Under the pieces are notes generated by a model. The model had not been told where the DNA came from and did no database searches. It saw nothing but the letters and a program-made list of their open reading frames with translations. From contig JAKAQO010000005.1 in the NCBI GenBank assembly GCA_021822495.1, positions 42,548 through 106,547 of the forward strand: a stretch of DNA of 64,000 nucleotides, in the 5' to 3' direction. Shown here in pieces: positions 1-64,000 of this stretch. The DNA comes from a bacterium (GTDB lineage Bacteria; Elusimicrobiota; Elusimicrobia; UBA1565; UBA9628). Positions within the stretch are counted from its first letter, which is position 1; the number at the start of each line of letters is the position of its first letter. The position numbers were made by a program, and so were the translations under genes.

Positions 1-2
1 CC

Positions 3-803
3 TTGGCCTTGGTGCGTTTCGGGTTAAGAGCTCCTAATGACCCCAAAATTCTAGATACTGTCAAAGTCATTGACGCTCTTCTCAAAAGTGAGACCAAAAC
101 GGGAGTTTCCTGGAGAAGATACAACGGAGATGGTTACGGCGAACACGAAGACGGAACTCCGTTTAATGGCACCGGAGTAGGCCGTCCGTGGCCTCTTTTA
201 GCTTTGGAGCGCGCGATGTATGAGTTGGCCTTAGGCCGCAAAGAGGCGGTTCAAGAGATAGTTAAAGCCGTAACCGCCCAAACCAGCGCCGGCGGGCTCA
301 TTCCTGAACAAATTTGGGACGAAAAAGACATTCCGGAGCGGGAACTTTTTAACGGGCGCCCCGCGGGGTCTGCCATGCCGCTAGTCTGGGCCCATGCGGA
401 ATACATCAAACTGATGAGGTCTCTGAGAGACGGAAAAGTTTTTGATATGCCGCCTCAGCCGGTTGAACGCTATCAGAAAAAACCGATGCGCCCTTGGGGG
501 CGAATGTGGAGGCTCAACCATCGTCTAAGAAGGCTTCCCGTCGGAAGAATATTGAGAATCGGCCTTTTTGACCCCGCCGTCATTCGTTATTCCTTTAATG
601 AAGGAAAAACCTGGTCTGAAATCACCGCTAAGGACTGCGGCTTGGGCATTTATTGCGCCGACCTTGAAAGCAAAGACCTTCCCATTGGTTCTAAAATTTC
701 ATTTACTTTCTTTTGGACTGAATCTCAAAAACAAGATGACCAAAATTTCGAGGTTGAAATCGTGACGGAAAAATCTTTTTCCTCCGATTGGACTCATTCA
801 TGA
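3..803 (+). CDS. Glucoamylase/glucodextranase (GH15) C-terminal fragment; the 5' end lies outside the window
   Basis: The motifs RYNGDGYGE..DGTPF..GRPWPLL..ERAMYEL and LIPEQIWDE are typical of bacterial GH15 catalytic domain C-terminal halves. The ORF is open to the window edge. Confidence 0.45.
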   Translation: MALVRFGLRAPNDPKILDTVKVIDALLKSETKTGVSWRRYNGDGYGEHEDGTPFNGTGVGRPWPLLALERAMYELALGRKEAVQEIVKAVTAQTSAGGLIPEQIWDEKDIPERELFNGRPAGSAMPLVWAHAEYIKLMRSLRDGKVFDMPPQPVERYQKKPMRPWGRMWRLNHRLRRLPVGRILRIGLFDPAVIRYSFNEGKTWSEITAKDCGLGIYCADLESKDLPIGSKISFTFFWTESQKQDDQNFEVEIVTEKSFSSDWTHS

Positions 804-1591
804 AAAGTCTTCTTAACGCTTTGCAAGAAGGCCGCCTGGTTGAACTCCCTGAAACCGATAAAGCCAAAGCCCTTGAGTATCTCGCGCATCTTATCGAGGC
901 GGTTCCCGACTTGGGAGTGCGCCCGGAACTGGCGGAAATGATGATTGCACGGGAAAAAGCTCAAAACACGGGAATCGGCCTTGGAGTCGCTTGTCCCCAT
1001 GTGCGAACCGATGGAGAAGGAGAACTTTTGTGTTCTCTCGGTTGGAGCCCGCAAGGAATTGAATACGGCTCTTCCGATGGCAAAAAAGTTCACCTGGTCG
1101 CGATGTATTATATTCCGGTTTCTCAAAAAGGCGCCTATTTAAAGGAAGTGTCTTCTTTGGTCGCATCCGTTCGCCGGGAAGGCTGGATTCAAGAAATCGC
1201 CAATGCCGCCGATATCGCGAGCGTTCGGGAAAGGCTTTTGGACTGGGTCTCAAATTCCATTGACCAAAGCGCTCCGGATACCAAAGCGCGCATGATTCGT
1301 CTGGAAGCCAAGCAAGCGGAAGCTTTTGCCGCGTCCTCGGCCTCTCCTGCCGTCGCGGAAGGACGCCCTTTATCGGTGGCGACGGTTCTTATTTTGATCG
1401 TGGCCGATAAAGCGTTCGCCTTAAGCGAAAAAAATGATTTAGTCGCGGCTTTGGAAAGCGACCGCTCTCTCAAAGAAATGGTTCTTCAAAAACAGCCTTT
1501 TTCAAAAGCCGGGTATTCTCTCACTTTCAGATCCGTGACCCACTACGGAGAGCGCTCGCTTTACGAATATCTCGCCGTCAAACCCGTCTAA
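800..1591 (+). CDS. PTS EIIA type-2 (EIIA-Ntr/PtsN-like) domain protein with a roughly 110-aa C-terminal extension
   Basis: GIGLGVACPHVRTDG contains the phospho-His consensus of PTS_EIIA_2. The ATG at 800 overlaps the upstream TGA (ATGA coupling). The ORF tracker's ATG at 788 is the alternative start. Confidence 0.5.
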   Translation: MKSLLNALQEGRLVELPETDKAKALEYLAHLIEAVPDLGVRPELAEMMIAREKAQNTGIGLGVACPHVRTDGEGELLCSLGWSPQGIEYGSSDGKKVHLVAMYYIPVSQKGAYLKEVSSLVASVRREGWIQEIANAADIASVRERLLDWVSNSIDQSAPDTKARMIRLEAKQAEAFAASSASPAVAEGRPLSVATVLILIVADKAFALSEKNDLVAALESDRSLKEMVLQKQPFSKAGYSLTFRSVTHYGERSLYEYLAVKPV

Positions 1592-1618
1592 AAAAGGGGA
1601 CTGTCCCCTTTTTTTTTC
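1590..1618. terminator. REP palindrome (core GGGGACTGTCCCC, 1596-1608) flanked by A- and T-tracts; bidirectional intrinsic-terminator-like
   Basis: A perfect 6-bp stem GGGGAC/GTCCCC with a 1-nt loop, A-run 5' and T-run 3', sits immediately after the TAA of the EIIA gene. Confidence 0.6.
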
Positions 1619-1656
1619 TGGAAAAGTAAAAAATTGGTAAAAACGGGAAAAACCCC

Positions 1657-1685
1657 TTGACAGCGGGGCCTTCGCGCTTTACACT
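1657..1685 (+). promoter_or_regulatory. Possible sigma70-like promoter: TTGACA, 17 bp spacer, TACACT
   Basis: TTGACA lies at 1657-1662 and TACACT at 1680-1685. The ORF tracker's TTG start at 1657 is in fact this -35 hexamer. If the promoter is real, the mRNA is leaderless or nearly so (ATG at 1693). Confidence 0.25.
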
Positions 1686-1692
1686 TAAGGGT

Positions 1693-4086
1693 ATGAGAAC
1701 AAAGTATTTTCTCGGGGCGTTTTTTTTAGCGACTCTTGAATTGGCAACGCTTTCTTCCTTTACGTTCGCGGATTCGGATTCAGATAACAACCAATATCTT
1801 CCGCCCCAGGTAGTTCAAAAAGAAGAGCTTAAAATTGCCGCCAAAAATGATGACATGGCGCCCATCGTGCTCCAGGTTAAAAACGACTATCAAGGCCGCC
1901 TAACGCCTGGCCAACTTCATAGTTTTGATCAATATGTCGCGTCTAGGGAAACTATTCGGGACAGTATCCGAAAATACATTCCTAATATTGATTTCAGCCA
2001 TCCCAATCAAGATCATCCTGAAATTTTGCAAGCCATTCAACAACATCCTGACCTCTATCAAAAAATGAACGTTTTTGGAAAAGAAAGCGCGCGGAATTTA
2101 GAAGCCATACAAGAAAACCCAAAAACAGGAGACCCTTTTCTTTCGGCGATTTTTAAAGCCGATGGTTTTGGACGAGATATCCTGAAGATTTACGCTCCCG
2201 GAGGCTCTCACAGTTCCGCCTCGCCGACAGCCGCCGATTACGTCCTTCAAGGGCGTTTAGCTTCTTCTTCCGGAGACAATAAGGCCGCGCTCAAAGACGC
2301 CAAGGCGGCAACGAAAATGGATCCCCAAAACGCCTCCGCCCAAACTTTACTCGCCCAGTCAGCCTTTCAAACCGGCAACTATCCCGAGGCGGCCTCCGCC
2401 GCCCAAGAAGTGTTGCAAAACCATCCCAAGGATAAAACCGCTTTGGCTATTTACGGACTCTCGGAAGGAAGAAATCCAAGAGTGGATGAACCTTCAACCT
2501 CTAACGCCGCGCCAAATTCCGCCATGCCTTTTCAATCCAACAGCTACGCCGCCGCGCAAGGCATCGCCTCTCCCGGAGATTCTCCTGCGGCATTGCCCAC
2601 AGCGCCCTCTTCCGTGCCCTTGGACGCCAATCTCGCTTTTCACATGGGAAATTACCGGGACGCCTTGGCCGGGGCCGATCAGGCGCTTAAGGCCAATCCG
2701 GCGGATATCGCGGCCAACCTCCTCGCCGCTGAGTCCTATGCGGGAATGGGAGATTACGGCAATGCCTTGAACATGGTCAAGGCGGGACTTCAGACCTCCC
2801 CGAACAGCCCCAGGCTTCTGAACCTGCGCTCGCAATATCTTTCAAGACAAGGGCGTTATCGCAAAGCTCTCGCATCTTCTGATGTAGTTCTCGAGGGGAA
2901 TCCCCAGAATGCCGAGGGATACTACAGCCGCGCCATGGCTTTAGCGGGAGTGGGAGACAGAAATGGGGTCATTGATTCTCTCAAAAGAGCCGCCGAGCTG
3001 GACATGAAATATCAGAAGCTTGCTCAAAAAGCCGCGAGCCTGCCCCTTAACTCAGACCTCAGGCTTTTATTTAACGGCCCCGGTAAAAAAGGATATTCTA
3101 GACTGGGCTTCTTGGGTCTTCCTTGGATTCCCAGGGTTAACACGCGGGGAAAAATGATTTTAGGAATTATTCTTTTGTCCTTGTCTGGCTTCATGTTTTT
3201 TGGAAGCAAAAAAACTTTTGCTCGTGCCAAATCTGAAATGCCCTTGCCTGAGTCCGAGGGAAAAACGATAATTCTCTCCGCCAATCGCATCGCCGGGCAA
3301 TATCAAATCGTTCGCCGAATTGGATCTGGAGGAATGGGCCTTGTGTATGAGGGGACCGACGTCAATTTGGGACGAAAGGTGGCCATTAAACATTTAAGAG
3401 AAGATTTAGCGGGCAACCCCCAGGAAAAAGCGCGTTTCTTGTCCGAAGCGCGTTTAGTTGCCTCCTTGGACCACCCCAATATTCTTCGCATTTATTCGAT
3501 TGCCGAGGAAAAAAATGAGGTCTATCTTATTTTTGAGTTCATCGAAGGGAAAACCTTGGAGGAATGGACTCAAGGACGCAAACTCAGTCTTTCCCAGACT
3601 TTTCAAGTCTTTAAGCCAGTAGCCCAGGCCTTGGATTATGCGCATGAAAAAGGCATTATCCACCGCGATATGAAGCCTTCCAATATCATGATTGGAAATA
3701 ACGGAGTCGTTCACGTGATGGATTTTGGAGTGGCCCGAGTAGCCAAAGACCCGTCGATGACCTCACAAATGACCAAAACCATCGTCGGCACTCCGGCTTA
3801 CATGGCGCCGGAAACCCAAGACGGGTTTGTCTCCAGGGAATCGGATATTTACGGCCTGGCGGTCTGCGTCTATGAATCTCTGACCGGCCAACTGCCTTTT
3901 GCCGCGACTCCCACGGGAACGGTCAATAAAATCAAACGCGTCTATCCCTTGCTTTCAGGCTTGGGCCTTCCCAAAACGATGGACCCTATTTTTAACCGCG
4001 CCTTTGACCCCAACCCCGCTTCGCGTTTTAAAAGCGCCAAGGAATTTATGTCGGAACTGGAGAAAACGGACGGAGTCGCGGTTTAG
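1693..4086 (+). CDS. Hanks-type Ser/Thr protein kinase with an N-terminal signal peptide and TPR periplasmic domain, one TM helix, and a C-terminal kinase domain
   Basis: Kinase motifs are all present: GSGGMGLVYEG, VAIKHL, HRDMKPSNIM, DFGVAR and GTPAYMAPE. TPR-like repeats occur upstream of the TM segment ILGIILLSLSGFMFF. The signal-peptide-like N-terminus is MRTKYFLGAFFLATLELATLSS. Confidence 0.8.
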   Translation: MRTKYFLGAFFLATLELATLSSFTFADSDSDNNQYLPPQVVQKEELKIAAKNDDMAPIVLQVKNDYQGRLTPGQLHSFDQYVASRETIRDSIRKYIPNIDFSHPNQDHPEILQAIQQHPDLYQKMNVFGKESARNLEAIQENPKTGDPFLSAIFKADGFGRDILKIYAPGGSHSSASPTAADYVLQGRLASSSGDNKAALKDAKAATKMDPQNASAQTLLAQSAFQTGNYPEAASAAQEVLQNHPKDKTALAIYGLSEGRNPRVDEPSTSNAAPNSAMPFQSNSYAAAQGIASPGDSPAALPTAPSSVPLDANLAFHMGNYRDALAGADQALKANPADIAANLLAAESYAGMGDYGNALNMVKAGLQTSPNSPRLLNLRSQYLSRQGRYRKALASSDVVLEGNPQNAEGYYSRAMALAGVGDRNGVIDSLKRAAELDMKYQKLAQKAASLPLNSDLRLLFNGPGKKGYSRLGFLGLPWIPRVNTRGKMILGIILLSLSGFMFFGSKKTFARAKSEMPLPESEGKTIILSANRIAGQYQIVRRIGSGGMGLVYEGTDVNLGRKVAIKHLREDLAGNPQEKARFLSEARLVASLDHPNILRIYSIAEEKNEVYLIFEFIEGKTLEEWTQGRKLSLSQTFQVFKPVAQALDYAHEKGIIHRDMKPSNIMIGNNGVVHVMDFGVARVAKDPSMTSQMTKTIVGTPAYMAPETQDGFVSRESDIYGLAVCVYESLTGQLPFAATPTGTVNKIKRVYPLLSGLGLPKTMDPIFNRAFDPNPASRFKSAKEFMSELEKTDGVAV

Positions 4087-4101
4087 AGTTGAGAGGAAAT
4101 T

Positions 4102-5697
4102 ATGTCTAAGGTTGATGTCATAGAAGCGAGACGAGCCCTGCGCCGAAAAAAGCGCGACAAGAAAGGCGGCGGGTTCTGGCTTTTGTGGAATAAAATTCGC
4201 TCTGCTTTGGGACTTGCCTCGGAAGAAGCGGGGGCTGGCGGCGCTTCAGCCGGAGGAAGTGCCCTATCCGGCGGTGGCGCGGCGGCCTCTGCCGCGTCAA
4301 GAGGAGCGGCGGAAGCTTTAGAAGCCGGACAAGGGCTCGGACGGGTTTCGGTTCTGAGTTCTGGCATGGCCACGCCCGCCTCTCAAAGTTCCATTTGGGC
4401 CACGCGCGCGGCTCTGGCGGCGGCGGGAATGGGGGTCGTCGCCGCGGGAGCGATTGGCTTTTCTCGCGCATTTTCAAATTCATCCGCCAAGGCCGGCCCG
4501 CATTTTGGCCCCATTGCGTCCCTAATTCATATTTTTAGGCCGCAATATGGAGCCTCAAAATCCTCCGCGAATTCCCTAGCCTCGGGAAATTCCGCCTCTT
4601 CCTTGGCTTCGCGCGCGGGCCAATCAAATTCCCCTAACTCCGGCAAAGCGGGAAAGGCCTCTTCCGCCAAAGACTCCGGAAAGACTGCGGCCTTTCCTTC
4701 CGCTTTCAACGGACTTCCTTCCGCCAAATTGAGCACGGATTTAAATGACGGCGGTCCCGTGGCCGCGCAATCTCTCAAAGAGGCAGGCCAAGGGGCGCAG
4801 GAAGCGGCCTTGGTTAAAAACGGTCAATTTAGCGCGAATAATAAAATTGCGGTCACCCCGATGGCGGCAGCGGCCTTATCGCCCTATCTTGTCGCCGGTG
4901 TCTCTATTGGAACCAAGGGCCGCGGCTTTAGCCGCTCTTACGGCGGCCTTCGCGGAATGTCGGAGTACGTTCACCCCATGGACGCTTCCGCCTCCGGATG
5001 CGCCTCGGGAGATTCTTCCTGCGATTCCGCCGCCGGGAACGCCATCAATCAATGGCAAAACGCGCCTATTGTCGAAAGCGGTCAAGGAATTTCAATGGGC
5101 GGCGCCAACGCTGGAACTTCGGATAATCCTCCACCGGCCAATTCTTCAAGCGGAGGCGGAGGGGGAAACACTGCCGGTAATTACGGCAACATGGCGGGAG
5201 ATATTTCCAATGTCTGTTCGGCCGATCAAATTCAAAAGGGATATGTCTCAAATGGCAATTCTTGCGTGCCCGGGTTTACGCCGGGTCAGAAAAATTCCAC
5301 CCCATGGCAAGCCCAGGTTGATTTAAGCAGACTTTTAACACAAATTGCCAGTGGCATTGTTATGGCAGCAGCGATTTATTTCCTACTTGCGGATATCTTA
5401 TTTGGTTCTGGATTTGGACCGCAAACCCTCATGGCAACTTATTTCCGTATGACTGCAAAGATTTTGGCCTGGGTCGCAGCCGCCATGGGAGTAGCAGTTA
5501 TTGGCCTTGGTGGATATATCGTTGCACAGGGTGGTGGAATGCAAGGTTGGACAAGCGTTATTACGGGTGGTATCATTACGACTTCGAGTGTTGTTGAAGC
5601 CATTGATCCTGCTGGTTTTACAAGCATGAATGAAACGATGCTCTTAACTTCTATCGCCTTGGGATCTGTTGTAACGATGCTCGCAAACTTACTATAG
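4102..5697 (+). CDS. Low-complexity Gly/Ala/Ser-rich membrane protein, paralog A
   Basis: A GAGAGG RBS precedes the start. The N-terminus is basic with a WLLWNKI motif, followed by a TM helix and a long G/A/S/N-rich region. A two-Cys motif GDISNVCSADQIQKGYVSNGNSCV is followed by three C-terminal TM helices. Confidence 0.6.
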   Translation: MSKVDVIEARRALRRKKRDKKGGGFWLLWNKIRSALGLASEEAGAGGASAGGSALSGGGAAASAASRGAAEALEAGQGLGRVSVLSSGMATPASQSSIWATRAALAAAGMGVVAAGAIGFSRAFSNSSAKAGPHFGPIASLIHIFRPQYGASKSSANSLASGNSASSLASRAGQSNSPNSGKAGKASSAKDSGKTAAFPSAFNGLPSAKLSTDLNDGGPVAAQSLKEAGQGAQEAALVKNGQFSANNKIAVTPMAAAALSPYLVAGVSIGTKGRGFSRSYGGLRGMSEYVHPMDASASGCASGDSSCDSAAGNAINQWQNAPIVESGQGISMGGANAGTSDNPPPANSSSGGGGGNTAGNYGNMAGDISNVCSADQIQKGYVSNGNSCVPGFTPGQKNSTPWQAQVDLSRLLTQIASGIVMAAAIYFLLADILFGSGFGPQTLMATYFRMTAKILAWVAAAMGVAVIGLGGYIVAQGGGMQGWTSVITGGIITTSSVVEAIDPAGFTSMNETMLLTSIALGSVVTMLANLL

Positions 5698-5718
5698 AAT
5701 TTTAATCTTGGAGGCTCT

Positions 5719-7302
5719 ATGAAAAAAGCCACGATTAATTTAAAAGAAATGCCGGGAAAAGTGATCAGTTCTCCGGCGAAAAAAGAGAAAAAAAGAGCCG
5801 GGCTTGCCTGGCTTTGGAGTAAAATTAAAGCCCCCTTTGTCGGCGCGACCGGCGGTGACGGCGCGGCCGGAGGTCTTGCATCCGCCTCTCGTGCGGGCGG
5901 AGTGTTGGAAGAAATCGGCAGTTCCGCCGCGGAAGAAGCCGGAGGCTTGGCCCGCGGAGCCGGAGAACTTGCGGAAGAAGCCGGAGGCTTAGGTCAACAA
6001 TTTGATGAACTCGCCGCGAGAGTCGCGGCCCGCTTAGGAGCGGAGGCTTCTCCCTGGGTCGGAAAAGCGATTATGGCGGCAATTACCGCCGGAGTCGTGG
6101 CAACCGGGGTTTTGGCCGCCCATCATTTAATGAGTGCCTCTGGAAGTTTAAAAACGCCTTACGGCGGCCCTATCGCTTCGGGAATTAACGCCCATCCATC
6201 GGGTCCCAATGCTATCGGAAACACCCCAACCGGTTATGTCGCTTCCAGAGCCAATACCGTAGCCGGAAATAATACCGCTACGCCCCAATCCGCCAAAACG
6301 CCCACTTCAGGAAAAACAGCGGTCCCCAATGTTCCTACTCCCTCAGGTGGGAAAACTCCAAATCTTGGGAGTCTCGCCATGCCTTCAAACGCCTCTTTTG
6401 GAGGCGGAGCTCCCATTGGGGGGGCGGGGGCCGCTCCTCAGTATATGGGTCAAGCCGCACAGGAAGCGGCGATGCAGAAAATTGCCTGGAAGCCTCAAGC
6501 AACAGTCACGGCCATGACTTCTCAAAACGCTAACATTAACAGGGGAAGCATGGGTTTTAGAGGCGGGCGGGCATTCAGGAATGGTCAAAGCTTGGCGGCC
6601 TTGCGCTCGGCGGTCGGCTATAATGCCGCGATGAACGGATACAGCAATGGCAATTCAGGTGCCGCGCAAAACGCCATCAATCAATTCGACAATCAGATGA
6701 CCTCGGGCGGCGGGATTTCCGCAGGAGGCATCACGACCGGAAGCGCGGATTCCGCCAATTCCGTAGGCGGACAAACTCCATCCATGATGGGGGGAGGCGG
6801 CGGAGGGAGCGGCTATGGCACGTCAAGCGCCGGAGATATCGGCCAAGTTTGCACGGCCGACCAACTTAGCAAGGGTTGGATTAGCAATGGGAGCGCTTGC
6901 GTTCAGCCGCCGGGCGCTGGTGGAGGCAACAATGCTTCCCCATGGCAATGGGCGCTTAACCTAGCTAATATGCTTCTTGGAATTGCGGGTTCACTCGTTA
7001 TCGTTGCTGGCATTCTTGTAGCGACTGGGTATGCAGACCCCGTTTTTCAAGGATGGCAAATACCAATTGGCGACATATTGGCAGGAATAGCGATTGGAAT
7101 GGGTGTTGCCGCTGCTTATTTGGCGACAAGGATCGGCTCAGCAGGCGGACATCAACAAGCTTTGATGGTTGGTCTTGAATCCATATCCGTCATCGCAGGC
7201 GGAGTTATGGTTTTCTTTGGTGGGACAGGTTGGGGTCTTTTCAATCTTGCCACGATAGCTCTTGGCGCCATGGCTGTGTTAGGGCCTCTGTTAGGTGGAT
7301 GA
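5719..7302 (+). CDS. Low-complexity Gly/Ala/Ser-rich membrane protein, paralog B
   Basis: A GGAGG RBS precedes the start. The architecture matches the upstream gene: WLWSKIK, GPIAS, NAINQF, the two-Cys motif GDIGQVCTADQLSKGWISNGSACV, and C-terminal TM helices. Confidence 0.6.
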   Translation: MKKATINLKEMPGKVISSPAKKEKKRAGLAWLWSKIKAPFVGATGGDGAAGGLASASRAGGVLEEIGSSAAEEAGGLARGAGELAEEAGGLGQQFDELAARVAARLGAEASPWVGKAIMAAITAGVVATGVLAAHHLMSASGSLKTPYGGPIASGINAHPSGPNAIGNTPTGYVASRANTVAGNNTATPQSAKTPTSGKTAVPNVPTPSGGKTPNLGSLAMPSNASFGGGAPIGGAGAAPQYMGQAAQEAAMQKIAWKPQATVTAMTSQNANINRGSMGFRGGRAFRNGQSLAALRSAVGYNAAMNGYSNGNSGAAQNAINQFDNQMTSGGGISAGGITTGSADSANSVGGQTPSMMGGGGGGSGYGTSSAGDIGQVCTADQLSKGWISNGSACVQPPGAGGGNNASPWQWALNLANMLLGIAGSLVIVAGILVATGYADPVFQGWQIPIGDILAGIAIGMGVAAAYLATRIGSAGGHQQALMVGLESISVIAGGVMVFFGGTGWGLFNLATIALGAMAVLGPLLGG

Positions 7303-7412
7303 TTGGAGTCTCGGGGGAGTCTTAGGAGTCTTAGGGACACATCACCTAATTGAATGTCCTGTCGCCGGGTTGCCGGGATTAAGTATTGTGTCCCTAGAAT
7401 TTCCCCAGAAAC

Positions 7413-7447
7413 ATGTTATACTAAAGTATAACTTTAATATAACATGT
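7413..7447. promoter_or_regulatory. Palindromic operator/promoter overlapping the start codon of the DUF4143 ATPase gene
   Basis: The sequence is CATGTTATACTAAAGTATAACTTTAATATAACATG. It contains inverted repeats CATGTTATA/TATAACATG and an inner GTTATAC/GTATAAC pair, with TATAAT-like elements. Confidence 0.4.
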
Positions 7448-8589
7448 ATAAAAGAATCCAGACTTTAAAAAATTTGGGGCGGGATTCTTGTTTTCTTTGG
7501 GGAGCCAGGCAAACCGGAAAAAGCACGCTTTTGGGACGTCTCTTTCCGGATTCTCGAAAATACGATCTCCTTCTTTCCGATGAATTCGCGCGCTTGTCGA
7601 CCCGCCCTTCGCTTCTCAGGGAAGAAATTCTGGAGTCTCCGCTCCCACATAAGCCGGTCATTATTGATGAGGCGCAGAAAATTCCATCTCTTCTTGATGA
7701 GGCTCAATGGCTCATCGTCAATAAAGGCATTCAATTTATTTTTTGCGGCTCAAGCGCTAGAAAACTTAAAAGGGGCGGGGCCAATCTTTTAGGCGGACGC
7801 GCCCTTCGTTATGATCTTTTTCCTCTTGTCTATCCGGAAATTCCGGATTTCGACCTCTTGCGCGCGCTCAATAACGGCCTCATTCCAAGGCATTACCAAT
7901 CCGATCACGCCCCGGATCTTTTGCGCTCCTATGTCGGCGATTATTTGAAAGAAGAGATTTACGCTGAAGCCGCGGTTCGGCGAATTCCGGCTTTTTCGCG
8001 TTTTCTGGAAGCCTCGGCATTCAGCAACGGAGAAATAGTTAATTTTCAGAATATCGCCGCCGAATGCGGCGTCAGCGGCCCGACCGTCAAACAATATTTT
8101 CAAATTCTTGAAGACACGCTGTTGGCGAGATTTATTTCCTCATTTCGGAAAAAGCCCAAACGACGCGTGGTGCAAGCGCCGAAGTTTTATTTTTTCGATG
8201 TCGGACTCGCCAACTTCCTTCTTAATCGCGGAAAAATCTTGCCCAAAAGCGAGTCGTTTGGAAAGGCTTTCGAACATTTTATCTGCCAGGAAATCTCGGC
8301 TCACAGCCATTACTCGGGGCTCCATTACCCAATTTATTATTGGCGAACCTCCTCTCAATTCGAAGTCGATTTTATCCTGGGAGATCATCAAGTCGCCGTG
8401 GAGATTAAGGCGGCGGAGCGGGCGGAAGAGCGGCATCTAAAGGGCATTCGCGCATTTCGAGAAGAATATAAAACCCAGAAGGCGATTCTCGTCTCCTTGG
8501 ATCCAAGGCCGCGCGTCATTGATGGGGTTTCCATTCTCCCTTGGAAAGAATTTCTCTCCCGGCTTTGGGCCGAAGAAATTATTTATTAA
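7444..8589 (+). CDS. AAA+ ATPase of the AAA_14 + DUF4143 family
   Basis: Walker A is GARQTGKST and Walker B-like is IIDEAQKIP. The C-terminal region is typical of DUF4143. Confidence 0.65.
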   Translation: MYKRIQTLKNLGRDSCFLWGARQTGKSTLLGRLFPDSRKYDLLLSDEFARLSTRPSLLREEILESPLPHKPVIIDEAQKIPSLLDEAQWLIVNKGIQFIFCGSSARKLKRGGANLLGGRALRYDLFPLVYPEIPDFDLLRALNNGLIPRHYQSDHAPDLLRSYVGDYLKEEIYAEAAVRRIPAFSRFLEASAFSNGEIVNFQNIAAECGVSGPTVKQYFQILEDTLLARFISSFRKKPKRRVVQAPKFYFFDVGLANFLLNRGKILPKSESFGKAFEHFICQEISAHSHYSGLHYPIYYWRTSSQFEVDFILGDHQVAVEIKAAERAEERHLKGIRAFREEYKTQKAILVSLDPRPRVIDGVSILPWKEFLSRLWAEEIIY

Positions 8590-8608
8590 AAAAGGGACAG
8601 TCCCTTTC
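8589..8608. terminator. REP short-stem variant (GGGACAGTCCC, 8594-8604) directly after the ATPase TAA
   Basis: The A-tract/palindrome/T-tract structure is present. Confidence 0.5.
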
Positions 8609-8649
8609 CAAACCCTAAGTCTTGTGTCCCCAGAATTTCAGAATTCCCA

Positions 8650-9828
8650 TTACAGATCAATCAGCAGGGAAGGCTGAGAGAGAATCTTCTCAACTGAAAG
8701 AACCGCAACTCCATTTCCAAGAGAATAATCTTCTTTCCCGGGGTAAAGAACATACCCCTGATCCAACTTTAAGTCCCGCATACAGGCAAAAATTCCCGGG
8801 ACATCTTCCCTGCGCGGATTTCCGTTCAATTTAATCTCAAAAGGAAGAAGGCGACTCCCATGGGCAAGAAGGAGATCAACCTCATAACTGGCCGTTCTTA
8901 AAAAATAGGCTTGTCTTGAGGGAGCGTTGAGTTGAAAGAAAGATAAAATTTCCTCGATGACGAAGGATTCCCAGCTGGATCCCCGGGCGGGGTGCGAAAA
9001 AAGAGATTCCGAACCCGCGATTCCCAGGAAATAATGCAGAAGACCGGTGTCTCGAAAATAGATTTTTGGGCTTTTGACCAAACGCTTTCCAATATTGGCG
9101 AAATAAGGCCTAAGAACGCGAATCATGAAGGCTTGCTCTAAAATTCCAACGTAGCGGTTGACGGTGTGGTAGCTGACGCCGAGACTTGAAGCCAGTTGAG
9201 ACGCGTTCCAAATCCCGCCGTTGACATGGGCCAGCATGGTCCATAACCGCCGCATATCCAAGGAAGAAACTTCGACTTTGAGAGCGGACAAGTCCCTCTC
9301 AATCCATGTGCGCGTATAAGCCTCGAACCAATCCATCCGAGCGGAAGACGACCGGCTTAAGAAAACGTCAGGAAAGCCGCCGCGAAACCAGAGATTTTCT
9401 AATGTAAAATCGCGCCTTTGCCCGCGCACCTCATCCCAGCGAAATGGAGTCAGATCAAGAAAGCCAACGCGGCCGGCCAAACTCTCGGAAATTCCGCGAA
9501 CCAAGGCCGGAGAAGCCGAGCCCAGTAAAATTAGGCGTCCGTTTTGGCGATGGCCTGAATCCAAGAAGCTTCTCAAAACGGGAAAAAGGTTGGGCTGACG
9601 CTGAGCCTCGTCCAGGATAAAACGGGAGCCAAGACGGTTTAAGGCGTCTTCCGGATCGGCAATGAAGCGAGCGGCGTCGGAGGGTTTTTCCAAATCAAAA
9701 TAAGACCAGCGCGGAAAGGCAGAACGGATAAAGGTCGTTTTTCCGCATTGACGCGGACCAAGAAGACATACGGCGGGAAATTCCCGCAGGAGTTTTTTAA
9801 GGCGCCCCTCGAAATGACGCTCAATCAT
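8650..9828 (-). CDS. AAA+ ATPase of the AAA_14 + DUF4143 family; divergent paralog, convergent with the 7444 gene
   Basis: Walker A is GPRQCGKTT and Walker B-like is ILDEAQRQP. Confidence 0.65.
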   Translation of the reverse strand: MIERHFEGRLKKLLREFPAVCLLGPRQCGKTTFIRSAFPRWSYFDLEKPSDAARFIADPEDALNRLGSRFILDEAQRQPNLFPVLRSFLDSGHRQNGRLILLGSASPALVRGISESLAGRVGFLDLTPFRWDEVRGQRRDFTLENLWFRGGFPDVFLSRSSSARMDWFEAYTRTWIERDLSALKVEVSSLDMRRLWTMLAHVNGGIWNASQLASSLGVSYHTVNRYVGILEQAFMIRVLRPYFANIGKRLVKSPKIYFRDTGLLHYFLGIAGSESLFSHPARGSSWESFVIEEILSFFQLNAPSRQAYFLRTASYEVDLLLAHGSRLLPFEIKLNGNPRREDVPGIFACMRDLKLDQGYVLYPGKEDYSLGNGVAVLSVEKILSQPSLLIDL

Positions 9829-9832
9829 ATCT

Positions 9833-9861
9833 GCATTATAGAATTTACACTTCTATAATGC
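9833..9861. promoter_or_regulatory. Perfect 11-bp inverted repeat GCATTATAGAA-N7-TTCTATAATGC immediately upstream of the minus-strand ATPase start
   Basis: The palindrome contains TATAAT on both strands, making it a candidate operator overlapping the -10 element. Confidence 0.4.
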
Positions 9862-10056
9862 AAAACGGAAGGGGGGGGGCCGCTTCTCTTACGGAATCTG
9901 GAAGCGGCACTTCCTCGCCTAGGCTCGGTCGGATTCTCGCTCATCCGTCGCTTCGCTCCTCCCTTGCGACCCGCCAGTCGCGCTGTCGCGAAATTTCATT
10001 TCGCTTTTCGTCCCCCGGACGCGCGCGACTTGGCTTCGAATCCCTTCCCATAAAAA

Positions 10057-10143
10057 CGGAAGGGGGGGGATTCGAACCCCCGATACCCTTGCAGGTATGG
10101 CAGTTTTCGAGACTGCTCGTTTCAACCGCTCACGCACCCTTCC
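10057..10143 (-). tRNA. tRNA-Ser (anticodon CGA)
   Basis: The reverse complement reads GGAAGGG TG CGTG AGCGGTTGAAA CGAG-CAGT CTCGAAA ACTGC-long variable arm-CGGGGG TTCGAAT CCCCC-CCTTCC. The anticodon loop is CTCGAAA and the long variable arm is typical of Ser tRNAs. Confidence 0.8.
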
Positions 10144-10146
10144 TTA

Positions 10147-10172
10147 AAAAAAAGGGGACTGTCCCCTTTTAA
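10147..10172. terminator. REP (core GGGGACTGTCCCC, 10154-10166) between the vapC stop and the tRNA-Ser 5' end
   Basis: The A8/palindrome/T4 structure is present. Confidence 0.55.
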
Positions 10173-10177
10173 TAAAT

Positions 10178-10606
10178 TCAAGACGGAAAAGCGAATCCTT
10201 TCGTTTCAAAGCCCATCGCCTGAGCCGCAAGGCCCATTCGAACGTCATGAGTTAAAATCGTGAGCTTATCTTTAATTTTCTGCTCGCAAAGAAGAGCGCT
10301 GGCCAAATGAATGGCGTCCAAAGAGCCGACGATGGTCGGAAAAGCCCGAGACGCCGCCTTGAGGACCGCTTCATTCAGAGAAATCGTCGAAGTTGAATCA
10401 AGAACCATCCCCAATAAGCGCGTTTTTTCCGAGACTTCCTCATCTTTTAGTTTTCCTTCCAGCCTCAGCCGGTCCAAGGTTCTTAAAGACTCAAGGCGAG
10501 TGATAGCGCTGGTGTAGCCTTCCTCCCAGCGTCCCCATTCTTTAATCGCCTCCGGTTGCCCCAGAAGTTTTCTTAGGATGACTGATGAATCTAAATAGGC
10601 CTTCAC
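10178..10606 (-). CDS. vapC: PIN-domain ribonuclease toxin VapC
   Basis: MKAYLDSSVIL..DAIHLASAL..ILTHD gives the PIN acidic residues. The start overlaps the upstream antitoxin stop by 4 bp. Confidence 0.65.
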   Translation of the reverse strand: MKAYLDSSVILRKLLGQPEAIKEWGRWEEGYTSAITRLESLRTLDRLRLEGKLKDEEVSEKTRLLGMVLDSTSTISLNEAVLKAASRAFPTIVGSLDAIHLASALLCEQKIKDKLTILTHDVRMGLAAQAMGFETKGFAFPS

Positions 10607-10863
10607 CTGCGACCCCGCTCCTCCCTCAAAAGATTGGTTACGTCAATTCTTTGCTTAACGGGCTTAATTTTAAGATTTCTAATCCGGGCGGGAGTTTTGA
10701 CAGCCGGAATTAAAACCGCCTCAAAGCCATTTCCGCCTCTAAAGGGTTCCACTTTGGCGACGGAAGTTTTTCTGTCCATGACGATCAATTCGTCCCCTTC
10801 TTTAACCCGGCTCAAATAAAAGCTAAGCCGGGCTTTTAAATCGGCAATATTAACCCAAATCAT
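10603..10863 (-). CDS. Antitoxin partner of VapC, Phd/YefM-like
   Basis: A short ORF, MIWVNIADLKARLSFYLSRVKEGDELIVMDRKTSVAKVEP, resembles the Phd/YefM N-terminus. I prefer the internal Met at 10863 over the ORF tracker's start at 10953. Confidence 0.45.
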   Translation of the reverse strand: MIWVNIADLKARLSFYLSRVKEGDELIVMDRKTSVAKVEPFRGGNGFEAVLIPAVKTPARIRNLKIKPVKQRIDVTNLLREERGRR

Positions 10864-10929
10864 GACTATAGGATAGTCATAAATAGACATATTGTCAATG
10901 GGGAGGTCCAAATTTAGTAAAATGAAAAA

Positions 10930-11703
10930 ATGTTCCGAATCGGCATCATCCAAAATAGTCCCCGCTTTCTCAAGGTCAAGGAAAACATCCTTGACGCCTT
11001 TTCCTTAATGGAAAAAAGCCGGGCGGATTTATGGGTTTTGCCGGAATTTTTCGCGACGGGATATAATTTTAAAACGAGAAAAGAAGTCTCTTCCGTGGCC
11101 GAGCCCATTTCCGGCGGGATGACTTGCGGCCTCTTAAGTTCCTGGGCGAAAAAAAACAACTGCGCCGTGGCCGCGGGTCTGCCTGAAAAATCGGGCAGCC
11201 GAATTTATAATTCAGCGATCTTGATTACCCCGTCTTCTCTCCATGTTTACCGAAAAACACACCTTTTCGGAGACGAGAAAAAATTCTTTTCTCCCGGAAA
11301 CACCGGTTTTTGGGTTAAGCCTTTTAAGAATGTCAAAATTGGAGTCATGATCTGTTTTGACTGGTTTTTTCCGGAATCCGCCCGAACCTTGGCCTTAAAA
11401 GGCGCCCAAATCATCGCCCATCCCGCCAACCTTGTTTTGCCCTGGGCGCCGGACGGAATGAAAATTCGCAGTCTTGAAAACCGGGTTTTTGCGGCCACAG
11501 CCAACCGCGTTGGAAATGAAAGAGGTCTTCGCTATATCGGCTCATCCCAAGTAACCACCCCCAGGGGAGAAGTTGTGTTTCGCCTCGGCGCAAATAAAGC
11601 CGGGATGTCGGTGGCCACAATTGACGAAAAACTCGCTCTTCAAAAAAATATCAACAAGAAAAATAATCTCTTTAAAGACCGGAGGCCGAAGTTTTATGCC
11701 TGA
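10930..11703 (+). CDS. Carbon-nitrogen hydrolase (nitrilase superfamily)
   Basis: The E-K-C triad context is present: LPEFF, RKTHLF and MICFDWFFPE. Confidence 0.7.
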   Translation: MFRIGIIQNSPRFLKVKENILDAFSLMEKSRADLWVLPEFFATGYNFKTRKEVSSVAEPISGGMTCGLLSSWAKKNNCAVAAGLPEKSGSRIYNSAILITPSSLHVYRKTHLFGDEKKFFSPGNTGFWVKPFKNVKIGVMICFDWFFPESARTLALKGAQIIAHPANLVLPWAPDGMKIRSLENRVFAATANRVGNERGLRYIGSSQVTTPRGEVVFRLGANKAGMSVATIDEKLALQKNINKKNNLFKDRRPKFYA

Positions 11704-12169
11704 AATTAAACCCAAGCCCGTGCGCGCATCCCTAACTCAAATATCGGATTTGACCAGCCCCGTCAACGCCAACATCAACGGTTCTGTTTTTGGAGGCGTC
11801 ATTTTGGCGATCGTCGATAAAGCGGCGGCTGTCTGCGCGATGCGGCATGCGGAAAAGCCCTGCGTCACCGTCGCGATGGAGAGAGTTGAATTTCTGGTGC
11901 CCCTTTATATCGGCGACTACATTATCGCGGAAGCCCAGATTAATTTCGCCGGAAAAAGTTCGATGGAGGTCGGAGTCGAGGTTTACGCCGAAAATTTAAC
12001 CAGCGGGGTTCGAAGGCATACTAACTCTTGTCTCGTCACCATGGTCGCGGTCAGTTCAGATGGGCGCCCGGCCCTGATTCCACCCCTTTTAGTCGAAACC
12101 CCGGAAGAAAAAACGCGGTTTGAAGAGGCCAAAACGCGCTACCAGCTCCGGCGCGCGCAAAAAAATTAA
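11696..12169 (+). CDS. Acyl-CoA thioesterase (hotdog fold, YciA-like)
   Basis: GGAGG lies 10 nt upstream of the ATG at 11696. NGSVFGGVILAIVDKAAAVCA is typical of hotdog thioesterases. The gene overlaps the upstream stop by 8 bp. Confidence 0.6.
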   Translation: MPEIKPKPVRASLTQISDLTSPVNANINGSVFGGVILAIVDKAAAVCAMRHAEKPCVTVAMERVEFLVPLYIGDYIIAEAQINFAGKSSMEVGVEVYAENLTSGVRRHTNSCLVTMVAVSSDGRPALIPPLLVETPEEKTRFEEAKTRYQLRRAQKN

Positions 12170-12684
12170 TTTTTTAGAGTGAGGACTTGGGTCTTCAAGG
12201 TTTTTCCCGTCTCAAGATAGGTCTTTAGCTTCGCCAGGCAGTCTTCCCATCCCGCGCGCGCGCCTATTAAATATTTAGCGAGTCTTGGACGAGTTGAAAA
12301 ACCGGGGTGAACGAGAGTCACCTCGCAATATCGGCCCTTGGCCTCGATAAAAATCGTCGAGAGAGGGGGATGTTTCCACTTGGGCTTGACCTCCCAAATC
12401 CATGAGATTTTTTTTCCGGATTCGAGATCGATAAAAACGCCTCGGACCTCTCCTTGAGCGGTGTGAGGGGGGAAAGCCCGTCGAACCTCGCCGTCTTTCA
12501 TCTTAATCCTGGGCCAAACGAGCCTCATCTTGCCCATGTTTTTCGCGTTGGTTTCCGCGCCTTCCAGCCACCAGCGGCACAAGGCCCGCGCGGAAGTCAG
12601 CGCCTCATAAATTTTTTTAGGGGTCGCCTTGATTTTGACCGTCAAGCGAATATCTTGCGTTTTAGACAAATTTTTATTTTTCAT
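12166..12684 (-). CDS. SRPBCC/Aha1-domain protein
   Basis: LTSARALCRWW, together with the size and pattern, resembles the AHSA1/SRPBCC family. Confidence 0.45.
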   Translation of the reverse strand: MKNKNLSKTQDIRLTVKIKATPKKIYEALTSARALCRWWLEGAETNAKNMGKMRLVWPRIKMKDGEVRRAFPPHTAQGEVRGVFIDLESGKKISWIWEVKPKWKHPPLSTIFIEAKGRYCEVTLVHPGFSTRPRLAKYLIGARAGWEDCLAKLKTYLETGKTLKTQVLTLKN

Positions 12685-12727
12685 AAATTATGGAACCCAA
12701 ACCGGAACCCGCTCAGACGGAAAAAAA

Positions 12728-12800
12728 AGCCCACGGGGAGAATCGAACTCCCGACCTACCGCTTACAAGGCGGTTGCTCTGCCCCTGAGCTACGTGGGCG
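12728..12800 (-). tRNA. tRNA-Thr (anticodon TGT)
   Basis: The reverse complement reads GCCCACG TA GCTC AGGGGC AGAGC A ACCGC CTTGTAA GCGGT AGGTC GGGAG TTCGATT CTCCC CGTGGGC. Confidence 0.8.
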
Positions 12801-12813
12801 ATAGTCATTTATT

Positions 12814-14319
12814 TTACCGTATTTTCAGCGATATTTCTCGAATAAGAAGAGCTTTTGCGTCTGAATCAATGAGAAGATAAGAAATTCCTAAATAAATGAG
12901 TCCTCCAATAAGAGCAAAACTAAAAAGTCCCAACCAGGTTCCAATCATTGCGTGAAAAATAAAAGCAAAGAGGCCCAAAGCCAAAGCGGCGATCAAAGGG
13001 CGCATCACCGAACTTAAAGCAAACTCAAAAACCCCAAGTTCAAGCGTCCGGCGATGAATGTAAATGAGAAATGGAATGGCCGCCAATATTTCAGCAATCA
13101 ACATCCCAATCGCCGCGCCCGTCATTTGCCAGCGGGGAATGAGAAGAATCCATAAAGGTAAAACCAGGGAAAATTTAAAAATCCAGGCATAAGCGCCCCA
13201 ATGAGGATTTCCTCTTGCGGAAGCGATTTGATTGGGCATATAGATGGAAAGGTTCAGCAAATTAGCGATGACAAGTATGCGAAAAGGCCAAGTGCAAACC
13301 TCGCTAAAAGCCGGTCCCAGCCACAAACTCATAAACTGCGGAATCAGGACAAAAGAAAATATTGACAGCGGCAAAAGCGCGAAAAAAGCGAGTTCCGAGG
13401 TTCTTAAATAAATTCTCTTTAGGCGTTCTTCATCTCCTCGTCCAACCAGTTCGGATAGAATGGGAAAAGAAACAGCGGCCACCGAAGCGGAAACTGAATT
13501 GAATTTTTGGGCGAGGCTCGCGGAAAGAGAATAATACCCCAGCTGCGTCAAGGAAAGCCAAAACCCCACCGCCGCGCGATCCCCTTGAGAGACCAAGGTG
13601 ACAAAGATTAAAGGCGCGGCGCTTTTAGCGGCAAAGGAAACAAAAGCTTTTTTGTCTTGAGAAGAAACACCAAGAGAGGGATTAAGAAAAAGCGGATAAA
13701 CCATTTTGAGTCCCAAAGCGCTCAAACACAACTGCGAAAAGACAAAAAGGAGCGCGATCGCTTTAAGCCCTAAGCCGAAATAGAGCAGCATCGAAGCGCC
13801 GCCCGTCATCAAAAGAGCCTGAACAGCGGTCAAGGCGTTGGCAAGGGAAAAACGTTTCAGGCCCCACAAAATGTTGTTTGAAAATTGCGCCGTAAAATAA
13901 AAGGGAATGGATAAAGAAAGAAGCGCAAAGACCCCCGGCCCCTCTTGGGATAAAGAGCCGTGCAAAAAGTGATGCGCGAGAAAATACCGGCTATTCCAAA
14001 CAGCCAAGGCAACCACAAACCCCGCGCCCCAGACGTAAAGAATGGTCTTTCTCAACAAAAGGGCTAAATCGCCTCGGCGCTCCTGAATTTCCTGCCATTT
14101 GGAGACAAAGTGCTGCGCGGCATAAAAACTTCCCAGATTAGCTATAAGGGCATAGCTTAAAACGCTCCACAAAAGCGTGTAAAAGCCGTATCCATCGACG
14201 CCCAATTTTTTTACGATCCAGGGAGTGAGAAGAAAAGACAGGATAAAAACCGCGCCCTGCCCTAAGAGATTGCTGAGAACGCCTCTTAGTATTTTGCGGC
14301 CAAGGGAGGATGAACTCAT
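12814..14319 (-). CDS. Polysaccharide/O-antigen flippase (Wzx, MOP superfamily)
   Basis: About 12 TM helices, with the size and N-terminal pattern of oligosaccharide flippases. Confidence 0.6.
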   Translation of the reverse strand: MSSSSLGRKILRGVLSNLLGQGAVFILSFLLTPWIVKKLGVDGYGFYTLLWSVLSYALIANLGSFYAAQHFVSKWQEIQERRGDLALLLRKTILYVWGAGFVVALAVWNSRYFLAHHFLHGSLSQEGPGVFALLSLSIPFYFTAQFSNNILWGLKRFSLANALTAVQALLMTGGASMLLYFGLGLKAIALLFVFSQLCLSALGLKMVYPLFLNPSLGVSSQDKKAFVSFAAKSAAPLIFVTLVSQGDRAAVGFWLSLTQLGYYSLSASLAQKFNSVSASVAAVSFPILSELVGRGDEERLKRIYLRTSELAFFALLPLSIFSFVLIPQFMSLWLGPAFSEVCTWPFRILVIANLLNLSIYMPNQIASARGNPHWGAYAWIFKFSLVLPLWILLIPRWQMTGAAIGMLIAEILAAIPFLIYIHRRTLELGVFEFALSSVMRPLIAALALGLFAFIFHAMIGTWLGLFSFALIGGLIYLGISYLLIDSDAKALLIREISLKIR

Positions 14320-14483
14320 GGAACCGGTCGCTAATTCCCTATTAATTGAATACCGGTCAACCCGTAAGGATTGCTGGAAGAAGGAAAATCAAATTTTCCC
14401 CGGATTTGTTGCTCTGTCGCTGATTTTATTCTTACACTTTATTAATTCAAATTAAACAAGTCAATTTATCTTATTCAAAATTT

Positions 14484-15797
14484 ATGCGATTTTTTATTGA
14501 TTGCACGCAAACCTACTTTGATGGAGGAACGACTGGAATTCCTCATGTGACCCGCGCAATAGCAAACGCATGCGCTCAAGCTGGACAAGAAACAGGATTT
14601 GAATGTTATCCTGTTGCGCGCATCAGCGACCGCGTCTTCAAAATCACAGTCATTAAAGATAAGAACGACCTGATATCTCTCTTGCGCAAAAAAAGACTCG
14701 CACTGCGAAAAAAACTTAAAACATTAATGCCATCTTCAAAAGACCGCATAATGAAGAGTAAAAATGAATTTGTAGTCACCCCGGCGCCCAGCATCATTAA
14801 AACCCTGATAGCCGGATTAAAAAAATACCAACGCAATCTAAAAAAACACATTCTCACAATTTTTGGAATGAAAATTGAATTTCAAGCGGGAGATGTTTTT
14901 TTACTGCTTGAACCAAATTGCGATCAATCTCTCCTTGATGTTGTCGACAAGGCTAAATTAAACGGCGCCAAGGTCGGATTTGTGCTGTATGATTTAATCC
15001 CACTAAAACGTCCGGAATGGCTTGACGCATCTTTTGTAGCTGAATTTAAAGACTGTTTCCAAAAAATGCTTGAAATCGCCGACTTCTGCTTGGCCATATC
15101 CGAAAGTTCTCGAAAGGAACTAGAATCCTATCTCTCCGAAGAAACAAGACTGGTCTCTCAAAAATCCCTTAAAATAGGGGCTTTCAGTCTTGGGGTGATG
15201 CGAAACAAACAGAAATATTCCAAGATTCGTTCCAGCCTTAAAGATGTTTTCTCAACCGCATCGAAACCAAAGCCTTATCTTTGCGTATCAACTCTGGAGC
15301 CTCGCAAAAACCAATCGCTTCTGCTGGATGTTTTTGAGGAATTATGGAGTAGGGATATCCATGCCAGGCTTTGCCTTGTTGGAGGAGTATGGTGGAGAGC
15401 CGATGCTCTTTTAAATCGAATCCTCCATCACCCGCAATGGCAGAAAAATTTATTTATGTTTAATGATTTGTCGGATGATGAAATCGTTTTCTGCTACCAA
15501 AACGCCAAAGCCTTGATATCCGCGTCCCTGGCCGAGGGCTTCGGTCTTCCGGTGGTTGAAGGTCTTAGCTTAGGATTACCGGTATTTGCAAGCGACATTC
15601 CGTCTCATCGAGAAATCGGGCAAGATTATTGCGCCTTTTTTGATCCAAAGGCGAGAGAACCCCTTTTCAAACTACTTGAGAATTTCGAGTTATCGGGGCG
15701 CTTTCCAAGCACTCAACCCACTTCTGGTTTTAGCTGGCCTGATTGGCTCCAAAGCGCGAAAGAACTCATCGATCAAATGCGCATCTGCGCCTCATAG
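14484..15797 (+). CDS. Glycosyltransferase family 4
   Basis: The C-terminal motif EGFGLPVVEGLSLGLPVFASDIPSHREIG is the GT-B E-x7-E region. Confidence 0.65.
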   Translation: MRFFIDCTQTYFDGGTTGIPHVTRAIANACAQAGQETGFECYPVARISDRVFKITVIKDKNDLISLLRKKRLALRKKLKTLMPSSKDRIMKSKNEFVVTPAPSIIKTLIAGLKKYQRNLKKHILTIFGMKIEFQAGDVFLLLEPNCDQSLLDVVDKAKLNGAKVGFVLYDLIPLKRPEWLDASFVAEFKDCFQKMLEIADFCLAISESSRKELESYLSEETRLVSQKSLKIGAFSLGVMRNKQKYSKIRSSLKDVFSTASKPKPYLCVSTLEPRKNQSLLLDVFEELWSRDIHARLCLVGGVWWRADALLNRILHHPQWQKNLFMFNDLSDDEIVFCYQNAKALISASLAEGFGLPVVEGLSLGLPVFASDIPSHREIGQDYCAFFDPKAREPLFKLLENFELSGRFPSTQPTSGFSWPDWLQSAKELIDQMRICAS

Positions 15798-15907
15798 GCT
15801 CTATGACTCTAAACTTTAGCGCCTTCATGAGTTGGAAAATGCAAAACTTTTGATAATATCTAAACATAAATGTCGTCTACCGTAAAATATGCCGCGTCTG
15901 CGGCTCT

Positions 15908-17017
15908 TTGGCCTTAAGCAAGGTGTTAGACCTTGGCAATCAATGTCTCCAAGGCTCCTTTGTAAAGCCCGGCATCGAGCAACCGCCTACCCGAAAAATT
16001 GCGACGACTCTTGTGCGTTGCGATCCGACAAAAGACGAGAAGGCATGCGGCCTGTTGCAAATGTCTCTTACGCTTCCGCCGGAGATACTCTATTCCGCCT
16101 ATTGGTACCGCTCTGGAACTAATCAGACCATGCGCGATCACCTGCGAAACATCGCCAGCGAAGCCACGGCAATGGTCAATAAACCCCGAGCGCGGGTTCT
16201 CGACATTGGGGCTAACGACGGCACGCTGCTTCAGAGTTATCCACCAGATTTCGTCAAATACGGCATCGATCCATCCGACGCCGCGCAAAATATCAGCGGC
16301 GATATTGCCATCATCCATGATCTATTCCCATCGGAAGAATTGTTGAAGGAAATGAAGGGGGGGAAATTCGACATTGTCACGGCAATTGCCATGTTTTACG
16401 ATCTAGAGGACCCTGTGCGCTTTGTGCGCGAAATTAAGCGCGTACTCGCCCAAGACGGGCTTTGGGTCTTTGAGATGTCTTATATGCCCTCCATGTTGCG
16501 AATGAACTCCTATGACACAATTTGTCATGAACACCTTGAATATTACAGCCTCGCGGTCATTGAAAACACCCTCAGGCGCCTACGGCAGGAGGAGTTCGAT
16601 GCGGCGTTTGACACAGATAAGCCCTACCGAAACTTCCAGGACCGCATCAATACTCACAAGCGCGAGCTGGTAGCGCTCATTAAGAAGATAAAACGACAGG
16701 GCAAGAAGATTCACATCTACGGAGCTTCAACCAAAGGAAACACGATCCTTCAGTTTTGCGGCATCGATAAAACGCTCATCCCTTATGCAGCCGACCGAAA
16801 CCCCGATAAATACGGCGCTCGAACGTTGGGAATCGATATCTCCATCATTAGCGAAACAGAATCAAGGGCCATGCAACCGGATTACTACTTGGTATTGCCC
16901 TGGCATTTTAAAAGCGAATTCGTTCAAAGAGAGCGCGAATCGTTGGAACGGGGAATCAAGTTCATCTTCCCCTTCCCTAAAATAGAAATTGTCGGCGCGA
17001 AAAAAAACAACGCTTAG
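15908..17017 (+). CDS. SAM-dependent sugar C-methyltransferase (TylC3-like) with a zinc-finger domain; 5' start unresolved
   Basis: The C-terminal methyltransferase domain is present. The conserved N-terminal CxxC (KICRVCGS) is encoded in frame upstream of the tracker's TTG start at 15908, with no canonical start after the stop at 15851. Confidence 0.55.
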   Translation: MALSKVLDLGNQCLQGSFVKPGIEQPPTRKIATTLVRCDPTKDEKACGLLQMSLTLPPEILYSAYWYRSGTNQTMRDHLRNIASEATAMVNKPRARVLDIGANDGTLLQSYPPDFVKYGIDPSDAAQNISGDIAIIHDLFPSEELLKEMKGGKFDIVTAIAMFYDLEDPVRFVREIKRVLAQDGLWVFEMSYMPSMLRMNSYDTICHEHLEYYSLAVIENTLRRLRQEEFDAAFDTDKPYRNFQDRINTHKRELVALIKKIKRQGKKIHIYGASTKGNTILQFCGIDKTLIPYAADRNPDKYGARTLGIDISIISETESRAMQPDYYLVLPWHFKSEFVQRERESLERGIKFIFPFPKIEIVGAKKNNA

Positions 17018-18072
17018 CTCAAACGACGATAGAGTTCGACAACTTGAGGAACGACTTTGTCCCAAGAAAACATTTCCATGGCGCGGGCGCGCGCTTTATA
17101 TCCTCGAACAACGCATTGTTCCTTGAAATTCCGATCTCTTAATATGTCTATGGCTTCCTCGATATTTTCATAAAGCCAACCAGCGTCTCCAACATAAAAT
17201 GAAGGCCCCTCTCCGCCATTTGTGACGACTGGAAGACCGCAGGCCATCGCTTCTAAAACAGCGGTGTTCGCCGCTCCATCCAGGAGAGGGAGAAAGAGGG
17301 CGTCTGAACCCTGAAGAAGATCAAGATATTCCTCATAAGAAAGTCTCGGCAGGATTCGGCAATGAGGATACGCTGAAAACCGGCGCGTCTCATCTTTTGG
17401 TCCCAAGATTAAAAACTCCATGACCTTTTTTTTATCCTCATTCGCCTTGACCGCCCTTTCTAATGCGGCAAAATCGCGCAAATAGGAACCTACAACGGCC
17501 AACCTTAGGATCCCCGGATTTTTTAATCGAGAATTTTTCGCCGGAAAAAAGGCCTCCGTATTAATTCCTGATGGAATAAGCGCAACATCCTTAATTTCTA
17601 GACGTAAATAAGCCGCTTCATCAGGGGTTAAAGCGATCGCGGCGCGCACGTGTTTCATGGCTTCCTTGTTCAAAAGGTATTTTTCGCGATCCCGCAGGGT
17701 AGCATGAAATGTGCAGACGATGTTTGGATGCCGAAAAAAGGAAAAAGAATTTTCCGCGCTTAGAAAATGAACGATTGAATTTTTCTTAACAATCGAGGAT
17801 AATCTTCTTTCGTCTAAAAACATGCTCGCTCCGTAGTAAGATGAAAGTCTTTTCCTCCAGAGACCAGTAGATTGCAGCCAGAAGCGGCCCATAAGGCGCG
17901 CAAGCACGGAATGAGGTTGAGGTTCCACGATGCGCGCGCCAAGAAATCTTAATCGTTCCGCCAAAACATCATAGCCGGAATTCTCGGAATGATTTTTCCA
18001 ACCTCCAGGGATGCAGATGACATTCTCGCGCAACCACTCTTCAACGGCGGCATGTCCGCTTGTCATAATCAA
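17014..18072 (-). CDS. Glycosyltransferase family 4
   Basis: VLEAMACGLPVVTNGGEGPSFYVGD matches the GT4 pattern. Confidence 0.65.
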   Translation of the reverse strand: MIMTSGHAAVEEWLRENVICIPGGWKNHSENSGYDVLAERLRFLGARIVEPQPHSVLARLMGRFWLQSTGLWRKRLSSYYGASMFLDERRLSSIVKKNSIVHFLSAENSFSFFRHPNIVCTFHATLRDREKYLLNKEAMKHVRAAIALTPDEAAYLRLEIKDVALIPSGINTEAFFPAKNSRLKNPGILRLAVVGSYLRDFAALERAVKANEDKKKVMEFLILGPKDETRRFSAYPHCRILPRLSYEEYLDLLQGSDALFLPLLDGAANTAVLEAMACGLPVVTNGGEGPSFYVGDAGWLYENIEEAIDILRDRNFKEQCVVRGYKARARAMEMFSWDKVVPQVVELYRRLS

Positions 18073-18100
18073 TTAGACTCGATCTTTAAAGGAGGTCTAT

Positions 18101-18772
18101 TTATTCCTTTCTTGCGATGAGCGCAATATTGTCAGCGAAATCACAACCCAGAACGCGCGTAATAAAAAAAGCCCTGAAGATATATCCAAACAAGGAAATC
18201 GGGTTTCTGGGCGAATCCCCAAAAACAACGCGGTAGCCTTCAACCTTCATATTGAGCGTCGTCAAATAAGCCCATAAATCAGAAATATTATAGCAGTGCA
18301 CATGCGTCATATCCCACGATAATGGATTTCGTACGCACCGCGCATTCGGGGTTTGAATGACAAGGATGCCGCCAGGCAACAAGATATCTCTGAGGCGAGT
18401 CATGAGATTGAGTCCTTCTTCGAGAGGCAAGTGTTCAATAACGTCAAGACACAAAACGGCGCCATAAGGGCGCCTAACTTCCGATAGCTCGGTATAATCG
18501 TATTCATGCTCTTTACCGATGTCTAAAGTGTGATAAACGCCGGCATAACCCGCTTTCTTTAACTTATAGAACATCCGAAAATTTCCAGCGCCAAAATCAA
18601 GCAAAGATTCCGATTTGCGTATTGCGTCAAAATATATATTTTCGATTTCGCTGAGCCCCTCTGTTGCCCACCAACGGCGCGTGGGAAAACGCGGAACATT
18701 GCCTGATAAAATCTCCTTGCGTCGCCAAAAGCTCAAATAACCGAGCTTGTTTTTCACGCCGTCTTTTTGCAT
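18101..18772 (-). CDS. Class I SAM-dependent methyltransferase
   Basis: LDFGAGNF and VLCLDVIEHLP are the expected motifs. Starting at the internal Met abuts the stop of the upstream response regulator; the longest ORF would start at 18844. Confidence 0.5.
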   Translation of the reverse strand: MQKDGVKNKLGYLSFWRRKEILSGNVPRFPTRRWWATEGLSEIENIYFDAIRKSESLLDFGAGNFRMFYKLKKAGYAGVYHTLDIGKEHEYDYTELSEVRRPYGAVLCLDVIEHLPLEEGLNLMTRLRDILLPGGILVIQTPNARCVRNPLSWDMTHVHCYNISDLWAYLTTLNMKVEGYRVVFGDSPRNPISLFGYIFRAFFITRVLGCDFADNIALIARKE

Positions 18773-18773
18773 C

Positions 18774-19490
18774 TCATATTCCGCGCGGAGACTTCCCAAG
18801 AGAAGCATCCGCTTGCGGCGCCGGAGCCAAGAGGCCGAGTTCAATGCCCTTGACTACGGCTTCCGTGCGGTTGGTCACGCGCAATTTCTGAAACATATTA
18901 TTGAGATGATTTTTAATCGTTTTAACCGCGCAGCCCATGTTCGCGGCCATCTCTTTGTTAGAAAGCCCCTGACTTAAATAAAGAAGAGCCTTGATTTCTG
19001 ATTGGGTCAGGGCCGCGGAGGAGGGACGCTTAAGCCCCTCGGAAAGTTGACGAAGGCCTTGCAAAATAATTTTAACAATTGAATGGGGAATGAAAACTCC
19101 GTCTTTGGCGAAAATTCTCAGAGCCGCCAATAGTTCGGATGCGGGAAGCATCTTTGAAAGATATCCGTTCGCCCCGGCCTGAACCGCTTCCAAAACATGC
19201 TCTTCATCTTCGTAGCTTGAAAGCATCATGACCAGCGCCTGCGGACAAGACTTTCGCACTTCCCGGGTGGCGGCGATTCCGTCCAGAAGCGGAAGCTTGA
19301 TGTCCATCAAAATAATATCGGGGTTGAGTTTTTTAGCCAGACGCACCGCTTCATGCCCATCAGAAGCCGTTCCAACGACTTGAAGGGTTTTGTCATTGGC
19401 CAAAACGTCCTCGATGCCTTCCCTAAAGAGGGTTTGATCATCCGCGATAAGAACCCGGACTCTTTTTCCAGTCTGATTTTCATTTGCCAT
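18774..19490 (-). CDS. Response regulator, NarL/FixJ family (REC + LuxR-type HTH)
   Basis: VLIADDQ and ILMDIKLP give the receiver Asp residues. The C-terminal LuxR helix is EMAANMGCAVKTIKNHLNNMFQKL. Confidence 0.75.
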   Translation of the reverse strand: MANENQTGKRVRVLIADDQTLFREGIEDVLANDKTLQVVGTASDGHEAVRLAKKLNPDIILMDIKLPLLDGIAATREVRKSCPQALVMMLSSYEDEEHVLEAVQAGANGYLSKMLPASELLAALRIFAKDGVFIPHSIVKIILQGLRQLSEGLKRPSSAALTQSEIKALLYLSQGLSNKEMAANMGCAVKTIKNHLNNMFQKLRVTNRTEAVVKGIELGLLAPAPQADASLGKSPRGI

Positions 19491-19536
19491 AACCCTAACA
19501 GGATGCCATATCCTTTTAAAAAAAACAAGGGGTGAG

Positions 19537-21714
19537 TTACGGAATGGAAATCCGGCCGCCAGAAAGGGTTAATCCAGCTGGAATAATTTTAAAGGGATGA
19601 ACGGAATCAGCTTCCAAGGGGAATTTCTCTTTCGCCCACATCTCAAGCAAAAAATGGGGTATCGGCGCCCGCCACAAGCGCAACGACTCCAACGAAACAA
19701 TTAAATCTTGCCCGCCTTGCGCCGAATCTCCTGAAATCCTTGCGCTCACTTTGGCCTGGATTGGAATTTTTCCCCACTGAGCGCTTAAATTTAAATTTTT
19801 GTCAATGGACAAACTCTTCACAGCCATATTCGGGAGGAGGCCTTGGATAAAGCCGGATAAATCAGCGGATGAGATTTGGGCCGAGGAAATGTCTGCCTCA
19901 TTCATCTTCAGAAAACGAAAATCCCCGTTCCATTTTTCTTTCTCATTGAGGACTGGAATGAGAGAAAGGTCTTTCATCTCGATTCTCAAATTCGAAACAG
20001 CAACCCCCTTGACGCGAATGAGCGCGGCCGAAAGTTCCGCATGAGGATAAGAAGCGCTTTGAAAGTCCCAATCTCCTAAGTTCAGCGTCACATCTTCAGC
20101 TTCCGCGTTCTTGGTGGAATAAAGTTGAAAGTGAATCTTTTTTTCGCGAAAAGGCGGCGCTTTGAGCTGCTTTTGCTTAAACAAAATAGCCAGGCTGTCA
20201 TCTGGAAGCCGCCACTGAGCGGCCTGTTCATAATTTAAGAGAAACCAGCCGTCCGGATCAAAAACAGTTTTTCGCGCGTCTTTAAGCCCGCCAGACGCAG
20301 GCCCTAAATGTCCATTCTTAAGCAAAAGAAATTCCGAGAATTCGCATAATCTTTTTTGAGGGAGAACGACGCTCATCTGTTTAAGCCCCAAAACGTCTTT
20401 CATCCATTTCAGATTAAACTCGTTAAAATAAGCGGCATTGGAAACGAGGGTTATGGGGTTGATAATTCGTTTTGAATCTGAAAGCTGGGCGGCGGTTTCC
20501 AAGACGCTTTTGAGATACCAGCGCTGATTAAGCGGCGGGTTCTGGGGAAAAAGAGAAATTTCGTGGATTGGGGTCGGAATATCCAAGGGCGAGACCCAAT
20601 GCGTATTAAAATTGGCGATGGTCAGAATTTGAAACCCGGCGGCAAGCCATAAAACCGTATTGGGCCAAGCGGATACCGCGGCAACCACAAGGCCTGAAAG
20701 CCCTGGAAGCAAAAACCCCAATTCTTTATCAGGAACGAGCGTCCAGAAAATATAGGAAGAAACGACCATCGCTAAAATCACCCAGCCCCAATCCCGGTGG
20801 CGCTTATATTGCGCCGTTAAAATTCCTGCCAGTCCCAAGGCCCAAACCAGAGGGCCCAAGCCGTCCATCATTTTAAAAAGATAAGCGATGACCCCGCCGT
20901 TTAGAAAAGGAATCGCTAAAGAATGAGCGGCTTCAAAAAAGCCAGATATGACAAACGGAAAATGGTAGAGATACCAAGGCGAAAAAAAGAGAAGAGACAG
21001 CGCCATGGCGGAGGTAATTTTCCAGCGCTTATTTGGGAATTTAAGATTCCCCGCAGCCGCCACAAGAATGGGGATGAAATAAGAAAAAAAGCTTTCCTTC
21101 ATCAACATCCCGGCGGCAAAGAGAACGCCGAAAAGAAGGCTTCCAACCCATTTTGAAAAACCCTCCGAAACCAGAAACGCCCATAACGCCGCCGCGGCCA
21201 AAGCCGACACCGGCAAGTCCCAAACCCGGGTTGTCATCATTCTCCAAATAACAGGAGAAGCGCAAAAAGAAACGACGGCCAAAACCGCGGTATAATCTGG
21301 CCTAAAAAAATAGGAGGAAGCAAAAATTGAAAGGCACAAGAGGATAAAGTAAGCGTAATTGACCCACAAGGCCGCCTGCGCGGGATGGGCGCCAGAACAA
21401 GCGAAAATCAAGCTGAGAGGATAAAGCGGGGGAGTTTCGCCGCCCGCAGATGGAGACAAGGAAATAACTTTTTTAAGGCTGAGATTTCCGTTCTGATAGT
21501 CCCGCCAGTAGTTCCAGGCAAAGTCCAGCTGCCGCGATTCAGTCCAAGAGGGGGGAAGCGAGTCTTCGGCGATAAAAGACTTAAGAAGAAGGCCCTCCCA
21601 AAAAATAAAGGCGAAAAGCCCGGCAAGGCTCAGGCCCAGCATTAGAATTTTTTTGTTGCGGGCTTTCTTAAGGGCGACTAAGTCTTCCTCATACCCGGCT
21701 ATTGAGTTGGACAT
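19537..21714 (-). CDS. Polytopic membrane glycosyltransferase (GT39/GT83 ArnT/PMT_2-like) with a C-terminal soluble domain
   Basis: About 11 N-terminal TM helices in a PMT_2-like arrangement, followed by a roughly 330-aa soluble C-terminal region. Confidence 0.4.
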   Translation of the reverse strand: MSNSIAGYEEDLVALKKARNKKILMLGLSLAGLFAFIFWEGLLLKSFIAEDSLPPSWTESRQLDFAWNYWRDYQNGNLSLKKVISLSPSAGGETPPLYPLSLIFACSGAHPAQAALWVNYAYFILLCLSIFASSYFFRPDYTAVLAVVSFCASPVIWRMMTTRVWDLPVSALAAAALWAFLVSEGFSKWVGSLLFGVLFAAGMLMKESFFSYFIPILVAAAGNLKFPNKRWKITSAMALSLLFFSPWYLYHFPFVISGFFEAAHSLAIPFLNGGVIAYLFKMMDGLGPLVWALGLAGILTAQYKRHRDWGWVILAMVVSSYIFWTLVPDKELGFLLPGLSGLVVAAVSAWPNTVLWLAAGFQILTIANFNTHWVSPLDIPTPIHEISLFPQNPPLNQRWYLKSVLETAAQLSDSKRIINPITLVSNAAYFNEFNLKWMKDVLGLKQMSVVLPQKRLCEFSEFLLLKNGHLGPASGGLKDARKTVFDPDGWFLLNYEQAAQWRLPDDSLAILFKQKQLKAPPFREKKIHFQLYSTKNAEAEDVTLNLGDWDFQSASYPHAELSAALIRVKGVAVSNLRIEMKDLSLIPVLNEKEKWNGDFRFLKMNEADISSAQISSADLSGFIQGLLPNMAVKSLSIDKNLNLSAQWGKIPIQAKVSARISGDSAQGGQDLIVSLESLRLWRAPIPHFLLEMWAKEKFPLEADSVHPFKIIPAGLTLSGGRISIP

Positions 21715-21792
21715 GGATAAAAGTATACCAATCTTTTTTTAAAAATTTTTGTAGAATGAACCCAGTGGATCATAAATTAAGGGGTTTAAATC

Positions 21793-23202
21793 ATGGAAAA
21801 AGTCTTTGAGATTAGATTTGGCACCGATGGTTGGAGAGGCGTTATCGCAAGAGAATTCACCTTTCAGAATGTGCGCCGCGTTTCCCAGGCGATGGCGCAA
21901 TATATGAAGGAAGAAGCCCAAAAGGACAAAAAATCCGTGCCGCCCATTATCATTGGGTACGACCGCAGGTTCCAGTCGGAAATTTTCGCCAAGGAAGCGG
22001 CGAAAGTCTTTGCTGGCAATAAAATTAAAACCATTCTCTCTTCCGAGGTTCTGACGACTCCGGCCGTGAGTTTCTTGACTCACAAGCTCAAATCTTGGGG
22101 CATGGTCATTACCGCCAGCCATAACCCGCCGAATTACAACGGAATTAAAATCAAGCATGACGGCCGCGGGGCGATGGAAACCATTACCCGGTCGGTCGAA
22201 GAATACATCGACAAGGATTCTCCAGCTTATGGAACTGACTTTGAAGAGAAATCTTTTAAAAAAGAATATTTGGCCTATCTTAAATCCCGCGTTAATTTAG
22301 CCAAGATAAAAAAAATTAAAAAGCCCATCGTCATTGATTATATGCACGGAGCGGCAGGGGGGCTTCTGGAAGAGATTTTATCTGGAAACAAAATCATATC
22401 CCTCCGCAGCCAAAGAGACCCGCTTTTTGGCGGGCAAGCCCCGGAACCGGTTGAAAGCCATCTCAAAGAATTGTCGGAAACTGTCGTTTCCCAAAAAGCT
22501 GTTTTAGGGATCGCCGTGGACGGAGACGCGGACCGCTTCGCTCTCGTTGACGACAAGGGAAAATATTTGACTCCGTGTCAGATATTTCCGCTGATCATTC
22601 GCTATTTAGTGGAGAAAAAAAAGATTAAGGGAAAAATCGTTCAATCGGTCTCCATGGGATATTTGGCCGAGCGCATGGCCAAAGATTACGGCGTTGAGTT
22701 TGAGGAATTGCCGGTCGGCTTTAAGCATGTCGCGGAAGCTCTAGCCGTCGGCGGCGCCGCGATCGGAGGCGAGGAATCCGGGGGATATTCCTGGACCAAG
22801 ACCATCGCGGAAAGAGACGGACTTTTGACCGCTCTCCTTTTTCTTGAGATGATCGCAACCGAAAACAAATCCATTTCTCAAATGTGGAATGAAATTTCGG
22901 CGAAACACGGAAAATCTTTCTTTAAACGGGTTGATTTTCACCTTCACAAACCCGTGGCGGACAAAAATCTTTTTGTTTCCCGCTTAATTAAAAAATTGCC
23001 AAAAAAGATATTAGGGTCTGAAATTAAGAACTTAATCCAGATTGACGGGCTTAAGATTTCCCTGGATGGGGGGCACTGGCTTCTCATGCGCCCTTCTGGG
23101 ACGGAATCCTTAATGCGGGTTTACGCGGAATCAGATTCTGCCGAGCGCACGCAATCTCTCTTGGAATTGGCCAAAAAATGGGTCGCCCCCAATCTGAACT
23201 AA
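21793..23202 (+). CDS. Phosphoglucomutase/phosphomannomutase (alpha-D-phosphohexomutase)
   Basis: GTDGWRG, the active-site Ser loop TASHNPPNYNGIK, the metal site DGDADR and GEESGG are all present. Confidence 0.8.
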   Translation: MEKVFEIRFGTDGWRGVIAREFTFQNVRRVSQAMAQYMKEEAQKDKKSVPPIIIGYDRRFQSEIFAKEAAKVFAGNKIKTILSSEVLTTPAVSFLTHKLKSWGMVITASHNPPNYNGIKIKHDGRGAMETITRSVEEYIDKDSPAYGTDFEEKSFKKEYLAYLKSRVNLAKIKKIKKPIVIDYMHGAAGGLLEEILSGNKIISLRSQRDPLFGGQAPEPVESHLKELSETVVSQKAVLGIAVDGDADRFALVDDKGKYLTPCQIFPLIIRYLVEKKKIKGKIVQSVSMGYLAERMAKDYGVEFEELPVGFKHVAEALAVGGAAIGGEESGGYSWTKTIAERDGLLTALLFLEMIATENKSISQMWNEISAKHGKSFFKRVDFHLHKPVADKNLFVSRLIKKLPKKILGSEIKNLIQIDGLKISLDGGHWLLMRPSGTESLMRVYAESDSAERTQSLLELAKKWVAPNLN

Positions 23203-23252
23203 AAAAGGGGACAGTCCCTTTTTTTGAGGGAAAAGGGGACTGTCCCCTTTTG
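23201..23252. repeat. REP inverted doublet (REPIN-like); cores 23207-23218 and 23235-23247
   Basis: GGGGACAGTCCC, an 18-bp spacer, then GGGGACTGTCCCC. The doublet follows the TAA of the phosphohexomutase. Confidence 0.6.
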
Positions 23253-23257
23253 TTTTT

Positions 23258-24295
23258 ATGAAAGCCATGCTTCTGGCCGCGGGCGCGGGAACGCGGCTTC
23301 GGCCGCTCACCTATCAAATCCCCAAGCCCCTTATTCCCGTCGTCAACCGCCCGGTCATTCATTTTGTTCTGGACAATTTAGCCCGCCATGGGATTAAAGA
23401 AATCATGATTAACCTGTTCGCCCACGCCGATCAAATTCGCTCTTATTGCGGAGACGGATCCAAGTGGGGGCTTAAACTTCAATACTCGCAAGAGCCGACT
23501 CTTCTGGGAACCGCCGGCGGAGTTAAAAGAGTGGAATCCTTTTTCAAAGGCGCGCCCTTTTTAATCATGTCGGGGGACGGCCTTTCCGATATTGATTTAT
23601 CCGCCATGATCGCTTTTCATAAAAAAAAGCGCGCGATGGGAACGATTGCGGTCAAAAAGGTCGACTCCCGTTTTGAATACGGAATCACGCTTCTTAAACC
23701 TTCCGGGCGCATCACGCAGTTCGTCGAAAAACCTTCCTGGGGGGAAATTTTCTCCAATACCGCCAATACCGGAATTTATCTCTTTGAGCCGGAGGTTTTG
23801 AAATATATCCCTAAGGGAAAACCTTATGATTTCGGGCATGAGCTTTGGCCCAAACTTTTGAAACTTAAAAAGCCCATCTTCGCCTATCCCCTCAAATCCT
23901 ATTGGACCGACGTCGGAAATCTCGCGGAATACCGCAAAAGCCAAATTGACTGTTTGGACGGAAAAGTCAATATCGCTCTTCCCGGACGGCAAATTTCCAA
24001 GGGAATCTGGATTGAGGAACCGGTCTCTATTTCTCACGACGCGGTTTTAAAAGCGCCTTGCCTTATCGGCAAAAACGTCCAAATTGCCGCCTTCGCGGAA
24101 ATCGGCCCCTACAGCGTGATTGGAGCCGACTCAAAAATATCCTCGCGCGCCGTGCTTAAAAATTGTATGCTTTTTGATAACGTGATCGTGGAAAAAGAAG
24201 CTCATTTATCCAACTGCATTCTAGGCCCTAAAAGCGTGGTCAAGGAAAGCATTACCGCTTATGAAGCCGCTGTTCTCAATATGCCGCAACAATAG
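23258..24295 (+). CDS. Sugar-1-phosphate nucleotidyltransferase (mannose-1-P guanylyltransferase-like) with a C-terminal hexapeptide beta-helix
   Basis: LLAAGAGTRLRPLT is the NTP_transferase signature. Confidence 0.65.
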   Translation: MKAMLLAAGAGTRLRPLTYQIPKPLIPVVNRPVIHFVLDNLARHGIKEIMINLFAHADQIRSYCGDGSKWGLKLQYSQEPTLLGTAGGVKRVESFFKGAPFLIMSGDGLSDIDLSAMIAFHKKKRAMGTIAVKKVDSRFEYGITLLKPSGRITQFVEKPSWGEIFSNTANTGIYLFEPEVLKYIPKGKPYDFGHELWPKLLKLKKPIFAYPLKSYWTDVGNLAEYRKSQIDCLDGKVNIALPGRQISKGIWIEEPVSISHDAVLKAPCLIGKNVQIAAFAEIGPYSVIGADSKISSRAVLKNCMLFDNVIVEKEAHLSNCILGPKSVVKESITAYEAAVLNMPQQ

Positions 24296-24304
24296 GAGAA
24301 AATC

Positions 24305-25516
24305 ATGGAACGAAAGGGAAGACATTTTTTCACCTCGGAATCAGTCACCGAAGGCCATCCGGACAAAGTTTGCGATCAGATTTCCGACGCCGTTTTAGAC
24401 GCCGTCCTTAAAGAAGATCCCATGGGGCGCGTCGCCTGCGAGACCTTTGTGACGAGGGGAATGGTGATTGTCGGCGGAGAAATCACGACTAAAAGCTATA
24501 TTGACATTGATGAACTGGCCCGCAAGGTTATTCGCGGAATTGGCTACGATCATCCCAAATACGGCTTTGACGCCACTTCCTGCGCGGTCTTAAACGCCAT
24601 CGGAAGGCAATCCCCCGACATCGCCCAAGGAGTGGACACCGGCGGCGCCGGAGACCAGGGCCTCATGTTTGGATATGCCTGCCGGGAAACGCCGGAACTG
24701 ATGCCGCTTCCCATCATGCTCGCCCACAAACTCATTCGCCGCCTTTCCATGGCCCGCCGGGAAAATATTTTGCCCTATCTCGGGCCCGACGGCAAAAGCC
24801 AGGTCACGGTTGAGTATCTGGACGGACGCCCCTTGCGTGTCGACACGGTCGTTTTGTCCACTCAACACACGGAAGAAATTTTAGACAAAACCGGAAAACA
24901 AATTACGGCGAAAGCCAAGGAAGAAATCATTAACGCCGTCATTCGCCCGGTTTTGGGAAAACGCCTTTTGGATGAAAAGACGCGCTTTTTCGTCAACCCC
25001 ACCGGAAAATTTGTGGTCGGCGGCCCGGCCTCGGACACCGGAGTGACGGGGCGGAAAATTATCGTTGACACCTACGGTGGATACGCTCCGCACGGCGGGG
25101 GGGCCTTCTCCGGAAAAGATCCGACGAAAGTGGACCGCTCGGCTTGCTACATGGCCCGCTATATCGCCAAAAACGTGGTCGCGGCGGGTCTTGCCGAAAG
25201 ATGCACGGTGCAGTTGGCTTACGCGATCGGGGTCGCTGAACCGGTGGGTGTTTATTTTGACACTCATGGAACCGGGGTTTGCGAGGAGTCAAAAATCGAA
25301 GCGGCGGTTCGCAAACATTTCTCCTTGACTCCGAAGGGGATTATCCAAACCCTGAAACTTCGGCGCCCCATTTATCAAAAAACGGCGGCCTACGGGCATT
25401 TTGGACGCGAGGAAGAAGGCTTTGATTGGGAAAAAACCGACCGGGCGGAAAACCTCAAGGCCGAGGTCGTTGGGCGTTCAAGCGCAAGGCCCAAACGCTC
25501 GGCTGTTTTGGCTTAA
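24305..25516 (+). CDS. metK: S-adenosylmethionine synthetase
   Basis: [16 protein letters not shown] and [17 protein letters not shown] are the MetK signatures. AGGAG lies 8 nt upstream. Confidence 0.9.
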
Positions 25517-25522
25517 GAGATT

Positions 25523-26284
25523 GTGAACAAAACAATCAAGAATGCCCCAGAAGCCTTATCCGGCCTTTTTGATGGGGCCACGATCATGATCGGCGGGTTT
25601 GGTTTATGCGGGCTTCCAGAAAAAATGCTGGAAGAAATTCAAAACATCAGCGCTAAAAATCTCACCATCATTTCCAACAACGCGGGAACCGACAACTACG
25701 GAATTGGGCTTCTCATCAAAAAAGGCCGGGTCAAAAAAATGATCATGTCTTACGGCGGAGAATGCAAGGCTTTTGAGGAAGCGGCTCTCAAGGGCTTAAT
25801 TGAAGTTGAGTGGACGCCGCAAGGGACCTTGGCCGAGAGAATCCGCGCGGCGGGGGCCGGAATCGGCGGTTTTTTTACGCCTACGGGATACGGCACGGTC
25901 GTCGCCGAAAGAAAAGAGACCCGCAACATTGACGGAAAAAATTATGTCTTTGAAAAACCGCTCTTTGCTGATTTCGCCTTGATTAAAGCCTGGAAGGGGG
26001 ATACGCTCGGAAATCTCATTTACCGTAAAACCGCGCGCAACTTTAATCAGGCCATGGCCACCGCCGCGAAAACGGTCATCGCGGAAGTTGAGACCTTGGT
26101 CAAACCCGGCGATCTTGAACCCGACGCCGTTCACACGCCGGGAATTTATGTTGATAAGATTTTCCAAGGCGCAAGCTACTTAAAACCCATTGAGAAACTA
26201 ACCGTCCAAGAGCCCTCCGAAAAAGGGGACAGTCCCCTTTTTCATGAAAATGGAGGAAAAAGGGGACTGTCCCCTTTTCTATAA
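25523..26284 (+). CDS. 3-oxoacid CoA-transferase subunit A (ScoA/AtoD-like), with a repeat-encoded C-terminal extension
   Basis: GTG start. MIGGFGLCGLPE is characteristic. The ORF has no stop before 26282 and reads in frame through both REPs (tail ..KGDSPLFHENGGKRGLSPFL). Confidence 0.7.
   Translation: MNKTIKNAPEALSGLFDGATIMIGGFGLCGLPEKMLEEIQNISAKNLTIISNNAGTDNYGIGLLIKKGRVKKMIMSYGGECKAFEEAALKGLIEVEWTPQGTLAERIRAAGAGIGGFFTPTGYGTVVAERKETRNIDGKNYVFEKPLFADFALIKAWKGDTLGNLIYRKTARNFNQAMATAAKTVIAEVETLVKPGDLEPDAVHTPGIYVDKIFQGASYLKPIEKLTVQEPSEKGDSPLFHENGGKRGLSPFL
26221..26280. repeat. REP inverted doublet; cores 26225-26237 and 26262-26274
   Basis: GGGGACAGTCCCC, a 24-bp spacer, then GGGGACTGTCCCC. The doublet lies inside the 3' end of the scoA reading frame. 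Confidence 0.6.
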
Positions 26285-26941
26285 ATGGATAAACGAATCG
26301 TCATCGCCAAAGCCGCGGCCAAACTTCTTAAGGATGGAGATTACGTCAATCTCGGCATCGGAATTCCGACTCTCATTCCCAATTTTCTGCCGCAAAAGGT
26401 TCATATCGTTTTACATACTGAGAATGGAATGCTCGGCTACGGCCCTTACCCCATTCGCGGCACGGAAGACCCCGATATCATTAACGCAGGAAAAGAAACG
26501 GTAACCGAAATGGAGGGTTGTTCTTATTTCGGATCTCACGAGTCTTTCGCCATGGTCCGCGGCGGACACATTGACGCCAGCGTCCTTGGCGCGATGGAAG
26601 TCTCTGAAAAAGGGGATATCGCCAACTGGATGATTCCGGGAAAAAAGGTCAAGGGAATGGGCGGCGCCATGGACATGGTAGCCGGCGCCAAAAAAGTCAT
26701 TGTCGCGATGGAACATGTGAGCAAAGAAGGCGCGCCCAAGATTTTAAAAAATTGCCAGCTGCCTCTCACTGGAAAAGGGGTGGTTTCCGCAATCGTGACC
26801 GATCTTGCCGTTTTTGAGATTACGCCCGAAGGACTTCTCTTAAAAGCCCATCATCCGGAGACGACGATTTCTCAAATTCAGAATTTGACGGACGCGAGTT
26901 TTAAAATCGCGCCTCAACTGGACGCTTCCTTTTTTCAATGA
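26285..26941 (+). CDS. 3-oxoacid CoA-transferase subunit B (ScoB/AtoA-like)
   Basis: NLGIGIPTL and the ENG catalytic Glu context (HTENGMLG) are present. Confidence 0.75.
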
Positions 26942-27321
26942 GAAGAGCCTCTTTTTGGATGTTTGTTATTGGATCAGCAGCCCTTTTCGCCTATTTGTTT
27001 GATTTAGTTTTTCTCTCAACGCCTAAACTTTCAAGCGCGGTTCCTCGCCCGCTTTCCAAAGCCCCCGGAATCCCCATTTTTTCTCCGCTAAAAATGCCCG
27101 CCCCGCCAAATAAAAATGAGCGCAATTACACCAACGAAGAACTTTACCACAATCTCCAAAAACAGACCGTCAAAATGGGAATCCAAGATATCGTCAGCCC
27201 TAATGAAAAAAATTCCCAAAATGATTCGCTCCCGCCTTGGCTCAAGAAAGAAGACAAGGGCGTCTATTTGGAGGGGAAAACGCCTTCCCTTTTGAAGGAC
27301 AAGACCAAGAAACCTCAATAA
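26938..27321 (+). CDS. Hypothetical small secreted protein
   Basis: An N-terminal TM/signal segment is present. The ATGA start overlaps the scoB stop. No recognisable domain. Confidence 0.3.
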
Positions 27322-27340
27322 TTGAGGGCAGTCACAAGCC

Positions 27341-28495
27341 CTAACTATTTAAAATCGCCTGCTCCAAATCCGCAGTTAAATCTTCGGCGTCTTCAATGCC
27401 GATGGAGAGGCGAATGAGACCATCGGTGAGGCCGCGCTTGAGCCTTTCTTCCCTGGGGATGGCCGCATGGGTCATGGTGGCGGGATGCCCGATCAGGGAC
27501 TCGACGCCGCCGAGACTTTCGGCTAAGGAAAATACTTTCATTTGAGAGGCCATTTTCTTAGCCGCCTCAAAGCCGGCTTTGAGTTCAAAAGAAATCATCC
27601 CGCCAAAAGCGCGCATCTGTTTTTTGGCCAGCGCATGGCCCGGGTGAGATTCAAGCCCCGGATAATAAACCTTGGAAACCTGGGAATGATTCGAAAGAAA
27701 GCGCGCGATTTTAAGGGCATTCTCCGAATGCCTCTCCATTCTTAAAGCGAGGGTTTTGGTTCCGCGCAAAAGAAGGAAACAATCCATCGGCCCCGGAACG
27801 GCTCCCACCGAATTTTGAATGAATTTAAGCCGTTCATGCCAGGATTTATCCGATGTAATGACCGCGCCTCCCACGACATCGGAATGCCCGCCGATATATT
27901 TAGTGCTCGAATGAACCACCAAATCAGCCCCGAGGCTCAAGGGTTCTTGAAGATAAGGCGTTGCGAAGGTGTTGTCCACCGCGACCGCGACATTTTTTTC
28001 GTGGGCTAGTTTTGAAATTTCAGCGATATCAGTGATATTTAAAAGAGGGTTAGTCGGAGTTTCCAGCCATAAAAGCTTGGTCTTGGGCGTAAGCGCTTGA
28101 GAGACGGCCTCGGCATCCGTCGTATCCACAAAATCAAAAGAAATCCCAAAACGCTCAAACACTTTTGTAAAAACCCGGTAGGTCCCGCCGTAGAGATCGT
28201 TTCCACTCACGACGTGATCGCCGGAGTTGAGCGTGGAAATAACGGCGCTGATGGCGGCCATGCCGCTGGCAAAGCAAAGACCGTAATCTCCGCCTTCCAA
28301 GGCCGCGAGATTTTCTTCAAGAGCCTTTCGGGTCGGGTTTTGAGTCCTGGAATATTCAAAGCCCTTGTGAACCCCCGGGGCTTCCTGGACATAAGTCGAG
28401 GTCAGATAAACCGGGGTCATGACGGCCCCGGTTGAGGGATCCGGCTTTTGACCGGCATGAACGGCGCGGGTTGCGAACTTTCCTTTCGTATTCAT
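27341..28495 (-). CDS. Cys/Met-metabolism PLP-dependent enzyme (cystathionine gamma-synthase/beta-lyase or O-acetylhomoserine sulfhydrylase family)
   Basis: AVHAGQ, the PLP-Lys region VVHSSTKYIGGHSD, and size about 384 aa. Confidence 0.75.
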   Translation of the reverse strand: MNTKGKFATRAVHAGQKPDPSTGAVMTPVYLTSTYVQEAPGVHKGFEYSRTQNPTRKALEENLAALEGGDYGLCFASGMAAISAVISTLNSGDHVVSGNDLYGGTYRVFTKVFERFGISFDFVDTTDAEAVSQALTPKTKLLWLETPTNPLLNITDIAEISKLAHEKNVAVAVDNTFATPYLQEPLSLGADLVVHSSTKYIGGHSDVVGGAVITSDKSWHERLKFIQNSVGAVPGPMDCFLLLRGTKTLALRMERHSENALKIARFLSNHSQVSKVYYPGLESHPGHALAKKQMRAFGGMISFELKAGFEAAKKMASQMKVFSLAESLGGVESLIGHPATMTHAAIPREERLKRGLTDGLIRLSIGIEDAEDLTADLEQAILNS

Positions 28496-28502
28496 GATTG
28501 AT

Positions 28503-28566
28503 AAAAAAAGGGGACAGTCCCCTTTTCTTCCATTCTACAAAAAAAAGGGGACTGTCCCCTTTTTTA
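28503..28566. repeat. REP inverted doublet; cores 28510-28522 and 28547-28559
   Basis: The doublet sits between the mgtA stop and the start of the PLP-enzyme gene. Confidence 0.6.
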
Positions 28567-31212
28567 AGCGTCGGCTTGATGAAGGTTGAGAAAACGCATC
28601 TTGACCTGATGAGCCAGCATCGCATACGCCAAAAGAGTCAAAAGAAGCCAGGGCCAAAAAGCCCAGGGAAGCGGCACAAGGCCGATGTAGGAAGCGATGG
28701 GGGAATACGGAAGAAGGGCCGCGATGGCGGCAATGCCGCCGGTCGTCAAAAAGAGCCCGGGACTGGCCCAACTTTGAATAAAGGGAATATGGCGAGTTCG
28801 AATAATATGAACCACCAAGGTCTGAGTAATCAAGGATTCCACAAACCATCCCGTATGAAACAGGCGTTCTAAATATTCCTTAGTCGCCTGCGGGGTTCCG
28901 GGAACGGAAAAAAGGTGACAACCAAAAAACCACATCATCAAGGCAAAAGTCGTGTAATCAAAAAGAGAACTCACCGGTCCTAACCACAGCATGAATTTTT
29001 TAATGAGCGAAATATCCCATTTTCGGGGTTTTTTCAAATAATCCTCATCCACGCGGTCAAAAGGAATTCCGACCTGGGAAAAATCATAAAGAAGATTGTT
29101 GACAAGGATTTGAATGGGTTCCATGGGAAGAAAGGGGAGAAGATAAATCGCTCCCAGCATGCTAAACATATTCCCAAAGTTAGAGCTTGCCCCCATGCGG
29201 ATGTATTTGATGATGTTTCCAAAAACCTTCCGGCCTTCAATGATCCCATCGTCCAAGACCATGAGGCTTTTTTCAAGCAAAACGATGTGGGCCGATTCCT
29301 TGGCGACGTCTGAAGCGGTGTCGACCGAAATTCCCACGTCCGCGCTTTTAAGGGCGGAAGCGTCGTTAATTCCGTCGCCTAAAAAGCCGACTACATGTCC
29401 ATTCTCTCTTAAGGTCGTGATGATTTCTTCTTTTTGAGTCGGAGACAAGCGGGCGAAAACTGAATGTTTTAAAACCATCTCCTTAAATTCCTGGGGTTCC
29501 ATTTTTTGAAGAACGTCTCCCGTCATAATTTCAGAAACCTCAAGCCCGACGTCCTTGCAGACTTTTTTGGTCACGAGAGAATTGTCTCCGGTCAGAACCT
29601 TAACCGCGACCCCGGCCCGGTTGAGAGCCTCAATGGCGACCGCGGCCGAATCTTTCGGCGGATCAAAGAAGGCGATATATCCCAAGAGAATCAAATCTTT
29701 CTCGTCAGCGGATGAGAAATTTTCCTTGGCGGTGGAAAAATCTCGGTAGGCGACGGCCAAAACGCGGTAGCCGTCCGCGCTGAGGCTTTCATACTCCTCC
29801 AACAAATCGCGCTTGAGCATATCGATTAGAGGATAAACGGCGTCATCGACTTGATAGCGGTTGCAAACGCTAAAAATTTCTTCGACCGCGCCCTTGCAGA
29901 TAAGAACGTGATCTCCCTCGTAATCGATAACCACCGACATTCTCCGGCGCACGAAATCAAAGGGAATTTCATCTACTTTTCGGCAGCTACGCTCAACATC
30001 TAAATCCGAGTGGGCCAAAATCGCCTTGTCGAGCAGATTGCGAAGCCCGGTCTGATAAAAGCTGTTCATGTAGGCGTATCTTAAGACGTCGTCTGATTCG
30101 CGATTAGTAACATCCACATGTTTTTCAAGAATAATGCGGTCTTGAGTTAAAGTCCCCGTCTTGTCGGTGCAGAGAACATCCATCGCGCCCAGATTTTGGA
30201 TGGAGCTTAAGCGTTTGACGATGACTTTTTTTGAGGACATCATTAAAGCGCCCTTGGACAAATTGACGGTGACAATCATCGGAAGCATTTCAGGAGTAAG
30301 TCCCACGGCGACGGCCAGCCCAAACATCAAGGCGTCCAACCATCCGCCGCGGGTAATTCCAACCAGGAAAAAAACGACCGCGACCATCACGATCATGAAG
30401 CGAATCATCAGCCAGGTAAAATCCGATATGCCGCGGTCAAAGCTGGTCAAAACTTTTTGCGCGCCCAATTTTTTGGATATTTCGCCAAAATAAGTTTTTC
30501 CTCCGGTCACGACCACAACGCCCTTGGCGCTGCCGCTAAGAACATTCGAGCCCTGAAAGCAAAGGTTTCCCAACTCAAGGCTGGTCTTGCCCGCCGAATC
30601 ACAAGGCAAGGTATTTTTTTCAACCGGCATCGATTCGCCGGTCAAGGCCGCCTGGCTGACGAAAAAATCCTTGGCGGAGACGAGCCTCAAATCGGCCGGG
30701 ATAATCGAACCCGCGGCCAAAACGACAACGTCTCCGGGGACCAGGTTTTCTGGGGGAATGGAATGTTCCTGCCCGTTTCTCAAAATAAGGCAAGTGGTCT
30801 TCACCATCGCGATCAGTTTTTCGACCGCGTTATTGGAACGAGTTTCCTGGACATAGGACAAAATGACGCTCAAAAAAAGCATTCCAAAAACGACTACGGC
30901 GGACCTCAAGTCTCCCATGAAAAGAGAAATGGCGGCAATAACCGTTAGCTGGATAATGAGAGGATTTTTAAAACGCGCGAGAAAATCAAGAACTAAATTT
31001 TTTTTCCGGGGGTCTTGCGCGAGATTGGGTCCAAAAAATTCGAGACGTTTTTGCGCCTCTTCTTCCGTCAGACCTTGTTCGCTGGAATTAATTTGGTTTA
31101 AAAACTCAGGCGCCGGAAGAGAGGCCGCCTCCGCAAGCGATGGATAATGTGGAAGAGCCTCTTGTTCCGCATTTAACATTTGGGAACTTTCGCTTATTTC
31201 CAATGAATTCAT
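28564..31212 (-). CDS. mgtA: Magnesium-importing P-type ATPase (MgtA/MgtB family)
   Basis: The P-type ATPase motifs are present: the phosphorylation site CTDKTGTLT, TGDN, and GDGINDASAL. The long N-terminus matches the MgtA type. Confidence 0.8.
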   Translation of the reverse strand: MNSLEISESSQMLNAEQEALPHYPSLAEAASLPAPEFLNQINSSEQGLTEEEAQKRLEFFGPNLAQDPRKKNLVLDFLARFKNPLIIQLTVIAAISLFMGDLRSAVVVFGMLFLSVILSYVQETRSNNAVEKLIAMVKTTCLILRNGQEHSIPPENLVPGDVVVLAAGSIIPADLRLVSAKDFFVSQAALTGESMPVEKNTLPCDSAGKTSLELGNLCFQGSNVLSGSAKGVVVVTGGKTYFGEISKKLGAQKVLTSFDRGISDFTWLMIRFMIVMVAVVFFLVGITRGGWLDALMFGLAVAVGLTPEMLPMIVTVNLSKGALMMSSKKVIVKRLSSIQNLGAMDVLCTDKTGTLTQDRIILEKHVDVTNRESDDVLRYAYMNSFYQTGLRNLLDKAILAHSDLDVERSCRKVDEIPFDFVRRRMSVVIDYEGDHVLICKGAVEEIFSVCNRYQVDDAVYPLIDMLKRDLLEEYESLSADGYRVLAVAYRDFSTAKENFSSADEKDLILLGYIAFFDPPKDSAAVAIEALNRAGVAVKVLTGDNSLVTKKVCKDVGLEVSEIMTGDVLQKMEPQEFKEMVLKHSVFARLSPTQKEEIITTLRENGHVVGFLGDGINDASALKSADVGISVDTASDVAKESAHIVLLEKSLMVLDDGIIEGRKVFGNIIKYIRMGASSNFGNMFSMLGAIYLLPFLPMEPIQILVNNLLYDFSQVGIPFDRVDEDYLKKPRKWDISLIKKFMLWLGPVSSLFDYTTFALMMWFFGCHLFSVPGTPQATKEYLERLFHTGWFVESLITQTLVVHIIRTRHIPFIQSWASPGLFLTTGGIAAIAALLPYSPIASYIGLVPLPWAFWPWLLLTLLAYAMLAHQVKMRFLNLHQADA

Positions 31213-31237
31213 CGCTCATTAGCTTAGCAAAATAATT

Positions 31238-31249
31238 GGGGACTGTCCC
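31238..31249. repeat. Degenerate solitary REP core (GGGGACTGTCCC) without A/T tracts, in the divergent region between mgtA and the 31256 gene
   Basis: A 12/13 match to the REP core. Confidence 0.4.
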
Positions 31250-31255
31250 TGATTA

Positions 31256-32233
31256 TTGATAGAATTACCTAGCATGACGAAAGAACAGAAGACCTCTTAT
31301 ATCCTTTTTGGACTGTGGGCCGCGCTGATTGTTTGGCTTCAACTGGGAGCGGCATTGCTGGCGGGTCTCATTTCCCTGATGATTTTGGAAGCCGCCAAGA
31401 AACCTTGGTCAAAAAAGTTGGGAGAGACCTCTTCTAAAACCCTGGCTTTATTTATTTTTATCGTCATTTCCCTGGCCTTTTTCTGGGTGCTGGCCGCTTT
31501 CGTGCGCCTGGCCGCCATTCGCGCTCCCATGATTGCGTCCCTCTTTATTCCAAAGATTAAAGCCTTGGCGGATTACTGGGGGATTTCTCTCCCGTTTGAC
31601 AACCTTGACGACATTCGCGCCTTGATCGCCAATTCCGCGAAAGACAATCTCAGGCAGATTACCCATGCCAGTTCTCTTCTTACGAAAGGTTTTCTCCAAA
31701 TCGCTCTTTCAATTTTCGCCGCCATCGCGGCCTTTTGGAGAAATCCAAATAAAGAATCGTCCCACGCCACGTTTAACGACAAGCTCCGCGCGGAAATGTC
31801 CAAGCGAATGGAACTCTTCATGGACGGTTTTAAAAGAGCCTTCGGAGCGCAATTTACGATTTCCCTCATCAACACCGGGCTGGTTTCTTTTTTACTTTTA
31901 ATTCTCCAAATTCCTTACATCCGTTTTTTAATGACGGCAACTTTCGTTTTGGGGCTTTTACCCGTCATTGGAGGCGCGATCACCAACGCCGCGATTTTAG
32001 CGGCAGCCTTGACTGTTTCAACCCGAACCGCGATTTTAGCCTTGATCTCTCTCTTGGTTTTACATCACGCGCAGTATCCCATCCAAGGCCAAGTTCTCGG
32101 CGAACAAATGAAGGTTCCCGCTTGGGAAATTCTCGTGGGTCTAATTTTAGGAGAAGCGATTTTGGGAGTCGCCGGAATGGTTTTGGCTCCGGCTTTGGTT
32201 TTTTATCTTCACTCGGAGTTAAGCCAGTCGTAA
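31256..32233 (+). CDS. Polytopic membrane protein, possibly an AI-2E/PerM-like transporter
   Basis: Eight or more TM helices. The family assignment is weak. Confidence 0.3.
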   Translation: MIELPSMTKEQKTSYILFGLWAALIVWLQLGAALLAGLISLMILEAAKKPWSKKLGETSSKTLALFIFIVISLAFFWVLAAFVRLAAIRAPMIASLFIPKIKALADYWGISLPFDNLDDIRALIANSAKDNLRQITHASSLLTKGFLQIALSIFAAIAAFWRNPNKESSHATFNDKLRAEMSKRMELFMDGFKRAFGAQFTISLINTGLVSFLLLILQIPYIRFLMTATFVLGLLPVIGGAITNAAILAAALTVSTRTAILALISLLVLHHAQYPIQGQVLGEQMKVPAWEILVGLILGEAILGVAGMVLAPALVFYLHSELSQS

Positions 32234-32260
32234 AAAAGGGGACTGTCCCCTTTTTTAGTT
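32233..32260. terminator. REP (core 32238-32250) between convergent genes
   Basis: taAAAAAGGGGACTGTCCCCTTTTTT directly follows the TAA. Confidence 0.55.
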
Positions 32261-32848
32261 GCCGCGGAGAAAAAGCTTGATCATCTCCGCTCCCGCGTAA
32301 AAATAAAGCTCGCAGCGAATGGTAAAATCAGATTTAGACATTACGACATTGGAGACCACCAGCAAATTAGCGCCGTCGACTTTCTTGAATCCCTGTTCAA
32401 TAAGGTTTCGGCGATTTCCCTCCGATATCTCCGGCACGGACAAGATTAGAAGAGTCGAAAATAATTCCCCCAACTCCCCGCAAAAGCCGTGCGCGACGAT
32501 GTTCGATATCTCCTTGACCACGTCCTGGGGGGGAAACTGAGCGCTTGCGCCCACCTGCCGGTAATTTTTGCTCCAAGCCTGCCCTAGCAAAGCGACGCTG
32601 TCAGGAGACATAATCATATGGACGCCCAGGGGAATCCCATCTTGAAGGGGAAGATACGCCGACCAATACGGCTTGTCAGATTCCGGAAAAGTTGAAAAAA
32701 GCGGGGTCGCGAAATTGTGATAAATGGAGGAAGCCGTACATTTCCAGGGTTCTTGGCTTAATTTAGAAAGGTAATCCGCTGTTTTTTGCGCGCCCATATC
32801 CAAGGCGCTTAAAAGCAACTTCTGTTCTCTTGCCGAGAGAGCGTCCAT
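32255..32848 (-). CDS. CheC/CheX/FliY-family CheY-P phosphatase-like protein
   Basis: It contains the phosphatase consensus E-x2-N-x22-P: EISNIVAHGFCGELGELFSTLLILSVP. Confidence 0.55.
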   Translation of the reverse strand: MDALSAREQKLLLSALDMGAQKTADYLSKLSQEPWKCTASSIYHNFATPLFSTFPESDKPYWSAYLPLQDGIPLGVHMIMSPDSVALLGQAWSKNYRQVGASAQFPPQDVVKEISNIVAHGFCGELGELFSTLLILSVPEISEGNRRNLIEQGFKKVDGANLLVVSNVVMSKSDFTIRCELYFYAGAEMIKLFLRGN

Positions 32849-32851
32849 GAC

Positions 32852-33214
32852 TTAAGGGAAAACTTGCGCCAAAGCGGCCTTAATATCATCAACCACAAAG
32901 GGTTTGAGCAAAATTCCTGAAGCTCCCATTAACAAGGCCTGCTTTTGGAGCATTTTTTGATCATTGGCGGTCACGATCAAAATTTTTGCTTGGGGATGTT
33001 TGAGCCGCAATTCTTTTAGAACGAAAAGACCGTCCATATCTGGAAGGGAAATATCCAGGGTCATTAAATCCGGGTTGTGCTTGGCGTAATTGGCGATGGC
33101 GTCTTTGCCATTTTCGGCAAAGCCGACCACCGTGTGCCCCAAGCCTTCAAGAGTCGTAGTTAATAGGTCTCGCATCATCGGCAAGTCTTCGACGACGAAA
33201 ATATTTTTTCCCAT
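32852..33214 (-). CDS. CheY-like single-domain response regulator
   Basis: VVEDLP, the phospho-Asp context LMTLDISLPDMDG, T in LIVTAN, and K in LLKPF. Confidence 0.75.
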   Translation of the reverse strand: MGKNIFVVEDLPMMRDLLTTTLEGLGHTVVGFAENGKDAIANYAKHNPDLMTLDISLPDMDGLFVLKELRLKHPQAKILIVTANDQKMLQKQALLMGASGILLKPFVVDDIKAALAQVFP

Positions 33215-33273
33215 GACTTTTTCTTTTTGATTTCCTCTCTGAACGCCTTATTCTATGCAAAACCCCGCGAAAG

Positions 33274-33651
33274 TCAAGCGTTCAAACGGCGTTCCAGCGC
33301 CTTGACCCGCGCCAGAAGAACTTCTCGTTCAAAGGGCTTGGTCACGTATTCATCCGCGCCCCGGTTGTATCCGCGAATTTGCTCGACAAGCAAAGCCCGG
33401 ACGGTCAGCATGAGAATCGGCAATTGGGCAAAACGAGGATCTGTGCGAATGCGCTCGGTGAGTTGAAGTCCGTCAAGCCTCGGCATATTAAGGTCAAATA
33501 TTCCCATGTCAATTTTATTTTTTTCCAGCTTTTCCCAGCCTTCCTGGCCGTCCACGGCCTCGACCACCTCATAGCCGTCTTCTTCAAGCATCATGCGAAG
33601 GATGTCCCGCACGCTCGCATCGTCATCCGCGATTAGAATTTTTTTAGCCAT
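33274..33651 (-). CDS. Single-domain receiver (CheY-like) response regulator
   Basis: ILIADDD, GIFDLNMPRLDG and VTKPF. Confidence 0.75.
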   Translation of the reverse strand: MAKKILIADDDASVRDILRMMLEEDGYEVVEAVDGQEGWEKLEKNKIDMGIFDLNMPRLDGLQLTERIRTDPRFAQLPILMLTVRALLVEQIRGYNRGADEYVTKPFEREVLLARVKALERRLNA

Positions 33652-33653
33652 CG

Positions 33654-34346
33654 CTATTTTTTCCTCCGCTGGATGACATTGGCGCTGTCCAACTCCCAGA
33701 CATAACCAATGCCGTGAACGGTCTTGATATAGAAGCCTGATTCCCCCAGCTTTTTACGCAGGGCCTCGATATGTTTGTCAACGGTCGAGGCTTGAACGCT
33801 ATCGGAGTCAGAACGAATCATCTGAAGGAGAGTTCTTCTTTCCAAGGCAACCCCGGGGCGTTCCAGGATAAACGCGAGGAGATCAAACTCCGTTTTCGTC
33901 AAATCGAGGGGTTTTTGATTTAAAACCGCAATTCGCCCCAGGCGGTCGATTTCGATTTTTCCGTCTTGAGATTTCAGCGTTCCAACAGCTTCCGGTTTAA
34001 CGAAGCGTCGAAACACCGCCTCAAGCTTAGCCGACAAAAGCTCTCCCGGCATATCCGGAGAAACCACGTCATCGGCCCCGGCGTTTAAAAGTTCGATGAG
34101 GCGCGCCGCATTTTGAAGACGGGAAGAAACTAAAAGAGAAAGCCGTGTTTCTTTCTCCCGAATAAGGTTTAAGCTTTGGGCATCGGGCAAAATTGATTCG
34201 AAGATAATGACGGTTCCCGGGGGCTTCGGCAAAAGGGCCAAAGCGCTTTTAAAATCCGTGCTTCTTAAAACTTTCCAGCCCCGGAGTAAAAATGCCTCCT
34301 CCCAGTTTTTTCCCAGCAATTCCGGCCCCGCGATTAGGATTTCCAT
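33654..34346 (-). CDS. OmpR-family winged-helix regulator with a degenerate (pseudo-)receiver domain
   Basis: The C-terminal trans_reg_C domain is intact (LTKTEFDLLAFILERPG...HGIGYVWE). In the N-terminal receiver, the acidic pocket is replaced (ILIAGPE instead of DD), the phospho-acceptor position is Glu (IIFESILPD), and the conserved Lys is absent. Confidence 0.55.
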   Translation of the reverse strand: MEILIAGPELLGKNWEEAFLLRGWKVLRSTDFKSALALLPKPPGTVIIFESILPDAQSLNLIREKETRLSLLVSSRLQNAARLIELLNAGADDVVSPDMPGELLSAKLEAVFRRFVKPEAVGTLKSQDGKIEIDRLGRIAVLNQKPLDLTKTEFDLLAFILERPGVALERRTLLQMIRSDSDSVQASTVDKHIEALRKKLGESGFYIKTVHGIGYVWELDSANVIQRRKK

Positions 34347-34372
34347 TTATTTAAATTAATCTAGCAAATTGC

Positions 34373-34497
34373 GGAAGAAAAAAAAGGGGACAGTCCCCTT
34401 TTCCTCATAAACTTAAGGTCGGGGACAGTGCCGTCCCTAAGAATTATGAAGAAGAGGCACAGTCCCCTTTTTTCTTCGTTATTTCTTCGTGATTGAT
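34373..34497. repeat. Composite 120-bp REP-containing leader element (copy 1), near-identical to 47086-47210
   Basis: Three REP-like cores (34386-34398; the variant GGGGACAGTGCCGTCCC at 34421-34437; GGCACAGTCCCC at 34456-34467) plus conserved flanks TTCTTCGTYATTTCTTCRTGATT. Confidence 0.6.
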
Positions 34498-34524
34498 CCC
34501 GGCATTTAGACTACACTCTTAAGG

Positions 34525-37500
34525 ATGCGAAAAAAGAACATTTGTGAACTCGTCTCCGAAGGCGCCCAACAAAAACGTTCCCAAAAATTAGGAAGATGGG
34601 GACTCTCCCTAACTCTCCTCATTTTTCTCGCCGCCCAAGCAAAAGCACAGGTGCAAAATATTATCTCGACGCCGACCTATCCAGCCAACGGCTCTTATTT
34701 TAATCTGCAAAACCAAACGCCGAACTTTAACTGGTTCGGCCCTTCCACAACGACAATTCAATTAGCGACTTCTCCTGTTTACAATCTTCAGGTCGGCACT
34801 GACCCCACCTTTGCCGCCGGCCTTGTTATTAACGTGCAAATTGCCGCCGTGATCCCAAGCACCGGCCTCCCAAACGCTTATGGCTCCTACCTGTCTGGAA
34901 CTTCTCTAACCAATAACACCACTTATTATTGGCGCGTCTATGCGACAGATAGCTCCGGAGGCGAAAGTATGTCTTGGAGCACATTTAGCTTTGTGACTGA
35001 TTTTGCCCCTGATTCTAACCTTTCAGCATCTTACTCGGGAACGTTGAACTCTTTAGGACAGACTACTCCAGAAAACCAGTTTGTTTCTTTATCCAATGGC
35101 GCGACATCTCAATTATCCGTTTCGGCTTCATTCAGTGGGATTGCGGTTTCAAGCTCCGCCGTACCGTTAACCGGGGATAGCGCTAGTTTTACACAAGGAA
35201 CCAGCGGCTACGGTGTCCTCTATTCGACCAATTCCGGCACGACCTGGGAGGATTACTCCTCATTAGGCATAAATGTTCCAGCAGCTGGCGGTGGAGCTAC
35301 GATCTGGAATTTAGCTGTTTTTAACGGTTTTCTCTACGCTGGTCTAAGCAACGGTTCTATCATTCACACAAATAATGGAACGAGTTGGAATACGGATTAT
35401 ACTGGTTCAAATTATGGAATTGGTGGTTTTACCATATATAAAAACACTCTTTACGCCTCAAACCACGACGGTAGTAATGCGTATATGGTCTCAATTACCA
35501 ACGCTGGAACGGTCAACCGAGCCACTGTATTCAACTCTGGAGCGGGTGTGAGTAAACCAGTCGTTCTTAATAATACTCTTTTCGTCGAAGCTTCTTATAC
35601 TGGAATCCCCGCAGGAGATCCTGGAGCTGGCAACGCTGGAGGCGGAATTTTTGCGTCACAAGACGGCATCCATTGGGTTCAAACGTCCGGTGTTGGCGTA
35701 TGTAGCGACAACTTTGACCAGCTTTTTACATTTAATGGAGAGCTTTATGCAAATGTACAATCAGGGGGTTTTGGATGCAGCGGGTTATTCGTAAGCCCAG
35801 ATGGGGTCAATTGGACAACAATTGACAATCAAAGCGTTCCAGGAACTGTTAATACCGCCACAGTTTTTAATGGAAAACTTTATATTGGAGTAAACAATGG
35901 AGGCTCAAACCCGCTCCTCTATTCATCCACTAATGGGCAAAGCTGGTCAGCGGACAATGGAACACTGACCCAACCTTCCTTGGGGGGCAGTGTCAACGAT
36001 CTTAATGTGGTCAATGGCAAGCTTTACGCCGGTATTTCCACGACCACTGCCAGAATATATGTGACCGAGGATGGAAACAACTGGTTTCCATCAATTTCAG
36101 GCGGCACAGGACAAACAGGAGCAGGAGCGCCCGTTTATTTTAATGGGAATTTTTATGCCGCCGCTGGTCCCGATATCATCACCATCTCGCCCTTTAGCGC
36201 CTCTCTACCTGGTTCTAATGGAGAGCCTTCTGGAACGCTTTCTGCCGTCAGTCCGCAACTTGCCGCTTCAACCACGACAACTACTTGCGGCGGAGTGTCT
36301 CCTTGCAACGCAACCAACCAAGTCATATTTACCGCAAGCGATATGGCAGGAAACACCCTCATGTCTGGTCCTTATGCTATTTTAGTTGACACCGAGGTCG
36401 GGGTCGCCATTTCAACGCCCAGCTATCCGGGAACGCCGACAGTGGGACAGTCTCCTCCGGGGACAGTCCCTTACGTGAACGTTCAGCCCAATTTCGACTG
36501 GATTGGGCCTTCAACCGGGGTCGCTTCGGCTTTGCAGCAGCCCGCCAATTTTTTTCTTGAGGTCTCATCCAACGATCCAACTTTTTCGCCTTCTAATATT
36601 GTGATTAGCACCTCGACTCCGGTCGTCGTTTATTCCACCAATGTCCCCACCGCCAACGGAGCCTACCTTTCGCCTTACGTGCTGGGAAATAACACCACTT
36701 ACTATTGGCGCATCTATATAAAGGATAATCTGGGCGGAACCAGCCCCACATCCCCAACCTATAAATTTATCACGGATTTTGCTCAACCCGCAGTGTCCAC
36801 CTCCAGCTTTCAGAGCATCAATGCCCAAAGCTCGCTCTTACCGGAAAATCAGTTTAACGATCTCGCTTCGGGCGTCACCGCCCAAATTACGGTCCAAGAT
36901 ACTAATTCAGGCCTTGCCGTTTCGACCAGCGCGCTTTCTTTCGCGGGGGATGGACATGATGACCCTCCAATAACCTCGGGGTTTGGAATTATCTATTCCA
37001 CAAATGCCGGGTTCTCATGGATAGTGCAGTCCACCTCCGCTGAAGCCAACAACGGCAGCGCGGTGGGAACGGGAATTCGCTCATTAGCTGTATTTAATGG
37101 GGATATCTACGCTGGGGATTACAGCGGTCATGTCTATTACAGCGCCGACGGCAACACCTGGAGCGCGGGAACTCCCGGGACAAACCCCATTCAATCTTTA
37201 AGCGTCTTCAATGGAATCTTATACGCCGGAGACGGCGGAGGATATATTTACTCAAGTTCAAACGGCAGCACTTGGAGTACAACTAATGGCGGCTCTGCCG
37301 TTGGGGCAGGCATACTCGCAATGACCGTCTTTAACGGACAACTTTATGCCGGAGATAATTTTGCCCGCGTTTTTGTCATGGATGCAAGTGGAAATTGGCA
37401 TAACGTAGACGGCGGAACTGTTGGAACGAGTTCCATTGAATCCTTGGCCGCGTTCAACGGCCAACTCTATGCCGGAGATTATTATGGAAATATCTATGCC

Positions 37501-40500
37501 AGCACAAACGGAAGCTCTTGGAACAGTCTTGGAACTATCGGCAACTCCGGCTCTCTAATTGAGACCATGGCTGTTTTCAATGGAAAGCTTTACGCTGGAG
37601 ACAGTAATGGGTTTATTCATTTTAGCGCTAATGGAGCGTCATGGACCACCAGTAATAATGGAAGCGCTGTTGGATCTGGAATTACCGCTTTAACTGTCTT
37701 TAACGGCCAACTTTACGCTGTAGACGCTCTTGGTTATGTTCATATCAGCGCAGACGGAGTTCATTGGAACTCAATCAAGGTCGCTACGCAAGGAACGGGA
37801 TTAGCTGGATTTAATGGAAACCTCTATGTTGGCGACTATTACGGCGCCGTCTACAGAGCCATCCCTCTTGCCGCGACGCTTTCCGGGTCCGACGGGACAA
37901 CGGCCAGCCAAACCTTGTCGGCAAACAACCTCAATCTCGTTCAATCCACCACAACCGCGACCTGTGGCGGGACTTCGCCTTGCAGCGCGACCGATCAAAT
38001 CATATTTACCGCCTCTGATTTAGCAGGAAATGTCGTCGAAAGCGGGCCGTACGCGATTTTGGTAGACACCACCGTGGCGCCGGCGATTTCGACGCCTTCC
38101 TATCCTTTAAACGGAGCTTACCTCAATTTCAACCCTAATTTTAACTGGACCGGACCCTCAACCAGCATCGTCTCCGGGCTTTTGGCCCCTTCCTATTATC
38201 AACTTGAGGTTTCAAGCAATGATCCCACCTTCGCGACGGTCTTCGTCAATATTTCCACGCCCATTCCGCCGGTCAATACCGGTCTTTCCACCGATAACGG
38301 CGCCTATATTTCTACTTATACGTTTGCCAATCTGACCACTTATTATTGGCGCGTAAGAACTATTGATGGGTTCGGCGGAACCAGCCCCTGGTCCACAACC
38401 TTTAGTTTTACCACTGATTTCTCAAGTCCAACGGCCGTCGGCGGAAGTTTCGCGACGCTCAACAGTCTCGGGGGGCTTGTTCCAGAAAATCAGGTCACGG
38501 TTCTCCAGTCAGGCGTCACTGCTCAGATTAATATTACCGATATCGGTAGCGGGTTCTCCGCCTTTAATTCCTCAAATTATTCCGTCAGGTATTCCACCAA
38601 CGCCGGCCTCTCCTGGATTTCAGAACCCTTTTCCGCGCTCGCTTTTACGGGCTCTATCGGCCAAACCTCGACTCAAACCTTCACGGCCTACGGTCTTAAT
38701 CTCGCCGCCTCAACCAATTCTTATGTCTGCGGGGGAATTTCTCCTTGCGGCGCAACCAACCAAGTTGAATTTACTTTTTCCGATCAGGCCCTCAATTTCA
38801 GCACGGCCGGCCCTTTTGCCGTCATTGTAGATACTCATTCAACCGATGTTTTGGTCTCCACGGCCAATGTCGCGCCTTTGGGAATCCCCCAAAACACCTC
38901 GGTTGCCTTTATCCGCCTGACCTTGAACAGTCTCACTGGAACCGCACCCTGGACCGGGCTCACGGTTCAAAGGCTCGGCAGTGGAACGGACGCGGATGTT
39001 CAAAACGTCGCCATCTACCGTGATAACGCGGGAACCGGAATATTTTCTCCCTCGGATACTCAAATCACCCAAAATGCGGTCTTTTCGGGGGGAATCGTCA
39101 ATTTAACAATGACCAATCCCGAGAGTATTACGACCTCGACCAAGACCTATTTCCTTGTCTATACCGCGGCCCCGGGGGCGCTGGTCGGAGATGGGCTCGC
39201 GGCGGAAATTACATCAACCGCCTCTTTTACCTTCAGCAACGGATACCAGATGAGTTCGGCCCAGACGACGATTTATCCCTTGATCTCCAGCACCGCCACC
39301 GTGGTCGACGGTCCCAATTATCTCTACATCACTCCGGCGAGCCAAGCCCCCAACGATGCCCCGCCCGGAACAGCCAACATCGAGATGCTTTCTTTAAAAG
39401 CCTATACGAATACTGGAACAAGCACTCTTTCCAAAATTGTATTTCATCTCCTAGGAACCGGGGCTTCTAATGACATCAGCTCCATCTCCATCTACAGAGA
39501 CTCAAACGGCACTGGGGTTTATGCCCCCAATGACAGTTTGGTGACCAGCGGCTCGGACTCCTTTTTTAACGGAGTCTCAACCGTCGCTTTCACGACCACC
39601 ATCGCCTCCGAAACCGTGACCACCTCTCCCATTTATTATTTCGTCCTCATCAGCTTGTCTCCGAACGCGCCATTAGGAGATACCTTAGGAATATCTATTT
39701 CCACTACCTCGGACGTCGAGCTGATAGACGTCTTAGATACGACTACTTTTACGACCAGCCCCGCGGCCTCCTCTCTTTTGACCATTGAATACATCAATAC
39801 CTTGAACGTTCAGGGAGTCAACCAAATCCCGTCCTCCCTTTTACAGGGTCAGCAATACGCCATTTTAAAAGCGAGTTTTACGGTTTCGACTGGGGAAACT
39901 TCGTTTAACGGAATCACTATCACGCGCATAGGACTCGGCCATGATTCGGATGTTTCGGCCGTCAGGGTGTGGCAGGACCCCGCTCCACCCGAGACCTTTA
40001 ACCCCGCGACCTTTTTGCAGTTGAGTTCAGGAACCTTTGTGAACGGAAACGCGCAGCTAAACTTCCCGCTTCAAACCTTGTCCGCCGGAACCACCTACGT
40101 CTATTACGTGACCTATAACATTAGTCCCACCGCCCTTCAGGGAGACACCTTGGGCGGAAGAATTACCAGTAATCTCGATATCTCAGACACCAATCCCGGA
40201 ACGACGATTGTCGGCAATTTCTCGATTAATTCGGCCACTTCCCCCGTGGTTCCAACAACCGCAGGGCTTTTTGTCAGCGCTCAAAATGTCGCCCCGAGTG
40301 ATCTCTTGCAAGGCGCGACCAATCAACAAATGCTCAATTTGACGATGGATACCACTCAATACTCAGTTCTTTTGGGAGCTTTGACCTTTAATTCCTTGGG
40401 AACGGCTTCTTCTTCCGATATTTCGCGGGTGGAAGTCTACCAAGACCTCGTGGGAAACGGAATTTTAAATACATCGACCGACCCGCTTTTAAGCGCGGTT

Positions 40501-42159
40501 TCATACCCCTTTATCTCGGGAACCGGCATCATTCCCTTTTCGCCGGGAATCACCATCAGCACTATTCCCATCCGGCTTCTGGTCGCGGTAGACGTTTCAA
40601 CCGGAGCCAATTATCTCAACAATGATTTTGGAATCGGAATTTCAACTCCCGCCAATATCTCAATCAACGCGCCCAATTTTGTCGTTCCCTCAACCACCAC
40701 ATTCCCGGCCGATTCAAGTATTATTCCCATTACGAAAGCCCCGGATGTCATGAGCGTTTTCCCGACTTCCTTGATGGATGTCAACGGCGTCGTTCAAGGC
40801 CAAAACGCGCCGGCGGCGAAACTGAGTTTAGTCACCCAGCACAGTTCCGTGACCTGGACGACGATTTCCGTTCAAAGAAGCGGCACCCTGCCGGATTCGG
40901 GAGTTGATTCCGTCAATATTTATGACGACGTAGATCAAAATGGTGTTCTTGACTCTTCGGATGTCCTAGTGGGAAGCGCGCCCTTTGTTTCCGGAACAGC
41001 CAATATTTCTTTCTCCACCGCGCAACTGGTCAGCCCCGCAGGAGCGGATTATCTCATTACGCTTCAAATTGACCCTAACGCTACTCCGGGAGACACCATT
41101 GGAATTTCCTTGTCCGGCGTGTCCAACTTTACCGTGTTGCCCCCGGACACCGTCTCGGGTTCAAGCCTTCCGTTTAACTCGGCCTTAGGGCCGGTTCTCA
41201 ATATTAAAACTCCCACTCAACCCATCGTCACTTTCCCGAACGGAGATTATTCCAGCTCCTTTGATTCGGTCGGCTTTATCTGGTATTCAACGGTCGCCGT
41301 CGGTTCCATTTCCAGCGCGGCCTATGCCGTGGGAACGACTCCCGGGGGAACCGATATCGCGCCGTATACCGCCATTCCTTTTGCGGCGTCTAGTTTCACC
41401 GCGACCAATCTTCTCCTCTCTAACGGGGCCACTTATTATGTCTCGGTGGAAGCCACCTCTAACTACGGCTTTACCAGCCCGCCGGGAATCAGCCCCGGGT
41501 TTTTGGTTGATTTAATCACCCCAGGGTCGCCGACCAATCTCAGCGCCAATGTCGGCGTAAGCTCGATTTATCTGACCTGGGATCCGGGAACAGTCGGGCC
41601 CTCAGGCGCTTCGGGATATCTTCTCGAATATTCAGACGTCGAACATCCGACCTGGTATAACGCCAAGACCGGAGCGGTCACCGCCCTGGCCGCCGGCCCC
41701 CATGGAACTCTTTCGGCCAATTTCATTCCCTCTTCGCCGTTTTTGTTCAACAATCCGCCGCAAGGAACCCTTCTTTTCCGCGTTAGTTTAGTCAACGGCG
41801 CGGGGGTTCAAAGCGCCCCGTCCAATTCGATCAGGGTTCTCTTTGGAACGCAGTCAAACGCTGGAATATCGAACGTCTCATCCTATCCCAATCCCTTTAA
41901 CTCAAATTCCGGAGTCGCGACTATCGTCTACACCTTGGATACTCCGGGGAATGTCTCCATTCAAATCTACAGCGTCTTTGGGAGTCTCGTCAAAAGCCTC
42001 TCTTATTCTGGTGGAAGCGTGGGGGGGCAAGCCGGCGTCAATACCGTGACCTGGGACGGAACCGACTCAGGCGGACGCAAAGTCTCCAAGGGCATCTACA
42101 TCGCCGTCCTCAAAGCCAATGGTATGAGCGTCCAATACAAAATCGGGGTCAATCACTGA
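34525..42159 (+). CDS. Giant (2544 aa) secreted repeat-rich surface protein with Asp-box/BNR-like beta-propeller repeats, FN3/Ig-like modules and a T9SS-type C-terminal sorting domain
   Basis: A signal peptide is present. There are three super-repeats of about 560 aa, each with TTYYWR(V/I), S-x-(D/N)-G-x-(S/T)-W propeller repeats and the Cys motif CGG.SPC.AT.Q..FT.SD. Five repeats of about 125 aa follow (..IYRD.NGTG..). An FN3 domain is next (IYLTWDPG), and the protein ends in a C-terminal domain of type PNPFN..ATI.Y.L....V.I.IY...G.LV..L..G..WDG.D..G..V..GIY. Confidence 0.75.
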   Translation: MRKKNICELVSEGAQQKRSQKLGRWGLSLTLLIFLAAQAKAQVQNIISTPTYPANGSYFNLQNQTPNFNWFGPSTTTIQLATSPVYNLQVGTDPTFAAGLVINVQIAAVIPSTGLPNAYGSYLSGTSLTNNTTYYWRVYATDSSGGESMSWSTFSFVTDFAPDSNLSASYSGTLNSLGQTTPENQFVSLSNGATSQLSVSASFSGIAVSSSAVPLTGDSASFTQGTSGYGVLYSTNSGTTWEDYSSLGINVPAAGGGATIWNLAVFNGFLYAGLSNGSIIHTNNGTSWNTDYTGSNYGIGGFTIYKNTLYASNHDGSNAYMVSITNAGTVNRATVFNSGAGVSKPVVLNNTLFVEASYTGIPAGDPGAGNAGGGIFASQDGIHWVQTSGVGVCSDNFDQLFTFNGELYANVQSGGFGCSGLFVSPDGVNWTTIDNQSVPGTVNTATVFNGKLYIGVNNGGSNPLLYSSTNGQSWSADNGTLTQPSLGGSVNDLNVVNGKLYAGISTTTARIYVTEDGNNWFPSISGGTGQTGAGAPVYFNGNFYAAAGPDIITISPFSASLPGSNGEPSGTLSAVSPQLAASTTTTTCGGVSPCNATNQVIFTASDMAGNTLMSGPYAILVDTEVGVAISTPSYPGTPTVGQSPPGTVPYVNVQPNFDWIGPSTGVASALQQPANFFLEVSSNDPTFSPSNIVISTSTPVVVYSTNVPTANGAYLSPYVLGNNTTYYWRIYIKDNLGGTSPTSPTYKFITDFAQPAVSTSSFQSINAQSSLLPENQFNDLASGVTAQITVQDTNSGLAVSTSALSFAGDGHDDPPITSGFGIIYSTNAGFSWIVQSTSAEANNGSAVGTGIRSLAVFNGDIYAGDYSGHVYYSADGNTWSAGTPGTNPIQSLSVFNGILYAGDGGGYIYSSSNGSTWSTTNGGSAVGAGILAMTVFNGQLYAGDNFARVFVMDASGNWHNVDGGTVGTSSIESLAAFNGQLYAGDYYGNIYASTNGSSWNSLGTIGNSGSLIETMAVFNGKLYAGDSNGFIHFSANGASWTTSNNGSAVGSGITALTVFNGQLYAVDALGYVHISADGVHWNSIKVATQGTGLAGFNGNLYVGDYYGAVYRAIPLAATLSGSDGTTASQTLSANNLNLVQSTTTATCGGTSPCSATDQIIFTASDLAGNVVESGPYAILVDTTVAPAISTPSYPLNGAYLNFNPNFNWTGPSTSIVSGLLAPSYYQLEVSSNDPTFATVFVNISTPIPPVNTGLSTDNGAYISTYTFANLTTYYWRVRTIDGFGGTSPWSTTFSFTTDFSSPTAVGGSFATLNSLGGLVPENQVTVLQSGVTAQINITDIGSGFSAFNSSNYSVRYSTNAGLSWISEPFSALAFTGSIGQTSTQTFTAYGLNLAASTNSYVCGGISPCGATNQVEFTFSDQALNFSTAGPFAVIVDTHSTDVLVSTANVAPLGIPQNTSVAFIRLTLNSLTGTAPWTGLTVQRLGSGTDADVQNVAIYRDNAGTGIFSPSDTQITQNAVFSGGIVNLTMTNPESITTSTKTYFLVYTAAPGALVGDGLAAEITSTASFTFSNGYQMSSAQTTIYPLISSTATVVDGPNYLYITPASQAPNDAPPGTANIEMLSLKAYTNTGTSTLSKIVFHLLGTGASNDISSISIYRDSNGTGVYAPNDSLVTSGSDSFFNGVSTVAFTTTIASETVTTSPIYYFVLISLSPNAPLGDTLGISISTTSDVELIDVLDTTTFTTSPAASSLLTIEYINTLNVQGVNQIPSSLLQGQQYAILKASFTVSTGETSFNGITITRIGLGHDSDVSAVRVWQDPAPPETFNPATFLQLSSGTFVNGNAQLNFPLQTLSAGTTYVYYVTYNISPTALQGDTLGGRITSNLDISDTNPGTTIVGNFSINSATSPVVPTTAGLFVSAQNVAPSDLLQGATNQQMLNLTMDTTQYSVLLGALTFNSLGTASSSDISRVEVYQDLVGNGILNTSTDPLLSAVSYPFISGTGIIPFSPGITISTIPIRLLVAVDVSTGANYLNNDFGIGISTPANISINAPNFVVPSTTTFPADSSIIPITKAPDVMSVFPTSLMDVNGVVQGQNAPAAKLSLVTQHSSVTWTTISVQRSGTLPDSGVDSVNIYDDVDQNGVLDSSDVLVGSAPFVSGTANISFSTAQLVSPAGADYLITLQIDPNATPGDTIGISLSGVSNFTVLPPDTVSGSSLPFNSALGPVLNIKTPTQPIVTFPNGDYSSSFDSVGFIWYSTVAVGSISSAAYAVGTTPGGTDIAPYTAIPFAASSFTATNLLLSNGATYYVSVEATSNYGFTSPPGISPGFLVDLITPGSPTNLSANVGVSSIYLTWDPGTVGPSGASGYLLEYSDVEHPTWYNAKTGAVTALAAGPHGTLSANFIPSSPFLFNNPPQGTLLFRVSLVNGAGVQSAPSNSIRVLFGTQSNAGISNVSSYPNPFNSNSGVATIVYTLDTPGNVSIQIYSVFGSLVKSLSYSGGSVGGQAGVNTVTWDGTDSGGRKVSKGIYIAVLKANGMSVQYKIGVNH

Positions 42160-42827
42160 TATGAAAAAAAGGGGACAGTCCCCTTTTTGGGGGAAATCTC
42201 GAAAAAGGGGACTGTCCCCTTTTTTGGCCGCCCGATGCGGCGCTCAAGCCCCATTTCCTCTCTTATCTCTTGCTCACGCTCACCACCATACACTATTTCT
42301 TTATAAAAATAAGCCCTCTCCTGGGCAGAATTTCCAAGAGATAAATAACCTGGGCTTTCCTCCAGAAAAGGGGACTGTCCCCTTTTTCCTGTATAGAATC
42401 CATAGCTGGACCAAGAGTAATCTTCCGGTTTTTTCACGATGGCTGCGCGAACGGGGTTTAACTCAATATAACGGCCACAGAAAAGCAGGCTTCTCTCCGT
42501 TGGCAACAAGACGCTTTTATAACGCCCCTGCCAGAGATGACCCACCAGAGAATTTTTTCCTCGGAAATAATCGGAATATCCCTGCAAAAGTCTTTGCATC
42601 GCCTTACCCAGGTCTTCCGCTTTTTGAACTTGAGCTAAGAAATGAACATGATTTGGCATTAGGACATAATGATACAGGTGAAAAGGATTTTTTTTCTTCG
42701 CCCATTTCAGAAGAGCTAAGAATTTTTCATAATCTAAATCTTCCTGAAATATCTTCTGTCGGTTATTCCCACGAGCCATCAGATGATAAAACATTCCCTC
42801 AAGCACATTTCTCCTCTGTCTTGGCAT
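42153..42827 (-). CDS. IS200/IS605-family Y1 tyrosine transposase of the REP-associated type (RAYT)
   Basis: The HuH motif is MPNHVHFL and the catalytic Tyr context is GHLWQGRYKS. One REP (42370-42382) is inserted in frame, giving GKRGQSPF. The ORF has no stop until it has read through the downstream REP doublet (..KKGTVPFFEISPKKGTVPFF). Confidence 0.7.
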   Translation of the reverse strand: MPRQRRNVLEGMFYHLMARGNNRQKIFQEDLDYEKFLALLKWAKKKNPFHLYHYVLMPNHVHFLAQVQKAEDLGKAMQRLLQGYSDYFRGKNSLVGHLWQGRYKSVLLPTERSLLFCGRYIELNPVRAAIVKKPEDYSWSSYGFYTGKRGQSPFLEESPGYLSLGNSAQERAYFYKEIVYGGEREQEIREEMGLERRIGRPKKGTVPFFEISPKKGTVPFFSYQ

Positions 42828-42960
42828 ATCACCCCTCCTTTCCGCCTAGATTCTCTGCTATATTTCATACGGCAGAAACACAAAAAAAGTTCCCTCAAAA
42901 AAAGGGACAGTCCCTTTCTCGGTTAAAATTCCTAAAAAAAGGGACTGTCCCTTTTTTCTT
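42161..42960. mobile_element. RAYT-REPIN unit: RAYT gene flanked by inverted REP doublets (42165-42235 and 42897-42960)
   Basis: Downstream doublet cores are at 42171-42183 and 42207-42219. Upstream doublet cores are at 42904-42914 and 42941-42951. This is the classical genomic context of REP-associated tyrosine transposases. Confidence 0.6.
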
Positions 42961-44485
42961 ATTTCTACTTCTCTCTTCCATATCGGCTTCCGCAGCCAGC
43001 AGCTTCTATGCCGGTTCTCCTAACGAAATTTTCCAGTTCGGAGCTGACGCCAGGGCCATGGGAATGGGAAACGCTTATACCGCAATCGCTGGCGGCGCGT
43101 CTTCTCTTTACTACAACCCCGCAGGACTCGGCCTTCTCAATGGTCCCGATATCAGCGCCATGCAGGCCAGTCTCATTGGCGGCGCGGCTTATGAAAATTT
43201 ATCCTATGCCCAGAATTTTTCAAAGATGCCTGGAGCTTGGGGAGTTGAAGCCCTCAACATGGGCGTTGGAGGGGCCGAGCAAAGGGACTCTCAAAATAAT
43301 TTGACCGGAAGTTTTGGCTTTCAAGAAACCGGATATGGAGCGGGATTTGGATTGCGAAATGTCGTCATTCCAGGTTTATCATTGGGAGGATCTTTCCAAG
43401 GGCTCAGCCGAAGCTTAGGTGGAAGTTCTTCCGACATGCTCTATGGAGCCAATCTCGGCGCCCAATACGGCCCTTTTTTTGATAATATGGTGACCGCCGG
43501 ACTCGTTCTCCAAAACGGCTTTAACGGAGCGCAAAACACCTTTGACCGGTTGCCTACGGTTCTACGCGCGGGCCTGGCCGTCACTCCCATCGACAATCTT
43601 CTTATCTCCGCGGACTATGGAAACGACGGAGATTATGGAATAGGCGCGGAATATAGAATATGGATGTTCGCCCTGCGAGCCGGATATATGCCGGAAGGCC
43701 TCACCTTTGGCGCTGGAATCTATTATAAATCAATGGAAGCCGATGTCGCGATGGTCAATGATCCGATTTTTGGAATGGGGGAGCGGTTTTCGATCAACTA
43801 CCGATTCGCGGGGAAGAAAAAAGAAAAGCCTCTCCAGACTTATACCAACAGTTATCTTGACGCCGCGAAAAAAGAACTTAATATTCGCAATTACCTCAGC
43901 GCGCAACTGGCTCTTGAAGAAGCGATGGGGATTGATCCAACCCAGATTCCCCAAATATGGAAGGAAAAACTCAAACTTCTTCAAGCGTTCAATCAATATT
44001 TAGATCTCAAGAATCGACCGGATGAGGTTAAGACTCTTCTCGCTAATGATCCGGCGGCGATACTCGCCCAAAAATCGATTTTTTCTTATTTAGAGGGGCG
44101 TGACGGCGATGCGATGATTTGGGCCTCCGTGGCCGCTGGAACGGCTCATAAATCCATGCCCTATATTGACTTTATCAAGACAATGGCTTATCTTACGAGT
44201 ATGAAGGTTTCGGAAGGAGATTTGTTGCCGCCGGCCGAATATGTTTCCAAAAAAATGGAGACTGCTCTTCAGGACATTTATCAAAAACGCTTCGCGAATT
44301 CAGTCAGAGATTGCCAACAGGCCATTGTGGTCAACCCGAAAGAATCTTCCGCCTGGACTCGTCTTGGCAGCGCTTATTTTGCCTGGGGACACAAACAAGA
44401 AGCCAAAAAGGCTTATCAAAAAGCCCTGGAGCTCGATCCCAAGGATGAAAATCTTAAGAAATTCATGGAGATCTATATCAAATGA
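42956..44485 (+). CDS. Outer-membrane beta-barrel protein with a PorV/PorQ-like N-terminal motif and C-terminal TPR; 5' start unresolved
   Basis: The signal-peptide-like segment KKGTVPFFLFLLLSSISASAASS is partly encoded by a REP. It is followed by FGADARAMGMGNAYTAIAGGASSLYYNPAGLG and Gly-rich beta-strands, with TPR at the C-terminus. No ATG/GTG/TTG start exists between the REP doublet and this segment. The frame is open back to 42161, antisense to the RAYT gene. Confidence 0.45.
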   Translation, partial: FLFLLLSSISASAASSFYAGSPNEIFQFGADARAMGMGNAYTAIAGGASSLYYNPAGLGLLNGPDISAMQASLIGGAAYENLSYAQNFSKMPGAWGVEALNMGVGGAEQRDSQNNLTGSFGFQETGYGAGFGLRNVVIPGLSLGGSFQGLSRSLGGSSSDMLYGANLGAQYGPFFDNMVTAGLVLQNGFNGAQNTFDRLPTVLRAGLAVTPIDNLLISADYGNDGDYGIGAEYRIWMFALRAGYMPEGLTFGAGIYYKSMEADVAMVNDPIFGMGERFSINYRFAGKKKEKPLQTYTNSYLDAAKKELNIRNYLSAQLALEEAMGIDPTQIPQIWKEKLKLLQAFNQYLDLKNRPDEVKTLLANDPAAILAQKSIFSYLEGRDGDAMIWASVAAGTAHKSMPYIDFIKTMAYLTSMKVSEGDLLPPAEYVSKKMETALQDIYQKRFANSVRDCQQAIVVNPKESSAWTRLGSAYFAWGHKQEAKKAYQKALELDPKDENLKKFMEIYIK

Positions 44486-44552
44486 AAAAAAGGGGACAGT
44501 CCCCTTTTGGGGACATTTCTTTAAAAAAGGGGACAGTCCCCTTTTTTCTTTG
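44483..44552. repeat. REP doublet in direct orientation (cores 44492-44504 and 44529-44541, both GGGGACAGTCCCC)
   Basis: Both central bases are A, whereas the other doublets are inverted (A...T). The doublet follows the stop of the outer-membrane protein gene. Confidence 0.55.
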
Positions 44553-44561
44553 GAGGTTGTC

Positions 44562-47075
44562 ATGGACATATTAATGATTATTTTTATCCCAAGTCTTTTT
44601 CTTGTGTTGGGAGCCCTGATGTTTATCGTCAGCCGGGTCATGGAGTTTTCACAATCCAACCGTTATTTCGCAAAACAACGAGGAAACAGTCTTATGTTTA
44701 CACGTTTCATGACTCAAATCGCCATAGCGAAAAGCCAACTGGGAAAAAGGGCCCAGGAACTGGAAGCCCTCTCCATGCGTCTTCAAATGAACAATGAAGA
44801 GCTCGCGAGGCTCAACAATCTCAAGATGAAATTTCTTTCCATGGCGGTTCATGATATTCGAAACCCCTTGACCGCCATTACCGGCTATAGCGATATCCTG
44901 TCTCGCAACAAAAATATTGGTCCGAAAGAACAAGTCCTCTCGAAAATGATCTTGACCGCGACGCGGCAAATCAACCACCTCATGGGCGACTTGACCGATC
45001 TGGCCGTCATCGAAGCGGGAAAATTCAAGATGGAAATGGCGCCCTTTGATCTGGCCGGACTCATCCAAGAAGTCGGCGCGACGCTGGCTCCTGGAGCCTC
45101 TAACAAAGGCGTCATTCTTTCTGTTCTGGAACCTCCGTCGGGAATCATCATCACCGCCGACCGCTACCGCATTTGGCGCGTTTTGACGAATCTTTTAGGC
45201 AACGCCGTCAAATTTACTCCCTCGGGCGGCCGCGTTGAACTGAGAGCCGAAGTCGCGGCGGGAATGGCCATGATTTCCGTTCAAGATAATGGTCCCGGAA
45301 TTCATCCCACCGAACGCCGAAAAATTTTTGAAAAATTCTACCAGTCAAAGCACATCAAGGATGAAAAGGCCCGCAAGGGCGGCTGGGGGCTGGGACTCGC
45401 CATCGCCCAAGAAATTGTTCAAGCTCACGGAGGGGAAATTGGGGTTGACAGCCGCGGTCTCGGGCATGGATCCACTTTTTGGGTTCGCATTCCTCTTAAA
45501 GCTCGGCGCCCCATTCGCTCTAGCCCCATGCGCCTTTCTCTTGCTTTAATCGGGTTTTTAGCTCTTTCTTTTATTCCGAAAAAAACTGGGGCTCAAACTG
45601 TTCCCTTTCTTGAAAAATCCAAGTTCGAGAAATCCCTAGAAACCAAGGTGGACGGGGTTCTCCTCAATATCCTGGGGCCCAATCGGGCCAAGGTCATCAT
45701 CAACGCGACCTTAAACTTTACCAAGACGGAAAGTTTTCAAACCGAAGGCGCAAGCGTCACAACCACAAAAACCTCGGGGCTACCTTATCTCTGGCAAGAG
45801 CCCAGCAAAACGGCGCAGCCCGAAGAACTTCTTCCTGGAGTGCCGCTTGATTCCGGAGGCCCTGCTCTTCCCATGCCACCGCCGTCAATTAAGGGATATA
45901 AAAAAGAAGATTCCTTTCCCGCCGAATTTATCAAGAGGTTGGATGTCACTCTCATTTTGGACAATTCCGTTAAGGGAAATCGCAGCGCCGAAATCGGCAA
46001 AATTACATCCGACCTTCTCAATCTCAATCCCAAACGGGGGGATTCTTTAACCGTGGTCCACACCGAGTTTTCTCCTATTTGGAAAACCGTCTGGTATTCT
46101 CCGGCCACTGCGGGCATGCTTCTTAAATATATTTTGACCGGGTTTCTCTTTTTCATGGCCTTGATCGTCATCGCTATCGGATTCATAAAAATCGCCAACG
46201 CCATGCGCATGATGGCTAACGCCCAAGCTCAGCAAATTTCCATGGAAATGAAGGGACTCGATGGCGAGGGGGGAAGCGGACCAGGAGGGCTTTTAGGACA
46301 CAATACGCTCATGATTGGGGATCAAAAATCAGGAGAAAACGTCCCTGAGAATAAAAATGAACCCGTCATGTTCGACGTAGGGATGGATCAGGTAGAAACC
46401 CTGGCTCAAATGCTTCTCCCCGAACCGGCCAATAACATTGCCATTGTCGCGTCCCGCCTAACCCCGGATGTTTCGAAAAGACTCATTGAGGCCCTTCCCC
46501 CGGAACTGGCGACGCAAGTCATCAGCCAACTCGCTCGTCCGCGCTTTATCGATCCGGAAATTATCGTCAACTTAAAGGAAGAGCTGGAACGGCGTCTTTC
46601 CGGCGCGGTGGGAGGCGTTCATTATCTCTCGGAACTCATGTCGGCCGCCAGCCAAAAGAGGCGCCATGAGATGCTCGAAGCCGTTCGCGCGCAAAACCCG
46701 AACCTCGCGGAAGAACTTAGAAAAAGAGTCTTTTTCATCGAGGATCTTTCAAAGCTGAGCCAACAGGAATGGTCATACCTCTTATCCTTGGTCACCTATC
46801 AAGAATGGAGTGCGGCCCTTCATGAGGGACCCCAAGTGGTCGTCGAAGCCATTAAGCAAAATCTATCGGAAAAAGCCTGGGGGGTTCTTAGCGAAATGAT
46901 TGAAACGGCTTCTCCCAGCATAGAACAAGCGGAAATAGCGCAAGACAAAATCGGTCAAAGCGTCTCGGAACTCATCAAGGAACAGAGAATCAAGACCATC
47001 GCACCACAATTGGGACTTCAGGTTCATGAATCTCCAATTGAGGAAGAAAAAGGCGCAGAAAGCAACAAAAAGTAA
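44562..47075 (+). CDS. Multidomain fusion of a membrane histidine kinase (HisKA + HATPase_c), a FliF/SctJ-like periplasmic ring-building segment with a TM anchor, and a FliG (rotor/switch protein) middle + C-terminal domain
   Basis: GGAGG lies 6 nt upstream of the ATG at 44562. The kinase motifs are the H-box AVHDIRNPLTAITGYSDIL, the N-box LLGNAVKFT, and the G-boxes DNGPGI and GWGLGLAIA. There is no stop after the kinase. A signal/TM-like segment MRLSLALIGFLALSF (ATG 45528) is followed by about 200 periplasmic residues, then the TM segment LLKYILTGFLFFMALIVIAIGF. The FliG-like region is LPPELATQVISQLA...EELERRLSG.VGG...NPNLAEELRKRVFFIEDLSKLS..E..YLLS.V....AL......V.EAIKQNLSEKAW.VL.E.....SIEQAEIAQ. 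Alternatively these are two genes, with the second starting at 45528. Confidence 0.6.
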   Translation: MDILMIIFIPSLFLVLGALMFIVSRVMEFSQSNRYFAKQRGNSLMFTRFMTQIAIAKSQLGKRAQELEALSMRLQMNNEELARLNNLKMKFLSMAVHDIRNPLTAITGYSDILSRNKNIGPKEQVLSKMILTATRQINHLMGDLTDLAVIEAGKFKMEMAPFDLAGLIQEVGATLAPGASNKGVILSVLEPPSGIIITADRYRIWRVLTNLLGNAVKFTPSGGRVELRAEVAAGMAMISVQDNGPGIHPTERRKIFEKFYQSKHIKDEKARKGGWGLGLAIAQEIVQAHGGEIGVDSRGLGHGSTFWVRIPLKARRPIRSSPMRLSLALIGFLALSFIPKKTGAQTVPFLEKSKFEKSLETKVDGVLLNILGPNRAKVIINATLNFTKTESFQTEGASVTTTKTSGLPYLWQEPSKTAQPEELLPGVPLDSGGPALPMPPPSIKGYKKEDSFPAEFIKRLDVTLILDNSVKGNRSAEIGKITSDLLNLNPKRGDSLTVVHTEFSPIWKTVWYSPATAGMLLKYILTGFLFFMALIVIAIGFIKIANAMRMMANAQAQQISMEMKGLDGEGGSGPGGLLGHNTLMIGDQKSGENVPENKNEPVMFDVGMDQVETLAQMLLPEPANNIAIVASRLTPDVSKRLIEALPPELATQVISQLARPRFIDPEIIVNLKEELERRLSGAVGGVHYLSELMSAASQKRRHEMLEAVRAQNPNLAEELRKRVFFIEDLSKLSQQEWSYLLSLVTYQEWSAALHEGPQVVVEAIKQNLSEKAWGVLSEMIETASPSIEQAEIAQDKIGQSVSELIKEQRIKTIAPQLGLQVHESPIEEEKGAESNKK

Positions 47076-47085
47076 AAGAAGAAAA

Positions 47086-47210
47086 AAAAGGGGACAGTCC
47101 CCTTTTCCTCATAAACTTAAGGTCGGGGACAGTGCCGTCCCTAAGAATTATGAAGAAGAGGCACAGTCCCCTTTTTTTCTTCGTCATTTCTTCATGATTA
47201 AATGCCGCTT
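47086..47210. repeat. Composite 120-bp REP-containing leader element (copy 2), near-identical to 34373-34497
   Basis: About 115 bp are near-identical to copy 1, including the variant core GGGGACAGTGCCGTCCC (47125-47141). Confidence 0.6.
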
Positions 47211-47228
47211 TTGTTCTACCCTATAACT

Positions 47229-48173
47229 ATGAGTGAAAGTCCAAAAGGTTCTATCTTTTCCTCATTAAGGGCATTAGAGGAAGTTCTGGAAGAAACTCCC
47301 ACTGCAATACCTACTCCGCAAAACGTTTCTCCCGCTCCTGTTCAAGCCGCACCACCGCCACCCACTCCCACGCCCATGAGTTCAACGCCGCCCGTTGATT
47401 CTTCAAGCGAAGCTCTCAAATCCGTGGAAGCAAAGATTGAAAAAATCGATCAAAAAATTCAGGAATTAGGAAATCTCCCAATCTCGCCAAATCTTGATCG
47501 CATTGAAGCTCTTGAGAAAAACCTACAACAGATGCAGGAGCGGGCCATCCAGGCAGAAGTTGCGCTCAGAGAACGAGAAAAATCCCAAGAAGCCGCAAGA
47601 CGTGAGACAGAATCTCTTCTTCAAAATCTAGCATCCCAAAGACGACTCGAAGAATCCGACAGGCAAATGAAGGAGAACCTGTCCTACTGCCGGCACCGCA
47701 TCGAGGAATTAGAAGAGCGGCAAGCCTCTCTCAAAATTTCAGATACGCAACAGTCGGAGCATGAGTTTAAATCGCTCTTAAAAAATTTTATGGAACAAAT
47801 CGACCTTAAAACAGCCCCGATTTTAACGTCTCTCCTTGAACTCAAGAAAGAGAATCAAAACCGCGAAAAAGAGAGTCTCAATATGGAAAAAAGGATAGGC
47901 CATCTTGAAACCAAAACCGCTAATAAAAGCCAAGTTGACGCTCTGCGCGAAGACTTCCTCCATTTAAAACAGTCCGTGGAAAAAATTAATTTGGAAACAT
48001 CGGAAAAGCTCGATAAAATAACCGCGGCATTAAGCCTATTGTCGCTTAAACTCCACAAAGATAAGGCAACAGAAGAATTAATCATTCTCGATAAAGAGTT
48101 TCAAAAAATACACTCTATTCTCAACGCCAATATTTCCAACTCTCCCAAACAAACAGGAATAGCCCCTGATTGA
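47229..48173 (+). CDS. Pro-rich N-terminus plus long coiled-coil protein (function unknown; placed in the motor-like cluster)
   Basis: A PAPVQAAPPPPTPTP segment is followed by heptad-rich sequence with abundant E/K/L/Q. The start at 47229 is the second in-frame Met; the ORF tracker starts at 47202. Confidence 0.4.
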   Translation: MSESPKGSIFSSLRALEEVLEETPTAIPTPQNVSPAPVQAAPPPPTPTPMSSTPPVDSSSEALKSVEAKIEKIDQKIQELGNLPISPNLDRIEALEKNLQQMQERAIQAEVALREREKSQEAARRETESLLQNLASQRRLEESDRQMKENLSYCRHRIEELEERQASLKISDTQQSEHEFKSLLKNFMEQIDLKTAPILTSLLELKKENQNREKESLNMEKRIGHLETKTANKSQVDALREDFLHLKQSVEKINLETSEKLDKITAALSLLSLKLHKDKATEELIILDKEFQKIHSILNANISNSPKQTGIAPD

Positions 48174-48211
48174 TTTGGAATTCTCTTTTCTTTCCTTATA
48201 TAATAGGCATC

Positions 48212-48949
48212 ATGGAACTGACATCGATTATCGGCCTTGGAGCAATTTTAACTCTAACCGCAATTGGGCTCGCCACGGGAGGGCTCCCGGCGGTTTTCAT
48301 CAACTGGCACGGAATCGGCATCGTCCTGGGCGGCACTTTTTGCGCCTTGATGATTAACACTCCCCTGGATATCTTGCTCAGAACTGGAGCGGCTATAACA
48401 GATTTAGTTTCAGCCGATCCTTACGTCGATCGCATCGCCCTTGTGGACGCGATCATGGCCTTGGCTCAAGAGGTTCAATCCCGAGGAATCAGCGCCTTTA
48501 ACAACGTCAACAAAACGGTTGCCGCTGGGTATCTCGCTTATGCCGCTCAAATTGCCGTCGAATACAATAATCCTGAAACCCTCCGGCAGGTCCTGGAAAA
48601 TGAGATTATTCAAAACTCCGATTTACAAAATGAAGCGGTCAACGTTTTTAGAACCGCAGGAATTTTGGCGCCGATGTTTGGGCTTTTAGGGACCTTGATC
48701 GGAATTGTCGAAGTTCTGCGCCAAATCGCCAACCCCGCTCAAGTAGGCTCCGCCATGGCAGTCGCCATTACTACCGCTTTTTATGGTATTGCGACGGCTA
48801 ACGTTTTTTGCGTGCCAATAGCTGGGAAATTGAGAATCAGGTATTGGAGAGAAACGCAGGCTAAAACCATGGTTTTAGAAGGCGTCTATGAAATTCTTCA
48901 ACGAACGCCCACCGTCATCATCTCCAGGAAACTAAAATCTTATTTATGA
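48212..48949 (+). CDS. motA: MotA/PomA-type proton-channel stator subunit
   Basis: Four TM helices with a large cytoplasmic loop. The TM3-TM4 core is APMFGLLGTLIGIVEVL...AMAVAITTAFYGIATAN. I chose the ATG at 48212; the ORF tracker's TTG is at 48170. Confidence 0.65.
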   Translation: MELTSIIGLGAILTLTAIGLATGGLPAVFINWHGIGIVLGGTFCALMINTPLDILLRTGAAITDLVSADPYVDRIALVDAIMALAQEVQSRGISAFNNVNKTVAAGYLAYAAQIAVEYNNPETLRQVLENEIIQNSDLQNEAVNVFRTAGILAPMFGLLGTLIGIVEVLRQIANPAQVGSAMAVAITTAFYGIATANVFCVPIAGKLRIRYWRETQAKTMVLEGVYEILQRTPTVIISRKLKSYL

Positions 48950-48975
48950 TAAAAAAGGGACAGTCCCCTTTTTCT
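48950..48975. repeat. REP (core GGGACAGTCCCC, 48957-48968) between motA and motB
   Basis: An intra-operon copy, so perhaps an attenuator rather than a full terminator. Confidence 0.5.
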
Positions 48976-48980
48976 TGATT

Positions 48981-49673
48981 ATGAGACGATCACGGCACGA
49001 AGACCTCGAAAATCAACTCGCGAAATCCGCCCAATGGGCTATTACCTACGGCGATTTCATGAGCTATCTCATGATTTTCTTTCTCATCATGTTCTCTTTT
49101 ACGCTCTCCAAATCCGGAGGGAAAACCACGGAAAACGTTAAATATCAGGAATCCTTGATTAAAATCCAGAAAGTCTTTGGGGGAAAAGGAAGCTCCCTGG
49201 ATTACGATCGCCTCATTAAGCGCGAAAAAGAAGAGTCCATGGTGACCCAACTCAAACAGGCTCTGGACAAGAAAGACTTGTCCAAATACGCGAAAATAGA
49301 AACCTGGGATAAAAAAATTCGATTAATTCTCGCTAGCGCGGTTCTTTTCGATTCAGGGCGAGCGACCTTGGCCCCGCGCTCGGAAAAAATTCTGGCCGCC
49401 GTCGCCCAACAGCTTAAGACTTTGGACAACCCCATTCAAATTGAAGGCCATACCGACAACGTGCCAGTTCGCGGCGGACGTTATAAGTCCAACTGGGAAC
49501 TTTCGATGGCGCGGGCTTATTCCGTGCTGGTCTTTTTGGAAAAGCAGGGCATCGCGCCTCAGCGCTTATCCGCGATTGGCTACGGCAAGTATCATCCCAT
49601 TGCCGACAACAACACCGCGGAAGGACGCGCTAAAAATCGTAGAATCGAGATAGATTTATTACGGACAGAATGA
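48981..49673 (+). CDS. motB: MotB-type stator subunit (single TM with a conserved Asp plus an OmpA-like peptidoglycan-binding domain)
   Basis: AITYGDFMSYLMIFFLIMF carries the channel Asp. The C-terminal OmpA-like region is ILASAVLFDSGRATL...IQIEGHTDN...NWELSMARA...NRRIEI. Confidence 0.7.
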   Translation: MRRSRHEDLENQLAKSAQWAITYGDFMSYLMIFFLIMFSFTLSKSGGKTTENVKYQESLIKIQKVFGGKGSSLDYDRLIKREKEESMVTQLKQALDKKDLSKYAKIETWDKKIRLILASAVLFDSGRATLAPRSEKILAAVAQQLKTLDNPIQIEGHTDNVPVRGGRYKSNWELSMARAYSVLVFLEKQGIAPQRLSAIGYGKYHPIADNNTAEGRAKNRRIEIDLLRTE

Positions 49674-49686
49674 GGAGAAATTAAAT

Positions 49687-50706
49687 ATGAAAAAGTCATT
49701 TGCGGTTCTATCTTTGAGCCTAGTTTTGTCGACGCTCGCTTTTTCAGCAGTCTCATCGCAAGCGAATAATTCAACAAGCTCTCCCGCCCAAGGGGCCACG
49801 GTCCCACATCCAAAAATTCCTCAGGATCCTTATCTGACAGCTCTTGACGATATCAAAAGTCCCATTCCCTCGGTTCGCTTAGCAGCCGTTCAAGTCTTGT
49901 CCCAAAACCGCAATCCCGCCTCTATCGCGCCTTTGACAAAAGCCCTTTCCGATAAAAGTCCGGCTGTCTGCGCCGCCGCGATTCACGCCTTGGGCCTTTT
50001 GAGGGTTAAAGCCGTGGCTCCAAAAATCGCGCAACTGCTCGCCACTTCCCCGTCTTCCCAAGTGAGGCAAAATGCGGCCGTCGCCTTGGCTTATCTGGCT
50101 GACCCGGCGGCCATCCCCACTTTAATTTCCGCCATATCCGATTCGCATCAAAGCGTTCGCTATGCGGCAATCAAAACTTTGGGCAGTCTCCACGCCCAGG
50201 CCGCGGTACCCGCCCTCATCAACACGCTCAAAAGTTCCAACGCTAATATTCGAGAGACTGCCGCCGCGGCCTTGGGGCAAATTCAATCTCCTCAAGCCTC
50301 CTCCGCTCTTGCCGGTTTGACGACCAATCCCAACATCCAGGTCCGGGAAGCCGCCGTCATCGCGCTGGGCTCGACCGGAGGCAAGGCCGCTATTTCTCCA
50401 CTTCTCAAGGCGCTTAAAGACGCGAATTTTTCCGTCAGCCTTGACGCAGCGCGTTCTCTTTCAAAACTGGGAAATTTTAAGGGAAAAAGCGTCGCTCTCA
50501 AAGGACTTAGCCAAAAAGATCCCTTTCTTAGGCAAGAAGCCGTTACAATTTTAGGAATGACCGGAGGGAAAAAATCTCTCCGGGCTATTGAAAAGCTCTC
50601 TAAAAAAGAAAAGGATCCCGCGACGATTAGCCTGATTGGCTTTGCCGAAGCCCAGATTAAGGGACGCCTCGGAATCAAACCCGCACCGCAATCGCGTAAG
50701 AAATGA
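49687..50706 (+). CDS. Secreted HEAT/PBS-lyase-like repeat protein
   Basis: A signal peptide is present, followed by about nine repeats of type VR..A..AL....A...L...L.D.... Confidence 0.55.
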   Translation: MKKSFAVLSLSLVLSTLAFSAVSSQANNSTSSPAQGATVPHPKIPQDPYLTALDDIKSPIPSVRLAAVQVLSQNRNPASIAPLTKALSDKSPAVCAAAIHALGLLRVKAVAPKIAQLLATSPSSQVRQNAAVALAYLADPAAIPTLISAISDSHQSVRYAAIKTLGSLHAQAAVPALINTLKSSNANIRETAAAALGQIQSPQASSALAGLTTNPNIQVREAAVIALGSTGGKAAISPLLKALKDANFSVSLDAARSLSKLGNFKGKSVALKGLSQKDPFLRQEAVTILGMTGGKKSLRAIEKLSKKEKDPATISLIGFAEAQIKGRLGIKPAPQSRKK

Positions 50707-52718
50707 GACGCCTCTTTGGCCTTTTCTTTTCGTTGGCCCTGAGTTTCCTTTTTATTTTTCTTTATCGGCCGCCCTTATTTAGAATCCAGGCCAACGATGT
50801 CTTCAATAATTTGGAGAATTCCTGGCAGGATTTTCTTTTTCGCCTTAACAAGGATCATTTAAGACGCGGAGACCCCCGCATTATCATTGCCGCTATTGAT
50901 GACCCGACCCTCCATCAGTACGGATATCCTCTCCCTCGAATAGTGTACGCGAAACTCCTAGATCGTCTTCGCGAACTTAAAGTCAAAACCGTGGCCTTTG
51001 ACGTTCTTTTTCCCGAGCACAGAAAGGGAGATTTTGAATTCGCTCAAGCTCTAGGAAAATTTAAAGAAAACGTTCTCGCTTATGCTTATGATAAAAATAG
51101 TTCCCAACATTTCGTTTTGCCCGCGCCTCCGCTTTATCAAGCCGCAAAAAGTCTTGGGTATGTCAATGTAGGAGATTCCATAGACCCTGATGGGCATATC
51201 CGACAGTTTCAGATTTTTCAATCTTCTTTTAAAAACCCGAAAAAAAATTCCATGGGAGAAGCTCTCTCGGTTCCGACGCTCGCCTATTTTACCGGGCAAC
51301 TCTTTCAAAAGACGACCGGCATCGCCCCAACGGATGCGCATTTCTATCTTAATGTCAGGCCTCCAACTTATGCCAATGATCAGAACGTGTTTTTTTCTTA
51401 TCCCGTTTTTTCCATCGCTAAGATTTTAAACAATAAGCTTCCGCAAAAAGAGAAAGACGCCTTGAAAGGCTCTTTGGTTTTAGTCGGTTCAACCGCTCTT
51501 TCCGCTTTCGATCATTATCCATCTCCCTTTAGCGACGTCAGCCCCGGAGTGGAATATCACGCTAACATTCTGGATAATCTTCTTCATCGCGACTGGATGC
51601 GCTTCTTTTCTCCTTTCTATCAGATTCTCATCATCCTCTTATTTATCTGGATTCCCTTTTTCCTAAGACGCGCGCCAACGCAGTGGGAAACGCTCTCGGT
51701 TTTCGGAGTTTTTCTGGCCTGGACTGGTTTTTGCGAATGGCAATTTCTGAAAGGCGTTCGCGTGGAATTCGTCCTTCCCTCCACAGCTCTTCTAACCTCT
51801 TTTATCGGCGAAACTATCCATCAGGCCTTGACCGAGGGGCGCGAGAAAAAATTCATCAAGAACTTATTCGCTCAATTTGTTTCTCCCGAAGTAGTCGAGG
51901 ATCTCGCAAAGAATCCGGATAAAATCAAGCTAGGGGGAGAGAAAAAAGACATGACGGTTCTTTTTCTCGATATCGCCCATTTTACCAGCATCTCGGAAAA
52001 GATGTCGCCGGAAGAGCTCATCAAATTTCTCAACCGCTATCTTTCGCGTTTAAGCCAGGTCATTCACGATCACGGCGGTGTCGTTGACAAATACATTGGA
52101 GATTCCATCATGGCTTTTTGGAACGCGCCCCTTGAGGTCAAATCCCATCGCGTCAAGGCCTGTCTTGCGGCCCTGTCTCTTCAAGACGCCGTTTTGGAAC
52201 TCAATAAGAACCTTCCTTCAAGCATCCCTCATCCGCCTCAAGTCAGAATTGGAATAAACTCCGGCTTTGTCACCGTGGGCCTCACTGGAAGCGAACACAA
52301 ACTTCAATATACCGTTATCGGAGACGAGGTTAATTTAGCCTCTCGCCTTGAAGGAGCCAATAAGTTCTTCAAATCACAGACGATGATCAGCGAAGCCGTT
52401 TACGCCGAAGCCAAAGCAGAAATTGAAGTCCGGGAAATCGGAATTATCCGCGTTCTGGGTAAGGAAACTCCCATCAAGACTTATCAGATTTTAGCTCGAA
52501 AAGGGGCGTTGTCTCGCGCCTGGAAAACAGCTCTTCCTATCTACAATCAAGCGCTTCAGGATGTCCGCAATAAAGAATACGTCAATGCCATCGCCCTCTT
52601 TGAGACTTTCCTTAAAATTATTCCCAATGATGGGACCGCTTCGTTTTATCTCTCCGCATGTAAAAAAGCTCAAGAGAGCACTCCCTGGGACGGAATTATT
52701 CATTTGACCGCCAAATAA
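50703..52718 (+). CDS. CHASE2-sensor class III adenylate/guanylate cyclase
   Basis: An N-terminal periplasmic CHASE2-like domain is followed by TM helices. The cyclase motifs are TVLFLDIAHFT, YIGDSIMAFWNAP, RIGINSGFVTVG and VIGDEVNLASRLEG. Confidence 0.75.
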   Translation: MRRLFGLFFSLALSFLFIFLYRPPLFRIQANDVFNNLENSWQDFLFRLNKDHLRRGDPRIIIAAIDDPTLHQYGYPLPRIVYAKLLDRLRELKVKTVAFDVLFPEHRKGDFEFAQALGKFKENVLAYAYDKNSSQHFVLPAPPLYQAAKSLGYVNVGDSIDPDGHIRQFQIFQSSFKNPKKNSMGEALSVPTLAYFTGQLFQKTTGIAPTDAHFYLNVRPPTYANDQNVFFSYPVFSIAKILNNKLPQKEKDALKGSLVLVGSTALSAFDHYPSPFSDVSPGVEYHANILDNLLHRDWMRFFSPFYQILIILLFIWIPFFLRRAPTQWETLSVFGVFLAWTGFCEWQFLKGVRVEFVLPSTALLTSFIGETIHQALTEGREKKFIKNLFAQFVSPEVVEDLAKNPDKIKLGGEKKDMTVLFLDIAHFTSISEKMSPEELIKFLNRYLSRLSQVIHDHGGVVDKYIGDSIMAFWNAPLEVKSHRVKACLAALSLQDAVLELNKNLPSSIPHPPQVRIGINSGFVTVGLTGSEHKLQYTVIGDEVNLASRLEGANKFFKSQTMISEAVYAEAKAEIEVREIGIIRVLGKETPIKTYQILARKGALSRAWKTALPIYNQALQDVRNKEYVNAIALFETFLKIIPNDGTASFYLSACKKAQESTPWDGIIHLTAK

Positions 52719-52719
52719 C

Positions 52720-53433
52720 ATGATTATATTTTGGCGCCTCTTATTTGGGCATTTATTGGCGGATTTTACGCTCCAAACCAATGCCGTCAATCGCTGGAAA
52801 AGAAAAAATATTTTTGGGATGCTGTTTCACTGCGCCATGCACCCCGTTCTCTACGCGCTTTTAACCTATCCCTATCTTTCCCGTCCCTGGATTGAATGGA
52901 AAAGTTTCAGTCTAAACGGATGGGCTTGCGTAATCATTCTTTTTTTAGTTCATTGGCTTGAGGATGAATGGCGGGTTTTCACTATCTTTAAATACCGCAC
53001 TCCGGACAATACGCTTTACTTTCTCTGGGATCAAGTCATCCACGTCGCGCTGATTTTCGCGGTAGCGCCTCTTTTGGCCTTTTCCAACCCTTCCCAAGGG
53101 TTTATCCCCGAGAAATGGCCTATCCTAGGATGCCTGTTTGTTATCGCGACTCATTTCAGCGCCATTCTGATTTATTTCATCGAACAAGATTTTTTCGGGA
53201 CGCCCTTTCCAGGAACTTTCAAAAAATATTCCCAGATGGCCGAACGCCTGGGGCTTGTCCTTTGTTTTTTCGCGCCTCATGATCTCTGGCCTGTATTAGC
53301 CTCGGCTTGGATCGGAAGCATGGCTTTTCTCCGCATAAAAAAACGCGATCAATTCTCATGGACCAGCTTCTTGATTGGCGCTCCTCTCGCCGGGATTTGC
53401 GGTTTTCTCTCCAGAATCTTGTATTATCATTAG
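52720..53433 (+). CDS. DUF3307-family membrane protein
   Basis: The N-terminal HLLADFTLQ signature is present, with multiple TM helices. Confidence 0.5.
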   Translation: MIIFWRLLFGHLLADFTLQTNAVNRWKRKNIFGMLFHCAMHPVLYALLTYPYLSRPWIEWKSFSLNGWACVIILFLVHWLEDEWRVFTIFKYRTPDNTLYFLWDQVIHVALIFAVAPLLAFSNPSQGFIPEKWPILGCLFVIATHFSAILIYFIEQDFFGTPFPGTFKKYSQMAERLGLVLCFFAPHDLWPVLASAWIGSMAFLRIKKRDQFSWTSFLIGAPLAGICGFLSRILYYH

Positions 53434-53439
53434 TAGGAA

Positions 53440-53462
53440 AAAGGGGACAGTCCCCTTTTTCA
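53440..53462. terminator. REP (core 53443-53455)
   Basis: It lies between the DUF3307 gene stop and the thiolase RBS. Confidence 0.55.
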
Positions 53463-53473
53463 AGGAGGCATTT

Positions 53474-54619
53474 ATGGAAGATATTTTTATTCTCTCAGCC
53501 GCAAGAACACCGATTGGCTCATTAAACGGTTCTCTCGCCGCCTACAGCGCGCCGCAACTAGGAGGAAAAATTTTAGCTGAGGCGGTCAAACGAGCCGGAA
53601 TTTCGCCGGAAGTTTTAAGCGAAGTCGTCATGGGAAACGTATTATCCGGAGGAGTCGGTCAAGCCCCGGCCAGGCAAGCGATGATGGCGGCCCAATTTCC
53701 CGTTTCGGTGGGGGCGACAACTGTCAATAAGGTTTGCGGTTCCGGACTTAAGGCGGTCATGATGGCTGCCCAATCCATCGCCTTGGGCGAAGAAGATTAT
53801 GCCGCCGCGGGAGGAATGGAATCCATGTCCCAATCTCCCTTCCTGCTTGAAAAAGCTCGAAGCGGATACCGTTATGGAAACGGGGTTTTGATCGATTCCA
53901 TTTTAAAAGACGGTCTCATCGATCCCTATTCCAATTGGCACATGGGGGAATGCGGAGAATTGTGCGCGGAAACCCACTCCATCAGCCGTGAAATGCAGGA
54001 CGCTCACGCCGCCGAAAGTTACGCGCGGGCTCTTAAGGCTCAGCAAAGCGGCGCTTTTTCAGAGGAAATTTTCGCCATTGACGGAATCGCCTTGGATGAG
54101 GAGCCGGGCCGGGGAAAGCCGGAAAAAATAGCGCGTCTTAAACCCGCCTTTAAATCCGGCGGAACCATTACCGCGGCTAACGCCTCAAAACTCAACGACG
54201 GCGCCGCGGCTCTCGTTTTGGCCAGCGTCAAAGGCGCCGCCGGGAAAAAACCTTTAGCCCGCATCGCGGGATGGGCCACTTTTTCGCAAGAGCCCAAATG
54301 GTTTACGACCGCGCCAGCCGGAGCCATCGAAAAACTTCTCAAAAAGACGGGCTGGCCCAAGGAATCAGTTGATCTTTTAGAGGTGAACGAAGCCTTTAGC
54401 GTGGTCGCTTTAGCCGTTCAAAAGCTCGCGGGCCTTCAACCAGAAAAAATCAATGTCAACGGCGGGGCGGTCGCTTTAGGACATCCCCTGGGAGCCAGCG
54501 GAGCGCGAATTTTAGTCACGCTCTTATACGCTTTGAAAGCGCGGCAAGGAAAACGCGGAATTGCGGCCATTTGTCTGGGAGGGGGAGAATCCGTTGCCGT
54601 CGCCATCGAAAGAATTTAA
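53474..54619 (+). CDS. Acetyl-CoA C-acetyltransferase (thiolase II)
   Basis: AAGGAGG lies 6 nt upstream of the ATG at 53474. The active-site Cys region is NKVCGSGLKA and the C-terminal region is GHPLGASGARI...CLGGGESVA. The ORF tracker's upstream ATG at 53375 would translate through a REP. Confidence 0.85.
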   Translation: MEDIFILSAARTPIGSLNGSLAAYSAPQLGGKILAEAVKRAGISPEVLSEVVMGNVLSGGVGQAPARQAMMAAQFPVSVGATTVNKVCGSGLKAVMMAAQSIALGEEDYAAAGGMESMSQSPFLLEKARSGYRYGNGVLIDSILKDGLIDPYSNWHMGECGELCAETHSISREMQDAHAAESYARALKAQQSGAFSEEIFAIDGIALDEEPGRGKPEKIARLKPAFKSGGTITAANASKLNDGAAALVLASVKGAAGKKPLARIAGWATFSQEPKWFTTAPAGAIEKLLKKTGWPKESVDLLEVNEAFSVVALAVQKLAGLQPEKINVNGGAVALGHPLGASGARILVTLLYALKARQGKRGIAAICLGGGESVAVAIERI

Positions 54620-56096
54620 GCTTCCAAAAAAACTTTCGCTTTTCGATTTGAGGCTTTTGGACGGTTCGGTTCGGGCCGCCTTAGACCCTTTAAGCGCAAA
54701 AAAAATCAAAAAATCGCGCGCCATCGTCGAAAAAATTGCCGCTGGCCAAAACCCGGTCTATGGAATAAACACTGGTTTTGGCAGTCTCGCCTCCCAAAAA
54801 ATCCCCAAAGAAAACCTCCTCGAACTTCAAAAAAATCTCGTTCTCAGCCACGCCTGCGGGGTTGGGGAAATTTTAAGCGAAAAAGAAGCTAAGGCCATTC
54901 TGTTTTTACGGCTTAACGAGCTTTGCCGGGGTTATTCCGGCGTCAGAATGAATCTTGTCGAACATATGCTTCGAATTTTCAATTCCCCGGCTTCTCCGCG
55001 AATTCCCTCTCAAGGTTCCGTCGGGGCAAGCGGAGATTTGGCTCCTCAGGCGCACATGGCGATTCTTCTTCTTGGAGAGGGAGACGCATTTTTCAATGGG
55101 AAACTCATGCCCAGTAGGGAAATTTTGCGCGCGCTCAAACTATCGCCGCTCCAACTGGAAGCAAAAGAAGGCCTTTCTTTGATTAACGGAACGCAGGCCA
55201 TGCAAGCCGTGGGGGGACTGGCCCTATCCTCCGCCTATCGAATTTTTGAGACCGCGCAAAAAACCGCCGCGCTCAGCCTTGAGGCTCTCACCGGAAGCCC
55301 GGTTCCCTTTGAAGAGAAAATTCAAAAACTCAAACCCCACCCGGGTCAAATTGAAACGGGACGAACACTCACACAACTTTTGAAAGACAGCCCTCTCCGG
55401 AAATCTCACCTGCTCAACGATCTGCGCGTTCAGGACCCTTACAGTCTTCGTTGTCTTCCTCAAGTCCACGGCGCGGTCTTAGACGCGCTTGAGTTTTCCA
55501 GAAAAACCGTCGAGCGCGAAATGGAGAGCGTGACCGATAATCCTCTCGTCTTTCCTGACGGCAAAATTATTTCCGCCGGAAACTTTCATGGGCAAGCCTT
55601 GAGCTTCGCTTTTGATTTCGCGGCCATGGCCCTGACCTCCCTGGGAAACATCTCCGAACGAAGAACTTTCCAACTAATTTTAGGTCAAGCTCCGCGGCTT
55701 AAGCCTTTTTTGGCCCAAAGACCCGGACTTGAGTCTGGTTGGATGATTGCCCAAGTCGCGGCGGCGGCCCTGGCCTCTGAAAACAAAACCCTCGCCCACC
55801 CCGCCTCCTCCGATTCAATACCGACCTCGGCCAATCAGGAAGACTTTGTCAGCATGGGAATGAACGCGGCGCTCAAACTTAAGCGAATTCTCCAAAACGT
55901 TTCCCGCATCGTCGCTATTGAAATGCTTTGCGCGGCCTGCGCGATGGAATCGCATAAACCCCTCAAGCCCGGAAAAGGAATTCGCGATTTTATCAAGAAA
56001 CTGAACGCTCAAATAGACACCTCGCCCAGAGAGCGCCCTTTATCTCCTGAAATTGAAAAAGCCCATCTTTTAATTTTAGATGGATATTTCGATTGA
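54561..56096 (+). CDS. hutH: Histidine ammonia-lyase
   Basis: The MIO-forming ASG triad is in GSVGASGDLAPQAH, and YGINTGFG is present. The ATG start at 54561 overlaps the thiolase by 59 nt. An alternative TTG at 54648 gives an N-terminus (M-RLLDGS) that aligns better with known HutH N-termini. Confidence 0.7.
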   Translation: MRPFVWEGENPLPSPSKEFKLPKKLSLFDLRLLDGSVRAALDPLSAKKIKKSRAIVEKIAAGQNPVYGINTGFGSLASQKIPKENLLELQKNLVLSHACGVGEILSEKEAKAILFLRLNELCRGYSGVRMNLVEHMLRIFNSPASPRIPSQGSVGASGDLAPQAHMAILLLGEGDAFFNGKLMPSREILRALKLSPLQLEAKEGLSLINGTQAMQAVGGLALSSAYRIFETAQKTAALSLEALTGSPVPFEEKIQKLKPHPGQIETGRTLTQLLKDSPLRKSHLLNDLRVQDPYSLRCLPQVHGAVLDALEFSRKTVEREMESVTDNPLVFPDGKIISAGNFHGQALSFAFDFAAMALTSLGNISERRTFQLILGQAPRLKPFLAQRPGLESGWMIAQVAAAALASENKTLAHPASSDSIPTSANQEDFVSMGMNAALKLKRILQNVSRIVAIEMLCAACAMESHKPLKPGKGIRDFIKKLNAQIDTSPRERPLSPEIEKAHLLILDGYFD

Positions 56097-56127
56097 CAAA
56101 AGACTCAAACTTCTCTAAGATAAAACC

Positions 56128-56802
56128 ATGAACGCCTATACAAGCTTGATCCTTGATCCGTTAAGCGACGCCTTAACACGTTTTGCGTCGCATCTGCCGC
56201 AGCTCGCGGCGGCGATTGTCTTATTGATTATCGGAATGTTCGTGGCCAGAGCTTTGCGCACGGTCGTTGACAAGCTCTTTGAGCGCGCTCATCTTGACGA
56301 GTATACCAGCAGAATCGGGCTCAACGAGGTTTTCTCGCATTTGGGCTTTGGGAAATCTCCCGCTTATGTGGCCTCGTTTCTGATCTACTGGTTTATTTTG
56401 TTTATCTTCATTATTTCCGCGGCCAATGCGGTGAACATGACGGTGGTTTCAAATCTCCTTGAGAAATTCGCGCTTTTCCTGCCCACACTGGTCGCAGCCC
56501 TTCTCATTCTGTTTGGAGGACTTTTTTTCGCGCGTTTTCTCTCGACCGTCGTTGAGAACGCGGCAAAGTCAAACGGCATAGCCGGAAGCGCTTTTATCGC
56601 TGAGATTGCCTATACCTTCGTTCTTGTATTCACGGCGATGACCGCTCTTCAACAGTTGGGATTTAAAATGGAACTCTTAACAGTCGCAATCGAAATTATT
56701 TTTGCCTCGGTAGGCCTGGCTGCGGCCATCGCTTTTGGTTTGGGCGGAAAAGAAGCGGCGGCTGATTTAATCCGCGATTTTGTCAAGAAATCAAAAGGTT
56801 AA
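56128..56802 (+). CDS. Membrane protein with repeated conserved TM-helix motifs (TM_helix/MscS-N-like)
   Basis: Four or five TM helices. The family assignment is weak. Confidence 0.3.
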   Translation: MNAYTSLILDPLSDALTRFASHLPQLAAAIVLLIIGMFVARALRTVVDKLFERAHLDEYTSRIGLNEVFSHLGFGKSPAYVASFLIYWFILFIFIISAANAVNMTVVSNLLEKFALFLPTLVAALLILFGGLFFARFLSTVVENAAKSNGIAGSAFIAEIAYTFVLVFTAMTALQQLGFKMELLTVAIEIIFASVGLAAAIAFGLGGKEAAADLIRDFVKKSKG

Positions 56803-56807
56803 AAGAT

Positions 56808-56880
56808 TGGGCCGTAGAGGATTTGAACCTCTGACATCTGTCGTGTGAGGACAGCGCTCTACCGCTGAGCTAACGGCCCG
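56808..56880 (-). tRNA. tRNA-Val (anticodon CAC)
   Basis: The reverse complement reads GGGCCGT TA GCTC AGCGGTA GAGC G CTGTC CTCACAC GACAG ATGTC AGAGG TTCAAAT CCTCT ACGGCCC A. Confidence 0.8.
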
Positions 56881-56904
56881 ATTTTCTAATTTTACAAAAT
56901 TTAG

Positions 56905-56925
56905 ATAGTTAGGGACAGTCCCTAA
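56905..56925. repeat. REP variant with an extended 8-bp stem, TTAGGGAC-A-GTCCCTAA (56910-56926)
   Basis: The core GGGACAGTCCC lies upstream of the tRNA-Val 5' end and the next gene. Confidence 0.45.
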
Positions 56926-56933
56926 TTCTCATT

Positions 56934-57971
56934 ATGAAGCTTTTAAGTTTTGAAATTTCAACGCCATTAGGACCTCAGGAGCGCCTCGGGGTTTTATGGG
57001 GCGTTCATATCGTCGATCTCAACCTCGCCGCCCGTCTTAGATTTAAAGCGGAAGAGAAATCCAATCCTGAAAGACTGGCCAATGCCTTCGTTCCGCCGGA
57101 AATCATCGCTTTTTTAGAGATGGGAAATGAATCTTTCTTGGCCGCAAAGGAAACGCTTAAATTTTTGGAGACTCAATTTTCCCAAAAAACGCCTTTGGGG
57201 ACGAAAGGCGAAAAGATATTTTATTTAGAGACGGAAATCCGTTATCTTCCGCCCGTTCCTCATCCCGGCGCGCTAAGAGATTTTTTCGCTTTTGAAGATC
57301 ACGCCCTTAAGGCCTCCGAGCGCCGCAACGAGCCCCTGAGCCAATCTTGGTATGATCAACCCATTTATTATAAAGGAAATCACCGGGAAATTTATGGGCA
57401 TAGGGCGATGATTCCCTGGCCTAGTTATACCCGGCGTTTTGATTTTGAACTTGAAATCGCCTGCATCATTAAAAAGAAGGGCCGCGACATTCCGGTTGAA
57501 AAAGCGGGCGACTATATCGCCGGATATTCGATTTTAAACGATTTTTCCGCCCGCGATATTCAAAAAAACGAGATGGTTTGCCGCATGGGCCCCGCCAAGG
57601 GCAAAGATTTCGCGACCGGCCTCGGGCCTTATCTGGTGACGCCTGATGAAATCAAAAACCAAAATAATCTCCCGATGTCTGTTTCCATCAACGGGGAAAA
57701 ATGGAGCGAGGGAAATTCCGGCGGCCGGTATTGGAGTTTTGAGACCATGATTTCCCACATCTCCCAGGAAGAAACGATTTATCCCGGAGACATTCTGGGA
57801 TCGGGCACCTATTACCGCGGTTGCGGGCTGGATTTAGACCGTTGGGTCAAAGCTGGCGACATCATCGAACTTGAAGTCGAAGGCCTTGGAAAACTCATCA
57901 ACACCGTTGGAACGCCCAAAGAGCAAAAACAGCTAAAATACCCGAGAAAAGAACATGCCCTTGATCGTTAA
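56934..57971 (+). CDS. Fumarylacetoacetate hydrolase (FAH) family protein
   Basis: The FAH-fold C-terminal region: GYSILNDFSARDIQ...MGPAKGKDF...PGDILGSGT. Confidence 0.6.
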   Translation: MKLLSFEISTPLGPQERLGVLWGVHIVDLNLAARLRFKAEEKSNPERLANAFVPPEIIAFLEMGNESFLAAKETLKFLETQFSQKTPLGTKGEKIFYLETEIRYLPPVPHPGALRDFFAFEDHALKASERRNEPLSQSWYDQPIYYKGNHREIYGHRAMIPWPSYTRRFDFELEIACIIKKKGRDIPVEKAGDYIAGYSILNDFSARDIQKNEMVCRMGPAKGKDFATGLGPYLVTPDEIKNQNNLPMSVSINGEKWSEGNSGGRYWSFETMISHISQEETIYPGDILGSGTYYRGCGLDLDRWVKAGDIIELEVEGLGKLINTVGTPKEQKQLKYPRKEHALDR

Positions 57972-59163
57972 GCGCGGAGAAGTTCCCAAAACCCCGCACA
58001 CCGAATTTTACGGGCGGAAAAATATTTTATCCCTTGAAGAGATTCATGGAACCTATGGTTTTTCCGGGGCCTTTTCAAGAAAAATGCACTTGCGCCGCTA
58101 TCCTACGGTTCAAACGGAAAGCCCAAAACTTTTGCCTTTAAGTCTCACAAGTCCGCTTCTTCAAAACGCCCCGCTCAGCCCTTATCATCTCCTGACCGGT
58201 AAAATTCCCTATCAAGAAACTTTCGAGTGTTCAAGGCATTGTCTTCTCAAAGGTCTCACCGCATCAATTTCAGTTTCCAAACCCCTCCTTTCATCCCCAG
58301 AAAACGAGTTTTTTAGGAACGCGGAAAGACATGAATGTCTTTTCGTCCAGGAGGGAAACGGGATTTTAGCCAGCGAATACGGAGAACTTAAATTTAAAGA
58401 AAGACAATATCTCGTGATTCCCAAGGGAACGACCTATCAATTCCGCCTTTCAACAAAGCGCGCTTTTTTTCTCATCATCGAATCTCTTTACCCCATTCGG
58501 TTCGCGCCGCACTACCTCAATTCCGACGGTCAGGCGACCTTGATGTCTCCGGTCATTGAAACTGAAATCGGAATTCCCGATTTTAAAGAGCCTTTAGATA
58601 TCTCGGGGAAATTTAACATTCTTTCCAAACACAACGATGGGCAAGTCACAAAAATCGTCTTGGGCCATCATCCCTTTGATCTCATCGGCTGGGAAGGGGC
58701 GCTTTACCCCTTTAGCTTTGACTCATCCGATCATCATTCCATCGCCCGGGAAATTCACACCGCGCCTCCAGTTCGGCAAACCTTTCAGGCTGGAAACGCG
58801 CCGCATAGCGGTTTTTCCATCTGCACCTTCCGAGCTCAAATTGAGGGTTGGAATCCCAAGGACGTGCCTGCGCCCTACGCGCATTATAACGTCGATTCCG
58901 ATGAAATGATGTTTTTTTCAAACACGACTTACGAAGCCAGAAAAGGAATTGTTGAACCGGGATCCATTACCTTTCATCCGGCCGGGCTTCCGCACAGCCC
59001 GCATGGAGACGCCGCCAAAAAATCGTTTAGCTCCCGCGGAAAGCTTTCGAATTATTTAGCCGTCATGTTGGATACTTTTTTTGAATCTCTTCAGCCTACC
59101 AAAGAAGCCCTCAAATACCACGACCCCCAATATCCGCTCAGTTGGGCTAGGGCGCAAATATGA
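57955..59163 (+). CDS. Cupin-type dioxygenase, homogentisate 1,2-dioxygenase-like
   Basis: The size, the C-terminal ITFHPAGLPHSPHG, and the adjacent FAH gene suggest the homogentisate branch of aromatic amino-acid catabolism. The N-terminus is atypical. Confidence 0.35.
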   Translation: MPLIVKRGEVPKTPHTEFYGRKNILSLEEIHGTYGFSGAFSRKMHLRRYPTVQTESPKLLPLSLTSPLLQNAPLSPYHLLTGKIPYQETFECSRHCLLKGLTASISVSKPLLSSPENEFFRNAERHECLFVQEGNGILASEYGELKFKERQYLVIPKGTTYQFRLSTKRAFFLIIESLYPIRFAPHYLNSDGQATLMSPVIETEIGIPDFKEPLDISGKFNILSKHNDGQVTKIVLGHHPFDLIGWEGALYPFSFDSSDHHSIAREIHTAPPVRQTFQAGNAPHSGFSICTFRAQIEGWNPKDVPAPYAHYNVDSDEMMFFSNTTYEARKGIVEPGSITFHPAGLPHSPHGDAAKKSFSSRGKLSNYLAVMLDTFFESLQPTKEALKYHDPQYPLSWARAQI

Positions 59164-59169
59164 AAACAG

Positions 59170-59222
59170 AAAAAGGGGACAGTCCCCTTTTTAGCAAAAA
59201 AAGGGGACTGTCCCCTTTTTTT
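59170..59222. repeat. REP inverted doublet; cores 59175-59187 and 59203-59215
   Basis: The doublet lies between the dioxygenase stop and the GTG start of the flavin reductase. Confidence 0.6.
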
Positions 59223-59225
59223 CCC

Positions 59226-59825
59226 GTGGATGTGGACAACTTAAGCGTCCGGGAGCGCTACCATCTTCTGGTTTCAACCGTTATTCCGCGCCCCATCGCC
59301 TGGGTTTCAAGCGTTAATCAAAAGGGGCAAACCAACCTCGCGCCGTTTAGTTTTTTTAATGCCATCGCGGCCAACCCCATGAGCGTCTGTTTTGCTCCCG
59401 TCAACGATCGGAACGGAAAGCCCAAGGATACGCTTCTCAATATCAAGGAAACCAGACAATTCGTCGTCAATATCGCCAATGAAGATAATGCGGAAAAGAT
59501 GAACGCGACTTCCGAAACCTATCCCTACGGAGTCAGCGAATTTGAAAAGGCGGGACTCACCCCGCTTCCATCTTTAAAGGTTAAGCCGCCGCGTGTTTTG
59601 GAATCGCCCGTCCAGATGGAATGCGAACTGCTCCAAATTGTCACTTTAAGCGAAGGCCCCTTGGGCGGGAATCTCGTTATCGGCAAAGTCGTTATGTTTC
59701 ACGCCGATGAAAAAATATGGAATAATGGGGATATTCGGCATCAAGATTTAAAAGCCGTGGGCCGCATGGCGGGAAATTGGTATGCGAGAACCCGAGACGC
59801 TTTTGAGCTGATAAGGCCCAAATAA
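59226..59825 (+). CDS. Flavin reductase-like FMN-binding domain protein
   Basis: RPIAWVSSVNQKGQTNLAPFSFFNAIAANP is typical of Flavin_Reduct. I chose the GTG start at 59226, after the REPs; the ORF tracker's ATG at 59160 would translate the REPs. Confidence 0.6.
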   Translation: MDVDNLSVRERYHLLVSTVIPRPIAWVSSVNQKGQTNLAPFSFFNAIAANPMSVCFAPVNDRNGKPKDTLLNIKETRQFVVNIANEDNAEKMNATSETYPYGVSEFEKAGLTPLPSLKVKPPRVLESPVQMECELLQIVTLSEGPLGGNLVIGKVVMFHADEKIWNNGDIRHQDLKAVGRMAGNWYARTRDAFELIRPK

Positions 59826-59840
59826 AGAGGAGAAACTTTA

Positions 59841-60599
59841 ATGAAAAAACCATTCATGAATTTTGTCGTGGACCACATGACTTTTCTGGTTGAACCTCGG
59901 TTTTATCCCGTAACCTACGCCCTCTTTAGAATTATCTTTGGGCTTGGAGATGAGGATATCATCTACAACAAACGCCGCAAATGGCCAGGGGAAAATCAGG
60001 AAAAATCCATGACCTTTGCCGCGCGCCTGGGGAAATACGAGGGAAAGCCCGGACTCGATCAATCCATCGTCGCCGTCGTTCAGCCTTCCGAGCCTGATTC
60101 CCAACCTTCTCATGTCCGGGAAATGCTCAAAACTCGGGGAGGCTCGGCCCATTGGCAGCATATCGCGCTCAGAACGCCGGATTTGATGGCCTTTCACAAA
60201 TACGCGCTTGAGCGGGGGGTCAATTTCATCACGCCCATTCTCAAGGACGCGGAAGAAGATTTAATTCAGGTTTTTAGCGGAGAGTGGAAGCTCCCCGGAA
60301 TGCCGCCGAGCGGCATCTTTTTTGAGTTCGTGCAAAGAAACCCTTCAAAAGAACTTCTTGAAAAGATTTCTTCCAACCGCGAGGCCTTTTTCCGCGATAA
60401 AACATTTTTGGGACTTTATCAAGAAAAAGAAGCTGAATATCAAAGCAAAAAAGTCCGTCCTTTCATTGACGACGAACTTTTCTTTGAAATCGAGAAATCG
60501 CTGGCGGGAAAACCCATCTGGGAATTGGGCGAAAAAGATTTTCGCGTGGTTGAAGAAAAAATGAAAAACTACGCGCGCGCCCTGCTTGCCCATTCCTAA
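59841..60599 (+). CDS. VOC/glyoxalase-fold protein with a 4-hydroxyphenylpyruvate dioxygenase-like C-terminal motif
   Basis: HIALRTPD...FFEFVQR resembles the HPPD C-terminal domain. Supporting context is the nearby homogentisate-dioxygenase-like and FAH genes. Confidence 0.3.
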   Translation: MKKPFMNFVVDHMTFLVEPRFYPVTYALFRIIFGLGDEDIIYNKRRKWPGENQEKSMTFAARLGKYEGKPGLDQSIVAVVQPSEPDSQPSHVREMLKTRGGSAHWQHIALRTPDLMAFHKYALERGVNFITPILKDAEEDLIQVFSGEWKLPGMPPSGIFFEFVQRNPSKELLEKISSNREAFFRDKTFLGLYQEKEAEYQSKKVRPFIDDELFFEIEKSLAGKPIWELGEKDFRVVEEKMKNYARALLAHS

Positions 60600-60611
60600 G
60601 AAAACCGTCGT

Positions 60612-61382
60612 TTATTTCCGCGGAGAGAGTAGGCCGCGCAAAGAGAACTCAGCGCTCACATCGCCTAAAATAGCGTCTTCTCCAAAGGCGGCCATTTCAA
60701 GCCTGGCCGAATTAAAAGTTTTTTTCCCTGGACGGATATCAAGACCAGCGATATAAATTTTTCCAGAACTCGCATAATTTTCGCCAAAGCTTATTTTTTG
60801 CCTATCTAGTTGATGAGAATCCAGGAACTTTTCCGCTTGGTTTTTATCGAGAATAGAAACAATGACCGGCTGAACCTTGATTAAGCGCTTTTGGGAAATA
60901 AAAAATCTCAATTCCAGATGTTTGCGCAATTCTTTCAATGATTTGGGAAACAGCGAAATAATGAGTTCTCCCTTGACTGGATTTCCGTAAAGCGCGGCAA
61001 GAACCTTGGCGGAAGACTCCTCACCCTTGAGAACCTTTTTAAGCGTCACTTTCTTAGTCTTTTTATTTTTAATTTTCTCAACCACATTTTGAATCTGGCG
61101 AATAAATAGCGCGGATTTAAACTTTTTCTTTTTTTCTTTAAAAACCGAAATAGGCTTCCAATGCGCTGAATCTTTTGGAATAAAAACACCTGAAGACGCT
61201 TTGTGTTTTTTCGCCTTTTTCTTTAATTTTTTTTTATTTTTTTTGTTTGAGCTCTTCGGCAAGGCCTTATGATGGGGTTTTGATTGCAGCGGAGCGTTTT
61301 GAGAGTTTTGAGCCGGCAAATTCATGGAAAACGCAGCCGATAAAAAAAGCCCAAGCGTCAAAAGCGAAAAAAGTTTTTTCAT
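60612..61382 (-). CDS. Secreted Lys-rich hypothetical protein
   Basis: A signal peptide is followed by a poly-K stretch (KKNKKKLKKKAKKHK). No recognisable domain. Confidence 0.3.
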   Translation of the reverse strand: MKKLFSLLTLGLFLSAAFSMNLPAQNSQNAPLQSKPHHKALPKSSNKKNKKKLKKKAKKHKASSGVFIPKDSAHWKPISVFKEKKKKFKSALFIRQIQNVVEKIKNKKTKKVTLKKVLKGEESSAKVLAALYGNPVKGELIISLFPKSLKELRKHLELRFFISQKRLIKVQPVIVSILDKNQAEKFLDSHQLDRQKISFGENYASSGKIYIAGLDIRPGKKTFNSARLEMAAFGEDAILGDVSAEFSLRGLLSPRK

Positions 61383-64000
61383 ACAAGAACCTTAATCAAA
61401 TCCTCAAGACGCGCTTTTTTAGACCGCGCCGTATCATAAAGCAAACGAGTTTCAGAGACGTCTTCCGGCGCCGCCTTTGAAAGGTAATTGGAATCGGAAA
61501 GCTTTTGAGACAATTTACTCAAGTCGCTTTCAACTTTTTGAAGCTCTTTTCCCAGGCGTTCGGCTTCTTTTTTAAAATCAATCAAACCCTCAAGCGGGAC
61601 ATAAAAGCTAAAGCTTGAGGAAACCGCGGAAGCGACCTTGGCGGACAACCCACCATTTGTGGAGTTAAGAAAAGAAACCTCTTTCCCACCGGTTAACGCG
61701 ACCAAATAAGAGAGGTTCTGTTTTAGGAATTTCAGCTCCAAGGAATGTTCGCCTTGACAGATGATTGGAATCTTAAGCCCCGGCGAAATCCCAAGTTGAG
61801 AGCGCAAAGATCTTAAAGAGGCAACCGCTTCAATTAAAGCGCTCATTCCTTTTTGAGTTTCTTCCGTAATTTTAGTTTCCGGAACGCTCGGGAAACGGGA
61901 ATTCATCAAAAAATCCGCCGGTTGAATATCCCATCTCTTTAAGACCGAATAAATTTCTTCCGTCACAAAAGGCATCAAGGGATGAAGCATTTTGACCACG
62001 CCAATCAAAATTGTCACTAAAACGCGAAAGGCCGTTTTTCGAGCGTTTAAATCAGAACCTTGAAGCCTGAGTTTGGCAAGCTCCACATACCAATCGCAGA
62101 ATTTATCCCACAAAAATTCATACATTTGCTCCGCCGCGCCGGCGAGATTGTAAGCTCCCACCTCTTCTCGAACAGAGGCAATCATCTTTTGATACTCCGA
62201 TAAAATCCAAAGATCCGCCGCCTCCAACGGAAAATCCTGGAGATCGCCCAATTCTTCCGGGCTCACCGCGTTCATCAAGGCAAAGCGCGCCGTATTCCAC
62301 AATTTGTTGGTGAAATTACGCCCAGCAATCAGCGAATCTTCCGAGAAAATGATGTCTTTCCCGGGACGGGCCTGGGAAATCAAGGAGAAACGAAGAGCAT
62401 CGGTTCCGTATTTCTCCATCATTTGGAGGGGATCCACCACATTCCCCAGGGATTTAGACATTTTTTTTCCCTTTTTATCACGGACAATGCCGTGAATAAA
62501 GGCTTCCGAAAAGGGAACCTTCCCGGTAAAATAGAGGCCCATCATCTGCATCCGGGCAACCCACAAATAGATAATTTCATAGCCCGTGACGAGAATTTGA
62601 GTCGGATAATAGCGCGCGAGATCATCAGTCTTATCCGGCCAGCCAAAAACTGAAAAAGGCCAGAGGGCGGAAGAAAACCAGGTGTCTAAAACATCGGGGT
62701 CCTGGATAAACTCAGAGCCTCCGCAAGCAGAACAGGTTTTTGGTTTTTCGCTCGCGACCACTCCCTTGAGATTAGGAATTTGATGGAAAGGAGTATCTTT
62801 CGAAATAGCGTTACATTTGAGGCAATACCAGACGGGAATTTCATGCCCCCACCAAATCTGGCGGGATACGCACCAATCGCGAATATCAAGCAACCAATCC
62901 CGATAAGGCTTTTCCCAGGACACAGGATAAATTTTAAATTGCCCGGCGTCCAGCGCCTTTAAAGCCTCTGCGGCCAAGTCCTTGGTTTTGACAAACCACT
63001 GCTGAGAGAGTAACGGCTCTATAATTTCCTGACAACGGTAGCAAACCCCGACCGCGTGGGGGTGGGGTTCGGTTTTTTCCAAAAGACCTTGGGATTCCAA
63101 GTCCTGAAGAATTTTTTTGCGCGCCTCTTCTCTGGATAAACCGGCATAAACACCGCATTCTTCCGTCATCTTTCCCGCGGGAGAAATGACTTTAAGGCGG
63201 GGAAGCTTGTGGCGAAGCCCCATTTCAAAGTCATTGGGATCATGGGCCGGAGTGACTTTAACTGCGCCTGTTCCAAAAGAGGAATCCACAAAACCATCAG
63301 CAATGACCGGAATTTCCCGGTTGACGAGAGGCAAGCGCAGTTTTTTTCCAATTAAGGCTTGATAGCGCCGATCGTCTGGATGAACGGCAACAGCCACGTC
63401 TCCCAGCATGGTTTCGGGCCGAGTCGTGGCCACGACTAACCCCGCGCCGCCTAAAACCTCCGGGTAGCGGATATGCCAGAGATTTCCCTTTCTTTCCTCA
63501 TGTTCTACTTCAATATCGGATAAAGCCGTTCCGCATCTCACGCACCAATTGACCAAACGCTCTCCGCGGTAAAGAAGTCCATCGTCCCACAATTTTTTAA
63601 ACGCATGAAAAACGGACGTTTTCCGTTTTTCATCCATGGTAAAAGCCTCGCGGCTAAAATCAAGCGAACACCCCAGTTTTTTCAGCTGGCCTAAAATTGT
63701 TTCTTTGCAATGAACCGTCCAATCTTCCATGCGACTGGTAAAAGCCTCGCGGCCAAGCCGAATCCGGGAGGTGTTTTCCGTCTTTAAAATTTTTTCCATC
63801 ACGGTTTGAGTCGCAATGCCGCCGTGATCGGTTCCGGGAACCCAGCAGAGGTCTTTCCCCGACATTCTCTTTGAGCGAGCCAAAAAATCCTGAATTGTGT
63901 TATTAAGCGCGTGCCCGATATGAAGCGCTCCCGTTACGTTCGGAGGGGGGATGACCAGGGAATACGGCTCTCGATTTAAATCGGAATGAGAGTTAAAAAT
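61379..64000 (-). CDS. valS: Valyl-tRNA synthetase; the N-terminal end lies beyond the window
   Basis: KMSKSLGNV is the class I KMSKS motif. The HIGH motif (NVTGALHIGHALNN) is encoded at 63900-63940, upstream of the tracker's ATG, so the ORF continues to the window edge. The C-terminal coiled coil is typical of ValRS. Confidence 0.85.
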   Translation of the reverse strand: MFNSHSDLNREPYSLVIPPPNVTGALHIGHALNNTIQDFLARSKRMSGKDLCWVPGTDHGGIATQTVMEKILKTENTSRIRLGREAFTSRMEDWTVHCKETILGQLKKLGCSLDFSREAFTMDEKRKTSVFHAFKKLWDDGLLYRGERLVNWCVRCGTALSDIEVEHEERKGNLWHIRYPEVLGGAGLVVATTRPETMLGDVAVAVHPDDRRYQALIGKKLRLPLVNREIPVIADGFVDSSFGTGAVKVTPAHDPNDFEMGLRHKLPRLKVISPAGKMTEECGVYAGLSREEARKKILQDLESQGLLEKTEPHPHAVGVCYRCQEIIEPLLSQQWFVKTKDLAAEALKALDAGQFKIYPVSWEKPYRDWLLDIRDWCVSRQIWWGHEIPVWYCLKCNAISKDTPFHQIPNLKGVVASEKPKTCSACGGSEFIQDPDVLDTWFSSALWPFSVFGWPDKTDDLARYYPTQILVTGYEIIYLWVARMQMMGLYFTGKVPFSEAFIHGIVRDKKGKKMSKSLGNVVDPLQMMEKYGTDALRFSLISQARPGKDIIFSEDSLIAGRNFTNKLWNTARFALMNAVSPEELGDLQDFPLEAADLWILSEYQKMIASVREEVGAYNLAGAAEQMYEFLWDKFCDWYVELAKLRLQGSDLNARKTAFRVLVTILIGVVKMLHPLMPFVTEEIYSVLKRWDIQPADFLMNSRFPSVPETKITEETQKGMSALIEAVASLRSLRSQLGISPGLKIPIICQGEHSLELKFLKQNLSYLVALTGGKEVSFLNSTNGGLSAKVASAVSSSFSFYVPLEGLIDFKKEAERLGKELQKVESDLSKLSQKLSDSNYLSKAAPEDVSETRLLYDTARSKKARLEDLIKVLV

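Follow-up and report, generated by a model that had tools for sequence, protein, structure and literature searches.

The DNA analysed here, a 64-kb stretch referred to throughout at its full length as the window, comes from an uncultivated member of the Elusimicrobiota and contains an ATG-initiated gene on the plus strand (34525..42159) that encodes a giant protein of 2544 aa. The reading frame is unbroken over 7.6 kb and four independent assemblies have contigs that encode an identical protein, confirming that the ORF singled out in a preliminary description of this DNA is genuine. The secreted, adhesin-like, repeat-built protein proposed in that description is likewise borne out by a Sec-type signal, internal repeats and a C-terminal FlgD-Ig/type-A-like domain. 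As read by eye from the translation, the predicted signal peptide (aa 1-41; 34525..34647, plus strand) has a basic n-region, a hydrophobic core and an AKA motif (ending LLIFLAAQAKA and followed by QV); the mature protein is 258 kDa with a pI of about 4. Self-BLAST of the whole protein gave the identity match only, and the repeats were detected by self-BLAST of 120-aa segments. Tandem Repeats Finder revealed no DNA-level array in the gene, because the repeats exist only at the protein level. Collapse of the repeats during assembly is unlikely, since at the DNA level the copies are short and share no more than 62-93% identity.

Three super-repeat units follow the signal peptide, all on the plus strand. 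Unit 1 (aa 42-622, 581 aa; 34648..36390), delimited by Ig_Rha78A_N and DUF6242 matches, self-BLAST and motifs, comprises an FN3-like Ig domain ending in TTYYWRV, a second Ig-like segment, an Asp-box-like beta-propeller (approximately aa 245-555) and a Cys box (CGGVSPC...YAILVDT). Unit 2 (aa 623-1185, 563 aa; 36391..38079), assigned from self-BLAST, motifs and blade period, has the same module order, with seven clear blades of 41 aa (123 nt) at approximately aa 846-1110; the Asp-box-like propeller is thus seven-bladed in both full units, which share 35-53% identity between 120-aa segments (E down to 2e-31). The third unit (aa 1186-1441, 256 aa; 38080..38847), recognised by self-BLAST and HMM matches, is truncated, retaining the FN3-like Ig domain (TTYYWRV), the second Ig-like segment and the Cys box without a propeller. 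In the close relatives P0002 and P0003 this very point is occupied by about 293 aa of propeller (the gap relative to P0002 is 293 aa, at residues 1346-1374), and a propeller-less unit is found also in locus L011 and in other relatives. All three units contain the TTYYWR[VI] motif (aa 132, 724 and 1271) and the Cys box (CGGxSPC...(A/V)(I/V)(L/I)VDT; aa 588, 1147 and 1402), as first described, whereas the three super-repeats of about 560 aa that had been proposed are two full units and one of 256 aa. Similarly, the period of 1.65-1.7 kb said to occur three times fits the first Cys-box spacing (1677 nt) but not the next (just 765 nt), and the run of blades attributed to every unit is present in units 1 and 2 but not in unit 3.

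The Asp-box-like character of the blades also needs qualification. Ten [ST]x[DNE][GA]x[STNH]W motifs and 12 FNGxLYA-type blade motifs are present, but the boxes (S-x-D/N-G-x-S/T-W) are one residue shorter than the canonical Asp-box, the canonical S-x-D-x-G-x-T-W form was not encountered, and BNR PF02012 is not among the Pfam matches of the giant protein. The propeller passes DUF6242 (PF19755; 67.3 bits, cut-off 29) and also matches KIB1-4/WD40-type models, and the Pfam match to Ig_Rha78A_N scores 46.5 bits. Unit 2 is the most divergent region among close relatives (50.7% identity to P0002, compared with 75-91% in most others). Copy number varies freely across the relatives, from 2.5 to 5 propellers and from 5 to 8 of the repeats that follow them.

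These repeats, five in tandem (aa 1442-2232; 38848..41220, plus strand), were delimited by self-BLAST and characterised with AF2 and Foldseek. They had been counted correctly but taken to be about 125 aa long; each is about 158 aa (155-162 aa). Sequence searches of PDB gave no matches for the whole giant protein and nothing significant for a profile of the repeat, so that structure prediction was needed. The AF2 model of the repeat (pLDDT 97.3) predicts a beta-sandwich like the carbohydrate-binding modules of sialidases: its best Foldseek matches in PDB are the N-terminal carbohydrate-binding-type domains of Bacteroidales GH33 sialidases (TMq 0.57-0.67, E down to 1.6e-5, identity 9-14%), and other top structural matches are cohesins and the Ig domains of Gram-positive adhesins. 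Pfam matches of the repeat to GEVED and BNR_assoc_N are weak. An Ig_Rha78A_N-like and an FN3-like domain follow (aa 2233-2449; 41221..41871, plus strand); fn3 scores 21.7 bits in this region, under its cut-off of 25, and a purpose-built IgA HMM matches at aa 2264.

The protein terminates in a sorting-type domain (CTD; aa 2450-2544, with the stop codon 41872..42159, plus strand), which thus occupies the extreme C-terminus of a signal-bearing protein, as in T9SS type A cargo, and has the sequence features YPNPFNS...WDGTD..GRKVSKGIY...KIGVNH-COOH. The Por-secretion/FlgD-Ig-like assignment made earlier stands for FlgD_ig (PF13860; 27.8 bits, cut-off 27, aa 2467-2531) and just holds for TIGR04183 (23.0 bits, cut-off 23, E 5.6e-5, aa 2454-2540), a score exactly at the threshold and therefore weak; it fails for Por_Secre_tail (PF18962; 12.5 bits, cut-off 27). 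The CTD region of PorU is matched by the giant CTD at 35.4 bits. An exhaustive search showed that the closest relatives of the CTD (approximately 40-60% identity) occur in single copy and end no more than 16 residues from the C-terminus, in proteins of 814-7176 aa, with entries of less than 600 aa also in the list, and all those named are from Elusimicrobiota. The subfamily end K(I/V)GV(I/K)H-COOH is conserved among 35 aligned members. Internal 'CTD' matches in giant proteins obtained with phmmer were spurious and disappeared with a subfamily HMM. Other proteins contain 8-15 tandem copies of a CTD-like fold at internal positions, which means that the fold in itself is no proof of a sorting function.

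Downstream on the plus strand lies a gene (42821..44485) identified by HMM and structure comparison as encoding a 14-stranded, FadL-type outer membrane barrel with an N-terminal plug and a C-terminal periplasmic TPR region. This next gene had been described as PorV/PorQ-like, which its structure supports, PorV being the closest solved structure; its score against the PorV/PorQ family NF033709 is, however, below the cut-off (71.5 bits, cut-off 90; E 8.7e-20). Scores against the PorV equivalog and PorQ are 14.3 (cut-off 250) and 33.3 (cut-off 220), respectively. We rejected the 774-aa plus-strand ORF at 42161-44485 as the gene, because its first 222 codons overlap a minus-strand transposase gene and REP elements; the PorV-like part starts at approximately 42.9-43.06 kb. 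The true start is uncertain, since a REP pair (42904-42951) replaces the ancestral 5′ end: of the canonical starts, only the in-frame TTG at 42821 retains the signal peptide, and gene callers use the ATG at 43058. The intervening gene (42153..42827, minus strand; PF01797, 53.7 bits) encodes a RAYT, or REP-associated tyrosine transposase (Y1_Tnp), is called in all four assemblies and is not part of the adhesin-barrel system. As this RAYT/REP insertion splits the two genes and overwrites the start of the second, the barrel may be poorly expressed or inactive in this genome. Relatives of the barrel are annotated UPF0164 and are matched by the family HMM, and in other phyla a single polypeptide combines a member of the barrel family with a FlgD_ig domain at its C-terminus.

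Four genes with resemblance to a flagellar motor or conserved beside such genes follow on the plus strand. The first (44562..47075, 837 aa), with its true start at MDILMII, 3′ of a REP pair, encodes a fusion of a histidine kinase (HisKA, HATPase_c), a transmembrane segment, a FliF/YscJ-like periplasmic segment, a second transmembrane segment and the middle and C-terminal domains of FliG; the kinase has no obvious periplasmic sensor domain. FliG_M (40.6, cut-off 25) and FliG_C (52.6, cut-off 23.3) both pass, and the family profile matches FliG in PDB with an E-value of 4e-35. FliG_N is below its cut-off (23.4 bits, cut-off 25) and similarity to FliF is weak (E 0.002-0.005; PF08345, 25.2 bits). 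At the positions of the FliG torque-helix charges the protein has K for R281, E for D288, M for D289 and S for R297, so that two of the four charges are kept, and the consensus of the family does not conserve them; this argues against a canonical rotor-stator interface. Next is a 314-aa coiled-coil protein with a Pro-rich N-terminus (47229..48173), which has homologues at the same position in related loci. The third and fourth genes encode a MotA-type stator A subunit (48212..48949, 245 aa; PF01618, 79.5 bits), whose best PDB matches are flagellar MotA/PomA (E 9e-27, full length), and a MotB-type stator B subunit (48981..49673, 230 aa; PF13677, 38.0 bits; PF00691, 80.1 bits) with a plug, a transmembrane Asp (YGDFMSYL) and an OmpA-like peptidoglycan-binding domain. 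The cluster contains no other flagellar genes. A Zorya anti-phage system was rejected as an identity for the stator pair, since MotA has no ZorA match, the similarity of MotB to ZorB is generic and other Zor proteins were not found. Divergently from the giant gene, an OmpR-type Trans_reg_C regulator (33654-34346) and two single-domain CheY-like receivers (33274-33651 and 32852-33214) are transcribed on the minus strand (32852..34346 overall), and their equivalents flank the cluster in related loci.

We recovered 47 related Elusimicrobia genome loci; all named records, and all named homologues of the giant protein, are from Elusimicrobia/Elusimicrobiota. Two layouts can be distinguished, type A, in which the kinase is fused to FliF-FliG, and type B, in which it is a separate gene. 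Genes for the barrel-TPR protein, histidine kinase, MotA, FliF-FliG and MotB are found together in most of the 47 loci that are long enough to show them. In type A, all 10 of the assessable distinct loci have a giant CTD gene and, directly 3′ of it on the same strand, the barrel gene, including those whose giant proteins share just 40% identity or differ in passenger, and the stop and start codons of the two genes often overlap. The preliminary description had overlooked the position of the giant gene at the head of a conserved cluster that includes FliG- and MotAB-like genes. About 35 type B loci carry the barrel-TPR/FliG/MotAB module without an adjacent giant CTD gene; the module can hence do without this cargo, and the adhesin is perhaps no more than a neighbour. 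Since the barrel-TPR gene belongs to the core in both layouts, the link between the outer membrane barrel and the motor genes does not depend on the adhesin. Genes for IleRS, signal peptidase II and a TPR protein, found 3′ of MotB in some type B loci, were set aside as housekeeping synteny, and HEAT-repeat and CHASE2-cyclase genes, conserved in close relatives only, as not core. In locus L007 two FGE-sulfatase genes lie 5′ of the homologue P0006, an arrangement not seen in other loci; the FGE-sulfatase fold family is that of PorK/GldK.

The reading that we favour, which we hold to be about an even call, is that the giant protein is a surface adhesin anchored via its CTD to a cognate PorV-like barrel and possibly coupled to an orphan flagellar-type motor. 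On this model the protein would be exported by Sec as a giant cell-surface binding protein, its passenger forming a string of binding-type modules (the three units, the five CBM-like beta-sandwiches and the Ig/FN3 pair) and its last 95 residues serving as an outer membrane sorting and anchoring signal. The CTD would dock on the 14-stranded barrel encoded beside it, in the manner of PorV/PorQ with type A CTDs or SprF with SprB, and so hold the adhesin at the cell surface. The periplasmic TPR region may then link the barrel to the inner membrane HK-FliF-FliG protein and the MotA/MotB stator, a coupling suggested by gene order, such that proton-motive force or mechanical load might be passed between adhesin and cytoplasm; such a link could serve to drive gliding-like movement, to energise a step of secretion or to sense surfaces. 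No translocon for the folded 258-kDa passenger was identified, which counts against this reading.

The two halves of the locus might instead be independent, the adhesin and barrel forming a self-contained display pair and the HK-FliF-FliG, MotAB and CheY-like genes a distinct device for signalling (a two-component system that senses surfaces or load, for instance) that regulates expression via the OmpR-type regulator and neither moves nor secretes the adhesin. Fusion of FliG to a histidine kinase that has no obvious periplasmic sensor domain, the CheY-like receivers and OmpR-type regulator that accompany the cluster, the type B loci in which the module occurs without an adhesin and the lack of conservation of the torque-helix charges are all consistent with this division. 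It is at odds with the strict adjacency and frequent codon overlap in the type A loci and with the membership of the barrel-TPR gene in the core motor module of both layouts, and we regard it as unlikely while still giving it appreciable weight.

A bolder form of the favoured reading is that Elusimicrobiota possess an undescribed envelope-spanning machine, built of flagellar parts, that exports and/or moves giant adhesins by proton-motive force; we consider this rather unlikely and put it forward tentatively. If true, its parts would be a MotA/MotB stator, a minimal FliF-FliG rotor, a TPR-bearing PorV-like barrel and adhesins with dedicated CTDs, and it would represent flagellum-independent surface motility, a separately evolved functional analogue of the Bacteroidota T9SS/gliding apparatus. 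It would also account for the orphan motAB and fliG of free-living Elusimicrobiota without flagella, genes that a preprint left unexplained; Elusimicrobia are mostly reported to lack flagella and these genes have been noted as enigmatic. Taken alone, the giant protein is just another large surface protein of repetitive build, with relatives already labelled by HMM in databases as having type A sorting domains. Its genetic pairing with a PorV-like barrel, in a phylum in which T9SS is undescribed, bears on the age and modularity of CTD-barrel recognition. The barrel, moreover, belongs consistently to one gene set with a homologue of FliG and a stator of flagellar type in Elusimicrobia loci from dozens of species, and this link, together with the giant adhesin in one clade, provides a testable hypothesis of a new motility, secretion or surface-sensing device.

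The giant protein could also be ordinary T9SS cargo, served by a full but undescribed T9SS elsewhere in the genome, with export through SprA/Sov, handover to PorV, cleavage by PorU and a lipopolysaccharide anchor. The CTD matches to TIGR04183 and PorU and the structural proximity of the barrel to PorV are in keeping with this, and the labels 'T9SS type A sorting domain-containing protein' and 'PorV/PorQ family protein' are already in use at NCBI for relatives from Elusimicrobiota. Against it, neither the scanned ORFs of the 64-kb window nor the genes called in the related loci yielded a T9SS core family (SprA/Sov, PorK/L/M/N, PorU and PorT being the core machinery). The host belongs to the Elusimicrobiota, outside the Bacteroidota/FCB range of the type A domain: reviews describe T9SS as specific to Bacteroidetes or the FCB group, and our literature search gave no paper linking Elusimicrobia to T9SS, PorV, gldK, sprA, gliding or adhesin. 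PF18962 fails and the PorV family score is under its cut-off. In addition, all type A cargo in Bacteroidota is served by one generic PorV (PMC12618676), whereas the barrel here is linked to its cargo and carries a TPR region. We judge this explanation improbable, and the earlier claim that the architecture is that of SprB-type T9SS cargo is not sustained.

A role as a secreted glycan-degrading enzyme or enzyme scaffold, with sialidase- or GH74-like BNR propellers and CBMs, is very improbable. It draws on the Asp-box-like motifs, the resemblance of the 158-aa repeat to the N-terminal domain of GH33 sialidases and the weak BNR_assoc_N matches, but searches of the giant protein against Pfam, NCBIfam and PDB sequences matched no glycoside hydrolase or other catalytic family, the propeller fits DUF6242 and KIB1-4/WD40-type models rather than BNR PF02012, and the freely varying copy number of propellers and repeats is adhesin-like. 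That the gene is a mis-assembled or decaying repeat gene is hardly credible, for although unit 3 is truncated and REP/RAYT mobile DNA flanks the gene, the ORF is identical in four assemblies with its frame intact, the repeats are short and diverged at the DNA level, and propeller-less units recur in L011 and other relatives.

Several known systems share parts of this arrangement. With the flagellar rotor and stator it has in common the match to the middle and C-terminal domains of FliG, a MotA closest to MotA/PomA, a MotB with plug, transmembrane Asp and OmpA domain, and a FliF-like segment of transmembrane-periplasmic-transmembrane form preceding FliG. It differs in that the FliF-like part is only weakly similar and about 220 aa long, FliG_N is under cut-off, the torque-helix charges are not conserved and the FliG protein is fused to, or encoded after, a histidine kinase. 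GH33 sialidases (BNR_assoc_N; BTSA, NanH) have an N-terminal domain with the beta-sandwich fold of the 158-aa repeat, which occurs here in five to eight tandem copies with the sialidase catalytic domain absent. The UPF0164/FadL-like outer membrane proteins (Treponema family PF03687) lend their name to annotated relatives of the barrel, which the family HMM matches. Proteins of that Treponema family are regarded as transporters, and some Treponema pallidum FadL orthologues have C-terminal helical/TPR extensions; we know of no link between them and CTD cargo or motor genes.

T9SS type A cargo (RgpB; TIGR04183) and PorU/PorZ share with the giant protein a Sec signal, a multi-domain passenger and a C-terminal Ig-like beta-sandwich of approximately 90 aa, and the retained CTDs of PorU/PorZ are held by PorV/PorQ, as the partner here is also a 14-stranded barrel of FadL fold. 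The differences are the phylum, Elusimicrobiota, without known SprA/PorKLMN/PorU, the failure of PF18962, the position of the CTD on the FlgD_ig-like branch with its own conserved ...KIGVIH-COOH end, and a barrel encoded beside the cargo and fused to TPR. SprB, to which the protein had been likened, has a type B CTD and PorP/SprF as its partner barrel (PMC9143113), whereas the CTD here is type A/FlgD-like and the barrel PorV/FadL-like; the Pfam/NCBIfam matches listed for the giant protein and for its neighbour include no type B CTD, SprB-repeat or PorP_SprF family. SprF is of the PorP family, and the motor in that system is GldLM with a GldKN ring rather than MotAB with a FliG homologue. In genetic organisation there is a parallel. 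Type B CTD adhesins are bound by cognate barrels encoded nearby, and in Flavobacterium johnsoniae the giant repetitive adhesin gene is followed by its own barrel gene, as it is here (PMC9143113, PMC12618676); both systems are tied, here by gene order, to a proton-driven motor of the 5:2 type, GldLM in the one and MotAB in the other.

The ATG-initiated ORF at 34525-42159 (+) encodes 2544 residues, as the preliminary description had it, and residue-identical proteins are encoded on contigs of the MAGs GCA_027319695.1 and GCA_027401815.1 (NCBI) and in two ENA assemblies, so this giant protein is not a one-off assembly product. No tandem array was found in the gene at the DNA level, and its DNA repeat stretches are short (27-86 nt) and only 62-93% identical, and hence too diverged for repeat collapse. 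After a Sec-type N-terminus the protein contains two complete super-repeats, unit 1 (residues 42-622) and unit 2 (residues 623-1185), which are 35-53% identical (best E 2e-31) in self-BLAST of 120-residue segments. The third of the three super-repeats originally proposed, unit 3 (residues 1186-1441), lacks the propeller, its remaining parts being an FN3-like Ig domain, a second Ig-like segment and a Cys box, and the suggested period of about 1.65-1.7 kb holds for the first Cys-box interval (1677 nt) but not for the second (765 nt). The two motifs reported for every unit do each occur at three sites, TTYYWR(V/I) at residues 132, 724 and 1271 and the Cys box CGGxSPC at residues 588, 1147 and 1402. 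Asp-box-like blades are likewise present, as ten motifs accompanied by 12 FNGxLYA blade motifs with a period of 41 residues in unit 2, but these fall one residue short of the canonical Asp box and the BNR family PF02012 is not matched by Pfam. The close homologues P0002 (77% identity to the giant protein) and P0003 both carry a complete propeller at the unit-3 site, relative to which about 293 residues are missing between residues 1346 and 1374; since propeller-less units recur at the related locus L011 and in more distant relatives, this is a natural variant. Unit 2 (36391-38079) is only 50.7% identical to its counterpart in P0002, the closest relative, compared with 78% for unit 1, 75% for the 158-residue repeats, 91% for the Ig/FN3 pair and 82% for the C-terminal domain (CTD), which suggests that one propeller unit may have undergone diversifying change.

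Unit 3 is followed by repeats that number five, as predicted, but measure 155-162 residues rather than about 125, and then by one Ig_Rha78A_N-like domain, one FN3-like domain (fn3 21.7 bits; cut-off 25) and the CTD (residues 2450-2544). GC skew falls to between -0.16 and -0.19 over 38001-42000, the 3′ half of the gene, from about -0.05 elsewhere, probably reflecting the biased composition of the repeat region. The mature protein (258 kDa) is acidic, with a pI of 4.05 (Asp+Glu 134 versus Lys+Arg 44). Ig_Rha78A_N (46.5 bits) and the propeller family DUF6242 (67.3 bits) pass their cut-offs, and no catalytic family is found among the Pfam matches. The 158-residue repeat, to which no family is assigned, was modelled with AlphaFold2 (pLDDT 97.3) as a beta-sandwich; 42 copies from the giant protein and its homologues could be aligned. 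In the PDB this model best matches the N-terminal carbohydrate-binding-type domains of Bacteroidales GH33 sialidases (TMq 0.57-0.67, E 1.6e-5 to 7e-4) and, after these, cohesins and the Ig-like domains found in Gram-positive adhesins; weak GEVED and BNR_assoc_N matches are consistent with these structural similarities. As the passenger consists of binding-type modules, it is reasonable to infer that the protein is adhesin-like.

The assignment of the C-terminus to a Por-secretion/FlgD-Ig-like sorting domain holds in part: FlgD_ig (PF13860) is matched at 27.8 bits (cut-off 27) and TIGR04183 only at threshold (23.0 bits; cut-off 23), but Pfam Por_Secre_tail fails (12.5 bits; cut-off 27). The C-terminal part of a PorU model scores 35.4 bits against the CTD. 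An exhaustive search of 1.84 billion representatives returned 41,228 proteins at E≤1e-3 and 548 at E≤1e-10, and the best matches fall into two classes. Proteins of the first class carry 8-15 internal tandem copies of the fold, which therefore also serves as an ordinary repeat module beyond its use as a terminal signal; P0156-P0162 are among the large proteins of this kind. Those of the second class carry a single copy (~40-60% identity) ending no more than 16 residues from the C-terminus, in proteins ranging from below 600 to 7176 residues (531-6998 in ten sampled). All named members of this second class are from Elusimicrobiota, some entered at NCBI as 'T9SS type A sorting domain-containing protein' or 'FlgD immunoglobulin-like domain containing protein'. 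The subfamily is tight, with an alignment of 35 sequences giving YPNPFDSR...WDGtD..GrKVSKG.Y...K(I/V)GV(I/K)H-COOH, and its strictly terminal position and conserved last strand are what would be expected for a sorting or anchoring signal. At L006, the locus of homologue P0004, a small ORF (22448-22717, 89 residues as called) placed between the giant and barrel genes encodes a second CTD copy, additional to the one within the giant gene itself.

The next gene encodes an outer-membrane barrel related to PorV/PorQ. An ORF of 774 residues (42161-44485) was rejected as a single gene, because a REP-associated Y1 (IS200-like) tyrosine transposase (RAYT) gene at 42153-42827 (-) (PF01797, 53.7 bits) occupies the strand opposite the first 222 codons of the ORF. 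With up to one mismatch allowed, the REP palindrome GGGACAGTCCC has 60 strand-matches in the window (0.67 expected), at around 30 sites (for example 34387, 42172, 42208, 42904, 42941, 44493, 44530, 47091 and 48957) that lie mostly in intergenic gaps and are often paired; its translation yields a recurring peptide, KKGTVPFF, that falsely lengthens ORFs at gene starts. The barrel gene has lost its original 5′ end and part of its signal peptide to the REP pair at 42904-42951, so that the start, and perhaps the expression, of the window copy is uncertain. There is no in-frame ATG, GTG or TTG between TTG 42821 and ATG 43058, whereas the signal peptide of a homologue with 88% identity (P0036) is normal. 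Translation of the window copy may begin at TTG 42821, giving a leader of 58 residues, or the gene may be impaired in this genome. A RAYT gene also lies just upstream of the barrel gene at L032. The barrel protein itself is clear: it resembles the PorV/PorQ family HMM (E 8.7e-20), with a score of 71.5 bits that is under the cut-off of 90, and its AlphaFold2 model (37-sequence alignment, pLDDT 89.8) has a plug segment, 14 strands (residues 77-295) and a TPR domain (residues 304-520). Relatives outside the Elusimicrobia are 290-310 residues long, named 'PorV/PorQ family' or 'UPF0164', and their source MAGs carry labels such as Bacillota, Spirochaetia, Krumholzibacteriota and Cloacimonadota. Six clusters (P0081, P0085, P0086, P0127, P0136 and P0155; 410-429 residues), from non-Bacteroidota MAGs of which one is labelled Spirochaetia, combine the barrel with a C-terminal FlgD_ig in a single polypeptide. 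These provide independent evidence that the barrel family and the Ig-like domain work together, and would represent a natural joining of the two partners proposed for the window, barrel and CTD.

Downstream of the barrel gene lies a motor-like module. An 837-residue fusion (44562-47075, +) comprises HisKA and HATPase_c histidine kinase (HK) domains, a transmembrane segment, a FliF/YscJ-like periplasmic segment (PF08345, 25.2 bits), a second transmembrane segment, FliG_M (40.6 bits) and FliG_C (52.6 bits). The annotated start at 44445 is probably wrong, because homologues start at the position equivalent to 44562, past a REP pair. A coiled-coil protein with no family match follows, and then MotA and MotB (48212-49673, +). 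The FliF-FliG profile finds solved FliG structures at E 4e-35 and FliF only at 0.002-0.005. Over its full length MotA is nearest to MotA/PomA of flagella (E 9e-27), and the transmembrane Asp is preserved in MotB. No further flagellar genes occur in the 64-kb window. An identity as Zorya was rejected, PADLOC returning no ZorA. After MotB, with a 4-nt overlap, come genes for a HEAT-repeat protein and a CHASE2-domain adenylate/guanylate cyclase (49687-52718, +), probably a lineage-specific signalling add-on, since conservation of the two genes is limited to the nearest relatives.

The FliF-FliG family comprises 23 clusters, whose named members and named genome loci are all Elusimicrobia, and a genome scan with the profile found 47 loci, of which seven are titled simply 'bacterium' and all others Elusimicrobia, Elusimicrobiota, Elusimicrobiales or Elusimicrobiaceae. 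Comparison of the window proteins with all ORFs of 57 loci revealed that barrel-TPR, HK, MotA, FliF-FliG and MotB occur together, with few exceptions, wherever the contig is long enough (no MotA/MotB was seen in L009/L026 and L049); CheY-like receivers lie near the module. Two layouts were observed. Type A (the window, L005, L006, L010-L015, L017 and L044) runs giant CTD protein, barrel-TPR, HK-FliF-FliG, unknown, MotA, MotB, with the kinase fused and stop and start codons often overlapping. In all ten distinct type A loci with upstream DNA, a giant ORF with the subfamily CTD directly precedes the barrel gene, even where the giant protein is only 40% identical (P0004) or bears another passenger, as in the 6437-residue protein of L010 with NHL and LamG domains. 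Type B, found at about 35 loci and in most species, runs barrel-TPR, HK, MotA, FliF-FliG, unknown, MotB, with a separate 313-residue kinase gene and no giant CTD gene beside the module. As an adjacent giant CTD gene is confined to type A and the barrel is core to both, the adhesin is a clade-specific addition to an Elusimicrobia-wide module, which, as the type B loci demonstrate, can work without giant-protein cargo.

Elsewhere in the window, two adjoining ORFs at 4102-7302 (+; 531 and 527 residues, no Pfam match) lie between a TPR-Ser/Thr protein kinase gene (1657-4086) and two DUF4143 AAA ATPase genes (7444-9828). A surface-glycan biosynthesis cluster at 12814-24295 encodes a Polysacc_synt-family membrane protein, two group-1 glycosyltransferases, C-methyltransferases, a PMT_2-type glycosyltransferase, a phosphomannomutase-type enzyme and a nucleotidyl transferase, and might modify surface proteins or LPS.

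According to a preprint on magnetotactic members of the phylum (10.1101/2022.07.08.499144), only a few Elusimicrobiota genomes encode full flagella, yet motAB and fliG homologues are present in most free-living members; their role was called 'enigmatic' and tentatively tied to gliding or twitching. The window MotA/MotB matches these orphan genes of non-flagellated Elusimicrobiota, and we found no published description of the barrel/FliF-FliG/MotAB cluster. By analogy with type A CTDs, which are bound by PorV/PorQ (PMC8754138), and type B adhesins, bound by SprF or other PorP-like shuttles encoded beside them (PMC9143113, PMC12618676), the CTD would dock on its cognate barrel and keep the adhesin at the cell surface. 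The TPR domain of the barrel could bridge to an inner-membrane FliF-FliG/MotAB complex that may drive export, move the adhesin, or sense load and signal via the kinase. The poorly conserved torque-helix charges and the weak FliF similarity would argue against a canonical rotor-stator contact. That the module is a new PMF-driven machine for adhesin export or motility, accounting for the orphan motAB and fliG genes, is a speculative reading that we consider rather unlikely.

The preliminary interpretation, which placed the giant protein among type IX secretion system (T9SS) cargo of the SprB type, is partly supported, as are the observations beneath it partly confirmed. T9SS reviews restrict the system to Bacteroidetes or the FCB group; all giant-protein homologues with a source name are from Elusimicrobia, and full-text searches found no literature tying this group to T9SS. 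No T9SS core family was detected by Pfam among the scanned ORFs of the window (those of at least 150 residues lacking precomputed annotation, minus a few short ones) or in the called genes of related loci; a T9SS may be encoded elsewhere in the genome. At L007, the gene for the giant homologue P0006 is immediately preceded by two FGE-sulfatase-family genes (5163-9901; the PorK/GldK fold family), on a contig that stops right after the giant gene; this pair was not seen at other loci. The giant protein does not warrant classification as a T9SS substrate, since its CTD fails the Pfam model and reaches the NCBIfam one only at threshold, the PorV/PorQ cut-off is missed, the host phylum lies outside the known range, and the search for the core machinery covers just the window and related loci. 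Nor is it SprB-like in the family sense, since a type B CTD, SprB repeats and a PorP/SprF barrel are all absent from the protein and its neighbour. It nevertheless appears to work like a CTD-bearing surface adhesin of the Bacteroidota, and its significance derives from gene context rather than from the protein alone: what is new is the genetic pairing of a type-A-like CTD with a dedicated, TPR-bearing barrel of the PorV fold, embedded in a motor-like module built from flagellar homologues instead of GldLM/PorLM.

Follow-up and report, generated by a model that had tools for sequence, protein, structure and literature searches.

A gene for a predicted HUH/Y1 tyrosine transposase of the REP-associated (RAYT) kind carries, inside its own reading frame, a copy of the palindromic repeat that also flanks it. 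The gene lies in a 64-kb stretch of Elusimicrobiota DNA (hereafter, the window). This arrangement of gene and repeats is confirmed as real, and four related species have retained it. For subclass 2.4, tnpAREP genes with in-frame REPs are recurrent and have been published (Quentin 2018, PMC6006769), and the present case is a variant of that phenomenon. What is new is that the core of the internal repeat, GGGACAGTCCCC, has been kept at the same intragenic site, in two reading frames, across the four species. As a whole, we consider it probable that a domesticated RAYT/TIRYT gene resides here in its own 'REPtron' together with its cognate palindrome, and that a single ancestral internal copy of this palindrome has since been maintained.

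The gene and its product

The gene is intact, occupies positions 42153-42827 on the minus strand and encodes a protein of 224 aa; profile searches and predicted fold support its assignment to the RAYT/TIRYT type, with likeness to TnpAY1 subclass 2.1. The protein scored 53.7 bits against the Pfam profile Y1_Tnp (PF01797; cutoff, 23) and passed the NCBIfam profile REP_Tyr_transpos (NF047646) narrowly, with 82.4 against a cutoff of 80. The initial annotation, which had named the product a RAYT, is borne out by these scores, which support a REP-associated Y1/HUH protein. Foldseek returned E. coli TnpAREP (4er8_A; E 8.9e-10) as the best match of the predicted protein, and this is also its sole sequence match among solved structures, at only 18% identity.

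The HUH motif (N59-H60-V61-H62-F63-L64; 42636-42653, minus strand) was found as annotated; it aligns with the HMH of TnpAREP, and both H60 and H62 are invariant in the 25 homologues of the family alignment. WQGRY (aa 99-103; 42519-42533, minus strand) had been taken for the catalytic motif, but this assignment has to be revised. The motif is the conserved 'W motif' strand, and at its Y103 several homologues, as well as E. coli TnpAREP, have F. The predicted catalytic tyrosine is instead Y120, in YIELNP (aa 120-125; 42453-42470, minus strand), where Y120, N124 and P125 align with Y115, N119 and P120 of 4ER8. Y115 is the residue named as catalytic in TnpAREP (PMC3479197), and the Y---NP signature defines class 2 TnpAY1 (PMC6006769).

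All family-invariant residues are present, and the reading frame is intact in the four species. Against three orthologues, dN/dS is 0.04-0.12 for the core of the RAYT and 0.2-0.35 for the part 3' of the internal repeat, which argues that the segment past this repeat is still translated. Nonsynonymous evolution of the gene is 3-6 times faster than that of its neighbours. A single RAYT copy was seen within the window.

A family of perfect palindromes

The canonical repeat of the window is a perfect palindrome of 21-25 nt with A and T runs on either side, A5-7 GGG(G)AC[A/T]GTCC(C)C T4-7, and is present in 23 copies, a density of about 0.36 per kb. Its core, GGGACWGTCCC, occurs 26 times versus 0.02 expected from shuffles, and 23 of these cores have both the A-run and T-run flanks. 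The palindrome is free of stop codons in all six reading frames. Most copies lie 5-15 nt past stop codons and have the form of an A-run, a GC hairpin and a T-run. Seven doublets are present, three of them within 2.4 kb at the RAYT gene; unlike classical REPINs, which are copied as one unit, these doublets have spacers that are unrelated to one another in sequence. A 100-nt unit with the repeat is duplicated at 100% identity. Elsewhere in the window, the repeat encodes part of a signal peptide and a second C-terminal tail.

These repeats had been described as REPs, and the description holds insofar as they are abundant palindromes flanking a RAYT gene. They are not canonical GT[AG]G REPs, however. 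E. coli REPs are imperfect palindromes in which a GTAG head and a bulge set the strand and cleavage site, whereas the perfect palindromes of the window, with their A/T runs, have neither the head (GTAG or GTGG) nor the bulge. They have the terminal motif of TIRYT elements instead, whose terminal inverted repeats have the consensus GGGGWSAS (PMC3733652). GGGGACAG, which makes up the left half of the core of the 3' and internal copies, fits this consensus, and the 5' copies at the RAYT gene carry GGGACAG. The palindrome core may be read as two overlapping inverted copies of the TIRYT motif.

Repeats at and within the RAYT gene

The 5' doublet (42897-42957) consists of copies at 42897-42917 and 42934-42957, with cores at 42904-42914 and 42941-42951, and lies 70 nt upstream of the RAYT ATG. 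All four species have orthologous repeats upstream of the gene, followed by a conserved motif, AGGGAAC. The 3' doublet (42164-42225; copies at 42164-42188 and 42202-42225, cores at 42172-42182 and 42208-42218) lies within the last 21 codons of the gene and directly downstream of a convergent gene of 2544 aa (34525-42159). Its two copies can pair into a 24-bp hairpin (-30.2 kcal/mol; z, -8.4). The repeat scan of the window placed a third doublet of this local cluster at 44486-44546.

The 3' doublet is translated. In the family-wide motif GRPKK, the codons for KK fall in the A-run of the doublet's inner copy, and the C-terminal tail of 21 residues is repeat encoded; aa 205-224 have a pLDDT below 50 in the AF2 model and are predicted to be disordered. 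The first in-frame stop codon, TGA at 42153-42155, is found past both 3' repeats and overlaps the stop region of the convergent gene: both stop codons lie inside a 7-nt overlap, TCACTGA (42153-42159), which is also present in L001, one of the orthologues.

The internal palindrome (42366-42387; core, 42371-42381), which reads AAAAGGGGACTGTCCCCTTTTT on the plus strand, matches the repeat consensus of the window exactly. It encodes G147-KRGQSP-F154 (GKRGQSPF) with the frame unbroken, 22 residues past the Y motif, in a segment modelled as coil with a pLDDT of about 93. As single-stranded DNA it is predicted to form a hairpin of -9.1 kcal/mol (z, -3.8). It is the only one of the 23 canonical copies to lie deep within a long open reading frame. 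The anatomy given in the initial annotation, with doublets on both sides, a third repeat read in frame and no stop codon before the end of the downstream doublet, thus stands. The same annotation regarded the eight internal residues as an insert that might be lineage specific. The family alignment shows no such insert, since the repeat occupies a family-wide loop of equal length with a net gain of 1 aa versus homologues; the palindrome at this site was, on the other hand, restricted to the four-species clade and absent from all of the roughly 100 more distant genes compared.

Conservation across four species

The three orthologues (L001, L006 and L004) are 63-70% identical with unchanged synteny, the order giant gene, RAYT, OMP-TPR, HisKA-FliG being common to the four species. 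In all of them, the internal core is present with an identical centre base, starting 23-24 nt past a conserved TGGTCCAG. The codons differ: translation of the core runs through GGA CAG TCC CCT for the window and L001 and through GAC AGT CCC for L004 and L006, with the frame restored by indels of -1/+1 and -1/+10 nt. The internal copy of L004 has a paired flank change, AAAT...ATTT, as do other copies of that contig. No empty internal site was seen among the four species of the clade. Synonymous sites of neighbouring housekeeping genes are 45-77% different between species and those of the RAYT gene 60-81% different versus its orthologues; hence, a neutral 12-mer would not be expected to survive.

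Orthologous intergenic repeats (motA|motB and HisKA|OMP) also have perfect cores across species. The force that keeps the internal copy would therefore appear to be general to the repeat family, and conservation of the internal copy does not by itself indicate a function specific to that copy. The repeat flavour of L004 has a weak hairpin (-4.9 kcal/mol) and a poor T-run; thus, a role as terminator cannot explain conservation everywhere. The hairpin z score of the internal copy is -1.9 in L004 and -0.8 in L001.

Four contigs, each with its own assembly or run record (two from ENA assemblies, one from an NCBI MAG and one from a Logan run), have identical sequence over a region of 960 nt, or over 817 nt for the Logan contig, which is short. 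The L001 form is present in three assemblies. The annotated read-through into the repeat is therefore not dependent on a single assembly.

Relation to known systems

TnpAY1 subclass 2.1 corresponds to the group 1 RAYTs of Bertels and to the TIRYT or 'TIRtron' of Di Nocera et al. 2013 (PMC3733652). The motif set of this subclass is NHVH, W[EQ], YIELNP and an SS tail, with a median length of 238 aa (PMC6006769, Table 1). The window protein has NHVH (aa 59-62), WQ (aa 99-100), YIELNP and an 'SS' tail motif, WSSY (aa 139-142), and shares the length (about 224-238 aa) and the conserved C-terminal extension; by its motifs we would place it in subclass 2.1. The HTH likeness of the subclass 2.1 C terminus (Bac_DnaA_C, HTH_23 and HTH_28) consists of weak published profile matches. 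In the window protein, the Pfam search gave zero matches at E ≤ 0.1 besides Y1_Tnp, C-terminal HTH-like domains included; the AF2 model has three short helices at aa 159-191. As in TIRYT elements, inverted copies fitting GGGGWSAS flank the gene, the 3' one adjoining or overlapping the stop codon. Some published TIR families are likewise self-complementary, moderately abundant and found in dimers (PMC3733652). The window differs from TIRYT elements in that its terminal motif is a perfect palindrome with A/T runs, in the density of the repeat and in having one copy inside the gene.

The motif also accompanies more distant homologues. An Elusimicrobia homologue of 45% identity (L007) has AAAAGGGGACAGACCCCTTTT 5 nt before the ATG and an inverse copy over the codons of GRPKKKGSVPF. 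Others have GGGGACAC or GGGGTCAG upstream and an inverse copy 1-40 nt past the stop codon. The terminal motif was found upstream in 17 of 83 loci versus about 5 expected by chance. The association of gene and motif appears from these loci to be old.

E. coli TnpAREP (subclass 2.2; PDB 4ER8) resembles the window protein in its fold and in the alignment of the HUH and Y---NP motifs, and the E. coli REPtron likewise has its gene flanked by clustered pairs of inverted repeats, of which the genome contains many copies. Besides the low identity, the differences are that A128 stands in place of H123, a metal ligand in TnpAREP, and that the C-terminal region of the window protein is longer and different. 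Subclass 2.4 offers the parallel of a cognate repeat in frame within its own gene, in a part of the protein that is peripheral and permissive. Membership of subclass 2.4 was rejected: its Y motif is YIxNNP, whereas that of the window protein is YIELNP, and the window repeat, which differs in type from GTAG REPs, comes after the Y motif, gives no net gain in length and has a position conserved across species. IS200/IS605 TnpA (subclass 1.1), a multicopy, core-only protein of ~150 aa with Y---Q and subterminal imperfect hairpins, was also rejected, given the Y---NP signature, the 224 aa, the single copy in the window and the failure of the IS200 profile NF033573 (NCBIfam; 16.5 bits versus a cutoff of 55). 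Short palindromes tolerated in frame in coding regions or at protein termini are known from Rickettsia palindromic elements (RPEs) and intragenic REPs (Di Nocera 2013, PMC3733652). RPEs, however, are longer elements that represent true insertions and for which no dedicated enzyme is known, whereas the host gene in the window is the presumed mobilising enzyme.

Proposed origin and maintenance of the internal copy

We propose that this vertically inherited ('domesticated') gene encodes a RAYT/TIRYT-type nuclease-transposase acting on single-stranded DNA. If its product works like TnpAREP and IS608 TnpA, it would bind the palindrome as a single-stranded DNA hairpin and cleave and rejoin the DNA beside it by means of Y120 and the HUH metal site. 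Such an activity could have spread the palindrome, as singlets and inverted doublets, to its present density. It is association that points to the RAYT as mobiliser of the repeat family, as the initial annotation had suggested. Copies past stop codons may double as bidirectional terminators. The 3' end repeat would always have adjoined the gene, coming to overlap the GRPKK codons in the window lineage; because the palindrome is free of stop codons in six frames, loss of the nearby stop would let translation run into the disordered, nonconserved tail. The internal copy would have one origin, in the ancestor of the four-species clade, where it replaced a variable, insertion-tolerant loop of equal length (aa 147-154) that lies past the catalytic core and before the C-terminal helices. 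Afterwards, it would have been conserved as DNA sequence, as are other repeats of the family, with compensating indels keeping the frame.

A possible but distinctly less favoured explanation is that selection maintains the internal palindrome as a cis-regulatory element: an operator or hairpin to which the gene's own product binds (negative feedback), an intragenic attenuator yielding non-stop transcripts when translation lags, or a reserve terminator that stops antisense transcription entering from the convergent 2544-aa gene. Conservation of the core at the nucleotide level in two frames amid divergent neutral sites would fit such an element, as would the paired flank change of L004, which keeps the arms complementary, the unique position of this copy deep in a long reading frame and its A-run/hairpin/T-run form in both directions. 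However, orthologous intergenic copies are equally conserved, so that the internal one is not singled out; the T-runs that follow this hairpin are short or interrupted (TTTTC for the window, ATTTC for L004); and the hairpins of L004 and L001 are weak.

It is unlikely that the palindromes are simply the standard intrinsic terminators of this lineage, or a binding site for a host protein, with a Y1 neighbour unrelated to their spread. Their usual position and form past stop codons and the persistence of orthologous intergenic copies agree with this idea, and subclass 2.1 has been reported without REP-like sequences (Quentin 2018, PMC6006769). Yet convergence does not yield 23 near-identical palindromes or a 100-nt unit at 100% identity, and the core matches an inverted terminal motif that flanks homologous genes across phyla. 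Moreover, three of the seven doublets lie at the RAYT gene, with one copy within it in four species, and the flavour of L004 is maintained despite being poor as a terminator.

More improbable still are independent, recent hotspot insertions in each species through local hopping by a cis-acting enzyme. Repeats generally cluster around RAYT genes, in-frame insertions recur in subclass 2.4 tnpAREP, the reading frame of the core varies between species and the flank flavour of the internal L004 copy is that of its contig. Against this, all four species agree in the centre base and, to within 1 nt, in the position. The lack of net length gain versus outgroups means that four independent replacements of equal length would be needed, and empty sites within the clade and filled sites outside it are both absent from the genes compared. 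Finally, decay of the gene by repeat invasion and stop loss, or an artefactual read-through, is very improbable and already largely refuted: the disordered repeat-encoded tail and the rapid nonsynonymous change might suggest it, but the intact frame and invariant residues in four species, the dN/dS on either side of the repeat and the agreement of separate records do not.

Under the single-origin reading that we prefer, the internal core has most likely been kept as a site that the enzyme must still recognise. If it does so, feedback of the enzyme on its own gene, or continual re-homogenisation of the internal copy, would be possible.

Results

The RAYT gene, at 42153-42827 on the minus strand, encodes a protein of 224 aa and is accompanied by a palindromic repeat. 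A 5' doublet lies at 42897-42957, 70 nt upstream of the ATG, an internal copy at 42366-42387 is translated as G147-KRGQSP-F154, and a 3' doublet at 42164-42225 lies within the last 21 codons. The first in-frame stop is the TGA at 42153-42155. These positions, and the identity of the 960-nt locus (817 nt in a short Logan contig) across four contigs with separate assembly or run records, bear out the coordinates and description of the initial annotation, including its claim that RAYT has no stop until the downstream doublet is passed, which is so in all four contigs.

Profile searches agree with the proposed Y1 transposase identity: the protein passed the Pfam Y1_Tnp model (53.7 bits; cutoff, 23) and, narrowly, the NCBIfam equivalog 'REP-associated tyrosine transposase' (82.4 versus 80), and failed the IS200 model (16.5 versus 55). 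The structure of Escherichia coli TnpAREP, 4ER8, was the sole match in a sequence search of solved structures and the best Foldseek match (E = 8.9e-10) of an AlphaFold model with a mean pLDDT of 85.5. In the 4ER8 alignment, H60-V-H62 forms the HUH motif, Y120 (of Y-I-E-L-N-P) is opposite Y115, the catalytic tyrosine of TnpAREP according to Messing et al. (PMC3479197), and N124 is opposite the metal ligand N119. WQGRY had previously been named as the catalytic motif, but its tyrosine, position 103, is Y/F variable and is F in TnpAREP and many homologues; this was a misassignment. The protein has the motifs NHVH, WQ, YIELNP and WSS, a length of ~224 aa and a C-terminal extension that is conserved and has RGRPKK at its end. 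This motif set corresponds to subclass 2.1 (Bertels group 1) in Quentin et al. 2018 (PMC6006769; Table 1), a subclass treated there as equivalent to the TIRYTs described by Di Nocera et al. (2013).

Three orthologues were found in Elusimicrobia-type MAGs, L001 with 70% identity (three assemblies), L006 with 63% and L004 with 64%, and share the gene order giant gene, RAYT, OMP-TPR and HisKA-FliG. A GTDB scan yielded two clade members only, L006 and L005 (the latter being L001 again), L004 coming from a separate contig search, and a scan of JGI metagenomes gave 80 loci, none with >52% identity and no new clade members. The tail after GRPKK, predicted to be disordered (pLDDT <50), has 21, 8, 6 and 1 residues among the orthologues. 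RAYT has a dN of 0.15-0.20 versus 0.02-0.07 for neighbouring housekeeping genes (44565-52718) in the same species pairs, a nonsynonymous evolution 3-6 times faster. Fast evolution is likewise seen in the giant protein and the OMP, with 50-69% amino acid identity versus 88-97% for housekeeping genes. The giant gene (34525-42159, plus strand; 2544 aa) is convergent to RAYT, and their stop regions share 7 nt, both in the window and in L001. The product of the giant gene is secreted-looking and has three internal repeats of ~1.7 kb (D6-D8, direct); its Pfam matches, to Ig or beta-propeller domains, are no more than faint.

Within the 64-kb window, 26 matches to the core GGGACWGTCCC were counted versus 0.02 expected from shuffles, and 23 of the 26 have the full form A5-7 GGG(G)AC[A/T]GTCC(C)C T4-7, a perfect palindrome about a single centre base. 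Fourteen of these 23 canonical copies are paired as seven doublets with a centre spacing of 28 or 36-37 nt. Six doublets (23208/23236, 26226/26263, 28511/28548, 42172/42208, 42904/42941 and 59176/59204) run from an A centre to a T centre on either strand, 44493/44530 being the exception, and the order T to A was never seen; hence these six doublets are inverted pairs. REPINs are copied as one unit, whereas the spacers of these doublets have no sequence relation to one another. The majority of copies lie a few nucleotides 3' of stop codons. Two intergenic regions, one upstream of the giant gene (34374-34473) and the other after the HisKA-FliG gene (47078-47177), share at 100% identity a composite unit of 100 nt, in which a canonical repeat is combined with a degenerate GGGGACAGTGCCGTCCC and a half repeat; this suggests recent copying of a unit that is BIME-like in appearance.

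A second flavour of the core, (A)ATTAGGGACAGTCCCTAATT, lacks the A and T runs and is found at 31239-31249 and 56912-56922 in the window and at 3855 in L001. The L001 copy occupies the motA|motB site; its counterpart in the window is a canonical A-run copy (48957), which indicates paired flank changes between orthologous positions. Bare cores without these runs are present in coding sequence at 36460-36470 in the window, within the 2544-aa gene, and at 5363 and 11106 in L001; the window core follows a near-copy, GGGACAGTCTCC, and encodes GQSPPGTVPY. Such cores may be remnants of old repeats or may match by chance. Repeat copies directly adjoin, at 10155 and 56912, two of the three tRNA genes (10057-10143, 12728-12799 and 56808-56879, all on the minus strand). 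Rfam matched these tRNAs and nothing else in the window, with no known RNA family over the repeat. A terminator scan flagged only some repeats, because its stem and loop rules are unsuited to a 1-nt centre, and was not counted as evidence.

There are no stop codons in any of the six frames of the palindrome. This explains why RAYT runs on through both 3' copies and why an ORF at 25523-26284 (plus strand) reads through another doublet, as well as the partly repeat-encoded signal peptide (KKGTVPFF...) of the neighbouring OMP and a spurious 774-aa ORF on the opposite strand. In the ORF at 25523-26284, the doublet (26219-26279) is read before the stop, giving a tail that ends in EKGDSPLFHENGGKRGLSPFL. 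The 774-aa ORF (42161-44485, plus strand) arises artefactually, as the repeats and the antisense frame of RAYT are both open; its real part is the 3' portion from ~43000, the OMP/TPR gene, which ends at 44485. The start of this gene (42934-43060, plus strand) specifies a signal-peptide-like N terminus, KKGTVPFFLFLLLSSISASA, whose protein sequence is conserved in L001 and which is partly encoded by the repeat at 42934-42957. No in-frame ATG, GTG or TTG for the OMP is present between 42821 and 43057 of the window; L001 has a TTG in its doublet spacer, and L004 an ATG upstream of its single repeat. Gene callers begin the OMP at an internal MGMGNAY, and the signal peptide is thereby lost.

An alignment of 25 sequences indicates that the internal copy fills a variable loop common to all homologues, between the WSSY helix and the conserved P159, with a net gain of one residue. 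The initial annotation had described an insert of eight residues, which this alignment does not sustain. The segment is coil in the AF2 model. All four clade genes have GGGACAGTCCCC with the same centre base, beginning 23-24 nt after a conserved TGGTCCAG. The core is read as GGA CAG TCC CCT in the window and L001 and as GAC AGT CCC in L004 and L006, the frame being restored by flanking indels (-1/+1 nt in L004 and -1/+10 nt in L006), and the four encoded peptides are unlike (GKRGQSPF, GEKGQSPF, RKGDSPLF and GNRDSPHF). Both arms of the L004 internal copy have the flank flavour of the other copies on its contig (AAATA...ATTT), a paired change. Synonymous sites differ between the clade genomes by 45-77% in neighbouring housekeeping genes and by 60-81% in RAYT, so that a neutral 12-mer would be lost; conservation is thus at the level of the DNA and not the peptide. 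The dN/dS is 0.2-0.35 past the repeat versus 0.04-0.12 in the RAYT core, and this purifying selection past the repeat implies that translation runs on through it.

Among more distant homologues, an 11-mer test of 82 loci, with low power on short contigs, found real internal matches in the four clade members only, and a search of 103 distinct genes for internal GGGGWSAS motifs gave 2 nonclade matches versus ~15 expected under uniform base composition. An internal copy was not found in these distant homologues. A single acquisition in the clade ancestor, by loop replacement and not simple insertion, is the most parsimonious explanation.

Genes for TIRYTs lie between terminal inverted repeats with a common GGGGWSAS (PMC3733652). 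The left half of the palindrome core of the window is GGGGACAG, and the palindrome is thus in effect two overlapping, inverted GGGGWSAS-type motifs. A homologue from Elusimicrobia with 45% identity, L007, has AAAAGGGGACAGACCCCTTTT 5 nt before the ATG and an inverse copy over the codons for GRPKKKGSVPF, and this repeat differs from the window palindrome by one base. In homologues from other phyla, GGGGACAC or GGGGTCAG lies upstream of the gene and an inverse copy 1-40 nt past the stop, and the motif is upstream in 17 of 83 loci versus ~5 expected. From these comparisons, the association of enzyme and repeat is old. The 3' copy has abutted the gene throughout, and in the lineage of the window the KK of GRPKK is encoded by its A-run.

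Discussion

RAYT/REP systems provide the principal example of joint domestication of a transposase and its nonautonomous elements. Subclass 2.1 (TIRYT) ranks second in size among the groups and is the least well understood. Clusters of REPs about a RAYT gene are known as a 'REPtron'. RAYT genes with flanking inverted REPs have been described (PMC2817692), as have TIRs overlapping the 3' end of the gene and self-complementary, dimer-forming TIR families (PMC3733652). In-frame REPs inside tnpAREP genes have also been published, and subclass 2.1 was reported to lack an REP association (PMC6006769). What is new here is a subclass 2.1/TIRYT-type gene linked to a terminator-like palindrome that is very abundant and derives from the end motif of the gene itself, and such a pairing in Elusimicrobia. 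Also new is the location of the internal copy, which, unlike the published in-frame REPs, lies beyond the Y motif and brings no net gain in length, and the retention of its position in four species despite frame changes and 45-77% synonymous divergence.

The internal copy is not uniquely conserved. Orthologous intergenic repeats also persist with perfect cores and variable flanks: the motA/motB repeat is shared by the window, L001 and L006, the HisKA/OMP repeat by the window, L006 and L004 (it is absent from L001) and the repeat upstream of the giant gene by the window and L006. As these copies are equally kept, a function particular to the internal copy is less likely, and the force preserving the cores acts family-wide. 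This force could be enzyme recognition, a hairpin or terminator function, or homogenisation. The hairpin formed by the L004 flavour is weak (-4.9 kcal/mol) and its T-run is broken, which argues against termination alone as the conserved function.

By analogy with the behaviour of the family, the predicted substrate is the palindrome in single-stranded DNA, folded into a hairpin; the enzyme would bind this hairpin and may cut and rejoin beside it using Y120 and the HUH-bound metal, as TnpAREP and IS608 TnpA do, with the spread of singlets and inverted doublets as the predicted outcome. A tentative and rather unlikely extension is that the internal palindrome is a functional cognate site that the enzyme must keep recognising (e.g., an expression throttle or a protected 'master copy'), such that selection binds together enzyme specificity, genome-wide flavour and the internal site. 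If so, this would be the first RAYT-type gene whose own reading frame contains a cis-site that is conserved and co-evolving, and the supposedly REP-less subclass 2.1/TIRYT enzymes could drive a high-copy repeat family.

These repeats are also a warning for annotation, as they extend or seed ORFs in the form of tails, signal-peptide starts and the 774-aa antisense ORF. In summary, this locus is a clear case, from an uncultured phylum, of a TIRYT-type enzyme tied to an abundant palindrome from its own terminal motif. A hairpin of 21-25 nt and a protein of 224 aa make up a compact, testable substrate-enzyme pair and a natural experiment in how repeat and enzyme remain matched.

What the first reader, a model, noticed from the sequence alone, without database searches (positions are those of the whole stretch)
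44562..47075. Single reading frame fusing a sensor histidine kinase to a FliF-like periplasmic ring segment and a FliG rotor domain
A complete HisKA/HATPase kinase (residues 1-312) runs without a stop into a second hydrophobic segment (MRLSLALIGFLALSF). Next comes a periplasmic stretch of about 200 aa with two small RBM-like modules (KVDGVLLNILGPNRAKVIINATLNF and RLDVTLILDNSVKGNRSAEIGKITSDLLNL), then a third TM segment. The cytoplasmic C-terminus, about 290 aa, aligns motif by motif with the FliG middle and C-terminal domains, including LPPE..A..V...L, EELE..LSG..GG, the (N/D)P.LAEE(L/I)R.R(M/V)F.FEDL torque-helix region, and NLSEKAW...SIEQAE.AQ. The membrane topology (in, TM, out, TM, in) fits a genuine fusion. 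FliF-FliG fusions occur naturally, but I know of no described kinase-FliF-FliG protein. Such a fusion would put the rotor under direct control of a phosphorelay, or make the kinase sense rotor state.
Basis: partly seen in the sequence, partly recalled or inferred. Interest (0 to 1): 0.9.

Follow-up and report, generated by a model that had tools for sequence, protein, structure and literature searches.

The report
Kinase fused to flagellum-less rotor protein
A bacterium from a phylum without flagella encodes one protein that joins an active sensor kinase to the ring-forming and torque-receiving parts of the flagellar rotor, inside a conserved gene cluster with stator proteins and an outer-membrane anchor, which offers a concrete case for asking what "half a flagellar motor" is used for.

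Summary
ORF 44562-47075 (+) is one uninterrupted 837-aa frame. It holds a catalytically intact HisKA/HATPase_c kinase, a short signal-peptide-like hydrophobic segment, one FliF RBM3/collar module, a true transmembrane helix, and FliG middle and C-terminal domains. It is not an artefact: about 68 sequence clusters at 37-100% identity share the architecture, nearly all from Elusimicrobiota. That phylum is reported to lack structural flagellar genes. The gene belongs to a conserved cluster: PorV/PorQ-like barrel-TPR protein, kinase, FliF-FliG, a coiled-coil protein "X", flagellar-type MotA and MotB, plus receiver proteins. In most lineages the kinase is a separate 313-aa gene beside FliF-FliG, so the two parts are linked whether fused or not. 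Kinase-less variants exist, and one Margulisiibacteriota relative sits in a real flagellar operon. My best reading is a flagellum-independent, MotAB-energised FliF/FliG ring whose assembly or load state is read by the attached kinase. This is inferred, not shown. The presence of fliG and motAB in this phylum had been noted as "enigmatic", but I found no description of the architecture or the cluster.

The parts
44562..47075 (+). Fusion gene, 837 aa: sensor histidine kinase, FliF RBM3/collar, FliG_M and FliG_C
   Evidence: Continuous ORF with a Shine-Dalgarno GGAGG upstream; Pfam and NCBIfam domains; 68 homologous clusters with the same architecture
44568..44639 (+). TM1 (residues 3-26). It continues as one helix (residues 3-115) into the DHp H-box.
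   Evidence: Kyte-Doolittle 19-residue window at or above 1.6 for residues 1-30; AF2 helix 3-115
44823..45020 (+). HisKA/DHp domain (residues 88-153) with the phospho-acceptor His97
   Evidence: Pfam 4.4e-12; H97, D98, R100 and P102 invariant in all 65 fused members
45159..45500 (+). HATPase_c catalytic domain (residues 200-313) with N, G1, F and G2 boxes
   Evidence: Pfam 3.4e-27; N210, N214, D242xG244xG246, F256 and G274WGLGL invariant
45525..45596 (+). Short hydrophobic segment ('TM2', residues 322-339) followed by the conserved A342-x-A344|Q345 motif; signal-peptide-like
   Evidence: Run of 14 uncharged residues (family range 8-21) versus 20 residues for TM3 in 67 of 69 sequences (19 in the other two); small-x-A|Q in at least 60 of 69 sequences; below the hydropathy threshold; low pLDDT; the junction Met is present in only 4 sequences
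45597..46097 (+). Periplasmic FliF RBM3 (residues 346-512) split by a collar-like insertion (about residues 397-443)
   Evidence: AF2 core pLDDT 88-97 with alpha-beta-beta / insertion / beta-beta-alpha-beta topology; the top 18 Foldseek PDB matches are all FliF RBM3/collar S-ring structures, E 3e-8 to 5e-7; 14 invariant residues
46110..46184 (+). TM3 (residues 517-541). It continues as a cytoplasmic helix to residue 564, followed by a disordered linker to residue 607.
   Evidence: Hydropathy 2.81; a 20-residue uncharged run in 67 of 69 family members and 19 in the other two; AF2 helix 514-564 and low pLDDT for 560-598
46383..46616 (+). FliG middle domain (residues 608-682) and the invariant Gly684-Gly685 hinge; EHPQ motif replaced by EPAN
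   Evidence: Pfam 2e-10; alignment to 1lkv; column counts
46617..46994 (+). FliG C-terminal domain (residues 686-811) with a remodelled torque helix (LSEKAWGVLSEMIE)
   Evidence: Pfam 5e-14; 1lkv 3.6e-21; charge pattern and co-variation with MotA
47202..48173 (+). Protein X: conserved N-terminal peptide (KGSIFSS), Pro-rich linker and coiled coil; always follows FliF-FliG; no TM segment; no Pfam family reaches its curated cut-off (one sub-threshold hit, NPV_P10, E 0.003)
   Evidence: Syntenic in every locus examined; no Pfam family above cut-off
48212..48949 (+). Flagellar-type MotA/PomA stator A subunit (245 aa from the ATG at 48212)
   Evidence: NCBIfam flagellar motor protein 2.8e-42, TolQ only 8e-6; full-length match to solved MotA 8ucs/6ysf at 1e-26; no ZorA hit
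48975..49673 (+). MotB stator B subunit: plug, channel Asp27, OmpA-like peptidoglycan-binding domain
   Evidence: Pfam MotB_plug and OmpA; MotD/MotB models 6.5e-52; D27 invariant in 35 of 35 orthologues
42821..44485 (+). Outer-membrane PorV/PorQ-family barrel with a C-terminal TPR domain (start codon uncertain)
   Evidence: NF033709 PorV_fam 2.8e-20 (73 bits, cut-off 90) plus TPR hits; first gene of the cluster in nearly all loci; start-codon problem
34525..42159 (+). Giant (2544 aa) beta-propeller/Ig/fn3 surface protein ending in a T9SS type A sorting (CTD) domain
   Evidence: TIGR04183 at 28 bits (cut-off 23) and PorU/PorZ CTD-like hits; Pfam DUF6242, Ig, fn3, FlgD_ig; upstream of all fused-type loci
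32852..34346 (-). Divergent regulatory genes: OmpR-like pseudo-receiver with wHTH (33654-34346), stand-alone receiver RR1 (33274-33651), CheY-like receiver RR2 (32852-33214)
   Evidence: Pfam and NCBIfam; signature residues; RR1 orthologues at 45-57% identity lie next to the cluster in L001, L002, L030, L031, L035 and L047
49687..50706 (+). Secreted HEAT-repeat protein directly after MotB (conserved only in the window's subclade)
   Evidence: Pfam HEAT_2 2e-75; syntenic in L007 and L008; a HEAT protein also lies beside MotAB in L055

Best explanation
The gene encodes the central subunit of a flagellum-independent rotor-stator machine that is widespread in free-living Elusimicrobiota. SHOWN: (a) the protein joins an intact sensor kinase to the FliF S-ring module (RBM3 plus collar) and to FliG_M and FliG_C; (b) it is always clustered with flagellar-type MotA and MotB that keep the channel Asp, the plug and the peptidoglycan anchor, with a PorV-like outer-membrane barrel-TPR protein, with coiled-coil protein X and with receiver proteins; (c) where kinase and FliF-FliG are not fused, they are neighbouring genes. 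INFERRED: RBM3 oligomerises the protein into an inner-membrane ring, as it does in FliF. Each subunit then presents one FliG_MC on the cytoplasmic face, with the covalent link replacing the FliG_N-FliF contact. Proton-driven MotA5B2 units act on the remodelled FliG_C helix. The kinase's TM1 runs as one unbroken helix into the phospho-accepting His, and the kinase is held in the ring. It therefore reports ring assembly and/or stator load, as FlgS does for FliF/FliG in Campylobacter. The signal would go to the stand-alone receivers: RR1, probably acting through the OmpR-like pseudo-receiver, and the CheY-like RR2. MORE SPECULATIVE: the mechanical output acts on the outer-membrane PorV-like/TPR protein and the giant CTD adhesin it would anchor, giving gliding-like movement, tensioning or handling of the adhesin.
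For: Architecture and catalytic integrity. RBM3/collar fold. Conservation of the fusion in about 68 clusters. Synteny at 39-43% identity. Unfused versions with an adjacent 313-aa kinase. Counts over 50 loci (about 33 ordered PorV-TPR, HK, MotA, FliF-FliG, X, MotB; 7 fused). True flagellar-type stator with invariant Asp. MotA loop and FliG helix both remodelled, and changed together in the window's subclade. Continuous TM1-to-H-box helix. Complete receivers next to the cluster. No flagellar genes in the window or in 0.96 Mb of related loci. Literature reporting no structural flagellar genes in the phylum but 'enigmatic' motAB and fliG. Precedent for a kinase that senses FliF/FliG assembly. PorV-family and T9SS-CTD assignments. 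A giant protein recurs in the distant variant L054.
Against: There is no experimental or imaging evidence, and every source is a metagenome-assembled genome. Ring formation is inferred from fold similarity alone (TM-score about 0.5, 15-19% identity). RBM1 and RBM2 are absent, and no rod-like or periplasm-spanning transmission element was identified. The classical charge pairs are not kept: the MotA E98 equivalent is Lys or Arg in 39 of 43 sequences, and the FliG D288/D289 equivalents are Gln and Ser/Thr/Met, so torque generation is not assured. Five or six paralogous clusters have no MotAB within 10 kb. The giant CTD protein accompanies only the fused type and L054. The PorV-family score is below its curated cut-off. 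'TM2' may be removed by signal peptidase, which would separate kinase and rotor in the mature state. Whole genomes could not be scanned for flagellar or T9SS genes.
Confidence: 0.5

Rival explanations
1. Processed polyprotein. The short hydrophobic segment after the kinase acts as an internal signal peptide, and signal peptidase I cuts after the conserved AxA. The mature cell then holds a two-span kinase and a separate single-span FliF-FliG, as in the unfused lineages. On this reading the fusion only guarantees 1:1 synthesis and co-insertion. It is compatible with the best explanation for the system as a whole.
For: The uncharged run is 14 residues (family range 8-21, mostly 13-18), whereas TM3 is 20 residues in 67 of 69 sequences. 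It is followed by AxA|Q in 37 of 69 sequences and by small-x-A|Q in at least 60 of 69, and it falls below the hydropathy threshold. The same segment is the N-terminal signal sequence of the unfused proteins. AF2 confidence is low for residues 318-346.
Against: Cleavage of an internal signal sequence behind a 320-residue cytoplasmic domain is unusual in bacteria. The conserved AQ could be structural, as the start of the RBM3 helix. The N-terminal TM of canonical FliF is not cleaved (my own knowledge, not tested here). No cleavage-prediction tool was available.
Confidence: 0.35
2. Static signalling platform. The FliF/FliG ring does not rotate and does no mechanical work. MotAB serves as a sensor of proton flux or of the cell wall, and its engagement with FliG_C gates the kinase. 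The system would then sense proton-motive force or envelope state, and the outer-membrane TPR protein would be an input rather than an output.
For: No transmission element (rod, RBM1/2, or a periplasm-spanning protein) was found. The canonical torque charge pairs are lost. Kinase and receivers are the most constant accessory genes. The TM1-to-H-box helix is typical of transmembrane signalling.
Against: Kinase-less variants keep FliF-FliG, MotAB and the TPR protein, so the motor module has a role independent of the kinase. MotB keeps the plug, Asp and peptidoglycan anchor of a working stator. The association with giant surface proteins recurs in distant variants.
Confidence: 0.2
3. An ordinary flagellar rotor protein. 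The organism is flagellated, and this is its MS-ring/C-ring protein with an added regulatory kinase.
For: A related short FliF-FliG protein (P0240) heads a genuine flagellar operon in a Margulisiibacteriota genome. The FliG and MotAB parts are clearly of flagellar descent.
Against: No FliM, FliN, FliP, FliQ, FliR, FlhA, FlhB, FliK or FlgE homologue lies in the 64-kb window or in 0.96 Mb of Elusimicrobial loci, while the clostridial control locus is hit. Two papers report that structural flagellar genes are absent from Elusimicrobiota. RBM1 and RBM2, which in FliF house the export gate, are absent.
Confidence: 0.03
4. An artefact or a misassignment: a frameshift or chimeric assembly joining two genes; or a C-terminal domain that is MgtE-like; or a Zorya-type anti-phage system.
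For: None beyond the a priori possibility. MotB also matches ZorB models (1.5e-23), and MgtE_N gives a faint hit (E = 0.16).
Against: The same frame is continuous in about 68 independent clusters from many samples and in 7 fetched loci. FliG_C and FliG_M score 5e-14 and 2e-10, against 0.16 for MgtE_N. MotA has no ZorA hit, and the MotB match to flagellar models is far stronger at 6.5e-52.
Confidence: 0.01

Closest known systems
Flagellar rotor and stator: FliF MS-ring, FliG and MotA5B2
   Same: The RBM3/collar fold of FliF. The FliG_M - Gly-Gly - FliG_C arrangement. Flagellar-type MotA. MotB with plug, channel Asp and OmpA-like anchor. A 1:1 FliF:FliG ratio.
   Different: FliF RBM1 and RBM2 are absent, as is FliG_N. 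The EHPQ motif is absent. The torque-helix and MotA-loop charges are remodelled. No FliM/N, export gate, rod, hook or filament genes are nearby. A histidine kinase is fused on.
Single-chain FliF-FliG proteins: the Vibrio FliF-FliG chain solved as PDB 8z4d/8z4g, and the short natural FliF-FliG of Ca. Margulisiibacteriota (P0240, locus L052)
   Same: FliF and FliG joined in one polypeptide. P0240 has the same reduced layout (signal/TM segment, RBM3, TM, FliG_MC) and is followed by MotA and MotB.
   Different: These lack a kinase. P0240 lies in a true flagellar operon (FliK, FlgE-like, FliM, FliN, FliPQR, FlhBA), whereas the Elusimicrobial genes do not.
The Campylobacter jejuni FlgS/FlgR checkpoint (Boll and Hendrixson 2013, PMC3760246)
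   Same: A histidine kinase that physically associates with FliF and FliG and signals once they have multimerised into the ring. This is the same logic proposed here.
   Different: FlgS is a soluble, separately encoded kinase. It needs the flagellar type III export apparatus and controls sigma-54 flagellar genes. Here the kinase is membrane-anchored, adjacent or covalently fused, and there is no flagellum.
Bacteroidota type IX secretion and gliding machinery: GldLM motor, PorV/PorQ/PorP barrels, giant SprB adhesin, PorXY two-component system
   Same: A proton-driven 5:2-type motor in the inner membrane. A PorV-family outer-membrane barrel. A giant surface protein with a T9SS-type C-terminal domain. 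A dedicated two-component system tied to the motor (the PorXY link is from my own knowledge).
   Different: The motor here is MotAB acting on a FliF/FliG ring, not GldLM. No GldK/N, SprA or PorU was seen in the window. The PorV-like protein carries a TPR domain and scores below the family cut-off.
Zorya anti-phage system (ZorAB)
   Same: A MotAB-like ion-driven pair used outside the flagellum.
   Different: MotA here is a short flagellar-type protein with no ZorA match. No ZorC/D-type genes are present. Zorya was considered and excluded.

Membership tests
HisKA-type two-component sensor histidine kinase | DHp domain with the phospho-acceptor His in an H-box | tested here: met
   Pfam HisKA 4.4e-12; H97-D-x-R-x-P invariant in 65 of 65 fused members
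HisKA-type two-component sensor histidine kinase | Catalytic ATP-binding domain with N, G1, F and G2 boxes | tested here: met
   HATPase_c 3.4e-27; N210, N214, DxGxG, F256 and GWGLGL invariant
HisKA-type two-component sensor histidine kinase | A cognate response regulator with a phosphorylatable Asp | tested here: inconclusive
   RR1 and RR2 have full receiver signatures and lie in or next to the cluster in many loci. Phosphotransfer itself cannot be tested computationally.
FliG (flagellar rotor / switch protein) | FliG_M and FliG_C armadillo-like domains joined by a Gly-Gly hinge | tested here: met
   FliG_M 2e-10 and FliG_C 5e-14; 1lkv 3.6e-21; G684-G685 invariant
FliG (flagellar rotor / switch protein) | An N-terminal domain (FliG_N) that binds the FliF C-terminus | tested here: not met
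   Only about 65 residues, mostly disordered, separate TM3 from FliG_M. The only FliG_N hit overlaps FliG_M. TIGR00207 reaches 66.6 bits against a cut-off of 226.7.
FliG (flagellar rotor / switch protein) | The EHPQR motif that binds FliM | tested here: not met
   EPAN in the window and E/Q-D-P/A-E-N across the family. It is also absent from the Margulisiibacteriota relative.
FliG (flagellar rotor / switch protein) | Conserved torque-helix charges (E. coli R281, D288, D289) that pair with MotA E98 and R90 | tested here: inconclusive
   K or R at the R281 equivalent in 42 of 46 sequences. One Glu is retained but shifted by one position. The D288/D289 equivalents are Gln and Ser/Thr/Met. The MotA R90 equivalent is Arg in 35 of 43, and the E98 equivalent is Lys or Arg in 39 of 43. 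Residue pairs are as given in PMC12505986.
FliF (MS-ring protein) | RBM3 with beta-collar, forming the S-ring | tested here: met
   The AF2 model matches 18 FliF RBM3/collar structures at E 3e-8 to 5e-7, probability 1.00. Pfam YscJ_FliF_C 4e-7.
FliF (MS-ring protein) | RBM1 and RBM2 domains, which in FliF house the export gate | tested here: not met
   The whole periplasmic segment is about 170 residues and is filled by RBM3 plus its insertion. TIGR00206 reaches 29.5 bits against a cut-off of 129.75.
FliF (MS-ring protein) | Assembly into a ring of about 33-35 subunits | not testable with these tools
   Only single-chain prediction was available. This needs multimer modelling or electron microscopy.
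Bacterial flagellum (as a system) | Type III export apparatus, rod, hook, filament and FliM/FliN encoded in the genome | tested here: not met
   None is present in the 64-kb window or in 0.96 Mb of related loci, with a positive control hit. The literature reports their absence in the phylum. Whole genomes were not scanned.
MotAB flagellar stator | MotA of the flagellar (not TolQ/ExbB) clade; MotB with plug, channel Asp and peptidoglycan-binding domain | tested here: met
Type IX secretion / gliding system | Cargo carrying a T9SS C-terminal sorting domain | tested here: met
   TIGR04183 at 28 bits against a cut-off of 23, at the C-terminus of the 2544-aa protein; FlgD_ig
Type IX secretion / gliding system | A PorV/PorQ/PorP-family outer-membrane barrel | tested here: inconclusive
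   NF033709 2.8e-20 but 73 bits against a cut-off of 90; faint PorV or UPF0164 Pfam hits in orthologues
Type IX secretion / gliding system | GldL/GldM (PorL/PorM) motor, GldK/N ring, SprA translocon, PorU sortase | not tested
   None was seen among the annotated ORFs of the window.

The most novel reading that the evidence does not exclude
Elusimicrobiota, and a few relatives, possess a previously unrecognised class of envelope machine. It would be a flagellar rotor-stator core (FliF S-ring, FliG, MotAB) stripped of export apparatus, rod and filament, and re-used to move, tension or deliver giant outer-membrane-anchored adhesins through a PorV-like/TPR protein. That would amount to a third, independently evolved gliding or surface-motor system. 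It would carry a built-in two-component kinase acting as a load or assembly sensor, and a FliM-like docking peptide on protein X for a CheY-like regulator.
Probability: 0.3. Interest if true: 0.95.

Novelty: new variant of a known kind. Interest (0 to 1): 0.78.

Why it matters
[quoted passage not shown] A study of magnetotactic Elusimicrobiota called their motAB and fliG genes enigmatic. This finding turns that puzzle into a defined system that can be tested. It gives a conserved six-gene module with an exact domain map, a candidate ring-forming subunit, a stator with intact channel residues, a dedicated kinase with candidate receivers, and a plausible outer-membrane partner. If the ring rotates, it would be the first flagellar rotor known to work outside a flagellum. 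It would also be a natural example of a kinase wired covalently to a rotary motor, which bears on how bacteria sense mechanical load and surfaces. It bears on flagellar evolution too, because a minimal FliF(RBM3)-FliG protein plus MotAB may resemble either an ancestral or a residual motor core.

Tried and rejected
1. EHPQ loss as proof that FliM binding was lost in the non-flagellar forms. Rejected: the Margulisiibacteriota protein in a flagellar operon lacks the motif too.

2. 'The fusion is a derived state.' Not sustained. In the NJ tree the fused proteins form two pure clades (41 and 29 tips) and the unfused kinase-adjacent ones form a single clade of 18. One fusion plus one fission, or two fusions, both fit.

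3. The word-indexed search with the FliF-FliG half returned only 21 hits. The exhaustive profile search was needed to see the wider family.

4. My first MotA alignment kept only 11 sequences because the upstream extension introduced stop codons. It was redone with 43.

5. Zorya and MgtE readings: excluded.

6. Internal translation start at Met323. There is no Shine-Dalgarno sequence before 45528, and the Met is present in only 4 sequences.

7. Literature searches for a described kinase-FliG or FliF-FliG-kinase architecture, for T9SS in Elusimicrobia, and for non-flagellar FliG/MotAB/PorV systems found nothing specific. The library covers open-access papers only.

8. Naming the source organism through the 100%-identical entry P0001: no names were attached.

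9. Looking for a cultured carrier such as Elusimicrobium minutum: all 164 clusters came from MAGs.

10. Pfam for protein X found nothing meaningful.

11. The CheC-like protein is supported only by a motif I recall from memory and a hit at E = 0.11.

Full report
1. OBSERVATION

ORF 44562-47075 on the + strand is one uninterrupted 837-codon frame, with no stop codon in or near 45500-45540. The ATG at 44562 has GGAGG six bases upstream, and Met1 is nearly invariant across homologues. That start is therefore preferred over the upstream ATG at 44241, which runs through the preceding gene's end and two hairpin repeats.

Pfam assigns five domains:
- HisKA, residues 88-153, E = 4e-12
- HATPase_c, residues 200-313, E = 3e-27
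- YscJ_FliF_C, residues 457-503, E = 1.8e-5 (4e-7 when the periplasmic segment is scanned alone)
- FliG_M, residues 612-682, E = 2e-10
- FliG_C, residues 707-811, E = 5e-14

T. maritima FliG (PDB 1lkv, 4fhr, 3ajc) aligns over about 200 residues at 4e-21.

2. THE FUSION IS REAL

The same full-length architecture appears in about 68 clusters (at 90% identity), 808-963 aa long and 37-100% identical to the window protein. They come from NCBI, JGI, ENA and Logan assemblies, and nearly all named ones are Elusimicrobiota. Sources call them only 'ATP-binding protein', 'hypothetical protein' or, at JGI, 'signal transduction histidine kinase/flagellar motor switch protein FliG'.

In an alignment of 65 fused and 4 unfused members, all kinase catalytic motifs are invariant: H97-D-x-R-x-P, N210, N214, K217-F-T-P, D242-x-G-x-G, F256, and G274-W-G-L-G-L. 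The kinase is therefore under selection as an enzyme.

The Met that could start a separate FliF-FliG product is present in only 4 sequences, and no Shine-Dalgarno sequence precedes it in the window.

3. ANATOMY OF THE RING AND ROTOR HALF

I modelled the periplasmic segment (175 aa) with a 68-sequence alignment. The core is confident (pLDDT 88-97). Its topology is helix-strand-strand, then a 47-residue low-confidence insertion, then strand-strand-helix-strand.

The 18 best Foldseek matches in the PDB are all the RBM3/beta-collar (S-ring) region of Salmonella or Vibrio FliF, at E = 3e-8 to 5e-7 and probability 1.00. SpoIIIAG follows, and PrgK and EscJ match weakly. RBM1 and RBM2 are absent. Fourteen periplasmic residues are invariant.

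After TM3 the helix continues to residue 564 in the AF2 model, and residues 560-598 have low pLDDT. A poorly conserved stretch of about 40 residues follows, then FliG_M, the invariant Gly684-Gly685 hinge and FliG_C. There is no FliG_N. The covalent link replaces the FliG_N-FliF contact.

The FliM-binding EHPQ motif reads EPAN here and E/Q-D-P/A-E-N across the family.

Hydropathy gives only two strong membrane segments, TM1 (residues 1-30) and TM3 (residues 516-552). The middle segment is a run of 14 uncharged residues (family range 8-21), whereas TM3 is 20 residues in 67 of 69 sequences and 19 in the other two. The middle segment is followed by AxA|Q in 37 of 69 sequences, and by small-x-A|Q in at least 60 of 69. 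In the unfused proteins the same segment is the N-terminal signal sequence. It therefore looks like a cleavable Sec signal peptide. Whether it is cut is unknown.

In the full-length model, residues 3-115 form one unbroken helix from TM1 to the H-box.

4. SURROUNDINGS

Downstream lie:
- Protein X (47202-48173): no Pfam family above cut-off and no TM segment.
- MotA (48212-48949): a flagellar-type stator. The NCBIfam flagellar motor model scores 2.8e-42 and TolQ only 8e-6. It matches solved MotA 8ucs/6ysf end to end at 1e-26.
- MotB (48975-49673): plug plus OmpA domain, MotD/MotB models at 6.5e-52.
- A secreted HEAT-repeat protein and a CHASE2 cyclase.

MotB's channel Asp, in the motif Y-G-D-x-M-S-Y-L-M-I-F-F, is invariant in 35 of 35 orthologues.

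Upstream lie:
- A PorV/PorQ-family barrel with a C-terminal TPR domain (NF033709 2.8e-20; 73 bits against a cut-off of 90).
- A 2544-aa beta-propeller/Ig/fn3 protein ending in a T9SS type A sorting domain (TIGR04183 at 28 bits against a cut-off of 23).

Transcribed divergently from the giant gene are an OmpR-like protein, two complete receivers and an unannotated protein:
- The OmpR-like protein's receiver is degenerate, with G, P, E, S, P at the five signature positions.
- RR1 is of OmpR-family type.
- RR2 is CheY-like.
- A 196-aa protein carries a CheC/CheX-type motif, supported only weakly.

No other flagellar gene is present in the 64 kb.

5. THE CLUSTER IS CONSERVED AND THE FUSION IS ONE OF SEVERAL STATES

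Around homologues at 39-43% identity on contigs of 373-454 kb, the gene order is giant CTD protein, UPF0164/TPR protein, fusion gene, a Pfam-less protein, MotA, MotB, and then usually receiver genes.

Searching with the FliF-FliG half alone found 502-534-aa proteins that lack the kinase. In their loci a separate 313-aa HisKA+HATPase_c gene lies next to them, with or without MotA in between.

A scan of GTDB species representatives gave 44 loci, all from Elusimicrobiota MAGs. I ran tblastn with the window's proteins over all 50 Elusimicrobial loci then held, L001-L050. The result:
- About 33 loci are ordered PorV-TPR, HK, MotA, FliF-FliG, X, MotB, as separate genes.
- 5-6 loci have PorV-TPR, HK and FliF-FliG with no MotAB within 10 kb. 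At least one of these is a second copy in a genome whose other copy has MotAB.
- 7 loci are of the fused type, and only these are preceded by the giant CTD protein.

An exhaustive profile search found 156 representatives at E of 1e-30 or below. Named distant members are Elusimicrobiota, plus one Ca. Margulisiibacteriota. Kinase-less variants also exist:
- A minimal form: TPR, FliF-FliG, MotA, MotB.
- A TPR-tailed FliF-FliG with FlbD, MotA and MotB, once preceded by a 14,454-aa protein.

The universal core is therefore a TPR protein, FliF-FliG and MotAB. The kinase is an addition shared by a clade of 88 of 164 tips. In an NJ tree the fused forms make two pure clades (41 and 29 tips) and the unfused kinase-adjacent forms make one clade of 18. 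The order of fusion and fission is unresolved.

6. RELATION TO REAL FLAGELLA

In a Margulisiibacteriota genome the related short FliF-FliG (P0240) is followed by MotA, MotB (with a LysM domain), FliK, an FlgE-like protein, FliM, FliN, FliP, FliQ, FliR, FlhB and FlhA. The module is thus of flagellar descent and is still linked to a flagellum in that lineage.

Using those flagellar proteins as queries, nothing is hit in 0.96 Mb of Elusimicrobial loci plus the window, while a clostridial control locus is hit.

Doud et al. note a 'clear absence of ... flagellar genes' in Elusimicrobia (PMC7031533). Uzun et al. state that free-living Elusimicrobiota lack structural flagellar proteins yet carry motAB, flbD and fliG homologues whose role is 'unclear' and 'enigmatic' (bioRxiv 10.1101/2022.07.08.499144). 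Neither paper describes the architecture or the cluster.

7. STATOR-ROTOR INTERFACE

The canonical contacts are MotA R90 with FliG D288/D289, and MotA E98 with FliG R281 (PMC12505986). In this family:
- The MotA loop reads L-A-E-Q-x-R-x-R-G-L-S-A-L-K. The R90 equivalent is Arg in 35 of 43 sequences. The E98 equivalent is Lys or Arg in 39 of 43, a charge reversal.
- The FliG helix reads Q-M-A-E-K-T-W-Q-M-I-E-Q. The R281 equivalent is K or R in 42 of 46. One Glu lies one position before the D288 equivalent, which is itself Gln.
- In the window's own subclade both partners differ together. MotA has Q-S-R-G...F-N, and FliG has K...L-S-E-M.

This is what a direct but remodelled contact would give. 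It rests on one evolutionary event and is suggestive only.

8. PROTEIN X

Protein X is 295-800 aa or longer. It begins with a conserved peptide, K-(D/G)-S-(I/V)-F-(S/A)-(S/G), found in 33 of 44 loci. A Pro/Ala-rich linker and coiled coil follow. The peptide resembles my recollection of the FliM N-terminal CheY-docking peptide. This is a lead, not a test.

9. MECHANISM

Shown:
- The domain map.
- The catalytic integrity of the kinase.
- The RBM3 fold.
- The intact stator signatures.
- The gene linkage, with or without fusion.

Inferred:
- RBM3 drives ring assembly.
- One FliG_MC per subunit forms a rotor-like array.
- MotA5B2 acts on it using the proton-motive force.
- The kinase is held in the ring, with its TM1 helix running straight into the H-box. 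It responds to ring assembly and/or stator load and phosphorylates RR1 and RR2.

The kinase step has a precedent. C. jejuni FlgS co-immunoprecipitates with FliF and FliG and senses their multimerisation (PMC3760246).

More speculative: the output acts on the PorV-like/TPR protein and the giant CTD adhesin, by analogy with the GldLM, PorV and SprB logic of gliding Bacteroidota (PMC8986121, listed).

Weak points:
- No transmission element was found.
- The charge pairs are changed.
- Some clusters lack MotAB.
- The adhesin link holds only for the fused type and L054.
- No experimental data exist.

10. RIVALS

- Signal-peptidase processing, giving separate mature proteins (0.35). This is compatible with the main model.
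- A static proton-motive-force or envelope sensor that does no mechanical work (0.2).
- An ordinary flagellar rotor (0.03).
- An artefact, an MgtE-like domain or a Zorya system (0.01).

11. NOVELTY AND VERDICT

The components are known kinds. New here are:
- The architecture: kinase, FliF RBM3 and FliG_MC in one chain.
- The conserved non-flagellar cluster.
- The link between kinase and rotor.

I found none of these described in the searchable literature, which covers open-access papers only. The bare presence of fliG and motAB in this phylum was already noted.

I classify the finding as a new variant of a known kind. It has about a 0.3 chance of representing a new class of envelope machine. 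[quoted passage not shown]' (PMC12199754). No cultured carrier was found, which limits immediate experiments. Interest: 0.78.

Noticed in passing
window, about 22 sites, e.g. 1596, 10154, 23235, 26225/26262, 28510/28547, 42171/42207, 44492/44529, 47090, 48956, 59175/59203: The near-palindrome GGGGAC(A/T)GTCCCC, flanked by an A-run and a T-run, occurs about 22 times where 0.07 are expected by chance. Nearly all sites are intergenic, and many are in pairs 28-37 bp apart. It looks like a REP-like or bidirectional-terminator hairpin family. Copies bracket the fusion gene and sit between MotA and MotB. When read through, the repeat produces spurious 'KKGTVPFF' ORF translations.
   Followed up: partly
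window 42161-43000: The PorV-like/TPR gene has no ATG, GTG or TTG next to its signal peptide. The nearest in-frame TTG is at 42821, and the frame stays open back to the ATG at 42161 across a hairpin-rich spacer of about 750 bp. The true start is unclear. Close relatives (L007-L009) have a similar spacer.
   Followed up: partly
window 32255-32848 (-): An unannotated 196-aa protein beside the CheY-like receiver contains D-x3-E-x2-N-x22-P, which I recall as the CheC/CheX/FliY phosphatase motif. The only Pfam hit is CheC at E = 0.11, lying exactly on that stretch. It may be a phosphatase for the cluster's receivers.
   Followed up: partly
window 33274-34346 (-): An OmpR-like DNA-binding protein with a degenerate receiver (G, P, E, S, P at the positions of CheY D12, D13, D57, T87, K109) lies next to a complete stand-alone OmpR-family receiver (RR1). 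This looks like a split response regulator. The same pair accompanies the cluster in L001-L003.
   Followed up: partly
window 47229-47260 and the protein X genes of L004-L049: Protein X starts with the conserved peptide K-(D/G)-S-(I/V)-F-(S/A)-(S/G), followed by a Pro/Ala-rich linker. The peptide resembles my recollection of the FliM N-terminal CheY-binding peptide and could be a docking site for RR1 or RR2.
   Followed up: partly
L052 (Ca. Margulisiibacteriota, GCA_041650635.1) 3096-14538: A 480-aa short FliF(RBM3)-FliG protein heads a genuine flagellar operon. Its MotB carries a LysM domain instead of an OmpA domain. Whether this reduced protein is that organism's only MS-ring/rotor protein is unknown.
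   Followed up: no
L054 1-7823 (GCA_002412545.1): A 14,454-aa protein lies directly upstream of a TPR protein and a TPR-tailed FliF-FliG, followed by FlbD, MotA, an OmpA protein and MotB. The association of a giant protein with this module therefore recurs in a distant, kinase-less variant.
   Followed up: no
L018/L026 (Elusimicrobia GWA2_61_42) and L031/L044 (RIFOXYA12_FULL_57_11): Some genomes carry two paralogous clusters. In one pair, the second copy (L044) has the kinase and FliF-FliG but no MotAB within 10 kb.
   Followed up: no
window 49687-52718: A secreted HEAT-repeat protein and a CHASE2-adenylate/guanylate cyclase follow MotB with overlapping or near-adjacent reading frames. The HEAT gene is syntenic in L007 and L008, and a HEAT protein also lies beside MotAB in L055. 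This may be a second-messenger branch of the system.
   Followed up: no
L004 15621-19695: In one unfused-type locus the cluster is followed by type IV pilus genes: a PilB-like MshEN+T2SSE protein, a PilT-like T2SSE protein and a PilC-like T2SSF protein. This may be coincidental.
   Followed up: no
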